Origin: Leucoraja ocellata
Lineage: Eukaryota
Assembly (NCBI GenBank): GCA_036785375.1
Contig: JAWMAR010000182.1
Coordinates: forward strand, 806,001-870,000
Length of the DNA stretch: 64,000 nt
Reading direction: 5' to 3'
In this document: positions 1 to 64,000 of the stretch, piece by piece
How the letters are laid out: every line of letters begins with the position of its first letter
Position numbering within the stretch: position 1 is the first letter of the stretch
The notes under the pieces: model-generated
Database searches by the model: none
Seen by the model: the letters and a program-made list of their open reading frames with translations, nothing else
Told to the model about the DNA's origin: nothing
Program-made: the position numbers and the translations under genes

Positions 1-1
1 G

Positions 2-496
2 AAAATTGAAGTCCCCCATGATTACAGCAGTTCCCTTTTTACATGCGTCAACTATTTGCAGATTTATGTTCTGACTAACAGCGTCACAGCTATTTGGAGG
101 TCTATAAATTACACCCACTAGTGTTTTTTTCCCCTTATTATTCTCTATCTGTACCCAAGCTGTTTCACTATCCTGATCCTTCAACGCAATATCCTTCCTC
201 TCTATTGCCGTTATTCCCTCCCTTATTAAAAGGGCCACCCCTCCTCCCTTTCTTTCCTGTCTATCTTTCCTAATTGTCGAGTACCCCTCTATATTTAACT
301 CCCAGTCCTGATCCCCTTGCAGCCATGTCTCCGTAATGGCTACGATATCATAACTATATATACTTAATTGCACCGTTAATTCATTTATCTTATTACGAAT
401 ACTCCGTGCATTTAGATAAAGCACTTTCAGATGATTTTTACTACCCTTCCTTTCCGTTTTTGCCCCTTTTACATCTAAAGCTTTATCTTCACACAT
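2..496 (-). CDS. CR1 LINE ORF2 N-terminus (APE endonuclease), open to the window edge
   Basis: Manual translation from ATG at 496: ...LKVLYLNARSIRNK...DIVAITETWL...RKDR...GGGVAL...GVIYRPPN...VIMGDFNF, with no stop before position 1. It is missing from the ORF track, probably because it runs off the edge. Confidence 0.9.
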   Translation of the reverse strand, partial: MCEDKALDVKGAKTERKGSKNHLKVLYLNARSIRNKINELTVQLSIYSYDIVAITETWLQGDQDWELNIEGYSTIRKDRQERKGGGVALLIREGITAIERKDIALKDQDSETAWVQIENNKGKKTLVGVIYRPPNSCDAVSQNINLQIVDACKKGTAVIMGDFNF

Positions 497-600
497 TCTG
501 TCTCCTGTCACATTTTGACTTTCCGCTTCCCCACTGATACCCTGCTCTATTTCCTCTACCCCTGCCGTTATTACCCCCCTTGATACCTCCCCCCCGCTAC

Positions 601-1146
601 TTAGTTTAAAGACCTCTCTACTGCCCTAGTTATATGATTTGCCAGGACCCCAGTCCCAGCACCGTTCAGGTGAAGTCCGTCCTTACAGAACAGATCCCCC
701 CTGTCCCAGTACTGGTGCCAGTGGCCCAAGAAACCAAACCCATTATTCCCACACCAGTCTTTGAGCCACGCATTTAGCTTTTTAATTTTACGTACCCTCG
801 CCGATTTGGCCCGTGGCTCAGGTAGCAATCCGGAGATCAGTACCCTCGAGGTTCTGCTTTTTAATTTATTCCCTAACTGCTCAAACTCCTTCAGCAGATC
901 CTCCTTCCTCGTCCTTCCTATGTCATTGGTCCCCACATGGACCACGACCACTGGATCCTCCCCCTCCCTCTGCAAATTTCTCTCCAGCATCGCAGAGATA
1001 TCCTTAACCCTAGCACCGGGTAGGCAACACAGCCTTCGGGACATGTTCTGCTGGCCGCAGAGAACCTTATCTACCCCCCGAATAATACTATCCCCTATCA
1101 CTACGGCACTTGTTCCATCGTTCCTATGTTCACCTGGATAATCCAT
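601..1146 (-). CDS. CR1 LINE ORF1 C-terminal SGNH/GDSL esterase domain (5'-truncated)
   Basis: All four SGNH blocks present: VIGDSIIR, CLPGA, HVGTND, DGLHLN. It lies directly upstream of the APE ORF on the same strand, the known CR1 layout. Confidence 0.88.
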   Translation of the reverse strand: MDYPGEHRNDGTSAVVIGDSIIRGVDKVLCGQQNMSRRLCCLPGARVKDISAMLERNLQREGEDPVVVVHVGTNDIGRTRKEDLLKEFEQLGNKLKSRTSRVLISGLLPEPRAKSARVRKIKKLNAWLKDWCGNNGFGFLGHWHQYWDRGDLFCKDGLHLNGAGTGVLANHITRAVERSLN

Positions 1147-1161
1147 GAAGCACTGTGAGTT

Positions 1162-2230
1162 ATGCTTTTAACTTCTCCAATGCTTTTAACACCGTCTAAC
1201 CTGCTGAGGAGCAAACTGATGAAGATGCGGGTGGATGCTCCATTGGTGTCCTCGATCATCAACTACCTGACTGGACGACTACAATATGTCAGGCTACAGG
1301 ATCGTGTCTCATATGTGGTAGTGAGCAACACAGGGGCCCGACAGGGGACGATCCTCTCCCCCTTCCTGTTCACCATCTATGCCTTCGACAACAGATATAA
1401 CTTGGATTCCTGCCATCTGCAGAAGTTTTAAGATGACTCTGCAATTGTGCAAGTACAGAGGTGTAGTCGACGACTTTGTTGAGTGGTGTGGGCTGAATCA
1501 CCTGCAGCTCAACACTGATAAAGACAAAGGAGTTAGTGGTGGACTTTAGGAAGAAAGGAACACCCCTGTCCCTTGTCTCCATCAATGTTCTGGATGTGCA
1601 GTTTCCCAGGGAGTACAAATAACTTCAAGTGTACCTGGACTGGTCCAGGAAAGCTGAGGCCCTGTACAAGAAGGGACAGAGCCGAATGTACTTTTTGAGA
1701 AATCTCGCTTCTTCAACATCTGCAGTAAGATGCTGCAGATGTTCTACCACTGCCATCTTCTTCGTTGTCGTGTGCTGGGGCAGCAGGGGGAAGGCCGCGC
1801 ACACCAATAGGATTAACAAACTCATCAGGAAGGCTGGCTCTGTCCTGGGGGCAGAGTTGAATTCATGGGAGGTGGTCTTGGAGGGGAGGATGCTCCTCAA
1901 ACTGCAGCGTATCTTGGTCAATCCAGCTCACCACCTCCATGACATACTGGTCAACCTGAGGAGTACGTTTAGCAACAGACTGGTTCCACCAAGATGCAGT
2001 ACAGAACGCCACAGGAGATCCTTCTTCCCTGTGGCTATCAAATTGTATAATTACCCCTTCTGTCATGGGGTAGACCCGACTCCCCACTCTCGGCTCCCCA
2101 ATCTTTGCACATCCCCAACCAATCCTTTCAACTCGTCACTTTAATTTCATGTTTCATGTAGTTTGTGTTTTACGACTGTTGACGGATGAATTTCCCTCCT
2201 GGGATAAATAAAGTTCTATTGTATCGTAAT
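1162..2230 (+). mobile_element. Rex1/Babar-like LINE 3' fragment (degraded RT)
   Basis: Frameshifted RT pieces: INYLTGRLQYV, GARQGTILSPFLF, KF*DD, KKGQSRMYFLR, RRSFFPVAIKLYN. Ends in an AATAAA tail near 2208-2230. Confidence 0.75.
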
Positions 2231-3139
2231 TCACAGATCATCCCCATCTGTGCCATCAGACCTACATTATTGAGGCATGAGGATGCTGGAATCATGAGCA
2301 AAAATAGCTCAGGAGGAACTGTCCTCTGCTGAATTGTGCAGGCACTTTGTGTTTTGCCACAGACTGATTGTTCCAAATATCGCCTGTTCATTTCCCTCCA
2401 CAGATACTGATTGCCCACTAAGTTACTCCAGTACGTAGTGTTTATGCATTAGACCTACAATACTTTCAGATTCATCCACCGTGGAGTTCTCATCTCTGTG
2501 ACCTCTTGCAATACCCACACAGACCCCTGCACTACTCTAAATCCATCCAGGAGCCAGGTGAAACCTGTGGTGGCAGCCGTCTGATTTCTCTCCTCAGGCC
2601 CCACAAAGTCACAACAAATTCCCTCTCCTCCTGCTCCCGAGGTTGGCCGAGCCGTAGACAGGACATACGAAGCAGATGACAGACAGATTGCCCTGAATAA
2701 GGGGGCCCCATCTGAAACACCGTCTGTCCATTTTCCCCCACAGACGCTGCCTAGACTGACGTAGTTTCCCCAGCACTTAGGGGTTTTATTTTGCATAAGA
2801 CCCACATTAGTTCTCAATTTCGACATTCGTAACCTGCGTTCAAATTCCTCCACCGTGGGCTGTTCAAATGCATAAGTGTTGGAAGAAACAGTTCAATAGG
2901 GTCAATGTCCCCACTGAATCCTTACTTGCTGAGGGTCAGGCTGTTCTGAGGCGCCTGGGGACCGCCGGCCACGCTGTAGGTGCTGCAGCAATGCAGACCC
3001 CGGTGGTGATCTAAGCAACTAACCCCCTCGCTACTCCTAACACCCTCCTCGTCACTACTACTACTACAACATCCCCCCGCGTTACCGCTAGCCCCCTCAC
3101 CCCACTACCCCCTCGCTACTACACCCCTCGTCACCACTA

Positions 3140-3500
3140 CTACAGCCCTCCCCCCGCGTTACCGCTAGCCCCCTCACCCCACTGTTGGCCCCACTACCCG
3201 CGCGCCGCTACGACTGCCCCCGGCCCCATCTCCATCACCTACCCCACTCGGCAGGTTCTTGACGATGAGCCGCGACATCCCGCCGCTGACTGACGACCCC
3301 ACGCGCTGCCTGCTCTCACACGACCGACCGTCTTCCCAGAACGACTCGCGGCGGGCGGGCGGGACGGCAGACGGCGAGGGACATTCCACGCACGCGCGCG
3401 CGCGCTTTCAAACCGAGACGGCTGGACGTCCCCGGCGACCGTTAGCCGATGCGCCGCACGAGCCGGACCCCCTCGCCCGCGCGCAACCCCATGGGGTCCC
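3140..3500. promoter_or_regulatory. CpG island / probable RBM19 promoter and first exon
   Basis: Sharp GC- and CpG-rich patch (e.g. cacgcgcgcgcgcgc near 3391-3405) around the RBM19 start codon, against a CpG-poor background. Confidence 0.8.
3243..3278 (-). CDS. RBM19: RNA-binding motif protein 19, first coding exon (MSRLIVKNLPSG)
   Basis: ATG TCG CGG CTC ATC GTC AAG AAC CTG CCG AGT GGG followed by a phase-0 donor GTAGGT (3242-3237). Matches the recalled vertebrate RBM19 N-terminus MSRLIVKNLPNG. No exon 2 was found in the window. Confidence 0.88.
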
Positions 3501-3609
3501 ACCTCAGTCTGACATTCTAAACACATCAGTTGAAGACCAGATTGTTTTATATATATAACAATAATAGTGCAAAGACAAAAACAATGCTCCCAAGTCCATA
3601 TAGTTTGGA

Positions 3610-3785
3610 TGTTTAAGAAGGAACTGCAGATGCTGGAAAATCGAAGGTAGACAAAAGTGCTGGAGAAACTCAGCGGGTGCTGCAGTATCTATGGAGCGAA
3701 GGAAATAGGCAACGTTTCGGGCCGAAACCCTTCTTCAGACTGATGTAGGGGTTTCGGCCAGAAACGTTGCCTATTTCCTTCGCCC
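3610..3785. mobile_element. Penelope-derived terminal-repeat insertion in inverted arrangement
   Basis: Flanked by CCATATAGTTTGGA at 3596-3609 and 3786-3799. The segment ~3690-3730 is inverted at ~3748-3790. Contains a CTGAAGA..GAAACGTT core on the minus strand. Confidence 0.75.
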
Positions 3786-4119
3786 CCATATAGTTTGGAG
3801 TTTATTTGGAAGTTGTAGTTTTTAATAGCCTGATGGTTTTTGGGAAGAAGTTGCTCCTACCTGGTTGAAGAACCTGATTGTTACTGTTTTCAGGCTTTGC
3901 TTCATTCTTCCCAGTGGCAGGAGAGAAATGAGAGTGTAGCCATGGTGGTGTGGGTCTCTGATGTTGCTCGCTGCTTTTTTGAGGCAGTGATTCCTGTAAA
4001 TCCCCTCGATGGTGGGGAGGTCAGTACAGGTGATGGACTAGGCAGTGTTCACCACTTTTTGCAATCTTCATTCCTGGGCGTTCGAGTTGCCAAACCAGGC
4101 CGTGATGCAATCAGTTAGT

Positions 4120-6620
4120 ATGCTCTAAGGGGAGTAGGAGGCAACGGTGGCTGACAAGAGAAGTTAGGGATAGAATAAAACTAAAAAAAAAGATGTATAA
4201 CGCAGCAAAGAGTAGCGGGAAGCCAGAGGATTGGGAAACTATCATCGGACAACGGAAGGAAACAAAACGGGCAATAAGGGCTGAAAAGATGAAGTACGAG
4301 GGGAAGCTGGCCAGGAATATAAAGAAGGACAGCAAAAGCTTCTTTAGATATGTTAAGGGGAAAAGAATAGCAAAGTTAGATGTGGGTCCCTTGAAGGCAG
4401 ACACGGTGAAATTATGGGGAACAAGGAAATGGCAGAACAGTTGAACAGGTACTTCGGATCTGTCTTCGCTAGGGAAGACACAAACAATCTCTCAGAAGTA
4501 CTGGAGGACAGAGGATCTAAGGGGGTGAGGAACTGAAATAAATTTTCACTAGGCCAGAAATTGTACTGGGTAGGCTAATAGGACTGAAGGTTGATAAATC
4601 CCCTGGGCCTGATGGTCTGCATCCCAGGGTCATCAGGGAGGTGGCTCTAGAAATGGTGATCATTTTCCAATGTTCAATAGATTCATGATCAGTTCCTGTG
4701 GATTGGAGGTTAGCTAATGTTATCCCACTTTTCAAGAAAGGAGTGAGAGAGAAAAAGGGGAATTACAGACCAGTTAGCCTGACTTCAGTGGTGGGAAAGA
4801 TGCTCGAGTCATTTATTAAAGAGATAATAATGGGCCATTTGGATAGCAGTAAAAGGATCAGTCCAAGTCCGCATGGATTTATGAAAGTAAAATCATGCTT
4901 GACCAATCTTCTTGAATTTTTTGAGGATGTGACAAGTAAAATGGATGAAGGGGAGCCAGTGGATGTAGTGTATCTAGACTTTCAGAAAGCCTTTGATAAG
5001 GTCCCGCACGGGAGACTGGTGTCTAAAAATAAGAGCACATGGTATTAGGGGGAGGGTGTTGACATGGATAGAAAATCGGTTGGCAGACCCAAAGCAAAGA
5101 GTAGGAGTGAACGGGTCCTTTTCAGAATGGCAGGCAGTGGTGAGTGGAGTGCCGCAAGGCTCGGTGTTGGGGCAGCAACTGTTTACCATATATATTAATG
5201 ATTTGGAAGAGGGAATTGGGAGCAACACTAGCAAGTTTGCGGATGACACAAAGCTGGGTGGCAGTGTGAACTGTGAAGAGGATGTTAGGAGGTTGCAGGG
5301 TGACCTGGACAGGTTGAGTGTGGGCAGATGCGTGGCAGATGCAGTATAATATAGATAAATGTGAGGTTATCCACTTTGGCGGCAAAAACTAGGGGGCAGA
5401 TTATTATTTCATTGGGGTTAGGTTAGGTAAGGGGGAGGTGCAGCGAGACCTGGGTGTCCTTGTATACCGGTCACTGAAAGTTGGCTTACAGGTACAGCAG
5501 GCAGTGAAGAAAGCTAATGGAATGTTGGCCTTCATAACAAAAGGATTTCAGTATGGGAGTAAAGAGGTTCTTCTGCAGTTGTATAGGGCTCTGGTGAGAC
5601 CACATCTGGAGTATTGTGTACAGCTTTGGTCTCCTAATTTGAGGAAGGACATCCTTGTGATTGAGGCACTGCAGCGTAGGTTCACAAGATTGATCCCTGG
5701 GAGGGCTGGATTGTCATATGAGGAAAGATTTAAAAGACTAGGCTTGTGTTCACCTAGGTTTAGAAGGATGAGGGAGAATCTTATAGAAACATATAAAATT
5801 ATAAAAGGACTGAACAAGCTAGATGCCGGAAAAATGTTCCCAATGTTGGGCGAGTCCAGAACCAGGGGCCACAGTCTTAGAATAAAGGGTAGGTTATTTA
5901 TTAAGGGGAGGGAAGAAAGACTGGATAGACTCGGCTAGAATTTAGAAGATTGAGGGGGGATCTTATAGAAATGTACTAAATTCTTAAGGGGTTGGACAGG
6001 CTAGATGCAAGAAGATTATTTCCGATGTTGGGGAAGTCCAGAACAAGGGGTCACAGTTTAAGGATAAGAGGGAAATCTTTTAGGACCGAGATAAGAAAAA
6101 CATTTTTCACACAGAGAGTGGTGAATCTCTGGAATTCTCCGCCACAGATGGTAGTTGAGGCCAGTTCATTGGCTATATTTAAGAGGGAGTTAGATGTGGC
6201 CCTTATGGCTAAAGGGATCAGGGGGTATGGAGAGAAAGCAGGTACAGGATACCGAGTTGGATGATCAGCCATGATCATATTGAATGGCGGTGCAGGCTTG
6301 AAGGGTCGAATGGCCTACTCCTGCACCTATTTTCTATGTTTCTATGTCATTTAAGACTGAGGTGCGAAAAAACCTTTTCACCCAGAGAGTTGTGAATTTA
6401 TGGAATTCCCTGCCACAAAGGGTAGTGAAGGCCAAGCCACTGGATGGATTTAAGAGAGAGTTAGATAGAGCTCTAGGGGCTAGTGGAGTCAAGGGATATG
6501 AGGAGAAGGCAGGCACGGGTTATTGATAGGGGACGATCAGCCATGATCACAATGAATGGCGGTGCTGGCTCGAAGGGCCGGATAGCCTCCTCCTGCCCCT
6601 ATTTTCTATGTTTCTATGTT
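4120..6620 (+). mobile_element. CR1 LINE ORF2 (RT), degraded, with 3' end
   Basis: [36 protein letters not shown] and LVRPHLEY are spread over several frames. 3' tail is (TTCTATGT)n at ~6603-6620. Confidence 0.92.
5901..6345 (+). mobile_element. 5'-truncated CR1 3' end nested inside the preceding CR1
   Basis: Has its own TTTCTATG tail. The host reads through if it is removed. Candidate TSD: GTTATTTA (5893-5900) / GTCATTTA (6346-6353). Confidence 0.7.
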
Positions 6621-7789
6621 CTGTACAGACATTTTGGGCTGAAGGGCCTGTGTACTATAAAAATAACTATTGGAAATCCATATTTTTATGTACGTTTTTC
6701 TTAGAAAGTATGAGCTATTTGATCAAGCAATGCTGGCCTTACAGTGAACTAATTTAAGAAATGTTAAACATCAGTCAATGTCAGTGGTCATTAATTTCAG
6801 CTAGCAGTTAAAGCATTATCGGCAACAAATATTATGTCAGTATATTCATGTTACTTACATTTTCTATTGAAATGTATGCATCCTGCCAGATAAATATCTG
6901 ATGACATTGTAAAGAATCTGTACAGTACATAACAAAGCACATTTAATTTTACATATCCCTTTTAGCCTCCAAAATTATATATCCTCACAAAGACATTTGT
7001 CTTTTCTGTAAGGCTACTTATTTGATTAGTAATAATATATAAATCGGTCACATATTTAAAATCTATTTGTGATGTGAACAGGATAAAACAGAAACACTTC
7101 AATATAAACCTTTAATTTACTCTTACCATTCTGTTTTTTTTTTCATATAATCAGCTCACATGATTTATAAACTCTTCGAAGCATGTTTTGGAATCTGAAA
7201 TACTGTGATAATCATCTCGCTGAAATGGATTTAGGTCAAGTGTGAGTAAATTCAATGAACCATAAGACATCAAAATAAATAACTTAATTGCAGTTGAGAT
7301 CAAGGAAATTTCAAAATGAAGGACTCATAAAGTTCAACTAGGTATCTTCTGAAGATAATTTTTAACAAGAAAGCTCACATAAGCATCCACATATTTCTCT
7401 GAATCTTTGCTGTGTAGTTTAGATTGCTATTGACCCAGATATGTATAACCATTTGCTACCTTGGATCGTGTGAAAACTTTCATTAAATTGCCGTAGCACA
7501 GATAACTACCTGATGAGCCTGTGATGAGAAGCACATACTTCCTCACCAGAACATCAGACTAAGCAACAAAACGGATTGTTTCATGCATTAATAGGAATCA
7601 GTCCGTTTCACAAAGGGGCAAATGGCATCCTTCCAGCACCATAAATTTCTGTATGTATGAAATAATACAGACCGTGTCCAACAATGCAGTTTTTTCTTGT
7701 CCAACATGAACTATCAAATGATAGTGCTCCTAAATATTACATACTACATTTCCCTGAGATTACATGTATTACAATCATTTACAATTTTG

Positions 7790-8070
7790 TTAAGAATAAG
7801 GCGTAAGGCATTTAGAACGGAGATGAGGAAAAAGTTTTTCACACAGAGAGTTGTGAGTCTGTGGAATTCTCTGCCTCAGAGGGCAGTGGAGGCTGGTTCT
7901 CTGGATACTTTCAAGAGAGAGCTTGATAGGGCTCCTAAAGATAGTGAAGTCAGGGGATATGGGGAGAAGGCACGAACGGGGTACTGATTGTGGATGTTCA
8001 GCCATGATCACATTGAATGGCGGTGCTGGCTCGAAGGGCCGAATGGCCTACTCTTGCACCTATTGTCTAT
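7790..8070 (+). mobile_element. CR1 3' fragment
   Basis: FFTQRVVSLWNSLPQ..FKRELD plus the same 3' UTR as the 6250-6345 copy. Confidence 0.85.
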
Positions 8071-9999
8071 TGTTATGTGTAATAATATCGTTTTGGTTCC
8101 TATCTTGTTAATTTGTTCCATGCATCTGGACTCACCTGCTCTACTTAAAATAAGCAAATAAAATTAATTACTGAAGGAACTCAACAAGTCGGGCAGCATC
8201 TGTTGATATGAGAGGGATGGTCGGCATTTCAGGCCGACCCAAAATATCCATCTACCTCCACAAATGCTGCCAGACCCACTGATTTCTTTCAGCAGTTTTT
8301 TTTGCAGCAGATTAGAGAAACCACAGTTTCTTGTATCTTTATTTAAACTTTATCTTAATTCTTTAGATATTTCTTAGCATTAAGTTTGCAATGATGCCAT
8401 TGCTTTCAGTTAGATTGAATTATGGTGCAAGTATTGTTTTAATTGATGTCGAGGGCTAAGATACTGTAGCCATTTTCTTTCCCTCCACCCCTCCCACCAA
8501 AATATGATGACGACAGTTGTGATTCTGTTGGTCCGCTAGCATGACATTAAGCAGGTGGAATGGACCCAAACGCAAGTTTTCTTTGCCACAAAAGACCAAA
8601 AGAGAGTGTCCCTATTCCAAGTGTCTTCTGGCAGTAATTATCCCGCCTTACATGTCCAAAATGTTTAACTCGCGCACCAGGTTTTTCAATACAAGCATGC
8701 ACTGGTTTGTATTTTGTAACTTCTGATCATTTCGGGTAGTGACAGCTGGTTAATACCACATGGTATGAATCCTCTCCATTACATTAAAATAGTGTGTGAT
8801 CACCATGCAATGATTTAAATAACCAAATAAATACACTTGGGAGTTCTGCTATGCCTGCCATATTTCAGTTCCTGTACTAGATCACTGGCTATAAAGAGGT
8901 TTTAGAATGTTTCTGAAACCATGGATGCTTACTCATTTATAACCTTTGCTGCAAATGCTATGGTGAGATTCTATATAGCCTTGGTCAAATGCTTAGATTG
9001 GTCTGTGGCTAGTCTGGAATATGAATCAGAGAGAGTTTTCTACTTCATTGTTACTGCTTGCATCCTCCATAATAAAGTTGTTATTCAGACACATATTTTC
9101 CTGCTGTCCCTCAACAGTTACAGAGTGAAGGGAATGAACAAGGCAGATAATAATGAGTTTCTTTCAGGACATGCTATCAGTGGATACTTGATCTCCTATT
9201 GCTCAGCAGAATAGGTCAGGGTTAAATCAATGGGATTTCTCAGCGTGGTTCAGATTACTGTTTCATGAAATGCACCACTTAAAAAATATCACTAGATGGT
9301 GGCAGATACCAACAGATTAAGGTGCATGTTTAAGAAAGTTCAATTTAGTTTATTAAAGCCACAGTGAAAAGTTTAAAGGAGATGTGTGGGGCAAGTATTT
9401 TACAAAGAAGGTGCTGAGTGCCTGGAACGTGTGGCCAGGTGTGGTAGAGGCAGATACGGTCGTAGCATTTAAGAGACTTTTGGATTCACATGTGGATATG
9501 CAGGGAATGGAGGGATGTGAATTATGTGCAGGCAGATAATAGTTGGGCTTGGCATCATGTTCAGCACAAACATTTTCGGCTGAAGGCTCTGTATTTTGAA
9601 AATAATTTTATTGGAAATCCATATTTTGATGTATGTTTTTTTTGGAAAGTATCCACTATTTGATCAGGCAATGCCGCCCTTACAGTGAACCAATTTAAGA
9701 AATGTTAAAAATCAGTCAATGTCAGTGGTCATTAATTTCAGCTAGCAGACTAAACATTATTGGCAACAAGTATTATGTCAGTATATTCAGGTTACTTACA
9801 TTTTCTATTGAAATGACATAGGGTGCATAGTAATTCACACAGAAAAATACAGTCTCTAGTAAAAAAAAACAAGCTGCTGGAGTAACTCAGCGGGACAGGA
9901 AGCATCTGTGGAGGGAATGGACAGACATCATTTTGGGTCAGGACCCTTCTTCCACAGATGCTGCCTGACCCGCTAAGTTACTCCAGCACTGAGATCTGA

Positions 10000-10825
10000 C
10001 CGAGTGTTTCCTAGGACATTGTTGGAAGCAAGCGTAAAAAATTACAGGGCCACAGCAGAGATAATTGTAACATTAATAGCCATAAAAGAGGTTGCAAGGA
10101 AACACCTGTGAATTACAGAACAGCAAGCCCAACATCAGTGGTGGCCATGTGATTAGTGAGATCTACTGTATATGCATTTGGAAAGTCAAGGACTGATAGG
10201 GGTGGTCAGCATGGCCACAGGAATTGGTGCTGGGTCCAATGTTGTTCATTATTTATGTTAACATTTTAGATGTGAATGTAGATGGCACAGTTAGTAAATT
10301 TGTGGATGACACTAAAATCGGTGGTCTAGTGAAAGGTGAAAAATGTTCTTTGTGATTACAATGGGATCTTGATCAACTGGGCCATTGGGCAAAGGAGCAG
10401 CAAAAGTAGTTTAATTTAAATAAAGGAGTGGTGCTGCATTTTGGTAAGACAAACCAGGCCAGGACTTACACAGTTAATGGTTGGGCCCGAACAGTGTTGT
10501 AGAACAGAGAAGCTTATGGGTGCAGATGCATAGTTCCATGGATGTGGCGACATAAATGGGCAGAGTGATGAAGAAAGCATTTGGAACACTTTCCTTTATT
10601 GGTCAGAGTATTAGTAGAGGATATTATTGTTGCAGCTGTAGAAGATGTTGGTAAGGCCACATTGGAGTACCGTGTACAGTTTTGCTCTCCCTGTCATGGG
10701 TGTCCTGAGTTATAATGAGAGGTTGAAAAGGCTTTTTTTCCCCGCTGGAGCATAGGATGCTCATAGGTGACCTTATAGAAGTTTATAAAATAATGAGGGG
10801 AATAGATGAGATGAATAGTCACAGT
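10000..10825 (+). mobile_element. Old CR1 RT fragment
   Basis: Degraded KFVDDTKIGG, LVRPHLEY-like and GDLIEVYKIMRG motifs. Confidence 0.65.
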
Positions 10826-12010
10826 TGGGGAACGGGTTGCGTTGAGGGAACGGGTAAGTGGTGGAATATTGCCTTGTGGAACGGGTTGCGTAGGGGGATC
10901 TGGTCTCTGGGGGCTATGGGTGAGTGGTGGAATATTGCGTTGGGGGAATGGGTTCGTTGGGGGACCAGGCCCCCAGTCACAGGGCCCATTTGGTCTAGTA
11001 TCTATATAATTAAAACTCAAATCTTGACCACCTGCGCAGGACAAGAGGATTTTTCCCATCAATGAAAAATAAAAGACTTATTAATGTTTAAAAAATGTTG
11101 AGATTCTCTCTCCTGTCAATCACGTCATGAAGGCCATGCCCCTTCCGATGGGAGGTGGAGGGACTATGAAACCCTGAAGTGTGGACTGCCTCAGTCTCTG
11201 CAAGCTGGAGGAGCGAGAGGTCACAACTCTCAGTCTGAGCTGTGAATAACACTGAACACATGTCTACTAAACTGTGATTGGTTTTACTGACCTGTGAGTG
11301 CCCTTAATTTAGTTTGAAAATGCAAAAGTGGTGTTGGTTTGAAAATGCAAAAGTGGTGTTGGTTTGAAAATGCAAAAGTGGTGTTGCCTTTGCCTTACTG
11401 AAAAGTAGTGTTCCCTTTGTGTTACTGAAAAGTGGAGTTGCCTTTCCCTTGCTGAAAAGTGGTGTTGCCTTTGCCTTACTGAAAAGTGGTGTTCCCTTTC
11501 CCTTATTGACAAGTGGTGTTGCCTTAGCCTTATTGAAAAGTGGTGTTGCCTTATTGAAAAGTGTAATCTTGACCACTTCCTGTTTGTGCAGTATTTGATT
11601 TTAGAAAAAACACTACCAGGTACGGCTGTGATTTTTGGTCATCTTACTCGGGTTCCCCCTCCGCTCATCAGATTTTTCTGATGATTCCGCCGAGGATTTT
11701 TCCCATCGATGAAAAATAAAAGAATTATTAGTGTTTAAAAAATGTTGAGATTCTCTCTCCTATTAATCATGTCATGAAGGCCACGCCCCTTCCGGTGGGA
11801 GGGGGAGGGGCTATACAACCCGGAATTGTGGGCGTGGCTCAGTCTCTGCAAGATTGGCGAGGGAGAGGTCACGATTCGGTTTTTGGTGGCCTTGCACCCT
11901 GCTTGAAGTGGTAGGAAACTGCACTTGAATTTGGTGGCCTTGCACCCTGCTTGAAATGGTAGGAAACTGCACTTGAATTTGGTGGCCTTGCACCCTGCTT
12001 GAAATGGTAG
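10826..12010 (+). mobile_element. Non-autonomous Helitron-like composite with internal minisatellites
   Basis: 3'-type end ...GGTCTAG at 10995-10998, followed by a 5'-type TCTATATAATTAAAA at 11001. Segment ~11042-11230 is repeated at ~11692-11875. Tandem units of ~26-30 bp (11310-11560) and 48 bp (starts 11883, 11931, 11979). Confidence 0.6.
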
Positions 12011-12728
12011 AAAATCTATACCTCTAAATCTATAATCCAAGATCACCACCGTTCCTCCATAGTGCCCTTGAACTGTGGTTTCCCCAAAACCCTCTGGGTT
12101 CCAGTTAGCCCCTCATCAATGATCCTTGATCCATGATCTCCCCCTTTGCTGATAATTATCATTCAAATGTTGTTTTCCCCAATGTTTCGGGTCAGGACCT
12201 TTCTTAAGATTGACTGTGGTTGGTGGGTACGAGGGGAAGAAAACTGGAAGAGAGAAGAGGCAGGCCAAAGCATGGCGATTGACTGCTGGATGCAGGTTAG
12301 GGTGCTTTTGATTGACAGATGGTTGGATAATGGCCATAGATGAAAAGAAAGCAGTGAGATATGAATCATAAGGTGGGAGTTGTGAATTGTGAAGCCAGTG
12401 GTAGGAATATTGGTGGAAGGGGTGGGAGAGTTATCATGATTAGCAATTGGGAGAATCCAGTAGGAAATTATATCTCCCAACTCAATGTCACAATGTTCTC
12501 CAGGGTGCTGCCATAACTGCTGAATTATTCCAGAACATTGTGCCTTTTTTGTAAACTAATGTCTACAGTTCCTTGTTTCTTCATCATGCAAAATACACAA
12601 ATGCACAACCTTTCTGTTTTTCCCATATTTCTCTGATCTGCCATGCCCTACAGTCCATGATTAGCCAGCAGTGCAGTCCACAGTCACCTCAATCATTATA
12701 TCTTCCCAGCTAGACCTTCCCACTATCA

Positions 12729-13797
12729 ATTAGAATTAGAATTAGAATTAGATCCTTTATTTGTCATTCAGACCTTACGGTCTGAACGAAATGCCGTTAC
12801 CTGCAGCCATACATATAATAATAATCAACAGAACAGACAGTAAACACAAATTAACATCCACCACAGTGAGTCCACCAAGCACCCCTCACTGTGATGGAGG
12901 CAAAAATCTTAGGGCTGCTGTCTCTCCCCTCCTCTTCTCCCTCTGCGCTGAGGCGATACCCCACGGGGCGATGGCAAGTCAGTCCCGCGGCTCACCGAGC
13001 TCTGAGAACGGGCCGGTTCAAACTCCGCGTCCCGGGGTGGTCGAAGCTGCCGCCCTCCAGTCCAGCTGACGCAGCTGTTGACGATGTCGTCCACTGGCCT
13101 GCGGCCGAACCCCGGACTCAGGCCGCCGCCGCCAGAACGCCATCCCAGCCACCGGAGCACCATTACAGCCCCGAGCCGGGTCGCCCTCACTTGATCGCCG
13201 TTCCACCCTCTAGCCAGGCCGCCCTCACGGAAGCGTCTCAGCCCCGCACCAGCCCGCCCTCACGGGAGCGCCTTTTCCCTCGAGCTGGGCCGCCCTCACG
13301 GGAGCGCCGTTACCCTCGAGCCAGGCCGCCCTCACGGGAGCGCCATTACCCTCGAGCCGGGCCGCCCTCACGGGAACGCCGTTATCCTCGAGCCAGGCCG
13401 CCCTCACGGGAGCTCTGTTACCCTCGAGCCAGGCCGCCCTCACGGGAGAGTCTCAGCCCCTCACGGGAGCGCCGTTACCCTCGAGCCGGGCCGCCCTCAC
13501 GGGAGCGTCTCAGCCCCTCACGGGAGCGAGCCCAGGGCGAGTCCTGACAGGCTCTGCCTCCGGAGCCTCGAGGTCGCCAGCTCCGCCATTAGGCCTCAGC
13601 ACAGACGGAGACAGAGGGGGGATACAACAAGAAAGTCACATTCCCCCGAAGGGAGAGACAGAAAGCCCTGTTTCAACCCCCCACCCCCCCCAAAACTTAG
13701 CTAAACAAGACGAAAAAAACAACACAAAAAAGTAAAAACAAATGGACTGCAGGCGAGCTGCAGCCGCAGCCGTTCACCAGCACCGCCACTTCCGGAA
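12729..13797 (-). mobile_element. GC-rich non-coding retroposon (5' TTCCGGAAGTGGCGG; 3' GACAAATAAA plus (CTAATT)n tail)
   Basis: Microsatellite tail at 12729-12752 and an AATAAA on the minus strand. Shares blocks with 49780-50250 and 55880-56710. Confidence 0.6.
13215..13530. repeat. 36-bp GC-rich minisatellite
   Basis: Unit CCCTCACGGGAGCGCCGTTACCCTCGAGCCAGGCCG, roughly 8-9 imperfect copies. It explains the RERRYPRAGPPS repeats in ORF 12891-13547. Confidence 0.9.
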
Positions 13798-14584
13798 TTC
13801 TCTAATCCATGACCTTCCTTGTCATGAGGCAAATATCTACCAAGTTCTTCATATATTTCTAGATACATTATATAATTGTTTTGCAAAATTATCTTTTTGT
13901 TTAAAAAAAAAATCATTCCATTGGAGTAAATGTTAGAGGCAATGCTATCTGCTGTCCAGTTATATATGCAACATTTATTATTACTGACTGGGGATGAATT
14001 TCAAGCCAGATACCTCAGATCAAGTTCCATTGCCTCAATGTGGGATTGGAGTGCCAGCCTGCAATTTGTACTAATGAAAGGAAAGTTTTTTTTGCTCCTA
14101 ACCCAGTCAGTGAGAGTTGTGGGAGGAAATTACATTGAATTAGTATTGTTTTTCACCAGTGAGCCACAATATACCTAGCTGCAAACCCACCAACTGGTGA
14201 TAAATCCATGCAAACATCAATAAAAAGTGCAGAAAATAATGATCCTTTTCATATCTGTATGCCCATCCTCTTCTATTATAAACGGCACTTTTGTATAAGA
14301 GAATTTGTTGGGATTTCACTTATGCTATAATTGCTATTGAACAATGTAAATAAACAATTTGCATAATGAACAGTATTTTCTTCATAGTTACAATTACATC
14401 ATCACTTTGAGTCTATTGTTCAACAACTTTTAGTATACCTGTTTAGCAAATTTATGACAAAAGACTGAGATTAAAATTCCAGTCCAAGATTAATTATCTA
14501 CAGTAGATGAGAAGGTATTGCAGAAGTTGGCGTGTATTGGCAAAGTTGGTCCCAACCCTGTCCAGCTCATGTTAATGAATGTCA

Positions 14585-16470
14585 TAGAAAATAGATGTAG
14601 GAGTAGGCCATTCAGCCCATCGAGCCAGCACTGCCATTCAATATGATCATGGCTGATCATCCAAAATCAGTACCCCAGTCCTGCTTTCTCCCCATATCCC
14701 TTGATTCCGTTAGCCCTAAGAGCTATATCAACTCTCTCTTGAATATATCCAGTGAATTGGCCAGAAGATGTCCTTCAATAGATGCTAGATATTTAATAAA
14801 TATATGCTTGTGTCATAAATGTTATGCAACTGCCCAATGCTCTTAACAAATGAACCAATATTTGGTGATGCAATTTAATACCTGCTTAAATCGGGCATCA
14901 TCTGTCCACAATTAAACTAGTGTGTTTTGTATCAAGTTTATCGCTTTAAATTGCCAAATTATATTGTCAAACACTTTGCATAAAACAGCACACCACAGGA
15001 ACAGGCCCTGCATCCCATCCTGTCTGTGCTGAACAAGGTGCCATATTGCCTTTAATCTCCTTTGCTTATTTAAGATCCATATCTCTTTATTCCCTTCATA
15101 TTGATGTGTAAATCCAAAAGCCTCTTAAGTGCCAACAATCATATCTGCTTATCACACCAGGACTCCTGGCAATGTGTTTCATGCACTCAATGTGTAAAAA
15201 TAATTTACCCCGCACCTCTCATTTAAACTTTTGCACTTTCATCTTGAACCTATGCCCTTTATTATTTGACATTTCTATCCTAGAAAATGATTTTGACTAG
15301 ATTTAGCTAGTTTCTCTCATAATTTTTATACATTTCAATCAATATCCCCTCAGCCTCGGATGCTTCAGTGAATACATTCCGTCTGTCTAATATCTGCTTA
15401 TAGCTAATACCCTCTAATGCAGAGACATCGTAGTAACCTTCTTTTACACTCTCTCCAAAGCCTTCACATCTTTCTTGTAATGGGGCGACCAGAACTGCAC
15501 ACAATAGATCAATTTTGGCCTAACCAAAGTTTTATAAAATTGCAACATTGACTTCCTGATCTCATACTCAATGCCATGATCAGTGATGGAAATCATATCA
15601 TACCGTTTCTTTACCACTCTACTAACTTGTGTTGGTTACTTTCAGGGTGTTATCAACATGGACCCCTAGAAGCTAAACTAAACACAGGCAAACGCCTCCG
15701 TTGCCATGCGGTGAGAATGGAGAGGTTGAGAAGGAGTTTCTTCCCAGAGGCCATTCGGACTGTAAACGCCTATCTCACCAGGGACTAACTCTACTGAACG
15801 TTTTTCCTTCCATTATTTATTATGTAAAAGAATATGTGTGTTATGATTGTGTTTATAATTTGTTTGGTTGTTTGGTTGTTTGTCTTTTGCACAAAAGTCT
15901 GCGAACATTGCCACTTTCATTTCACTGCATATCTCGTATGTGTATGTGACAAATAAACTTGACTTGACTTGACTTGACATCTTGCCATTAAATTTATACT
16001 TACCTGCTTACATTTGTCCTCCTAAAGCATAACATCACTCATGCCCAGATTAAACCCCATTTGCCGTTTCTGTGACCATATCTGTAACTGATCTATACCA
16101 TGCCATATCCTTTGACAATCTTCTTCATTATCCACAACTCCATGATTTTTTATGTAATCTGCAACCACTGGTCACAGACCTGCAGCCAAAATGACACCCT
16201 TTAATCACTACTCTCTGTCGTCTCCAGGCAAGCCAATTCTGAATCCAAATTGCCTAGGCACCATGGATCGCATTCATCTTAATCTTTTGGATCAACCGAC
16301 CATGAATAGCCATATCAAATGCCTGACCAAAGTCCATGTTGACAACATCCACTACGCTACCCTCATCAATAACCTTTGTAATTTTCTCCAAAAAACGATT
16401 GAAGTTTATAAGACATGACCTGCTCTGGGCACAGATGTGCTGACAGTTCCAAATTTGCTAATTCTCTTCC
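14585..16470 (-). mobile_element. Mosaic of degraded CR1 fragments (minus) interrupted by a Rex/Babar-like 3' fragment (~15690-15978, plus)
   Basis: CR1 3' UTR at 14585-14760 and degraded CR1 RT-like sequence at ~15000-15680 and ~15980-16470. The insert has RRSFFPEAIR, then AATAAA and a (CTTGA)n tail ending near 15978. Confidence 0.65.
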
Positions 16471-16740
16471 AAATGCAAGGGGCTGCCAGGGCACCAAGCC
16501 TTAAAGTGAGAATATAAGAAATTCCATATCTCCTTAAGTCAAGATTGGAGTTTTCAGGCACTGAGAAGTTGCAAGATGACACCAGAATGTGGCGACTCTA
16601 CATGCTGTTCTAGAAGTGAATCAATTGTACTCATGTATGATATAATTTGACTGGAAAGCATGCCAAATATACATCTCACTGTATCTCTGTAAATATGACA
16701 ATAAATAAACCAAACCAAGTAAATCCTATTCATTATTTTG

Positions 16741-17060
16741 GGCAGCACAATAGTGCAGTTAGTAAAACTGTTGATGTGCAGCTCCAGTGACCCAGGTTTA
16801 ATCATGACCTCTGATCGTGTCTGGAGTTTGCATAATATTCTTATGATTATGTGGGTTTCCTTCAGATGCTCTGGTTTCCTTCCTCATCACAAAGATATAC
16901 AGGTTGATTGGTTATTTACACGGTTTACCACCCCCGCCCCTCACTCCCCCATGTATGTAGAGTTGATGGGAATATGAGGAAACAAAATAGAATTAGTGTA
17001 AATGAGTGCTTGATGGCTGTTGCAGACCTGATGGGTCAAAGGGACTTTTCTGTGCTGTAT
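16741..17060 (+). mobile_element. tRNA-derived V-SINE (HE1-like), degraded
   Basis: tRNA-like head, V-domain-like core (tggagtttgca...tgtgggtttcc...gctctggtttccttcc) and CR1-like tail. Confidence 0.7.
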
Positions 17061-17940
17061 GGCTATAAAAGACATGGGTGACTCACTAACATTTTATGTA
17101 GCTATCAAGTTAAATTAATCCCAATGTATCTCCACGCCTCACATCAGAATAACAAAGCATCTAATTAACTATAGTTATTTGGGATGTCCCACTGTTGTAA
17201 TAGGCTATATATCAATGCAAATTTTCTTTCAGTTGGTATTTTCTTGAAACACGCACAAGAACCCATGTGTGGCTACATATCAGACTGTCAAAGGGTAATC
17301 TTAGCAGACTCAATGACCTGGAAGTAATAATTAACCTTAAAGGGCTTAAAGGATAAAATGGGTGGTTTTCTATTCTAGAATATCAAAAGAGAGTTAGGAT
17401 TAAATTTGTGAACCATCATTTTAACGGAGTCAATAGACTGAATCACACTGATTGACAACTGGCAGCTCCATGCGGAACGCCAGCTGTCAGCCATTTGCAT
17501 CTAACTACATTAGAAATATCCAATGGAAATGTTCAGATCAGATGGCAACTAAAAGCTAAAAATGTGAAACTAGAACCAGCTTTAATACACAAAAGCACAG
17601 TAATACAAGAGAAATGTCAAATTTACTTTGAAATAACGGGGAATTAACAGGGAAGATAACAGATTTAAAGGGAATTTTTAACCAAATAAGTTTTAATTTT
17701 GTACTTAATAAAATGAAAGTAATGTGTCACATTTGTACAAAACTATTATTTTTTTCAAAATTCTCCACCAATTAACAGTATCTGGAAACAGTTAGCAGAA
17801 TCTGATTTCTAACATTTTGCCAGCAGTTTCAGACTCCATCTACACCACAGATAGACCCAAAAAGCTGGAGTAACTTAGCGGGACAGGCAGCATCTCTGGA
17901 GAGATGGAATGGGTGACGTTTCGGGTCAAGACCCTTCTTC

Positions 17941-18340
17941 CATCTACACCATGCTGCCTCGGCAAGACCACCCGGATAATCAAGGACCAGTCTCACCTCG
18001 GTCCCTCCCTCTTCTGCCCATTCCCATCAGGCAAGAGGTAAAGAGGTTTGAAAATAAATACCTCCAGATTCAGGGACAGTTTCTTCCTAGCTTTAATCAG
18101 GTAACTGAACGATTCTCTCATCAGCTTTCCAGACTTCCCATCAACCTCATTGGAGACCTTTGAAATATTCTTAATCGGACTTCATCTTGCACTAAATACT
18201 TTACCCTTTGTCCTTTATCTGTATTCTTTATCCTTTATCTGTACAATGTGGATGGCTTGATAGTACTCATGTATAATCGTCTTTGACTGGACAGCATGCA
18301 AACCTCAGTATATGTGACAATAATAAACTAAACTAACTAA
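17941..18340 (+). mobile_element. Rex/Babar-like LINE 3' fragment
   Basis: Similar to 57380-57737. Tail is GACAATAATAAACTAAACTAA. Confidence 0.6.
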
Positions 18341-21179
18341 GCTAGATTCTGCTCAATTCATCACATAGTAATCATTCATTCACCAACAATCCCCATCAGT
18401 CTGAACTCATATCTAATATTATTTTACTCCACTTATTGTAATTTAGAAATAGGTAGCATCACTTTAAGCCTATGCTAGGTATTTGAGCATGAAAGCCACA
18501 TCAAACAATGCATTACACTAACCCACTTCCTCTTGACTTGCAGGACATGATGACACACAACTAGAAGCAATAGAAAGTTGAATCGAACGAAACAGGTATA
18601 CCCGTATGCTATCATCCCCGTGGAGTAGATAATTATTGAGATGGCCATGGTTGAGGCTGTGGCCATCGGAAGATGTAACCAAGATATGTTGCCATTATTA
18701 ACACTTTGTCTGACATACCACCACCTCTTCAAACTTCACTGATGTTGTAAAATGATAAACGTATGTGCCTTGCTTCTACCCCAACTCTTATCTACCTCAC
18801 ATCAAAACACACCAGCATTGAAACGTGTCGCCACCATCCATTAATTTAATGAATAGAATAAGCAAGATGAGGTGAGACACCAGGCATGAATGACTTGCCG
18901 CCAAAGCAGAAGACGAAACAAAATAGGTTCCAACTCACCAGAGGATGATGTCATAAACATGTTTTGCTACTGCAAACTCAAATGAGACTTAAACAGGCTA
19001 AGTTACAGGTCAGAACTGGCAAATTTGCATGAACACAGTCCATTAAGAGACCCGTCAGAAAGATTGAGTTTAGTTTAAAAGCCACAATATGACAACAGTC
19101 CTGACTGCCGCTTTCTGTGGCATTGTCCTGCTGTCCACATTTGACTCACAGGCAGAGCTGCAAAAACCATCCTCTGGGTCATTTGCAATCTCCTTGACTG
19201 AACATCAGCCACTCTGAGGCCAACAGGATGGCAATCAATACTAGAGCCAGTCCTACCATAGTCCAAGTTGCCCCACATATTGTTCCTCTCAAGGTGCTCA
19301 AGTTAAGAAATATCATGACCATAACCTGGGTGGGTATAACCTGCTGCTGCCTCTCGCCCTATCCTCCTATTTCCTCTTCAAGTACTTGTCTTGCTGTGTC
19401 CTCTGTTCATTCACATAGTCTCGGTTTTACAAAGGCTGTACCACATCCTGCGTAAAGCCGCCGGCACGGCCGCGCATCTTCTGTGAACACATTAAGAAAG
19501 AACTGCAGATGCTGGAAATGCTGAGTTTCTCCAGTATTTTTGTCTACCTTCTATGAACACTTGATTTGATGCCTGCCAGCCGGGGCGGGATCCATGTGTA
19601 CACGATAGATGTGGCCCGCCATCCGCTCACAGACATGCGTCCCGGCCCCTATGCAGAACAAGGTTGCAGACCCCTGCATTACACTCACACACTTCCTCTT
19701 GACCTACAGGACACGATGACACAACTAGAAGCAATAGAAAGTTGAATCAAATGAAACAGGTGTACCCATATGCTATCATCCCTGTGGAGTAGATTATTAT
19801 TGAGATGGCCATGGTTGAGGCTGTGGCCATCGGAAGGTGTGACGATGACATATTGCCATAATTAACACTTCATCTGACATACCACCACCACTTCAAAACT
19901 TCACTTATGTGTAAAATGATGAACGTATGTGCCTTACTTTTACCACAACTCTTATCTTCCTCACAAAATAAGACACCTGCATTGAAACTTGTCACCACCA
20001 AATCAGATAATGACCAGTCTGAAGAAGGGTCTCGACCCGAAACATCACCCATTCCTTCTCTCCAGAGATGCTGCCTGTCCCACTGAGTTACTCCACCATT
20101 TTGTCTCTACCTAATGATACATCTAGTCAGCTCAGAATGGGAGGAAGTATTAATCAATACAGGTGTGGAGTTTGTAGCCTTGTAATGGATGTTTATACCT
20201 ATCCTTTGGGAAGGTTTCAGACAGATTCAGAAAGGGAAGAGAGGAATCATCGATGAACCATAAGAAGGTAACAGCAACATGGAATTTGGGAGCAAAAATG
20301 ATGAAATATTTGAATTTAACAAAATAAATGTCATTTTTGTATTGCTGGGAGTAGAATTTTGATCCTCTAATGTGAAATCGGAATTTAACAAGTCTGAAGA
20401 ATAGTCTCGACCCAACACGTCACTCATTTTTTCTCTCCATAGATGCTGTCTGTCCCACTGAGTTACTCCAGCTTTTTGTGTCTATCTTCTACCCAAATTG
20501 AGAGTTCTCTTAAGACTGCCCCAAATAATGATCCATTCACTCTCCATAGCCTCCATACCAAATTTGAATTGTCAATGTAAATAGTTTCCAGTAGAAATTA
20601 AATGACGCTGATAAGACCAAGTATTAGTTCATATTGAGTCGGAAAGTCAAACAAAGATACTAAAGTTGATAAATAATTAATAATTCCAAGGATATAATTG
20701 GAAGAAATTATTCATTTAGGGTGATGTTTTGGTCAATTTGGCAGGTGGGAAAGTTGAGGCAGAAACATTGTTTGCTGTAAATGGATCTGATGCTAATCAT
20801 TAGAAGCTTAAATGAATTAAGGAGATACGCTTTATGAGCAAATTGGCTTTTCCTTACTCTTGATTTTTTATATTGTTCTGTAATATTTCTGATACCTTAA
20901 TCTTAATTTTTGAATCTAATCTTCATCTGTTAGATTCAGATAATCCTCAATTCACTGAACCATTTGGCCAGCTTTGCTGGATAGATAAATAGCCATAGAA
21001 ACCAGAAGTAAATTGAGTAATTTGATGTAATAACTGTAATTGAGAACAGTGTTTTGTTCAGTTAAAGGAAATGGATTATGTTCAGCATTCTCTGATCAGT
21101 ATGTGGCTAAACCACACTGAATCTCCGATAAATTAGAAACTGGTTAAAAGTGACTGAACAATAAAAGAACCAACATATT

Positions 21180-22170
21180 TGCAAAAATCAGAGACACAAG
21201 GCAGCAGAATAAAAAGCAGAAATGGTGGAATTGCTGAAGCACAGTTTGCAGAGAGTAACTGAGTTAATGGTTCAGATCAATGACTTTTCATTGGAATTGA
21301 GAAAACTTAAAAGACTGATGTATTTTAAGATGCAATAAGGGGAGCAACAAGAAAATAATAGAAAAGGGGAGGTCAGTGATAGGTTGGAGAGTAAATTACA
21401 TGTTAAAAAGAAATATTAATACAGGTACAAGGAGAAAGAGGATGATAAAGTGATGAAACAGGTTGGTTTGGAAGAGCTGTAGATGGGACAAGGCGAGAGA
21501 GTTATTAAACAAAATTATTGAAGGAATAATTATTGAACAATAAATTTCAAATAAAAATTATTATCTGAAAGTAGTGGACACAATAGTGAGTCCAGAGGTC
21601 TATAATGTGGCTATTGAACATGAAGTGCAATTATTTAATCTTGCCATCATCAGTACAGGGCGGATGTCTGAAGACAGGGAGGTAAAATGCAGAATCAAAA
21701 CATTCTGAACAAAATGATTCCAGAAAGCATTTATAAATTCAGATATGGTCTCCACTGTGTACATGCTGTGAGCATCGATTTCAATTCCCTAAATGGAAGG
21801 AAGAGCGATTAATCACTCATCATGTGGAAAGTAAATTTAGAGAATCGGACGGTAGGAAATGAGAAAGTCAAAAGATAGTCTTATATTCAAGGATTGAGAT
21901 GGAGATTGAAGCAGAATATTCCAGTGGGGATGGCTTTTTTCAGAATGCTGAAAGGCATGCAAAAGATTTGCATAACATTGGAGTTGTAGGAAATATTGAG
22001 GCTGATCCACTAAATATTAAGTCTTGCAGAGTGTAACAAGAGGATAATGGAAATCTAACCTGCTCCCCAGATAGAGGAGAATGGATAAGAATAGAAGTGA
22101 AGAAAATGGAGTGAGTAAAATCAAAGGTTCTGTCAACTATGATAGGGAGAACTCTTGTGTTAGAAAACAA
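21180..22170 (-). mobile_element. Highly degraded Penelope-like element 3' part
   Basis: The minus strand of ~21560-21645 resembles the Penelope C-terminus seen at 43075-43175, and a decayed tail follows toward 21190. Confidence 0.45.
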
Positions 22171-22572
22171 AGTTTGCAGATCTGCAACCTGGAAATTTTT
22201 CCCAAATGACCATAATATATATTTTAAATTATTGAAGATTACAAGTCAAATCTATTTAGTTTCCAATAGATGAGTGGAGTTGACTTTATAGATTGAAAAG
22301 CTGATTGCTGGGGCATGGTAGACCCTTGCAGTTAAATGCACCCTACAATTGGCATTGTGAGCATCTTCTGTATGGGGAATTTTCTTGGCTTTGTTACAAT
22401 CTACTACAGTGCAGATGGTACCAATTTGTCAGCGTGCTATAGATGGATATCTGAAACAATCGAAAAAAGGCCAACTTCTCAACTCATGCACTATATGTAG
22501 TATTCGCAACAAAATGTCCCATTATTTCCATTCTGTTTAACCTTGAAATGAACTTGTGGTCAAACAGAAGGG

Positions 22573-22786
22573 TGTGGCGGCTCCTAAGGGTCGTGCCATT
22601 ATACTGCCGAACCCCTCGGCACAGGAGTGGTGCAGTCCGGAGGCGGCCCTCAGCCGGAGGGTTTAAAAGGCAGGGTTTGGGTGCCATCTTTCTCTGGTTT
22701 CGTCTTCCCTTCAACCGGGAGGAATAAAATAAAGGTGCTTCTCAAACACTGGACTTCGTGCCTCCTTTTGAGACCCACGCACTACA
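22573..22786 (+). mobile_element. Solo LTR (214 bp)
   Basis: TGT...ACA termini, 4-bp TSD AGGG (22569-22572 / 22787-22790), TATA-like TTTAAAA at ~22662, AATAAA at ~22723. It is a GC-rich island in AT-rich DNA. Confidence 0.75.
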
Positions 22787-24811
22787 AGGGTGTCTATTTC
22801 AACAGTGTCTTTGGTTTCCCTTTGCTGAACACTTTGGTAAATGTTTTGTTAAATGTATTTTTTTTCTTCAGATCAAATAGGAAATGAAAAAAATACATTC
22901 ATTTCCTATTGACTTTATCCAATATTGTAAAGGTTTTAAGGAGTACCAAGGAGCTGTTAAACCATGGCAAAATAATTACCGTCTACTTTATTCAGAAAGT
23001 ACCGAAGCAAGTAACCTCAGAATCTGCTTAATCAGACCAATCTGAGTTGTGGTCTCAAATAAAAGTCTATATTTCACCCTCTCTTGCAAAAGAATATTAC
23101 ATTGTGCATGGCATGATGTATTAAAAAATCAAGGAACATTGGGTGTACTGATAAACATGAGCCATATTAAAGGAGACCATCTCATTTAATAATAAATGTT
23201 AGATACCCTGGAGACAACTAATTTCATGGTTCATAAAACAACTCCAAACAGTATCTAAAACTTCAAATATGTTACTACAGTCACAATGGCCCATTAGTTT
23301 CCATTGAAATCTTATTTGTTATTTTGACTGTACAAGTCTGAAAAACCAGAGGATTAAATTGCTTTCAAATGCTTTTACGACAAAGGACAAATATTACTGA
23401 ACAAGATAATTCCTCTATAATCAATTTATAGTTGTTAAGCACATTAATATGTAGTAAAAGGATAAACAGTTTGTAAAGGATTCTCTTTGTGCAATTTCAT
23501 TATGATATTTTGTAACTTAATCACTTTAATTATGTTAACAAAGAGAGAGGCTATGTTTGTCTGTGAACTAATGGAGTGTCTTCAGCAAGTATTAATTACT
23601 ATATAATAACGTAATTTTTGAGCTCCTCCTGCAGGATGGAATTGGAGTATTTTGATGACTGACCAAGTGAAACTGAGGTACCGTAAGAATAGTCGGAAGA
23701 AGGTACCCAACTGAAACAATCTCTGACCATTTTCTTCCATAAATGCAGCATGGCCCGCTGAGTTTCTCCAGCGCTTTGTTTTTTTGTCGAGCTTCCAGCA
23801 TCTGAGGATCCTTGTGTCTCCACTGTAAGAAGCGTGTCTGTTTCAAGTACCCAGTAGAATGAATCAGTCAAATCTGCATTATTAAATTAAAGTCTACCAA
23901 GCAAGTAAGATCAAGGTTGTTGGAAAGTAAAGTAATGCAGAAAGATTGGATAACATTAAAATAAAAATAATAACCATTTGTAAAAACTAAATCAGAAAAA
24001 TGGATACATAACTATATTGCTTTTTCTAAAATTTGCATAAATTCTACCCAAATCAGCTCTGAGAATTAAATGCAAATTGTAAAAGATTTGCATAAAAACT
24101 GTAAAAGGTTTTTAAAGTGAGAGGCACATGGGTATGAACGTTTGAACATTAAATGGAAATACTCCGGTTTGTCAGTGCCAGGAAATTACCAATCCTTTTT
24201 ACACGTTTCCACATGTACTCTCTGAATAATGCTTGAGAACTGAGACCATGACTGCTTGTTCCTACAACCTTACCAAATACTCCCATTTGCCTACCAATGA
24301 GTCACAGTCACGACAGGAGCAATAAACATAAATTCTTCCAATTATTTTCATACTGACTATTCCTATGTATTTATTGTGATGTTCAGCCAAAGATTGCAAA
24401 ATACAAAATATTACCATTCTGTGATATCTCTCAATCCATCCCTGCTCATATGGTTGTGATCAGCTTTCATTTCCTTATTTGCATTGCAGTCAAATTTTGT
24501 CCAAACTATCTATAACTACTGAAACCTTTTCAACAGTAGTTCTTTCTGGGTCTTAACTGCAAATTCAGATTCACAGTTAAGGTCCAGAAAGGCCATGAAT
24601 CACAGTTAAACTCTAAGTCACATGTGGTAGCCTTGACACAACAACCACTATGGAATTCTGCTTGAAATGTCTGCAAATTTAGTTGCTACAACCTTGAACA
24701 GTTGTACTCACTGTTGTTGGACTGTGCACTCAAGCTGCCCTAATGGCTGTAAAATATCAACACAGAAGTATTTTGTGTGACAATCTGTTATGTCAGTGAA
24801 TCTGACTAAGC

Positions 24812-25762
24812 TTCTCCGTGGATAGTTACCTTATCGTGGTGGAGAAGCTGGTGTGGTCCTGAGATCCTGAGAGCGATGCCGTCTGGAGCTATGCTCCTGG
24901 TAGGGTCACTCATGGCGGTTAAGGGGCTGTCCCACTGCAACGACCTAATTGGTGAGTTTAGGAGAGTTTTAAAAAATGTCATGTTGAAGACCTCCTTCGA
25001 TTATGTAGAAGCCCTCCTTTGACTATGTTGAAGTCTAGCTTCGACTAGCTTCACTAGCGTCGGGATAATTGGACACCGAATAGTGGAGAGTGCAGACAAA
25101 CTCCTTCGACCTCCCTTCGACTATGTTGAAGACTATCTACGACCACCTTCGACTACCCTCGATTACAGTAGACTACCCTCGATTACCTACGAATAACATG
25201 CCGACCTACTACGATCTACTTCGACTAAACCTACGAGTAAAAAAATATTGATTTTTTTTACTCGCGGGCGTTTTTCAGCGTGTTGAAAAATACGCCGCGA
25301 CCTAGCTGAGTCCTCGAGTACGTAGGGACTACTCTCGAGCATGAAGGAGAGTTACAAAGACCTCCTAGCACCTCGTGTCGACCATTCTGTGAGTATGAGT
25401 CGAGGGCAAACTCTTCTAAACTCGCCAATTAGGTCGCCGCAGTGGGACAACCCATTAAGGTTGAGGGAGAGGCCTCTGACAAAGAGCAATACAACCAAGA
25501 CTACAAAGGTGGAACAGACGGAGGGTGATGGCTGACTTTAGTGGAGCGTCACAACTGCTGTGGAAGTAAGATGAAGACTGCAGCAGAAAAGGGTCCCCGG
25601 TTGTCTTGGATTCCATGCCACTGGATTCTGACCCAGATCTGTCAAAGACCATCTGGTGGCTGTCTGTGCACCAGTCTCCCCACGTTAAACAAAGTCTCGC
25701 ACAGGCGCCCTCCATCAGAGGACAGTCATACTCGTTTCGAGTGACCGCCGATGATGATGATT
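24812..25762 (+). mobile_element. Non-autonomous RTE-derived element (RTE-type 5' region plus (GAT)n tail)
   Basis: TSD TGACTAAGC at 24803-24811 / 25763-25771. The 5' block ccttatcgtggt..gagagcgatgcc..ctcctggtagggtc is shared with the RTE at 44521-45213. Confidence 0.7.
24922..25455. mobile_element. MITE with 48-bp TIRs inserted in the RTE-derived element
   Basis: TIRs at 24922-24969 / 25408-25455 (6 mismatches), TA TSD in a TTAA context. Interior is rich in CTTCGACTA-like subrepeats. Confidence 0.85.
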
Positions 25763-26408
25763 TGACTAAGCAAGTGTAAGCAGATAAGTATCTTGACTTA
25801 GTATCAAACACTCAGTGGCAGCATCAATTCACATATTACAATTCCAAACTTACAAGGTTGGGATGAGTGGTGGGAGCTTTGGGAACCAATCTATCCAGCC
25901 TTGCTTTCAAAATGTTGGACTTTGCAATGGCCCTCAAACTACAGTGCACCAGTGTCTTGTGATGGACAAAATTCTCTGACCATTTCCAGCAATATCGTAA
26001 TTTTACATGCAATTTCAAATGTTAGCTTCGTCATAGTTTTGACTGAAATTGTTCATCTGTCCAAACACAAACCTATCGCTGAGTCAAGATAAAATATAAT
26101 ACCAAACCTGCAAAGCAAGAATAAATTCTTGAAGGGAACAATGTACTCTCAAATTATTTTATCTTGCTTCTGTTTCTTTGCAGGTTTCTGCTATATCTAG
26201 CAGAGACAGATTAAAGTCTCTTCACGTTATTATTTGAAGAAAATGTTTTTCTCCTTTCATAGCACGATTATTTGTAACTATGCCATATGCTTCTTGCCCA
26301 ATTGATAACTGTTTATGACATATTTTAGGCTGTCAAAACCATGCCACTTTCTGTAAACTTCAGAACATTATTTGTTCTAAAGAATATATCCAGTCATTCA
26401 AAATCTCC

Positions 26409-26730
26409 TTAGTTTAGTTTAGAGATACAGCAAGAAACAGGCCCTTTGGCACACCGGGTCCGCGCCGACCAGCGATCCCCGCACATTAACACTATCCTAC
26501 ACCCACTTGGGACAATTTAAACATTTTTCACCAAGCCAATTAACCTACAAACCTGTACGTCTTTGGAGTGTAGGAGGAAACAGAACATATCAGAGAAAAG
26601 CCACGCAGATCACGGGGAGAACATACAAACTTTGTACAGGCATCAAGGGTAGTTGGGTTCGAACCCGGGTCTCTGGAGCTGCATTCACTATAAGGCAGCA
26701 ACTCTACCACTGCGTCACCGTGACCGCCCA
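26409..26730 (-). mobile_element. tRNA-derived V-SINE (HE1-like)
   Basis: Minus strand begins GGGCGGTCACGGTGACGCAGTGGTAGAG (A-box-like), has a B-box GGTTCGAACCC, a V-domain-like core and an (AAACT)n tail. Confidence 0.85.
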
Positions 26731-27224
26731 CACTTTACTGACCTTGTGAGATTGATATCTCCAAAATAGTGTAAGGGTCTATACAAATGCAAATTTATCT
26801 TTTAAGTAGCTTTTTGTTAAATGGAATTGATGACATTTCCATTGCGGTACATCGTCTGACAGATATCTTTTGAAATTTGTGTGATTGTAGAAAGAAGAAA
26901 ACAGACATCCAGTGGAAATTGGTAATCTGTAATTCTGATCCCTACTCTAAAACAAATGATTTATGCACACAAAATGCTGGAGTAACTCAGCAGGTCAGGC
27001 AGCATCTCTGGAGAAAAGCATAGGTGATGTTTTGGGTCAGGACCTTTCTTCAGATATTTGATTTAAGCATTAAATGGGTTACAAATATTGCATCAATAGG
27101 ATCAGATATGATTGGTGCGATGGTATACGTACTCAATTTTGTTCATTCTTTCATGTAATATAGGCTTCCCAGGTAACGTTGACCTTAATTGATGTTTCAT
27201 CCTTAATCACCCATGCAAAGTAAA

Positions 27225-27536
27225 CATGGAAACATAGAAGATATGTGCAGGAGTAGGCCATTCGGCCCTTCGAGCCTGCACCACTATTCAATATGATCAT
27301 GACTGATCATCCAACTCAGTATCCTGTACCTGCCTTCTCTCCATACCCCCTGATCCCTTTAGCCACATGGGAATTCCAGAGATTCACCACTCTCTGTGTG
27401 AAAAATGCTTTTCTCATCTCGGTCCTAAAAGATTTTCCCCTTATCCTTAAACTGTGACCCCTTGTTCTGGACTTCCCCAACATCGGGAACAATCTTCCTG
27501 CATCTAGCCTGTCCAACCCCTTAAGAATTTTGTAAG
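27225..27536 (-). mobile_element. CR1 3' fragment with internal deletion
   Basis: YKILKGLDRLDAGRLFPML...FFTQRVVNLWNS, closely similar to the 5901-6345 copy. Confidence 0.88.
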
Positions 27537-29818
27537 TAATGAACACCCTTGCAATGCATTTGCAAGCTGACATATATATATATCAAATGGATTGATGAAG
27601 CTGATATTAAGCGGGTCTTTCCCTCATCTTAGTAATCTCACCAGCTGCCATGGTCCTTATCTGGTAGCTGAGTCCATCAGACTTGATGAATTAAATCAGT
27701 AGTGGTTCTGTTAAACTACTCTTAGAGGTTAATGTCTCATACGCAGATTCCACGATCTTACTATCTTAACACAATTTTCTTATGGTGTTCAACAATAAAA
27801 GCGTGAATCCATCAGATAAATGAAAGTGATGGCTTGAAATTAGCTTCCATTCTCAGGTTTGACCTGAGATGGTGGACTACATCATGAGTATGTTTAATAA
27901 GCAAGTATTGGCTAGGGTACTACCTGTGCACTGAAGTATTTATGTTATTTGCCAATGTGCAAACACTTTGAATATATCTAAACAACCATTATGCTTTAAA
28001 AACAGTGGGACCACTGTCAGCCAACTTTACACCTCTGGTGTGCTTGTCTACTAGTCTGACAGGATATATACAAGGATGGTGAAGGAATCTGGAATAATGA
28101 ATGCCTTTATGAAGTTACTGCTTGTTTGGCCAGTGGGACAGCTCTCTTAATTTTGGCAAATGCTGGAAAAGGGGATTTCAATGGGTTGAGCTTTGCTCTG
28201 TCACAATTCAATCATGTAGTTTGATCTTAATTTTCTATTATAATTTTTTATTTTTCAAAAGAACTAATGTTGATTTGCGATAACTCAAGTCTTGCAGTCC
28301 ATTTCAGAGATCAAATTACTTTTGATCTAAGGCCATATGTAGGTTTTATTGAGTATAGATAAATTTAATTTCTAAAGAATATTATTGAACCAGTAAATCA
28401 CCTACCTCCCTTTTGAGAAGCTGATTGACCGCTACACAGTCAAAGCATTTTATGTTCTTTAAAGTATATTGTATAGTGTTATTTAAGTTTACATTCATTT
28501 AAATTGTTGTAAGAAGATAGGTTCTCAATTTCAGTGGACACCTCTGAGTGGATACTCAGACACCTCCATTACCGATGCAGTCTAGGAAAGCATTATGTTG
28601 CAGATTCCCGTTATTGGCAATTAAGCATGACAGACTAATTTACTTAACTCAACAATACAAAAATTAAGTGAAAGCACAATTACCATTGTCGAGGATTCCG
28701 TCTCCTTCTTATAATATAAATTCCAATAGATTTTATACCGTCCATTTTTACGTTGATTCATTTGTGGGACAAAGTTGAAAAGCAAGTTTTTTTTATAGTT
28801 TATTTCCAAAGCAAAGGCTTTAAAACCCATTAATTTAATCTGTTAATCTCACAAGTTGATTTTTGAATGAAAATTCATAACACTGTTGGCCTGTTACTTT
28901 GACCTTCAGTCGTGAGCCATTGGAGGCAGTGAACCGTCAGTTTTATCCGTTAGGCTCTGTGAAATTTTAATGAATTCTTGACAGCTGAACTACATAGTGA
29001 GCACACATATTTCACTTGATCTTATCACTTTAATTAAGTAGTTACCAGATCTACTTCCTTCACATTATATGGAAAAATAGACGCCTGGTTCAAATCAAGC
29101 TGCATAAAGGACACTCCAGTGGATCGAAACAATTGTCTGTTACTCTGTAATTTTCTTCTGAAGCTTCCTGAAAACAATAAATATTAAATGGATTTTTTAG
29201 CCTACACCGAACCCCTGGGATGTTTCACTTGAATATGCCAGTGTTGGGTGATGATACTCAAGTAGATTTTACAAAAAGAAAGGTAGCCACAATCAATTCT
29301 CAGCATTGAAATATTTATGTTAGTTCAGAGTGTGTGAGTAGTGGTGCTGCTGATGTGATTGCTGCTGTGAGATAGTCTCATGGTCCCATCTGTGTAAATC
29401 TTATGGCTCTGTACTCTTCAAAATGAGCTAAATTAATATGACTGGAAATGTAATATCAGAGTGAAACATATTACAAAAGAAAATCATTGGACTATTCATC
29501 AGCAGCCATTTCCTGTAAGGAGTTCAATTACACAACTGCAGCGTTTACGTGCAAAGCCTTAAGACAGTGGGACATATACAGAAGGAAAGACATTTAATAG
29601 TAAGATTAAACGAGTACTTACCAGTACGAAGTTTGATCTGTATTTTATGAGGAGTTACGATGAGGGATTACGTGAAGAACCCACCCAGCGCGCAGGCGCG
29701 GCATACTTCCAAGCAGCGGTGTGGAATCACAGATAGACACTAGTTGAAGTAAAGATAGTAAAGACCAACGAGACATTAGTCCGAATTTGATCTATATAAT
29801 GAGGGTGGGAGCGGAGGG

Positions 29819-29931
29819 CACGTAATCCCTCATCGTAACTCCTCATAAAATACAGATCAAACTTCGTACTGGTAAGTACTCGTTTAATCTTACTATTTTA
29901 CTTCGGAGTCACGTGAGTGACTACGTGAAGA
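29819..29931. repeat. DIRS internal complementary region (ICR)
   Basis: 29819-29897 is the exact reverse complement of 29596-29674 (79 bp). 29895-29931 is the exact reverse complement of 40764-40800 (37 bp). The two halves overlap at ATT. Confidence 0.95.
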
Positions 29932-30089
29932 CTTCAAAGGTCTGTGATTTCAAACCGTGTAACAGTTATATCACTCACTGCCGAAAGATCATCGAGGGAG
30001 GAAGTGGTATCTAAAGACCAACAAGTTTGTTTAGTTATAAAAGAAATGTTTATTAACTATAACAAAAAGTAGCTCCCATGGGCTTTAAA

Positions 30090-30701
30090 TCATAACTTTG
30101 CGGTTTCTAAAATGCTATCCGCAAAGACGTCCTGTTCCATCAGCGGTTTTCTGTAGAATCGTTGGAATGTCGATTCCCTTGACCATCCCGCTGCTCTGAG
30201 GATGTGGTCTAGGGGAACCTGCATCCTATCCGCCGCTGAGGTGGACGCTGCCCTGGTTGAATGGGATTTAAAAACATTTGTGTTAATCCCTGCCATGTTG
30301 AGGACCTGTTTCAACCATCTGGATAATGTCTGGCTGGTAACCCGTCCAAAAGGCTTTCTGTGGCTAACCCATAAGGCTTTCTCTCTCCCTCTAAGCGTTT
30401 GGGTAGTGTCTAAATAATGATGAAGGTGGGTCACCACACACAGCCTAGGTTCTGGAGGGTAAGCCCGGAAGATCAACGGGGAGTTTGATGTACCTGGTCT
30501 ACTTTGTTTTACCAACCCCGGCATGGTGAAAGTAATGGTATCTGGGGTGGTCACCATGTAGTTCAGATTTAGCTGATGGAGCGACTGAACCCTTTGAGCT
30601 GAGACAAGCGCCATGAGCATAAGGGTCTTATAAGTGGACTGTTCCAGGCTCAGGGATCCCACCGGAGGCCAACCTCGAAGGTGTGTCAGAACTACACTCA
30701 C
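30090..30701 (-). CDS. DIRS tyrosine recombinase, C-terminal catalytic part (after the L1 insertion)
   Basis: Catalytic residues in AQRVQSL (R), HSTR (HxxR), AGWS (W) and FQRFY (Y). Begins VSVVL, which is the TSD copy. Confidence 0.92.
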   Translation of the reverse strand: MSVVLTHLRGWPPVGSLSLEQSTYKTLMLMALVSAQRVQSLHQLNLNYMVTTPDTITFTMPGLVKQSRPGTSNSPLIFRAYPPEPRLCVVTHLHHYLDTTQTLRGREKALWVSHRKPFGRVTSQTLSRWLKQVLNMAGINTNVFKSHSTRAASTSAADRMQVPLDHILRAAGWSRESTFQRFYRKPLMEQDVFADSILETAKL

Positions 30702-30852
30702 GACTTCCGGTGGCGCTATGGAGACCTAAAGTCCAGCGCCAACCAGCTCCGACTCGAGGAAGGGAAAAAACGGGAGAAAACGGGACCTACCTGCAGCGAT
30801 CGTAATCTGAAACGGCAGCCTGCGTGACGTCATCAGGCCTGCGACTCAAGAT

Positions 30853-31866
30853 ATGTCGATACAACACTCCCCCCCCCGTGGAAGAAGAACGGGTAAAGGA
30901 AGATCCCAGACGGAAGAAGAAGGCCCTACAGAAGCCTCGGCCTCAGTTACAGTGATGGCCCAAGAAGAATTTCCAAAGAAACCCAAAGGGAGAAAATCGG
31001 AAATGGATGATCTGAGAATCTTTTTGGCTGCTGAACTGAAGATTTTTGGAGAGAAATTAGACACCTTCAAGGTAGATCTTAAAGCAGAAATACACACCAC
31101 AGTTGAACAAATGTTTGAAAACTGGAAGCGGACGAGGGAGGAAGAGGTCAAAAACCAGATGGAAGAGATGGAAACTAGACTCGTTTCGTTGGAAACAAAG
31201 GCTCAAACAGAGATGGACCCTATCCGCCACGAACTTAATCAACACAGAATAGCGATAACCGAGCTTGAGAAATGTGCGGCGACAAGTGCAGAAACAGTAA
31301 GTCAGCTTCTTATTGAAAACCAACGTCTCACAAGTATGGTGAGCAAACTAAATGATAAATGTATTGATCTGGAAGGGCGTCAAAGACGTAAGAATCTAAG
31401 AATTGTAGGGGTGAAAGAAGGAAGCGAGAGGGAAATGGGCACTCGGGATTTCGTGGCAGACCTTCTACATAAAGTCTTAAAACTGGAACACAAACCTCTA
31501 CTCGGTCGTGCCCATAGAGCACAGCGACGTCGGACGCAAGAGGTTGCCCACCCAAGACAAATAATTGTAAAAGTCCTACAAGATCATGAATTTGATGAGA
31601 TAATGAAGAAAAGTGTTCGGAGCGGTCAACTTCTTTTTGAAGGCGTGAGATTTAGCATATACCGAGATTACTCGACAGAGGTCTTCAAGAAAAGAATGCT
31701 GTTCAATGAGACCAAAAGAATATTGAAGAGTGTACCGGATTTGAAATACAGCCTACTCTATCCCGCAAGACTAAGAGTCACCTACAATTCCAATGAGTTA
31801 TTTTTTACAGACCATGAAAAAGCACTCGAATTCGCCAAGAAAGTCGGTAACACACCTCCAGACTGA
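30853..31866 (+). CDS. L1 ORF1p (coiled coil plus RRM/CTD, transposase_22-like)
   Basis: 337 aa: heptad-rich N-half, DLEGRQRRKNLRIVGVKEG, RAHR, PRQIIVK, IYRDYS, LLYPARL. Confidence 0.92.
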   Translation: MSIQHSPPRGRRTGKGRSQTEEEGPTEASASVTVMAQEEFPKKPKGRKSEMDDLRIFLAAELKIFGEKLDTFKVDLKAEIHTTVEQMFENWKRTREEEVKNQMEEMETRLVSLETKAQTEMDPIRHELNQHRIAITELEKCAATSAETVSQLLIENQRLTSMVSKLNDKCIDLEGRQRRKNLRIVGVKEGSEREMGTRDFVADLLHKVLKLEHKPLLGRAHRAQRRRTQEVAHPRQIIVKVLQDHEFDEIMKKSVRSGQLLFEGVRFSIYRDYSTEVFKKRMLFNETKRILKSVPDLKYSLLYPARLRVTYNSNELFFTDHEKALEFAKKVGNTPPD

Positions 31867-32909
31867 AGAATCTACATCACTCCTTAGGAGACATGGTCTT
31901 CGATGACCGCCAGATCTAAAAGGACCTTTAAAATTTGTTCAAGAACTTTAAAGACACTTGGAAACCGAAAATGATGGAGGACATTGGATAAAAACTGCGA
32001 TCTTTCGAGGGTTTCTCCCTCTTTTTTCTCTTTTTTTGTTTGGGCTCTTCAACGGTTACTAATCACTGCTATTATATATAAATTCATATTAAACTATATA
32101 GGTAACAACTAATACTTATTAAATATCTTTATTTCCACTAATATTATTAACATTATTAATTCTTATATAAGTTAATACGGTATAAGATGGATAACAATGA
32201 TCAACACTTAATAGTCTTTGATAAATGAAGAAAGGAATTATATAATATAGTACATAGAAAGATATGTTAGAGGTAAATTAACCTATATCATAACTAAGAT
32301 AGACGGATTTCCTTTTCTTTTTTTCGCTCTATTTTTCAATTTAAAATCATTTTGGTGGCTTGAACCTTTTTACAGGGTTACGTGTTGATACTAATAGGCA
32401 TGTGGGTATGTATACATATACATATAAGCGTATACGTAGGTAGGAGCATATATATTGTGTGGGTAGAAGTATGACTAGGTAAATAAATTTGATACTCCCA
32501 TAAGAAGTTTATTGAATGTTAAATATAATTTCCTCCCCCTTTTTCCCTTTTTTTTTTTTTTTTTTTTTTTCCTTTCCTCTTCCTCGGGCACGGAGCTGGG
32601 AATTTTTTCGTTTTACAAAGGCTACGGAAGTCCTTAGAATTCTAGCCACGTTAGTGTGGCTATCACTAACTACACCAATTGTAGATGTAGTTCTTTTTTC
32701 CTCACCCTACACTAACCAACCCTATCACTTTTCTTTCTTCAAATATTTTTCTAACTCAAGGTTTGAATGGAAAAACAAGACCAAGGCAAGGAGATATGAT
32801 CGGAAGAATGATGTATTCGAATTTAAATTCATCTATCTGAGGTTTGGGAGCAGGGTCAGATTCTATGTGTTGTCCCTTCTGCCCGGTTATAGACCACCTC
32901 AGATGCAAT

Positions 32910-35900
32910 ATGCAAGATGCTAACATGACAAGAAGGGGTCAGGGAATAACATTTTGTAGTTGGAATGTCAAGGGAATCAATGAACCAATTAAGAGAAGTA
33001 AAGTTTTGGCACACCTAAATCTAATTAAAACAGATATAATATTTCTTCAAGAGACACATCTTAAAAAGCAATCTCAACATAGACTTAAAGCTAAGTGGAT
33101 CGCCGAATCATATCATTCCTCTTTTTCCCACAAGTCAAGAGGAGTAGCAATAGTAATTCGTAAAGGAATACCTTTTGTGTCTTCTTCAATAATAGTGGAT
33201 ATGGATGGCAGATATATAATAGTGGTTGGAGAGTTAAATGGAGAAAAAGTGATCCTCCTAAATGTTTATGGGCCTAACTTCGATAACCCCACTTTCTTCA
33301 ACAAAACATTTAATAAAATTCCTGAATTTGCACAATACAAATTAATAATCGGAGGAGACTTCAATTGTACATTAGACCCATACTTAGATAGATCATCAAG
33401 GCAAAAAAAAACAAAATCCAATTCAAGTGTATTTTTAAATTCATTTATTAATACCACTAATATTAAGGATATCTGGAGAATAGAAAACCCAACCGGACGG
33501 GAATATTCATTTTATTCACCAGTACACAAATCATACTCAAGAATAGATTACTTTTTAGTTGACTCTACGTTTATTCCATTTATTTATAATTCAAAATATC
33601 ACAACATCATAATTTCAGATCACGCACCAGTAACATTTATGATTAAATTAAATGGAATGTCCGAGAAACAAACATATTGGAGACTTAACCCACAAATCTT
33701 GAACGAAAGATCATGCCAGGAATATATTACTAAACAAATCCAAATATTTTTTGAGGTAAATGACAACCCTGACACACCTGCTTCCCTTATGTGGGAGACG
33801 TTTAAAGCGTATGCTCGAGGTACATTAATCTCTGCACAAGCATTTTATAATAAAGAAAACAGGATTAAACAACAAGCACTGGAAAGTGAAATTAAGTTAC
33901 TAGATATAGAAAACGCGAGAACGCCATCTACGTTAAAACATAATAAAATTGCTGTACTGAAATATAAATTAAATAAAATGTACTCAGAACAAGTAATAAA
34001 ACTTTACCAAAAAACTAAACAATTACAGTTTGAATTTGGAGACAAACCACAAAAACTATTAGCACGCCAGTTGCGAAAAATGGAAGGGGAAAAAATAATT
34101 CATAAAATTAGAACAGAGACAGGAGAATTATTAAAAATGCCCAAAGATATAAATGATAGATTTCTACAATACTATCATAACCTTTATTCAACTAAAACGG
34201 TAGCACAACCAGAAGGAATAGCAGATTTTTTAATAAAATGTAATTTAAAAGGTTTAGATGCAAATGATAGAGAATTATTAGAAAGGGAAATTACGATAAA
34301 GGATATTGAGGAGTCAATTGGCTCTCTAAAAAATGGTAAGGCAGTAGGGCCAGATGGTCTAGGTTCAGAATTTTACAAAAAATTTCATGATTTGCTATGC
34401 CCACGCTTGCAAAGACTATATGATTATATCTACACCCAACAGAAACTCCCAGATACCTTAAATGAATCTATAATAACGCTTATTCCTAAAGCTGATAAAG
34501 ATCCGGAAGATCCGGGATCATACAGAGCAATTGCACTTCTGAATACAGACCAGAAAATACTAACTAAAATACTAGCACGTAGATTAAGTACAGTGATGAA
34601 TAAATTAATACACCCTGACCAAACAGGCTTTATTCAGAAACGGTATTCATATTATAATTTAAGAAGATTATTCAATATTATATATACCAAGAGAATTATT
34701 AATGAAGATTTAGCAATAATCTCACTTGACGCTGAAAAAGCATTTGATCAGGTCGAATGGCCTTATTTATTTTCGGTGATGGAAAAGATGCAGCTAGGGG
34801 AGAAATTTTGCACATGGATAAAACTGCTATACACAAATCCTACGGCCAGAATACTTACCAACCAAAGACTGTCATCTAAATTCAGTCTATCTAGAGGGTG
34901 TAGACAAGGATGCCCGTTATCTCCATTACTATTTGCACTTGCAATTGAGCCACTTGCAGAAAGAATTAGGGGGCATCCGGAAATATATGGGTATAACAGT
35001 AAAGACACAGTGAATAAAATTTCTCTATATGCAGATGACGTATTAATTTACATCACAAAACCAGAAATTAGTATCCCAAACCTATTAAAACTAATAAACC
35101 AATTCGGCGCACTTTCAGGATACAGAATAAATTGGAATAAAAGTGAAATTATGCCAATAAGAGAACATAATAAACAGATAATACAACAATTCCCATTTAA
35201 AGTAGTAAATGAAAAATTTAAATATCTAGGTATCTATGTAACTAAGATATATACATCATTATTTAAAGCAAATTTCCCCCCATTATTGAATAAATTACAT
35301 AAGAATATCCAATACTGGAAAACATTACCTATTTCAATGGTTGGTAAAATTAATGCCATAAAAATGATTTTTTTACCGCAAATATTATACCTTTTTCAGA
35401 CGATTCCGATATACCTGGCAAAAAACTTCTTTAAAAAATTGGACTCTATTGTTAATGATTTTATCTGGGATTATAAAAATCATAGGATAAGCAAAAGACA
35501 CTTGTGTAAATCAAAAAATAATGGAGGCTTGGTTTTACCTAACTTTTTGTTTTATTTCTGGGCAGTTAATATTAAAAATATGAACTTCTGGTTGGGAGAA
35601 ATAGACCAGCAACCAGACTGGTTAAAAATGGAAAGGGAAGATTGTATGCCTTATGATATTGGTTCGATATTATTTGCTACGTCTAAATTAAACAAGAAAA
35701 TTTATAGGGAAAACCCTATAATATTTAGTGCTATAAAAATTTGGAAACAATTAAAAAAGACATTAAAATTAGATAACTTATCTCTTTTTCTTCCAATTGT
35801 GAATAATTCATTGTTTAAGCCTTCATGTTTAGACGGGGGTTTTACACAATGGAAGAATAATGGAATTAAAAATATAGGACACCTTTACAAGGAAGGCTCT

Positions 35901-36725
35901 TTTTTGACATTTCAGGAGTTGCAACAGACTTATGGACTTCGAGGAAATGATTATTTCAGATATCTTCAACTCAGAGATTATGTTAAATCGAATTCTAAAA
36001 ATTTTCGAAATAGAAACCCAGAGATTCTTGATGAATGTTGGAATAAGCATCCTAATACAGAAAAATTAATATCTTATATATATAATATCTTATTAGATAG
36101 TGACATTCCTTTGACGGACTTACACAGACAAGCATGGGAAAAAGAATTAAATCAGGTAATAACGAAAGACACTTGGGAAGAAAGTCTACAACACATACAT
36201 CAATGTTCACTAAACGCGAGACATTCTCTAATACAATTTAAAGTAATACATAGGTTACATTACGCCAAAACAAAATTACATAAAATTTTTCAACATATCT
36301 CACCTATATGTGATAAATGTCAACATTTAGAAGCTACGTTATCGCACATGTTTACAAACTGTACAAAAATTAAAAAATTCTGGGTAAATATTTTTAGTAT
36401 AATATCCAAAGTAACCAACACACAACTGGAACCCAACTCAAAATTAATAATACTCGGAATATTAGAATCAAATCAAACACTTAGAATAACACAAAGAAAC
36501 TTTATCGATTACAGTTTAATAACAGGAAAAAAATTAATCCTAAAATTTTGGAAAGGCCCTACGGCCCCCACAATCAAAATGTGGATTATAGAAATGACGG
36601 AGACCTTAAACATGGAAAGAATCAGATTTTCCCTGTTGGATAAACAGGAATTATTCGTTGGAACATGGTCTCCTTTTATTGATTACTTAAAGGGTCAGAA
36701 TAGTTCAGCACAGGAACCTGACTAG
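32910..36725 (+). CDS. L1 ORF2p (APE endonuclease, RT, C-terminal Cys/His motif)
   Basis: SWNVKG, LQETH, GGDFN, SRIDY, SDH; GPDG, LDAEKAFD, RQGCPLSP, LYADD; CDKC..SHMFTNC. The frame is open from 32844. ATG 32910 (or 32925) is my preferred start because it lies just before the EN motif. Confidence 0.95.
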   Translation: MQDANMTRRGQGITFCSWNVKGINEPIKRSKVLAHLNLIKTDIIFLQETHLKKQSQHRLKAKWIAESYHSSFSHKSRGVAIVIRKGIPFVSSSIIVDMDGRYIIVVGELNGEKVILLNVYGPNFDNPTFFNKTFNKIPEFAQYKLIIGGDFNCTLDPYLDRSSRQKKTKSNSSVFLNSFINTTNIKDIWRIENPTGREYSFYSPVHKSYSRIDYFLVDSTFIPFIYNSKYHNIIISDHAPVTFMIKLNGMSEKQTYWRLNPQILNERSCQEYITKQIQIFFEVNDNPDTPASLMWETFKAYARGTLISAQAFYNKENRIKQQALESEIKLLDIENARTPSTLKHNKIAVLKYKLNKMYSEQVIKLYQKTKQLQFEFGDKPQKLLARQLRKMEGEKIIHKIRTETGELLKMPKDINDRFLQYYHNLYSTKTVAQPEGIADFLIKCNLKGLDANDRELLEREITIKDIEESIGSLKNGKAVGPDGLGSEFYKKFHDLLCPRLQRLYDYIYTQQKLPDTLNESIITLIPKADKDPEDPGSYRAIALLNTDQKILTKILARRLSTVMNKLIHPDQTGFIQKRYSYYNLRRLFNIIYTKRIINEDLAIISLDAEKAFDQVEWPYLFSVMEKMQLGEKFCTWIKLLYTNPTARILTNQRLSSKFSLSRGCRQGCPLSPLLFALAIEPLAERIRGHPEIYGYNSKDTVNKISLYADDVLIYITKPEISIPNLLKLINQFGALSGYRINWNKSEIMPIREHNKQIIQQFPFKVVNEKFKYLGIYVTKIYTSLFKANFPPLLNKLHKNIQYWKTLPISMVGKINAIKMIFLPQILYLFQTIPIYLAKNFFKKLDSIVNDFIWDYKNHRISKRHLCKSKNNGGLVLPNFLFYFWAVNIKNMNFWLGEIDQQPDWLKMEREDCMPYDIGSILFATSKLNKKIYRENPIIFSAIKIWKQLKKTLKLDNLSLFLPIVNNSLFKPSCLDGGFTQWKNNGIKNIGHLYKEGSFLTFQELQQTYGLRGNDYFRYLQLRDYVKSNSKNFRNRNPEILDECWNKHPNTEKLISYIYNILLDSDIPLTDLHRQAWEKELNQVITKDTWEESLQHIHQCSLNARHSLIQFKVIHRLHYAKTKLHKIFQHISPICDKCQHLEATLSHMFTNCTKIKKFWVNIFSIISKVTNTQLEPNSKLIILGILESNQTLRITQRNFIDYSLITGKKLILKFWKGPTAPTIKMWIIEMTETLNMERIRFSLLDKQELFVGTWSPFIDYLKGQNSSAQEPD

Positions 36726-37068
36726 CACCCGGACTAAAGATTGGATGAAATGCTATACTTCGAAATGTACGAACATATCTCGAATGATGTTTTTAAACTT
36801 TAACAAATTTTTCCATTCTTCTTCAATTACCTCTTTCACTCCTCTTCCTTTTTTTATTTTTTTTTTATTTCAGTTTTCTTTTTCCTTTTTCCCTCTTTCT
36901 ATTTCATCTATCCCTTTAGTCCTATCTAGTTATAAAAAAAAAACGAAGAAAAATGCAAAAAGTATTGGAGACAATGTAATAATAACTGACAATATTATCA
37001 ATTTAAAAATGATGTAACAGTAATGATGTAATAGATTATGTACCTATCTCCAATAATAAAAAATTAAA

Positions 37069-37108
<40 letters not shown>

Positions 37109-37116
37109 ACACTCAC

Positions 37117-37515
37117 ATCCCACATGTGGGTGTATCTAGGTGTAGGGGGTTTGGTATTAAAGATCCCCTTAAGGAGTCTGATGACCAGAGGGTGGGATCC
37201 CACACTATGCTGTCCTATCGGCATGAGGTATGCGGACAGTGCGCTCCGAGCCGTATTGATGGCACTGTAGCTCATCTTGAGGTCATGGTGCAGGTGGGCC
37301 AGGAACTCCAGCACATCCGAGATCGAAGCCGTCTTGTAGGATGTCCCTGCCTCCAGACAGTACTGTTCCCATTTCCTGATGAAGGTCAGGTACTGTTTTT
37401 TGGTGGAAACTCGCAGGGATGCCGACATGGTGGTGATTGTTCTGTCTGATAACCCCAATCCCCGGTAAGGCCTGTTCAAAATCTGGAAACCAGGAGTTTC
37501 AATTTTTGGTGGCAT
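37117..37515 (-). CDS. DIRS tyrosine recombinase, N-terminal core-binding part (before the L1 insertion)
   Basis: 133 codons (…STKKQY…W…VLEFL…SYSAINTARSALS…HPLVIRLLKG…PRYTHMWD) that join in frame to 30701, giving 336 aa. Confidence 0.9.
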
Positions 37516-39410
37516 GGATGGCTAATGCCAGTTACCGGGTGAGTCAATAATTGGGGGTGGCTATGAAGGACCATAGGTGTCTCTACCACCATGTCGTGGA
37601 ACATTGGGAACCATGGTTGGGTAGGCCAGTCGGGCACGACCAGAATGCCAGAGGCTGAGTCTGCCTGAATTTTCTGGAGTACCCGACTGATGAGGCAGAA
37701 GGGAGGGAAAGCATAGAAAAAGAAATTTCCCCAATCCAGCGTGAAGGCATCTACCGCTGCTGCCTCTGGGTCTGGTTCCCAAGCCACATACATGGGTAGT
37801 TGGTGATTTAACCTAGACGCAAACAAATCTATATCTGGCGTACCATATTGCTTAACAATTTTAGCAAATAATTTTGGGTCCAACATCCATTCGATGTTGT
37901 CGTTGAATTTTCGTGACCTGGTGTCCGCCACTAAATTTAGCTTGCCTGGTAAATAGGCAGCTGATAGCCAAATATGTCTCTCGACACACCATTGCCAGAT
38001 TATAGCAGTTAATTTGTCGCATGATACTGATTTTATGCCACCCATGTGCTGGATATAAGATACTGCCGTAGTGTTGTCGATCATAATCCTAACATGCACG
38101 TGCCGCATATCAGATGCATATGCTTTTAGCCCATAAAAGGCGGCGAGCATTTCCAAAAAGTTAATGCCCAGTGATTGTAGTAGCGATGCCTCTGAGTTAG
38201 TCCATCTGCCACCTGTGCTGTCTATGGAGTTAGTAGCTCCCCAGCCTAAAGCACTGGCATCCGTTGCAATGGTTATGTTAGGATTGGTTACGGCGATAGG
38301 ACTGTGACTGTGCCAAATATTATCAACCCACCACTGAAGTTCTGATTTGGCTTCAGCGGGTAAATCCATTTTGCGATCATAATGCCCCCTGTTAAGGCGT
38401 AATGCATGAGTCCTTGCTCTTTGTAGATTTTGATAATGCAAGGGCCCATGTTGGGCAGCCGGGAATGCTGCTACTATAGAGCCAATAACTCTGGCTACAT
38501 GCCGTATTCTAGGTTGCGGTGTAGCAATTAAATGGCTACAAGCTTCAATGAGTGAAACTGTTTTGTCTCTGGGCAGAGTGACAGTCATGTGAATCGTGTC
38601 AATAGTGAAGCCTAGGTAATCCATGTTAGTAGTAGGCTCCAATATTGATTTATCTGGGTGAAGGATAAAACCCAAAGTTTCAAGGAGTTGTTTAGTGGCT
38701 AACACTCCTGCGACAGCTTGTTCCCGTGTTCTTCCTAATATGAGAACATCGTCCAGATAGGCCACGACTAAATGTTTTAGTTCTCTCAATTTCTTCATGG
38801 CCACTTTAAGAATTTTCGTAAATAGTCTGGGAGCTGTCGTTAACCCATTGGGCAAAGCTCGGTACTGCCATAGCTGGCCCCTCCAGATAAATTTCAGATA
38901 TTTAAAGTAATCTTTGTGAATGGGTACCAAATAGTAAGCATCTTTGATATCTATGCTTGCCATGTAGTATCCCTTGGAGATCAGTTGTCTGGCAGTGACA
39001 AATGTCTCCATTTTGAAATGTTGATACTCAACAGACTGATTAAGTGACGTCAGATCAATAATAATGCGACGGCCACCATCTTTTTTGGTTTTGAGAAAAA
39101 TATTTGATACAAATTCTTGCGGCTCGTGTGTGGTCATTTCTATGATGCCTTTAGCCACGAGCCGATCAAGTTCAGCTTGTCCTTCTACCTTCTCAACTGC
39201 CGAGGGAAGGAACACCCTTTGGGGCATGTGCTGAACTGGCGGTTCTACGCCTGGTTTGAACTCAATTTTGTATCCACTAATACTGTTGAGTATAAACTTA
39301 TTGTTAGTAAGGGAGCACCAAACATGCTTGAAGAACCTCAAACGTCCCCCTGTTAATACTACACCCTTTGTCTGTGTATGTTGACAGGAACCAGACCCAC
39401 CTACCTCCAT
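37476..39410 (-). CDS. DIRS pol: reverse transcriptase, RNase H and adenine-methyltransferase-like domain
   Basis: RT: IDIKDAY, LPNGLTTAP, YLDD. RNase H: TDAS, INFLE, IDNTT, ADTRSR. MT-like: IDLFAS, DAF..DW, YAFPPF, VVPDWPTQPWF. 644 aa uninterrupted. Confidence 0.95.
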   Translation of the reverse strand: MEVGGSGSCQHTQTKGVVLTGGRLRFFKHVWCSLTNNKFILNSISGYKIEFKPGVEPPVQHMPQRVFLPSAVEKVEGQAELDRLVAKGIIEMTTHEPQEFVSNIFLKTKKDGGRRIIIDLTSLNQSVEYQHFKMETFVTARQLISKGYYMASIDIKDAYYLVPIHKDYFKYLKFIWRGQLWQYRALPNGLTTAPRLFTKILKVAMKKLRELKHLVVAYLDDVLILGRTREQAVAGVLATKQLLETLGFILHPDKSILEPTTNMDYLGFTIDTIHMTVTLPRDKTVSLIEACSHLIATPQPRIRHVARVIGSIVAAFPAAQHGPLHYQNLQRARTHALRLNRGHYDRKMDLPAEAKSELQWWVDNIWHSHSPIAVTNPNITIATDASALGWGATNSIDSTGGRWTNSEASLLQSLGINFLEMLAAFYGLKAYASDMRHVHVRIMIDNTTAVSYIQHMGGIKSVSCDKLTAIIWQWCVERHIWLSAAYLPGKLNLVADTRSRKFNDNIEWMLDPKLFAKIVKQYGTPDIDLFASRLNHQLPMYVAWEPDPEAAAVDAFTLDWGNFFFYAFPPFCLISRVLQKIQADSASGILVVPDWPTQPWFPMFHDMVVETPMVLHSHPQLLTHPVTGISHPCHQKLKLLVSRF

Positions 39411-39412
39411 GT

Positions 39413-40624
39413 TTACTTGTGGGGTCGTTTTCGGTGGGTCTGGCCCAAGGTTGTCCGTGTTGGTGCTGCGGTGGGGCGGCGCATCTTCCCACGGCTCCGC
39501 CCTGGGCCCCGCTCTAAAAAAGAGCTCTGGGGGTAGTGGGAGGCGGTCACCAGGCTTTCACCAGCTCGGTATCTACTGGTGGCTGCCGAGGCGTGCGGCC
39601 AACTGGGTGTCTTCACCCTGCTCGGTCCTGGCCCTGCCCTCATGAGGCCTACTGGTTTTGCCGCCTCTTCCAACTCCTTGAGCCTTTTGGCCAGATCTGC
39701 ACCAAATAGCAGCGCCTCTCGTTCGGGCGCTGGAGCTTTACAGAGGCCGGCATATGTTGGGTTGAGGGCAGGCCTGATGTTGTCCCGCCGTAGGCTATTT
39801 AGCTCATAGGTGGTGCTGCACATCAGTGCGAGCGCATCCTGTTGGGGTATGGTCAGGTCTTCATCCCCAACGGACCGAGCAAAGGCGGTGACGGCTGCTG
39901 AGTGGAGCTTCAGGACTCGCTGCATCTTGACTTCCTGAGCCCTGATTTGCTGCCCCAGCTGGTTCCAGATCTGCCCATTGACCGTTTTGACCCTCAGCGC
40001 CTCGCAATTTTCTGGCGCTGTGTAATTGTCAAGGGCCTGCTGGACAGCCTTGTCCTGCAGCGGGTTGTTGGACAGCCTGTTTATGGTGGCCGCCATTCTG
40101 GGTGGCAATACCATCCCAGTTGTTGGGGGCGCTGCATATCGGCCCACTACACCCAGTAGCTCTTCTTCTGGCACGCCCGGCATGCTGATGGTATCCTCCG
40201 CCTGCCCTTGGGATAGGCCAGCCCAGTCCTGGCCTCCCTTACTGCCCTCGAACATAGAGGGTACAGAAGGGTGTGGAGAGGAGGAGGCCAAAGCCCGTCC
40301 TCCTGGGAGATGCCGCATCTCCTCGTTGATCATTCGCTCTAGGAGCTGCCTCATGCAGCTGATCCGAGCGTCTCCCCTTTTCGGTGGGGGAGAGTGTTCC
40401 CGTTCCTCCGATTCATCGGAGGACACCGGCCGGTCGGTCTTATGAGTCGCCTTCCTCCCTGTGCGGGGCGTTGAAATCTGCAGCACTGGGGGCGGCTCGG
40501 TGTCGGGTGAGCGGGAGCGTTGAAAAGGCTCCTCCGCTGCGAGAGGCTGCCGTCCAGCTATGGACCCGTCCTCGGGTGGAGTTGGGCAGGCAGTCCTCCT
40601 GGCTGGTCGCTTGCGAGAGGCCAT
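39413..40624 (-). CDS. DIRS ORF1 (gag-like)
   Basis: 403-aa intact ORF, first after the 5' terminus, stopping 2 nt before the pol ATG. Contains PENC..VN..IW, LNSLRR..IRP and LFG motifs typical of DIRS ORF1 (recalled). Confidence 0.8.
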   Translation of the reverse strand: MASRKRPARRTACPTPPEDGSIAGRQPLAAEEPFQRSRSPDTEPPPVLQISTPRTGRKATHKTDRPVSSDESEEREHSPPPKRGDARISCMRQLLERMINEEMRHLPGGRALASSSPHPSVPSMFEGSKGGQDWAGLSQGQAEDTISMPGVPEEELLGVVGRYAAPPTTGMVLPPRMAATINRLSNNPLQDKAVQQALDNYTAPENCEALRVKTVNGQIWNQLGQQIRAQEVKMQRVLKLHSAAVTAFARSVGDEDLTIPQQDALALMCSTTYELNSLRRDNIRPALNPTYAGLCKAPAPEREALLFGADLAKRLKELEEAAKPVGLMRAGPGPSRVKTPSWPHASAATSRYRAGESLVTASHYPQSSFLERGPGRSRGKMRRPTAAPTRTTLGQTHRKRPHK

Positions 40625-42779
40625 AATTCTCTCTGGAGCGACTCTGTAACAAAAAAGGCACTTACCTGAGGTCTTGTCTTTATGCTGCAGCTGGAGAGCC
40701 TGGCTCCAGCTGCTGCCGCTGTTGCACTGCTGACGTAATGCCGCGCCTGCGCGCTGGGTGGGTTCTTCACGTAGTCACTCACGTGACTCCGAAGTAAAAT
40801 TAAGTATCCAGAGCAAAACAATGCTTGGATCTTTCAAATTCCACATGCATTTTCAAAGTATAAACTGAAAGATATAAATGAAACTTTTACAATATTGTGT
40901 AAGACCTTTTCCTGAGTATTTGACCTGAAAGCAATGACTGTCTACTTACAAGAACTACATGGGAAATCTTCACAAAGACAAAAATAACATTGCATGATTT
41001 CAGTATTTTAATAATCATACAATACTGCAAAAATATGACACATTTATGAGGCTTTTGAATATCATTGTTTAAGCTCTACAGCATAACTGCTGCCATTTTT
41101 ATTCAATCGTTAATACAGAAAGATGCCAAATATAATAATAATGAAAATATCCTTTTCATTTTATTTATTGCTTACATAGATATCACTGGCATTTCTTAGT
41201 TCTGCTGATTACTACCCATTTGTTCAATTGAACTCATAATGCACATTAAGGACTGAGTGACATCTATCATTTGTTTTTCAAGCAATCTCCATTTCCAATT
41301 GTTAATTATCTGTAAAATGGATGACAGATTGTCTTGCATTCAGCCATAGCGCAGTGTGACACTCTCACCTGTGGTTACTTTCTCCTTATATTGCTCTGTT
41401 TTACATTTCAAGCAATCACATTAAAGGGCAGCAGGTGTTTCACTAACATGCCTATTGTTGCAGCTTCCCATTCTCGGTCAGTACAGGTGGATATCAGTGA
41501 CACTTGCTTTATTAATTCCCATATCACAGGCCTAAATCTGAAATGTGGATAGGATCAGCTTCTGAAACATGCAACATGAGACTGAAGTCTCTTGTCAGGG
41601 CTGCAGGGCAGCCACTAGTAGCAAACAAGGTACTGGTCCTGAAGTGTTTCATTAGTGAGTCAAGGGGATCGCATTATCCCTCAGGTAAAGATATCTTACA
41701 TATTAATGAAGGCACTGGCTTAATAAAGTGATGTGGTTGACAGATAAGAGTAAGAAAGTGCACCCAGTCAGATATTTGCTTTGCAAGTGTCAAATTGTTA
41801 ACACTGATGTGTCAATCAATGTTTCTGATCAGATGTTTTTTCTTCTGGAAGGATAAGATTTAACAGGCTTAGAACATATATATACCCACAGTAAAGCAAG
41901 ACTCCTGCATGTCTTTGAATGCAATCATCAGAATGGTTCTGAAACACAAACAATACATGGTAAAAGCTTTAATTGAATGTTATGCAGAATTCTAGTATTG
42001 TAGACTCCCCCCCCCCCCCCTCTCCCACCCCACCACCTCCTGTCCAACCTTTGAAAGCCGATTCATTTCACTTGACACTGCAATTGGGAAAGCAAAGCTA
42101 TAGATGCAAAGCTGACTGTTTAAACACAATGTGTTCTGTATGTTTATTTATAATTAGGCCCTTGGTAGTAAATCATTATGGAATTATCCATAATGTAAGA
42201 CTTAATTGGAAGCGTATTCAGAGTATGTCAAGCACCACCCCTAACCCTATCCTGCACTACTTCTTTATGGAGAGTAACAGACTGACAAAATCAAGGGATT
42301 ATCAGAATATCACATTGTCAATGTCCCAATCAATGTAAAGCTGATCAAATTGTTTGTTGACATGACTATTCTTCCTTGGTTTAAACAGGAAAGATATTAA
42401 TACAGGTCAAATTTCCCCATACACAACAAAACCAGAAGGAAAGGTGAAATTGTCATTCTATGTGTATTGATGTCTATAGATCTAATCTATAATCGTATTT
42501 AAATAATAGTTACATACTATGTGCATTATTTATCTTAATCATTTAGTCTAGACTCGTCATTTTCAGCATATAAAAATGAATTATACCAGTCTGCTGAGTT
42601 AACATTCATAATTGGTTTTGTGATTTATTAATGCCACAAATTCCTTTTAATTTAATTTCTCATATCCTGAAAAATTACATATATAATAAAATAATCTGGT
42701 ATTATTTGACATGGCATCTGAATTCAAAAGACTGATACACAGGAAGGTCAAGACCAAAGTGCAAGGCTGCAAAATGCAA

Positions 42780-43190
42780 GATCCCACCATGTCACATCTT
42801 ACCATCCCCACCTCTTTCTGCTTACAGATGTAACACCTGTCCCTAGTCTGCCTTCCTCACATCCATCCAGGGTGTCCAGCGGTCCTTCAAGACAGAGGTT
42901 CACATGCACCTCCTCTGACCCCATCTACTGCACTTGGTGCTCCTAATGTGCTCTCTTTTACATGAGTGAAACTAAGCATAGTCCAGGTAACAATTTTTCC
43001 TAATACGTACTCAGCCCACCAAGGCCTGCTGGATCTTCTCATTAAATATTTTTTACCCCTCTTTCTGTCCATTGCCAGAGTGAGGCCACATGCAAAATGG
43101 AGGAGCAGTACTTCATATTTTGCATGGTTAAATTGCAACCCAACAGTATGAACATCGAGTTCTCCAAATGTAGGTAGCTAACCGACAAAC
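42780..43190 (+). mobile_element. Penelope-like element, GIY-YIG endonuclease remnant
   Basis: RFTCTSSDPIYCTWCS*CALFYMSETK (GIY..YIG-type) and QSEATCKMEEQYFIF..LQPNSMNIEFS. Confidence 0.75.
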
Positions 43191-44520
43191 TACTTCCCCC
43201 CTCTCTTTTTTACTTCCCCTCTTCCCAGTGTTCCACCTGGATGGACACCTATTTGTGCCTTTTCCCAGCCCCCTGTGCTTCCAGATTCTGATTGACTTTG
43301 GCAGAATGCTTACAATGAGTCACTCAACCTCTGAAGATGGACACAAAATGCTGGAGTAACTCTGCAGCAACTCTGGATAGAAGGAATGGATGATTTATTG
43401 AGTCGAGATCCTTCTTCAGACACTTCACACGTCCTTTGTCTCTTCAATTACTTCCGTTTTCCAGACCACCACTCCCTCATCTTTACTATTAAAACCATTC
43501 TCTCTCATTCAATCTTTCCTCTTGTCAACACCTGATCATGGGCGAATATGAAGTCATGAATTGCATATTGAAGGCAAACATGGAGCCCAGCGACTAATCG
43601 GATGCCATTTTAATTCTACATAACATTAATTTGTATGCTTAATAAATGGATAGTTTAATCTGTATTTCCTCATTTGTAAACTTTTTATGCTCCACCATTT
43701 GTCCACATCAAAATTTAGCAGACTGTTATGTTGACCAAAATAATGAAAGCATTTTGTGTTAGTATCTGTTTCAACGTGTCCTATTTATTTTAGACAGAAG
43801 CAGCTGTCTTTATACATCTGCATTAACATATGAAAACTATTAAAATATATATTTTTACCTTTGACAACATAATCCCAGCAGCTGAAACTTAGCATCCACG
43901 TTAGGTGATTGTGTGGTTGCTTGGTAAAGGATTTATCTGCTCCTTAAGCTGAGGCACATCAATCAATCATATTATCAAGTGCCAAGCTTAAGGGCTTTAT
44001 GCTTCGTAATATTTTGCAGTTTCATTTGACTTTCCATGATGAGTCTATGACAGGAATTTAACTCCATAGTTGCATTTATGGCATAATCGTGAGGATATTT
44101 CATTGACATTAAAGGTACATGTCAAAGCTGGTCAAGGCCAAATTGATTTGAGAGTAACCCAGAGGGAAATTTCTTGAAGTAAGGAATCAAGTTAGATCCT
44201 TGCTATGCAGTCTCTTATCAACAGACAGTCAACAGAAAGCAAGAATTTATATTATTTTACTCCAAATTTGTATGAGTAACATTGGGCAAATTGAATTCAG
44301 ATTCACATGTGATCTATAATTTCATTTATGTAGTCTATGACATTATAGAATACATTACATTAAATAAATCAGCACTCTATAACAGGCTTATGTGTGATAA
44401 AGAAAACCTATTTTAGCCTGTTGTGTTAATATATAAACATTTATTTTGGGTTTCAAAGCCTTCCTGTGCAATGTAAATTACCCACTGATAGTGCACACCA
44501 CTGTCGGTATAGCAGGATCT

Positions 44521-45213
44521 TTACTTACTTACTTACTGACTTACTGCCTATTATGCCTCCTGGCATGTAGGGCAGCAACGAAGGTCCTCCACTCCTGTCT
44601 GTCCTGGGTTACCTTCTGGATTTCATTTCCTCCTCTACAGTTCGACGCCAGGTGGTTTTGGGTCTCCCTCTTTTCCCTTCCGGTGTCCAGTGCAGGGCTA
44701 TTCTTGGGATGCTGTCTTGTTCTCTTCTCAGTATATGGCCAATCCAGTTCCAGTGCCTTCTCATGATGATGATGTCCATGCTCTCTTGTTGGCATTGAGC
44801 AAGGTGATCTTGGTTGGATATGGTGTTTGGCCAATATATTCGTACATTCCAAAAACCTATCCTAGTCTTATGTTTGGCATTTAGAACTTTCCTGCCAGTG
44901 GCTTCCTTTCGGCTTTCATCATTGACATTCATCCTAGCATCTGTTGATAGCCCTGGAAGTCCATCACACCCAGTAGTGTTGATTCCTTCAGTTGCTGTTT
45001 CCGTAACATATTTGTTTATACGAGACAGGGTTATTAGCCCTGTGCTGAACCTCCAACCTGGAGGACCAGTGGATCGCTCTTCGTCTCGCCTCTACCCTTC
45101 GAACTGTTCAGCATGGGAGACCCTAACAGGAGACGAATCACCCGCTGGCATAGCTCTAGGGGTCACTGAGACACACAAGCTCCCCGACCACGACAAGGTT
45201 GCAATTCAACGTG
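44521..45213 (-). mobile_element. Internally deleted RTE-clade LINE
   Basis: RTE 5' region, then an ORF start (TRIGFWNVR) fused to the C-terminus (WIGHILRR, WTPEGKRGRPKTTW, QDRQEWR). Tail is (AGTA)n. Confidence 0.8.
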
Positions 45214-45460
45214 GAGGAATGTCCCTTGAATGGAAAAATATACAATATAAAAAAATATATTTCCATAGTACAGCCTGTAGCATAAAATGAAGAATGGAAT
45301 GTGGGCTTGAGTTAGAGGGAGAGGCTGGAACTTTTTCTTTGGGGGTAGGAGGGAAGATCCTATTGAGGTGTACAATATCAAGAGGGGCATGAATAATGTG
45401 AATATTCACATTTGTTTTCCCCGAGTAGTGGATTCAAAAACATTGGGCTTAAGGTGAGAG

Positions 45461-45494
<34 letters not shown>

Positions 45495-48400
45495 GACATA
45501 GGAAGCATTACAAGTTTTAAAAGACGGATTGATATATGGATAGGAAGGATTTAGTATGGTACGAGCAAATACAGGCAAATTGCACTAGCCATGTCAGTCG
45601 GCATGGGCAAACTGGGCCAAAGGGCTTGTTTCTATGCTGTGCGGCTCTCTGATTCTATTTGGGTGATCTGACTCTAATGACATTTTATCAACTAAAATTG
45701 TATTTTAGAATATAGAAAATTATTTGCTTCATCACACCTAGGCAAGCTCTCTTGAAGAGCTATATGTAATTGCTTTTTGAATGCCTTAATTGATATCCTG
45801 GACCTTATGTTGGAGTGTTTTAAGGAAATAATTCTAGATACTGTAGTTTTTGCCACACAAAACTCTTTATTTCTCTATTTTGCTGGTCATGTTAAATCTG
45901 TGTTCCCTGGTTCCCATTGCAAATGGCACCAGATGCCGCATGTTCTTTTCAAAAAATTATATTATGTTTTGTTTTTCGTTTTGAAACTAGTCTAGCATCT
46001 TAAACAGGCAGAATTGAAAGTGCTCATGGGGATAGGATTTCTGAGTTGATCTGAAGTTAATGTTCAATGATTTTACTCCCTTTTCTGGAATTAACATCAG
46101 TCCTCTCAACAATTCATCAATTTGAAAAATAGCTTTGTTCTAGATGACCTTTGCTGTCCATTTTCTAATAAAAATTATGAAGCATTTTTCCAGGATTGAT
46201 TGGTAATGGTAGATGTTTATAAAAAAACTCACTAAGTATAAAACCTGGTTCATATATTTGACCACTATTCCACTTAATTGGAAATTGCTCTGCTTTGCAG
46301 TGACAAATGGAACCCAATGACCTCCACTATCCAAATTTAATGGCACTAAATAAATTATCAATTATTTATACATGTTAAAACCTTTAATAAGGTTCTAGGA
46401 TGAGTTTATTGAATTCACAGTCTTCAGGAGGAGAAATTATGTCAAAAGTAAAAGAGGCAAAGGGCATCCCCACCTAACATTTTAAACTAATCATCCACTT
46501 ACCTTTGATCAGTCACTCAGCACTTGCCAGCAATTATCTGTGCTCGGCATGTTTCTTTACTCTTTGACATTGGAGGAAGTTAATAATAATAAAAAAAATA
46601 GTTCCAACCTAATTAGATATGTAAGCATCAAGACACAGATTCTGTTGTTTGTGTTCAGTCTTTGTTCTCTATATTTAGCCACAATTCCACCAAACAGACA
46701 AAGCTGAACATGGTAACTGTTCAAAACTACAGCAAACTCTGCAGGCAGATGAATCATTTTGTATAACTAAATTTAGAAAATAAATAAGTATGAAGTAAAC
46801 GCACAATAGTTTAATGGAGTATTTTGAGAGTCTTGTTTAATTTTGGGTGGGATTTTGGAGGAAAATCGAAACTAGCTAAAAGACGTTTTATGAATGCTTT
46901 AATGTAAAGAATGTTGGTAAACCTGCAAAAGGAAAATATCTATTACCTTCCGACAAATATAAAATTTTGGTCTCAGGTTCATCACACTCCTTGACTGCAG
47001 TACAATTGGATTTTGAATTAGCTTCTTACCCCACAGTACCGTGTAAAATGAACCAACTACAACCACTTTTCCTGTTCCCTCTGAATCATGCATTTCTCAG
47101 ATTTTGACTGGACTTCACCAATATTCTTATTTATTCATTACTCTTGTCTGTGTTTTGACCACAGCAAAGAGTCACATCCCTGTTACAAAATCATTGATAG
47201 AGTTCCATTGACTTCCTGTGCCATGGAGTTTCCAATTTGAGATTTTTTCATCAGCCTGCACACTTTATTTCTGCGAGGTTCCCAATCCTTTGTTCCCTCT
47301 TGTTCTTTGAAAAAGGTTACTACACTTTATTTTTTCTTGATTTATTTACAACTTATTTTATCACTAATAATTTTAATTATAGTTGCCACTTCTCCAATTC
47401 TTGCAACCCGAGCACCTCCATTTTTGCTCTTATCTAGAATTGTATTTATCTTCTTACAATTCTCCTTCCTTTCTCATCAATTTCACCACCCTGTAGATTA
47501 GTACACAATAATTTTAGCGAGGTTACTTTGCTAGAAAATTAACAACATTTATTGAGTTGCCAACTATTTAAGTCAACCTAAATATTGCACGGAGACTTGG
47601 ATAGGATAAGACAATTTACCGAATTGCACACTCACACTTTCCTGAAAGTTGCTAATGTGTTGGCAGAAGATGGGAATCTGAAATGGGACTGACATCCTGC
47701 AATACATTCTGAACCTTTCAAAAAACATTGAGTCTATGTGACACGATAGATAAATTGTTTATTGGGTCAGCACAAAGTAATCTGTTAAGTCTCTAGCCTG
47801 AGGCGCAATTTCACATAACCATTGTTTAAAATAATCATAAGAATCGATTGACTGCATTGATTTCTAACATTTTCAAGTGATTTATAATACTTCCTACCCA
47901 AAATCTATGAGTAGAGTAAGCAGGGATGGTTTCAGGTGGAGCATAACAAATGGTTTTGAGGCATTTGTCATCCTACAGTATCATCTTCCTCATTAAACTT
48001 GCATGGAATAACTCTCAAAGGTCTCATTGAGGTTCTCAATGGCCTGCTTACTTTGCTGCATTTGACTGACTTATTTTAAGATCATTTTACTGAGGAAGTG
48101 TTAAAAAATAACACTTCTTGGGTATGCTGTTCATCAGTAGGTGACATTTCCTGTCCTTGGTTTTTTCAGACCTGATAATCCAACAGAACAAGCTGCCAGG
48201 AGACTGCACAAATGATATGAAACCTAGTAAATTATGGTCATTACATTTCCAAGAAATGTTTGGTAAGCCATAGGAGAAGATGGGGGTTGAATAGTACCTT
48301 TCATTTAAATGAACCTATTAATCAAATAAAATTCTGAAAATATTACAATGAAATTTACTCTTTGTAATTTTGACTATTCTGGCAATTACTATTGAAGCTG

Positions 48401-48684
48401 CTTCTGCCCAGAAATCATATTAGGAAGCTCTTTAATGCAACTATGTGACCAGAACAGCCTTTCATTTCAATTCCAATCTGTTGGTAACTGGAGCATTCTC
48501 TCGATTTTATACACGTCTATAAGATCACCCCTCAGCTTCCTGCACTCCAAGCCAGCTCAATCTCCATCTATCGCTCAGGTTCTCAAGTTCTGGTAACATC
48601 CTCATTAATCTTCTGTACATTTTTTTCAGTTCAACAACATCCTTCCTATAGCAGGGTGACCAAAGCAGAACATAATATTCCATA

Positions 48685-49005
48685 GGTACACAAAAATGCT
48701 GGAGAAACTCAGCGGGTTGTTCATGCCATCCGGACGCAACCTTGAATTCTCCCAATTTTGCTAGCCCTTGCTGTCTCCTCCCCTTCCTTAACCCCCGAGC
48801 TGCCTCCTCCCATCCCCCCGCCCTCAGGCTCCTCCTCCTCCCTTTTTCCTTCCCTCTCCCCCCCACCTCCCATCAGTCTGAAGAAGGGTTTTGGCCCGAA
48901 ACATCACCTATTTCCTTCGCTCCATAGATGCTGCTACACCCGCTGACTTTGTCCAGCATTTTTGTGTACCTTCAATCTTCCAGCATCTGCAGTTCCTTCT
49001 TGAAC
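48685..49005 (+). mobile_element. Penelope-derived insertion with inverted 5' piece
   Basis: 15-bp TSD ACATAATATTCCATA at 48670-48684 / 49006-49020. Hammerhead-like core at 48878-48905. Confidence 0.8.
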
Positions 49006-49268
49006 ACATAATATTCCATATGCTGCCTTGCCAACATCTTATACAACTGAGACATAATACGAGTTATTACCATGACTGGTGAAGGTCAATGTACCAAAAG
49101 CCTTTTTTACTAACTTTCTTTTACCTATGATGCAAGTTTCAGGGAACGATATGCCAGCAGTCCTAAATGTCTCTGCTCTACACACTCTCCAGGGCCTAAC
49201 CATTCACTGTGAAGGTTCTGCCCAGGTTTGCCTTCCCAAAATGCAACAGCTCACACTTGTCTGCATTA

Positions 49269-49504
49269 TGCCCCTGTCCCACTTAGGAAACCTGAACAGA
49301 AATCTCTGGAGAATTTGCGCCCCACCCAAAGTTTCCGTGCGGTTCCCGGAGGTTTTTGTCAGTCTCTCTACCTGCTTCCACTACCTGCAATTTCCGGCAA
49401 CCTCCTGCAACCTCTTGCAATCTCCGTGAACCGCACGGAAACTTTGGGTGGGGTGCAAATTCTCCAGAGATTTCCGTTCAGGTTTCCTAAGTGGGACAGG
49501 GGCA
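49269..49504. mobile_element. 236-bp fold-back MITE
   Basis: Arms 49269-49345 / 49428-49504 match at 75 of 77 positions, both mismatches at CpG. TA on both sides; centre made of 10-bp CCTGCAA subrepeats. Confidence 0.9.
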
Positions 49505-49779
49505 TAACATTCCATTAACCATTCCTCAGCCCACTTGCCCAACTGATCAAGATTATGCTGTTAGTTTTGATAACCATCTTCACTGTCTGTGATACTACCT
49601 ACTTTAGTGTTATCTGCAAACTTACTAAACATGCCTTATACAATCCCATCCAAATCTTTGATATAAACCAAATATAGTATCTTTGATATAAACCACAACA
49701 GTAATTGGCCCAGTACCCATCCCTGATCCTCCGATCCAAAACAAAACCTTACAGCAGCCCCTGCTGCTTTGTTGATAGA

Positions 49780-50250
49780 AGGCAATAAAGTTCAGTCATC
49801 TTCCTCCTTTGTTCACCCGTGATCGGGGCCTTTGAATGGGGCCGTTGGCGACGGTCCGCCGTTCAAGCCCTCACATCGGGATGATCGAAACTCCGGCGTC
49901 GGTATGGATTAGAACATTAGAGCATGGAGCTCCCGAGTCGGCCGCTTCTTACTTCACGGTGTTATTCAAGGCTCCTCAATGGTCAGTCCACGCCGGTCTC
50001 CAGGAAAGGCCGAACCACTCCACGTTGTAAGCCACAGGGGGGACAGAGATGCGGCACGGAGAAAAATCGCATATCCATTGAGGTAAGTGACTGGAAAAAG
50101 GTTTACCCCCGATCCTCCCCTCCGCACCCCCCATATAAAACATACCAAGACACATTAAAACAAACCTTCAAGATATACTTAAAATAATAAAAACAGCGAA
50201 GGAACAAGACAGACTGCTGGCGAGGTGGCCATTACGGGCGCATTACGGTG
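49780..50250 (-). mobile_element. GC-rich non-coding retroposon, partial
   Basis: Shares gaaggca..aaagttcagt.atc.tcctc..tgttcacccgtg.tcgggg and aagtgactgg.aa blocks with 55880-56710. Confidence 0.55.
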
Positions 50251-50308
50251 GTCACTAGATAGGACCTTTAGTTAACATTTCATCTGAAAGATAGTTGTTT
50301 TGCTAATA

Positions 50309-51904
50309 CAATCCATTCAGAAAGTATTCAGACCCCTTCACTTTTTCCACATTTTGATAGATTACACTTAATCTAAGATGGATTAAATTCATTTTTTTAT
50401 CATCAATCTACACACCATACCCCATAATAGAAAAGCGAAAAAGGTGTTCAGAAATTTTTGCAAAATAATTAAAAAGTAATAACTGAAATATCACATTTAC
50501 ATAAGTATTCAGACGCTTTACTCAGTACTTTGTTGAGGCACCTTTGGCAGCGATTACAGCCTCAAGTCTTCCTGGGTATGACGCTACAAGCTTGGCACAC
50601 CTGTATTTGGGTAATTTCTCCAATTCTTCTCTGCAGATCCTCTCAAGCTCTGTCAGGTTGGATGGGGAGCGTAGATGCACAGCTACGTACAGGTCCCTCC
50701 AGAGATGCTTGATCGGGTTCAAGTCCGGGCTCTAGCTGGGCCACTCAAGGACATTCACAGACTTGTCACGAAGCTCCTGCATTGTCTTGGCTATGTGCTT
50801 AGGGTGGTTGAAGGTGAACCTCCGCCCCAGTCTGAGGTCCAGAATGCTCTGGAGCAAGTTTTCATGAAGAATCTCTGTACTTTGCTCCGTTCATCTTTCC
50901 CTCAATCCTGACTAGTCTCCCAGTTCCTGCCGCTGAAAAATATCCCCACAGCATGATGCTGCCACCACTATACTCTACTGTAGGTATGGTATTGGCCAGG
51001 TAATGAGCGGTGCATGGAATCCTCCAGACGTGACGCTTGGCATTCAGGCCAAAGAGTTCAAACTTGTTTTCATCAGACCAGAGAATCTTGTTTCTCATGC
51101 CTTTTGGCAAACTCCAAGCGGGCTGTCATGTGTCTTTTACTGAGGAGTGGCTTCCGTCTGGCCACTCTACCGTAAAGGCCTGATTGGTGGAGTGCTGCAG
51201 ATATAGTTGGCCTTCTGCAAGGTTCTCCCATCTCCACAGAGGAACTCTGGAGCTCTGCCAGAATGACCATTGGGTTCTTGGTCGCCTCCCTGACAAAGCC
51301 CTTCTCCCCCGATTTTCTCAGTTTGGTTGGGCTACCAGGTCTATGAAGAGTCCTGGTGGTTCCAAAATTCTTCCATTTAAGAACGTCAGAGGCCACTGTG
51401 CTCTTCGGGACATGCAATGCTGCAGAAATTGTTTTATACCCTTCCCCAGATCTGTGTCTTGACAAATCCTGTCTCGGAGGTTTATGGACAATTCCTTCGT
51501 CTTCATGGCTTGGTTTTTGCTCGGACATGCACTGTCAACTGTGGGACCTTATATGGACAGGTGTGTGCCTTTCCAAATCATGTCCAATCAATTTAATTTA
51601 ACACTGGTGGACTCCAATCAAGTTGTAGAAACATCTCAAGGATATTCAATGGAAATAGGATGAACCTAAGCTAAATTTTGAGTGTCATAGCAAAGGGTCT
51701 GAATACTTATGTAAATGTGATATTTCAGTTATTTCTTTTCAATTACTTTGCAAAAATTTCTAAACACCTGTTTTCACTTCTTTGTTCTGGGGTATTGTGT
51801 GTAGATTGATTATTAAAAAAAAAATTAATCCATTTAAAAATAAGGCTGTAAAGTAACAAAATGTGGAAAAAGTAAAGGGGTCTGAATACTTTCTGAATGC
51901 ACTG
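50309..51904 (-). mobile_element. Tc1-family DNA transposon, IR/DR type, full length but defective
   Basis: TA at 50307-50308 and 51905-51906. ~210-bp TIRs beginning CAGTGCATTCAGAAAGTATTCAGACCCC, with the AAGTATTCAGAC motif repeated at the inner TIR ends. Confidence 0.93.
50522..51506 (-). pseudogene. Tc1 transposase pseudogene
   Basis: MKTKELS, VARRKPLL, ILWSDE, GGSIMLWG, NPIKHLW and KGASTKY lie in different frames. The QQDND motif is deleted near 50805. Confidence 0.9.
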
Positions 51905-52069
51905 TATAAGATTTGATACCAAGGGACTCATAAAATGGCCAAATAACTACATTAGTCTGAGTGAATCAAACAATGGAGATAATTTTATATTAGCACATTA
52001 AGCAGATGCAGTGTGTTCATCCAAAATAGGACTTAGAAGCATGTAATCCAGAATCTAACTAGGGATGTA

Positions 52070-53410
52070 ACTCAAAGATGTGACCAGAAATAGACCTGCC
52101 TCATGGCAAGATCATAAAGTTGACCGAAAGTGAGATCCTTGGGTGAACTTAGTCATGGGTGGACCTGACTGAGAGTAGGGTTGTATAACTGATCAAGAAA
52201 GAATCCTTGCATTCAACTGAGAATTGGATTCTAGGTTTGCTTGAGAAATATCTTTGATTTGATTGTGTACCCTGAGTTGTGGTGTGCTGTGCTTGGCTGA
52301 CAGTGGGATCTGGTTTTGGTGAAGAGTGGGATTCTAGACATGATTGAGAGTAGGATCTGGAAATTGACCAAGAGTAGGATCTTAGTTTTGATGAAGAGTG
52401 GTAGGGTTTGTCCAAAGCTGGTATCTGCACTTGAGTAAGAGTGTGATTCTGGATGAGTGAACATGTGATCCTGGACTTCACTGAGAGTGGTCATTTGGGT
52501 TTAAGCGAGAGTTAAATTCTTAGCATGAACAAAAGTAAGGTCTTAGATTTGAACAAAATTGTGGTCCTAGGCTTGAGTGAGAGTAAGATCCTAGGTTTGG
52601 CTGAAAGGTTAATTCTGGGATTGACCATATGTTTTATATGGATGATGAAAAGTGGGACTTTAAACTTGATTGAGATTGAGCATTGGACTGGCAGGATTGT
52701 ACTTATGGCTGAAAGTGAGGTATTAGGTTTGATAATCAAGAGGAAGATCCTTAATTTTACTGAAGATTACTAAACAAGAAATGAATGTGGACTTGACTAG
52801 GTGTGGAGTCATAAGCTTGACTGAGTATGGGAACCTTAACCTGAGCAAGGATGGGATCCTAGATTGACCAAGAGTAGGATCCTGGACATGATTAAGAATG
52901 GTCTGCATGACCTGCATGAGAATAGGATCCAGGGATCTAGAGTTGCCCTAGCATGGGTTCCTGGACTTGTCTGAGATTGGGATTCCAGACAATCAAGAAA
53001 GAATTCTGAATTTTACTGAACTGAATTATGCAATCCTACACTTGTCTAAAGGTAGGATCTTAGACTTGATGAAGAAAAGATCATGCACTTAATAGGACTA
53101 GTTTTGACTGAATGTAGGGTTCTTGTTTTGACCATGAATGGGATCCTCGACATGTGTGGGAATGGGATGTTGGACTTGACTGAGAATGGATTCCAGTTTG
53201 ACCTAGAGTGAGATCCGCAGAAATTGTGCACCTATCCCCCCCCACCATCCCCCCCCCCCCCCCCCCCCCCTTCTCCCTTCTGTTTTTTGTTTTTCTGTTT
53301 CTTGTTTTTTGTGCTAAATTGTATGTATGCACTGAGTACGAGCAGCTTTCAGTTTCACTGTACATGTATAGTGACAATAAATGGCATATCATATCATAGA
53401 TCCTGGACTC
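52070..53410. repeat. Degenerate 24-bp tandem array (consensus ~GGACTTGACTGAGAGTAGGATCCT)
   Basis: GAGT(A/G)GGAT recurs at 52324, 52348 and 52372, and similar units run throughout. Interrupted at 53217-53397 by a LINE-tail insertion with TSD AGATCC. Confidence 0.75.
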
Positions 53411-55879
53411 CTCTGTGCGCACACTGTGAAGCTTAGCAAAGGAAGTGTTTTACTGTGCCTTGGAATGGAAACCAATCACAATTTAACATATAATTACAAT
53501 GATAATAATCAATGGACTATTCCACATTTTTCATCTTTAGGAAACAGACAAAAGTTTTTTTTTAATGTTGTCATTTTTAAGTTGATTATCATTTTGTCAG
53601 CACACTAAAACATGCAATTCACAATGATTAATTAATGAATTATTACAATTTTATTCTTGATTAGCTTTACCTACCATATTCTTTGGACCAAATTACCAGT
53701 AACTAGTAAATTCATTGTTCACACTGGATGCAATTTAGTATTTTGGAGGAAAGTGTATGGTTTTTTTTGGCTGCGATTTTTTCCAGTCTGAGTCAACAAC
53801 TTGCTATTAAAATGGGAAGAACAATTTTTCACAGAATTTGGAAACCTCAAGTTTAGCCAACGATTAAGAGTAGGTTGCAATCCAATAAAAGAAAGAGCCC
53901 ATCAAATTAACCCACACAGTGGAAGTCTTCTGCCATGTGTGGCAGCTATGTTTGTCAAAGTCAACTCATTGCCAACTAGCAGAACAGAAAAATATTTGTT
54001 CTCAAAAATGCGATGTTATATGCAGAATATAATCCTCTGTGTGACATCTTCTTTTGCTGTAAATGCCTACAATGATAAAACAATGACTCCAGTGTATCCT
54101 TTTTAATTCTGAATGTTTGTAATGTAAACCATGGCACTATTATTGTAACCATAGCAATAAGTGCAAAAAGCATTTTTTCAGAATATGGAGGTAATGACAA
54201 ATAAAGTATACACTTCTGCAAAATAGTAGAATCAAAAACATATGCTTCATTTAAAACTGAATGATAGCAGGACTTATTGGAGAAGAATGAAATCATCAGG
54301 AAAATCTTCATCATTGCATGAGTTTCCCTGCAATGAATGGTCATGGCACCTATGGGCAATGGAGTTTTGCTTTAGAGGTTTTTTTTGTAATAACACATTT
54401 GCTTATTTATTGGAGGACTTATTGGCATCAGTCCGATGTGAAGCATACGCAGCAGACTGAGAAAGCAATAAGTAATGACCAAAGTACGTGGCTACTTCTA
54501 ACAAGCTTGACTTAATTTGTTTTATTCCTCTTTACAATGACTTTTGCAATCAAGTAACAACTGGTGTTTCATCCTGTGAGATTTACAAATTCTCCGGATG
54601 AGTCAGTGCCCTAAAGATAAAGACAAGTGAAAAAATATCACGTACTACGGAAATAGAAATGGTATTGACAATATGTGGCAATTTCCTCACCCCTGGCTGC
54701 AACAAAGAGTGCAATGACTTTACCAGGGTAAGTAGAGTAACACACCTACCTGTCTCTCTTTTTTGTCTTCAGGCTACAAGCCTAAGGTTCTAAAGCTGAA
54801 CAGCTGTGCACTATCATTCCCAATGCACTCTGCACAACAGGACACTAAGCTTTATAGTGGGGCTGTCAATTTCCTGTGACTGCAATTCATTAGCTCTGAG
54901 ACCAATATTTCAATTTCAACACAAAAATATCACACTTCTGTCATTTCGCAATTGTTACTCATTTGCAAGCCTTCACCGGTTCATTCAGTTATATGTGAAG
55001 ATGAGCAAAGTGTCCATGGCAGGTAAATTAGAAGGCATCACCTAACCATATAATGCACGGGGTCATATTATAGAGAACAAACTGTAGAACCCTTGGGATC
55101 TCCTGACTGCAGTCATGGGAGATAGTGAGATGGGGAACTGTGTAGGTCCCAGGTAAGTACCTAAACCCCAACTACACAATTCTCACTGCAAAGACTCCAA
55201 GAGAAAAGCAGGGAGCAACAGCACCCATTATATATGGTTTTCTTCGACTGGACCAAAACCTTTAATTCCAACAACTCTCCTCACATTTTGCTGGCCATGG
55301 AAATACATCTCCATATTATGTTTGCACTATGACAGAATGTGAGCCATGGTACTAACCAACAAGTATACATTAGAACCAATCTCTGAGAAAATTGCCTCAA
55401 GCAAGGCTACACCATTGCCTGAACTCTTGCCTCAGTGTTGCATTGTTACTCCTCACCTCAAACAAGCTTTTCATGGGAGTGGGGCGAATGTTCAGAATTA
55501 ATGGGAAATTGTTCGACCTACTTTAACAAAACTCATGAGCTTCAGTGGTGAATCCACATTATGTCGGCAACACATATGTGCATGCTTAGAGGCACAGCTC
55601 CAACTATTGTTGATTCATTCATAATAATATATGAAAGAATGGACTTTATACTTGACAGATGCAAGCCCATAGTACTCTTTGAAACTGTCCCCTCTGCACT
55701 TCACTTAGCTCTGAGTTGTATGGCAAGAATTGGACAATTTCCAATAGCTTGGGAGCCACTCATTGGCAAAGGCAGACATTAATGATGAAACTCAACACTA
55801 TTGTGTACCTTCGATTTTCCAGCATCTGCAGTTCCTTCTTAAACACTACCATAGCCTTTGATCGATTGAGAAAAATTAT

Positions 55880-56710
55880 ATTTGAAGATCAAGTACAGAA
55901 ACAGTGACATTTGTGGTTACCATACAGCCATACGAATAAAACAAAAAGAACACAGAACACGATAGTCTTTAATACAAACATCCACACGCAGCGGAATCAA
56001 AATTTCCCACTGTGAGGGAAGGCACCAAAGTTCAGTTATCCTCCTCTGTTGTTCACCCGTGGTCGGGGGCCTCCCGAGCCCCCCGCTGTCGCCGCTACGG
56101 GCAGCCCGATGTTCAGGCCCTCCCGCCGGGATGATGGAACTCCGACGTCGGAATGGGAGAACATTCTCAGCGGCTTGGACCTCCGAATCGGCGACTTCTT
56201 ACCGGAGACCGCGGCTCCTGAAGTCCACAGGTCGAGCTGGGCGGAGATTCATGCCGGTGGCCATCGGCAAAGGGATCCCAGGACTCCGCGATGTTGGTCA
56301 GCGCCGTCTGTGGCTGGGAGCTCTGCAAATCACAGCTCCACAATGTTGAAGCAGAAGGCCCAACACTCCGGAGCTTCAAACGGCGATCCAAGGTAAGGCA
56401 TCGCCCTCTCCGCGATGTATCCAGCGTTGCGCCGCTGCTGAAGCTCTGGTCCGGACTCCGGCAGGAAAGGCCACGCCAATCCAGTTGGTAGGCTGCGAGT
56501 GGGAAGGGGGTGCGAGGACGCGACTCAGAGAATAGTCGCATCCTCGCCAGCAAGTGACTGGGAAACAGTTTTCCCCTTACCTTACCCCCCTCCCCCCCAG
56601 AAATACTTTTTAAAAATCCTCCAAAACATACTTTTAAACAAACTAAAAATAGAAAAAAAGATAGAAACACAGACATACTGTAGGAGAAGGCTGCCATCAT
56701 GCGGCACCCC
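55880..56710 (-). mobile_element. GC-rich non-coding retroposon
   Basis: Shares cagccatac..aacatccac..cactgtga.gga.ggca with 12800-12905, and further blocks with 49780-50250. Confidence 0.55.
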
Positions 56711-56984
56711 TAATGTCAGTGCCCTTTTCCTAGCAAATATCCTCAGTATTGAGGCCCTAGTTACATTCAGGCATCTATTTTGGACAGTCCACAACACAAC
56801 AGTCCAATGTTAGACTGCTGAAACAGACACTCTGTATCAGGTTTTGCAATGAGAAGATATAATCTGTCAAACCCAGATGGAGAAAAAGATTCAAAGATGT
56901 CCACAAAACATATTTGAAGAAAGCTCCATTGAGTTGTGGGAACCTTTGAGGTCATGTGTCAGGAGGTCACCATGCATAGCAGTG

Positions 56985-57737
56985 AAAGGTTGTCAGCAAT
57001 GTCCCTCAATGTCGGCAAGACAAAGGAGATTGTGATTTTCTTCAGGAAGTGAAGCAGTCCATATATCCCAATTTACTAAATGGTGCCGAAGTAGAGATGG
57101 TCAAAAGTTTCATGTTCTTTGGAATAAATATCACCAGCAATTTGTCCTGGATCAGCCACATCAAAGCTCACCAACGCCTATACTTTCTTAGGAGGCTTAG
57201 GATGTTCAGCATATCCCCAATAACCCTCACCAACTTCTACAGATGCGCTGTTTAAACCATTTTATCAGGATGCATCACAGCATAGTTTGGGAAGAGTTCC
57301 ATCCAAGACTGCAACAAATTGCAGAGAGTTGTGCATGTAGCCCAGATCATCACGCAAGTCAACCTGCCTTCCATTGACTCTATCTACACTTCATGCTGCC
57401 TCCCCAGGGCCACCAACATAATCAAGGACTAATCCTCTTCTCCCATCAGGCAAGAGGAATAGAAGTGTGAAAATGCATGCCTCAAGTTTCTTCTCCGATA
57501 TCATCAGGCAACTGAACCATCCTCTCACCAGCCAGAGAGCAGTTCTGGCTTCCCATTTACCTCATTGGAAAGCTTTGAACTATCTTTATTTGCACTTTAT
57601 CATGCACTAATTGTTGTATCCTTTATCTTCACACTGTGGACAGCTTGATTGATAGGCTTTTTGACTGGATAGTATGCAACAAAAAGCTATTCATTGTACC
57701 GTGGTACACATGACAGTAATAAACTAAACTAAACTAA
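56985..57737 (+). mobile_element. Rex/Babar-like LINE 3' fragment
   Basis: LNVGKTKEIV, KAHQRLYFLRRLR, LTNFYRC. Tail is AATAAACTAAACTAAACTAA. Confidence 0.75.
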
Positions 57738-58672
57738 GAAGCCAATCTCTGCATCCACCACCCATCCTGCCAGGCATTTTCGGTCCTATCTTTGTAAGAG
57801 TCTGTGGTTCCAACATTGGCCTCATTTGTCACCTTGAAGTCCACAAATCCAGAATGGAAGCCAGCCACGCTCGATATCAAGGAATGGCTAATAAGACGAT
57901 TGCAGGTATAAATCTGAAATCCGTCAGTTGTTTTTTTCTATAATTTCATTACCCTCTCATTGGTTTCCACACCTTAGCAATTAGAAAGTTGCTTTTTATC
58001 AGGCCGTTAAAAATGTGTTGCGTATCCTTACTGCTGATATGTCCTGATTGACGGGGGCACAGATGCAAGGCCAAAAGCTGAAACTGACGGAGAACTGCCT
58101 TACTCTACGACCTCTGACAATGGTAGCAATTGATAGATCTCCCCTTATACACCTCAGGGCTATATCTCGGTGCTAGATAGGGAATGGCATCAGTCTGCCC
58201 TTGATCAAGCAAGAAAAATGCAGCAGTTGACTACTGTATATGCATGTTTCAAACTTGTCCAGTGGAAGAGAATTAATTGTACCCAGTTTTCCCAAGAAAA
58301 TATGCAGGTGGTTTTCCTTAACTGCGAGCAAATGAAGGTTAGCAAATACAGAATGTGGTGAACATACTCCTGGCTGACTTGCCTCATTGTACTCTCTGGA
58401 ATCTGGAGATCAGTGAATCCTTCCCAAGAGTCTCAGTCCCTTGACAAGTTGGGCACAAATAACCAATTATTTCTCTCAAAATTGGACCTTAATTGTTCCT
58501 AGGAGCAATACCAGGAGATATAAAGGTTTATAGTCATGCGAAAGGAGAATTGTCTTATAAAAGAATATACTTTTATGTTCATTTTTCTTATTTATAGAAT
58601 AGGTAATTAATGAAAAGTATGTTATCAATGAAAGTTGAAGTCACAGTGCATGGGTACATTTATCTAGTGATG

Positions 58673-58880
58673 TGTCGTAAGGAATTGCAGATGCTGGTTT
58701 ACACCAAAGATGGACCCAAATTGCTGGAGTAACTCAGCGGGATAGGCGGGATCTCTGAATAGAAGGAAGTGGGTCGAGACCCTTATTCCGAGGCGTTCTC
58801 CAAAACATCATCCATTCTTTCTCTCCAGAGATGCTGCCTATCCTACTGTGTTACTCCAGCATTTTGTGTTTATCTTTCTT
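58673..58880. mobile_element. Penelope-derived inverted terminal-repeat insertion
   Basis: TSD TAGTGATG at 58665-58672 / 58881-58888, with two opposed copies of the gctggagtaactcagc tail. Confidence 0.65.
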
Positions 58881-61854
58881 TAGTGATGACTTATTCAGTT
58901 AGGTGAAGTCAAATGCCACAATCATCTACGAGAAAGAGATTTGGTGGGTTACATCTTATTAGGTGAGTACTGGTGGGATGGATTAGTCCTTATTTTGAAG
59001 ATAGTGAAATGGATGTTATCACCCATAAATTAAGGTGGTTAGGTTCGGATCAAACGTTGATGTTGTTGGGTGAACATGACTAGGGGCAAGTTAAGGTATG
59101 CAATGGAGCTCATCTCAAGGTTTTGCAAAGTCCAGCCAGACATGTGTTTGCTGGACCCTTTCCTTACTGGCAGTCATTAGCTCCCAGTTAAGGAAAACCA
59201 TCTGCACTTATATTAAAAAAATATCTGGGATAATTGGGTACAATTAATTCACTTCCACCTGAGTAAGTTTGAACTTTTGAAATAGGCATTTGTATCTAAA
59301 GTATGTGAATCATAGAACGTGTAGGCCTGTGAATCTTAGGAAGAGGGATTCTTGTTCCATATACTTACTCTGTGGCCATAATTATCATGCCTACTTTTGA
59401 CTTTACCAGTGATATTGTGGATTCAAGCTGAAATGACGTTGTGAATCTAGTCTAATTTATTTATACGCATTCACTAACATAGATCATAGTTTGCTTTCAA
59501 ATCAACAGCATCCATAACACAGGTGCAGAACAGATGCTGAGGGCTTGGTTATTTGGGTGAGCATGCTGTAGGCATTTGTACTGGGCTGTTCTGCTGGTTC
59601 TCATTGTGTTCCCTCTTGTCATAACCTTTAGAAAGAAGTTAACTATTTAACTGCGTTTTCCTTCTTTAGAAAAGCTAACATTATTTTGACTTAAAAGTAA
59701 GTATGTCTTCATTTTTCCATTATTGATTGCCAGTGCATATCATTTCCTGCCCTTTCCCTTTAGGCAAATTTCCTGCATAAGAGGCAACCTTACAAAGAAT
59801 TATGTACTCTCGTGGTGGAAGGGTCATTACTAAAAAGGTCAGCCTTACATAAACAATACAGCCCCTGCAGAATCCACAATCTGAACCTGTCAGCCTTGTA
59901 TAATTTTTATTCTTCCATCTACAGACCAGAAAAATGACATATGATGAAAAAAAACAATCATAGCAAGTATTTTAAGCAGTCATTGATCATAAACTCAAAT
60001 CATAGGATTGACAAAATTCATTACATTTTTTAATCATGTTATTAATATATTGAGGCAACCTCACAGATTTCCAAGCCAAAACCACGAGAGTGCCCCCACA
60101 TATATAATTCAAGGAAATTCCATTGGTTTTGGTTCATGATCTTGGCTTAGCGCTTATCTTCATTTAATAAAGTTGATACACTCCTAAAGTAAAGTTCTGG
60201 TCATTTTAATGTTGATAACAAATTTGTGATTCAGCAAAGTGCAAACTCTTAAAACTGCAAGGTATCAACTACGATAACAGGAATGCATTTTAAATAGGAA
60301 AACTTTACTAATTTATAGCAATTCATTGTCATGGGCACCAACATTTTTGACAAGGTTGATTGCAGTTACACCGAATAACGATGATCTGGCTATTCATAAT
60401 TGTTAACAAACCAGCACAGGAAATGAATGGGACCTCAGCATGTCCACATTTCAATCAATCTTATACTTTAAAGAAAACGTTCTTTAACTGTCACAGTAAT
60501 AAATGTTCTTGTACTAAAAGTAATCCACTCTGAATTTAGATAGGAATGTGTTTTGCGTGAAAATGTAATTGTTTCTGTAATCATAACGTGATGGCAGTCA
60601 TATGTAAGTTTGGCTTGTACTCTGAACCTCTATATAATAGTGTATTTGAGCCACTCAAGTAGTTATCCCATAGTATATTAACGCAAGAGCAAGAATTAAC
60701 TCTCAATTTACCTTAATGTTATGTTTCCAAATAAGGGTAACATTTTCTGGCTCCATTATGCATAATTGCAGCGCTAAACTGCAAAATGTACAACATAGTG
60801 GCAGTGATCTTATACCATGGCTGTGGTAAGCTTCTACTTCTTGGTGTTGCATGAGATGGAGAAAAAATTGAACGTGATGCAAAAATGTACATTTTACATT
60901 TAATGAGTAATTGTAAAGAGATACACATTGCAAATAAACAAAGAAGTGATGCATGCCACTATTAATGGATGATTGCCTCTTAAGGCCTATATATAGATTT
61001 ATTTGCTATTTTAGCAGAAGTAATAATACAAATTAAATGCTGACCCCACTAAAATAGAGATCATATTCCAAAATTAGATAATATTCCAATCATTACATTT
61101 TGGCTATGGTATCAATGAGATGCCTTTTGTTAGGAACTGAAGGTTAAAAGTGGATTACATATGGTAATTCTCTGTATGAATCAAAACTTAAAAAAATCAA
61201 AGATATAGTAATATCTCTGCCTAACTATCACAGCGAAGGCCCTCTCCTTAAATCACAGAGTACATGTAATTAATGTTCCTTTAACACGTTTGAGAAGAGA
61301 GATCTGAGATTTTGGCCAGTGACAATGGAAGAACATTACATGTCTATGAGGCCATGGTGCATAACTTAAATTGAATTTGCACTAGCTGCCCATATACTGT
61401 AGTGTAAAGCGACTGTGCTTCAGTAGAAATACTATTGGGCTTGGGTTTTGTTGATAAATATTGAATTCTCAACTACAAAGAGAGTTGCCTCTGGGAGATT
61501 GCATACACACAGACCAGATATCTTGCATAGTAATTATTTAGAGAACTGGATTGGTCATCTTAAAAAGAAACAAGCACTTCAAGCAGATAGTAAATTTGGA
61601 TGTGGAAAATAATCTTATCAGGCAATGTTTATGGGTTGCTGGGGGAAAGTAATTCTCAACTAGCAAGTAGATGAATGAAGCAGGGAGGGATAAATTGCAC
61701 GCAGTGAAGAATTATTTTCCTGGTTTAACACACAGGAGAATAATACCAATGCAACATGTTTGGAGGGAAATCAAGGCTGAGGCAGTGCTAGCTTGCTCTA
61801 ATAAAGTACAAGTGAAGATAGATCCTTTTTCTGTGTGAATTATCTCAAGTGATG

Positions 61855-62370
61855 AAAATAGACACAAAGTGAAGCAGTAAGTCAGAGGGTCAGGCAGCAT
61901 CTCTTGGAATAAAGGATAGGTGACATTTCAGGTCGGGACCCCTCGTCAAACTTAAAGTAGGGGGTGGGGGGGGGGGGGGGGAGTTGAAAAGCTGGAAGGA
62001 TACTATGTGACTGTGGACTGGTTAAACAATGAGTTAAGAAGGCGGTGGAGGGGGGGGGGGGGGGGGGGGAGCAGGGGAGGAGAGTGTAGATAGTAAACTT
62101 CTTGAGATTGCACCTTCCCTAGCCAATAATGGGCCTACCAGGGCACCACCCTGCCTGAGGTTGTTTGTTGCCAACCCTGATTGGTCCTGGTCTTTTTTCG
62201 CCTCCAACTCTTCAGCCACTCCCTTGTTTCAGTCTGATGAAGATTCCCGACCCAAAATATAATCTATCTTCTTTCTCCAGAGATGCTGCCTGACCTGCTA
62301 AATTTATCCAGCATTATCTTTGGTATAATCTTTCGTATAATCCAGCATCTGCAGTTCTTTGTTTCTACAA
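61855..62370. mobile_element. Penelope-derived inverted terminal-repeat insertion, degraded
   Basis: Minus-oriented tail at 61855-61950 and plus-oriented tail at 62230-62370. Confidence 0.55.
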
Positions 62371-62414
62371 TTTGTCTCGTGCAACTTAGCTTCTTTCTTT
62401 GCAATCAACCTTAA

Positions 62415-63060
62415 GGTCATAAGGTCACAAGTGATAGGAGTAGAATTAGGCCATTCAGCCCATCAAATCTACTCCGCCATTCAATCAAGGCTTGTCTATC
62501 CCCTAACCCCATTCTCCTGCCTTCTCCCCATAACCTCTGACACCTGTACTAATCAAGAATCTATCTATCTCTGCCTTAAAAATATCTACTGACGTCCTCC
62601 ACAGCCCTCTGTAGCCACACATTCACCACCCTCTGACTAAAGAGATTTTTCCTCATCTCCTTCCTAATAGAACGTCCTTTAATTCTGAGACTATGACCTC
62701 TAGTCCTAGAATCTCCCACTAGTGGAAACATCCTCTCTGCATCAATTCTATCCAAGCAATTCCCAACGCTGTATGTTTCAATGAAGTTTCCCCCTCATCC
62801 TTCCAAACTCCAGCAAGTACAGGCCCAGTGCTGACAAACACTCAACCTACTCATTCCTGGGATTATTCTTGTAAACCTCCTCTGGACCCTCTCCAGAGCC
62901 AGCACATCATTCCTCAGATATGGTGCCCAAAATTGCTCATAATATTCTAAATGTGTAATTACTATCGCCTTATAGAGCCTCAGCATTACATCCCTGATCT
63001 TGAAATAAATGCTAGCATTGAGTTTGCTTTCTTTAGTACCGATTCAAGTTGCAGATGAAC
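62415..63060 (-). mobile_element. CR1 3' fragment
   Basis: LYKAIVITHLEYYEQFWAPYLRNDVLALERVQRRFTR plus CR1 3' UTR. Confidence 0.85.
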
Positions 63061-64000
63061 TTTTTTAGTTCCTTAAAGAAGGAAACCATCTTTCCACTTA
63101 TCGCATGCTTACTATGCATGCTCATCATCCAGTTGGGCACATGTTTAAGTGGCATCTTACCTTTGTACTTCTCATAATGGTAAATTCAAAGTATTTCATA
63201 AATGCTCAATTGCCGAATAACAGGAAAGGACCTGGCATGTAACTATCATAAAATTACAGAAAGAGGCCCTTGTGCCCATGGCAACTCTGTACCAGGGCAA
63301 CGTACTTCAACCCCATGGCACCTTCTCTATTGCCTTGCAAATATTTTCTCACTATCTATTTATAATTACTCTCTTGATGCCATATCCTGCTCCACCTTAT
63401 CTACCAGCTGTGCACTCTAGATTCTAACTACATGCCACGCCAACATTTTTTTCTTTACATTCCAATAAGTTATCTCACAATTTAGTATCTGCGATATCCT
63501 TCCACCAATAGAAACAGCTGCCCATTTTGTCCAGAAGGCTCCCCTCAGAATTTCCTTCTCTCTCTCTTGAGAAAACAGTCATATCCTCTTTATTCTATCC
63601 TAGTAATGGTATGTCCTCCATTCAGCAACCTTTCCCAGAAATATTTTCTGGACCACTTTCCTACCCCCTCCTATAATGAGTCAATCAGAAATGAACACAA
63701 TACTCTCGTTGAGGCCAGATTAGTATGGTATACAGGTTCAACATTGCTTATCTGTTTTTTATTCTGCCTCTAATTTGAAGAAGGGTCTTGACCCGAAACA
63801 TCACCCATTCCTTCTCTCCAGAGATGCTGCCTGTCCTGCTGAGTTACTCCAGCATTTTGTGTCTATCTTTGTTATAAAGACCAGAATTGTTTATTTGCCA
63901 TTATTAACCACATACCCAAGTTATGCAACAAGTCACCACATAAATCATAATAATCATAATCATAATCGTACTTTAGTATCCAAGTATGTTTTGCAACACG

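Follow-up and report, generated by a model that had tools for sequence, protein, structure and literature searches.

A complete L1 within the tyrosine recombinase gene of a DIRS1-like retrotransposon

The window analyzed here, a stretch of 64,000 nucleotides from Leucoraja ocellata, contains an 11.2-kb composite in which a DIRS1-like element (40800-29596, reverse strand) carries an L1 (30702-37103, forward strand) within its tyrosine recombinase (YR) gene. How did two unrelated retrotransposons come to lie one inside the other, and did either seek out its partner? The reading we favor, to which we assign a probability of about 85%, is that a complete young L1 split the YR gene of a young DIRS1-like copy, in two successive unrelated insertions with neither element targeting the other. 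The nested insertion is real, recent and ordinary, and the locus is not special.

Architecture of the two elements

The DIRS element begins with ATT in its left terminal repeat (40738..40800, reverse strand) and ends with ATT in its right terminal repeat plus extension (29596..29704, reverse strand). ATT stands at the start of 32 of 33 copies and at the end of all 33. The terminal repeats are inverted, with 95% complementarity between 29661-29704 and 40738-40781, and the left repeat has a further inverted match at 29895-29931 in the internal complementary region (ICR; 29819..29931, reverse strand). The ICR is composed of 37-nt and 79-nt parts, 100% complementary to both termini, which overlap on a 3-nt circle junction at 29895-29897. 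Both this region and the terminal repeats are intact. One head-to-tail junction was seen in the family, at the copy designated L183.

Two of the three DIRS genes are uninterrupted, as a preliminary description of this DNA had claimed. The gag-like ORF (39413..40624, reverse strand; 403 aa from the ATG at 40624) is named by position, matches no Pfam family and has zero private residues relative to 21 other copies. The pol gene (37476..39410, reverse strand; 644 aa from the ATG at 39410) likewise has zero private residues relative to 22 copies, and is identified as a reverse transcriptase by a match to RVT_1 (E 3e-19) and the motif YLDD; it also contains the motifs TDAS, DLFAS and FPPF. From its motifs we take pol to include an RNase H-like region, and DLFAS and FPPF presumably mark a methyltransferase-like one, where the match to Dam is weak (E 0.21, below the cut-off).

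The YR gene is divided by the L1 into a 5' piece (37104..37515, reverse strand) encoding an N-terminal SAM-like domain (Phage_int_SAM_4, E 6e-6) and a 3' piece (30090..30701, reverse strand) encoding the catalytic domain with its R, HSTR, W and Y (Phage_integrase, E 2.5e-7), severed from its start. The frame of the 5' piece continues into the poly-A in reverse, has its stop at 37036 and comprises 159 codons, none of which encodes a catalytic residue; R170, H280-x-x-R283, W306 and Y316, which are kept in diverged DIRS families 50-71% identical, are all encoded on the far side of the L1, by the 3' piece. Thus, the claim that the L1 disables the YR of this copy is borne out. The interrupted copy would be unable to integrate by itself, and the family would be unaffected. 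The 336-aa protein with R, HxxR, W and Y that had been predicted upon excision exists in nature: uninterrupted copies encode a YR of this length from the same ATG, 31 of the 39 copies fetched having exactly 336 aa. An uninterrupted family copy matches Phage_integrase at E 3e-7, which places the family among the tyrosine recombinases, and a PDB search with YR returned nothing significant.

The element resembles DIRS1-like elements with ATT ends (PMC3266345; mechanism in PMC7192593), as these are characterized in the available portions of both papers, in its inverted terminal repeats and right extension, in two complementary regions that share a 3-nt junction, in ATT at both ends with target duplication absent, and in a 4.8-kb gag/pol/YR organization with YLDD and HSTR motifs. 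Replication of DIRS-1 through ICR-dependent cDNA has been demonstrated in Dictyostelium, according to the same part of PMC7192593. In contrast to known elements, the YR of this copy is split by an L1 and the overlap between pol and YR is only brief.

The inserted L1 is full length at 6.4 kb, with both frames open. Its 5' UTR (30702..30852, forward strand; 151 bp, 57% GC, 13 CpG) is complete at the 5' end, starting at the same position as in other copies, and this end has 163 exact matches. ORF1 (30853..31866, forward strand; 337 aa from the ATG at 30853) has no Pfam match at 0.001; its residues 137-327 match structures of human L1 ORF1p (E 2.3e-5), identifying an L1-type ORF1p. An AT-rich inter-ORF region of ~1 kb with a run of 23 T (31867..32924, forward strand) leads to the ORF2 frame (32841..36725, forward strand), which is open for 1294 codons and encodes 1266-1286 aa depending on the start codon. 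ORF2 aligns over its full length with human L1 ORF2p (E 1.8e-183), matches RVT_1 and Exo_endo_phos in Pfam, and ends with a C-terminal Cys/His motif; an APE-type endonuclease, a reverse transcriptase and this Cys/His region together are features of the L1 clade. A pure poly-A tail of 32 A (37072..37103, forward strand) lies 3' of an AATAAA signal, its last A shared with the target-site duplication, whose two exact 14-bp copies occupy 30688..30701 and 37103..37116 (forward strand). This element is probably still competent.

These coordinates and frames confirm the antisense, full-length L1 with two open ORFs, poly-A and perfect duplication that had first been described. As far as the accessible part of PMC5381506 describes fish- and frog-type L1s, with their long T-rich inter-ORF spacers in fish, the element resembles them in its short 5' UTR and ~1-kb T-rich spacer, in a T-rich 3' UTR with AATAAA plus poly-A, in ORF1p and ORF2p homologous to those of human L1, and in non-specific insertion with 13-18-bp duplications. 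It differs in that TTCT nicks are here as common as TTTT (12 and 10 of 67), and its host lineage falls outside the coverage of that part of the source.

A probable history of two successive insertions

The structure of the termini suggests how each insertion may have proceeded. A DIRS circle would have recombined with the genome at an ATT, so that the element came to have this trinucleotide at either end. The L1 endonuclease would later have nicked the YR gene at 5'-TTCT/GA, and target-primed reverse transcription of a full-length L1 RNA would then have generated the poly-A tail and the 14-bp duplication. In a related organism, one contig (run X4, record 17) extends ~1,000 bases into either flank, with a single ATT between the two. 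This relative has the pre-DIRS empty site, and the single ATT is that predicted by the DIRS integration model: the trinucleotide found at both ends of the element occurs once in the empty site, with no duplication. In runs X1 and X2 (organism A), contigs reach just 24 nt into the DIRS ends, short of the 31 nt required, and are not counted as bridging; the left-flank contig of X1 stops at 29561.

The duplicated target is itself DIRS sequence, present once in each of 480 empty sites, and the DIRS element was therefore inserted first and the L1 later. These sites are the exact matches in the genome to the uninterrupted YR site (its reversed control has 0), and at all 29 of the other DIRS loci compared the alignment runs through the site with no insert. 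The same order is favored by divergence, which is lower for the L1 (4 substitutions in 6,194 bp and 5 in 6,368 from its nearest relatives) than for the DIRS copy (14 in 4,790 from its nearest). Such nesting of a younger element within an older one, giving relative dates, is shared with nested insertions in the human genome as presented in the accessible text of PMC2836564; the difference is that both partners here are very young and otherwise free of lesions. The literature searched yielded no paper on an L1 nested inside a DIRS element.

Could the composite instead have arisen when two abundant repeats were wrongly joined in assembly? Both families are indeed high-copy, and the L1/DIRS junctions are known from the assembly rather than from reads. 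However, a mis-join would not be expected to come with complete L1 ends, with 14 bp exactly duplicated around a nick of the typical kind, or with an L1 haplotype distinct from every one of the 99 other copies fetched, and we find this explanation hardly credible. Each composite junction occurs once in the genome, which excludes a composite element that has spread; no second poly-A/DIRS junction was found that would indicate 3' transduction of DIRS sequence by the L1; and the left flank, which is single, gives no alternative allele within the assembly.

Returning to two successive insertions, the divergence among family copies, a check proposed in the preliminary description, is low enough to suggest that both families are young and were active very recently. 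To this extent its claim of activity stands, and present-day activity may be surmised. The DIRS family has hundreds of copies ~99% identical, a burst resembling one reported for zebrafish DrDIRS1. The locus had also been put forward as a source of both functional sequences, for which it is not needed, because all three frames are open in 14 of 39 DIRS copies (the best-scoring ones only, which overstates intactness and youth) and both frames in 35 of 99 fetched L1 copies. In an unranked set, both L1 frames are open in 6 of 60 by a motif-independent count and 4 of 60 by a motif-dependent one. Taken singly, the locus matters little: out of at least 480 DIRS copies, one has lost its recombinase. 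It is useful for relative dating, giving a clean order from flank to DIRS to L1, and is likely a polymorphic marker; the wider by-product is the finding that two retrotransposon families of this genome have burst very recently and that many of their copies are uninterrupted.

Possible opposed transcription and silencing

Convergent transcription producing dsRNA or piRNA had been proposed, and the locus might act as a silencing trap in which read-through from the opposed elements yields precursors against both families. The two elements do face each other, and transcription often continues past L1 poly-A signals, according to the accessible part of PMC5381506. Within the L1, however, the DIRS-sense strand contains 13 AATAAA sites, the first ~230 nt in, which makes long read-through doubtful. 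In Dictyostelium, DIRS-1 termini alone already drive bidirectional RNA (PMC4482531, in the portion available), and no DIRS match was found in the 52 kb that surround the composite within the window (0 of 209 tiles). The proposal lacks locus-specific support and we regard it as highly unlikely. In a relative, organism B, RNA reads from four runs of two studies cover 28 of 30 bins, generally at 95-99% similarity; the two unique-flank bins have none. These bulk libraries look unstranded, and the reads show family-wide RNA in the relative while being uninformative on this locus.

Site choice by the L1 family

The nick at TTCT/GA had been regarded as a variant of the usual L1 preference. The site itself is correct, but it is not odd: of 67 nicks in this family, more read TTCT (12) than any other 4-mer, with TTTT at 10, and TTCT also occurs frequently at L1-mediated insertions in humans in the accessible part of PMC4859970. 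Target duplications were found in 67 of 99 L1 copies, vary in sequence and are mostly 13-18 bp long. With the poly-A tail and the pyrimidine/purine nick site, this variability is as in the L1 clade; a target-specific Tx1-type element is rejected, as flanks and duplications differ among copies. An L1 aimed at this YR position is likewise rejected, given the differing flanks (29 of 29 other 3' ends, none matching this DIRS) and single junctions against 480 empty sites.

A looser preference for DIRS, in the YR gene or ICR, would let the L1 family cull DIRS copies. Six of 98 other independent L1 copies have a DIRS-like 5' flank, the basis on which such cases were scored, compared with 49 of 1,600 background tiles (3.1%), a point estimate of ~2x; two of them, L217 and L250, lie close together within the ICR, and the accessible part of PMC2836564 reports a nesting bias for human transposable elements. 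The rate is nevertheless not clearly above background (P 0.08-0.12). The insertions, 3 of them sense and 3 antisense, are spread over pol, YR and the 3' region, the present YR site has no second insertion against 480 empty ones, and the ICR holds an ordinary TTTT/AT nick motif. We therefore think such a preference quite unlikely, although a mild one is conceivable, given that just 6 of the 40 background stretches were positive. With hundreds of near-identical copies of both families and L1s inside DIRS at other sites, an ordinary chance landing is most likely.

We offer, as an unlikely extension, that the L1 lands in DIRS at about twice the chance rate with a hotspot in the ICR, curbing the DIRS burst, and that the composite might be copied by helper DIRS proteins with the L1 as cargo. 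As the ICR is needed for DIRS replication, such a hotspot, if true, would have one retrotransposon holding back the proliferation of another. All of the DIRS cis signals are retained in the 11.2-kb composite.

Architecture of the nested L1 insertion

As assembled, the composite is a genuine nested insertion that is both recent and unusually clean: an L1 (30702-37103, plus strand) lies within the tyrosine recombinase (YR) gene of a DIRS1-like element on the minus strand (40800-29596; 4,790 bp once the insert is removed). The L1 consists, in order, of a GC-rich 5' UTR of 151 bp, an ORF1 of 337 aa, a T-rich inter-ORF spacer of ~1 kb, an ORF2 whose frame is open over 1,294 codons, and a 3' UTR of ~350 bp followed by AATAAA and 32 A residues, and it is flanked by identical 14-base target duplications at 30688-30701 and 37103-37116. 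Human L1 ORF2p matches the window ORF2 over its full length (E 1.8e-183), and human ORF1p structures match ORF1 (E 2.3e-5). The short 5' UTR and long spacer agree with the fish and frog L1 elements described in the available text of PMC5381506.

In the DIRS, gag codes for 403 aa and pol for 644 aa without interruption, and the YR gene is in two pieces separated by the L1. The inverted termini, an internal complementary region (37 + 79 nt, 100% complementary to both ends, with a 3-nt overlap), ATT at the start in 32 and at the end in all 33 copies whose two ends were located, the YLDD motif of pol and the HSTR motif of YR agree with DIRS1-like elements as available portions of PMC3266345 present them. 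All the structures given for both elements in the preliminary description, and their nesting, are present in the sequence. Both elements are of known kinds, brought together by known mechanisms.

YR residues R170, H280, R283, W306 and Y316 are conserved in families that are 50-71% identical, the exceptions being decayed copies. All five lie on the far side of the L1, and the frame from the YR start stops after 159 codons; therefore the proposed knock-out of YR in the window copy is established at the sequence level. The real YR start may be other than that of the 336-aa frame, and the gene is split whichever start is used. A donor-like motif at 39407, just past the pol ATG, and an acceptor-like one at 37489, near the beginning of the YR frame, are present on the minus strand of the window and in 34/39 and 37/39 DIRS copies, respectively; because the copies are too similar, conservation of these putative sites is no evidence of selection, and no joint between them was listed in four RNA runs of organism B, a relative. 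Splice donor- and acceptor-like motifs likewise occur upstream of gag (40668 and 40652, minus strand), and the motifs together would fit expression of YR through splicing.

In organism B, one 4,083-nt contig (run X4) spans from the left flank, ending at 29595, to the right flank, beginning at 40798, with ~1,000 bases on each side that differ from the window by ~1%. The DIRS site there is empty and carries a single ATT, in agreement with what the recombination model of DIRS integration predicts in the accessible part of PMC7192593. Contigs from two runs of organism A have flanks identical to the window and were left out of the bridging count, since they extend only 24 nt into DIRS. The trinucleotide context of ATT in 33 DIRS flanks has a weak bias, with A before it in 21/33 and A or T after it in 30/33.

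Family size and age

The window corresponds to G000:C182:806001-870000 of a 3.44-Gb assembly, whose host, judging by its repeat types, is probably a cartilaginous fish. Searching this assembly with the 3' piece of YR gave 2,240 candidates, the 40 scored being 99-100% identical, and the uninterrupted YR site has 480 exact matches. YR is open in 33, pol in 25, gag in 23 and all three in 14 of the 39 best-matching DIRS copies, figures that overstate intactness because these copies were picked by similarity. None of the three frames of the window DIRS carries a residue private to it among the fetched copies.

The L1 5' and 3' ends have 163 and 227 exact matches. From the other 162 5' ends we fetched 99. 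Of the 39 chosen by similarity rank, 29 have both frames open, as do 6 of the 60 taken in the order of their contigs. Identity is at least 99.5% in 18, 99-99.5% in 9, 97-99% in 23 and below 97% in 49. The closest fetched relatives show 4 substitutions over 6,194 bp (L1) and 14 over 4,790 bp (DIRS). Both families are very young, the L1 subfamily being the younger. Of the earlier proposal that both are currently or very recently active, very recent activity is borne out and present-day activity is what we infer. DIRS bursts are reported in zebrafish (PMC3266345, in part).

At G000:C135:1340500-1352200 (loci L183/L203), another DIRS starts directly after a young DIRS, and this head-to-tail tandem adjoins an older family, 67-75% identical. 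Locus pairs L150/L151, L166/L170 and L239/L240 have common flanks, as segmental duplications or uncollapsed haplotypes.

Target choice and nesting of L1 in DIRS

Target duplications, mostly 13-18 bp, were located in 67 of the 99 L1 copies. Among these, the first-strand nick 4-mer is TTCT in 12 and TTTT in 10, with TTCT/GA occurring three times, although leading A's are ambiguous with respect to the poly-A tail. TTCT sites are also frequent in human L1-mediated insertions, according to the available text of PMC4859970. Both composite junctions and the left flank occur once each in the assembly; thus the composite has not spread there, and the window L1 has left no copy with downstream DIRS sequence.

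A DIRS-like 5' flank is found in 7 of the 99 other L1 copies, or 6/98 independent cases since two share flanks, with three sense and three antisense to DIRS. Duplications are clean at L155, L217 and L226 and not clean at L212 and L239/L240; at L250 the alignment is limited to 2.2 kb. As background we tiled 40 stretches of 10 kb, ~40 kb away from L1 copies, against the same DIRS library, and 49/1,600 tiles matched (3.1%; bootstrap 0.75-5.9%), from 6 of the 40 stretches. Six or more cases in 98 would arise with a probability of 0.08 if the point estimate is used and of 0.12 over the bootstrap, and none of 29 other loci chosen by L1 3' end (8 overlapping the 5'-end set) has a flank in the window's DIRS family. 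Chance accounts for the nesting data, a twofold L1 preference for DIRS being a possible but improbable alternative. Two older L1s, L217 (G000:C59 near 9352720) and L250 (G000:C625 near 694318), start near each other in the DIRS internal complementary region, which contains an ordinary L1 nick motif; this cis signal, required for replication, is possibly a small hotspot. At L155/L201/L202 (G000:C74:821500-839500), pol of a 94-95% DIRS contains a sense-oriented, full-length L1 (97%) whose two frames are open and whose duplication is clean.

Nested insertion as such is well documented (PMC2836564, in part). No study describing L1 within DIRS, or either of the two families in cartilaginous fish, appeared in our literature search, which covered few subscription papers.

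Transcription and the wider window

Convergent transcription of the composite had been proposed as a possible source of dsRNA or piRNA, an idea that its geometry permits but that is improbable here. In organism B, the signal of the four RNA runs extends over both families and not over the unique flanks, and is not locus-specific. Bidirectional RNA is reportedly driven by DIRS-1 termini alone (PMC4482531, in the text available), and the DIRS-sense strand contains 13 AATAAA within the L1.

No host gene is evident among window ORFs of at least 150 aa. Open frames at 601-1167, 1623-2144, 5393-5938, 44609-45091 and 51073-51534 resemble fragments of older LINE and Tc1-type elements. A GC-rich tandem repeat at 12870-13735 gives long open frames on both strands, and a short interspersed repeat is present in two copies (26963-27059 and 43337-43425; 71-94% alike).
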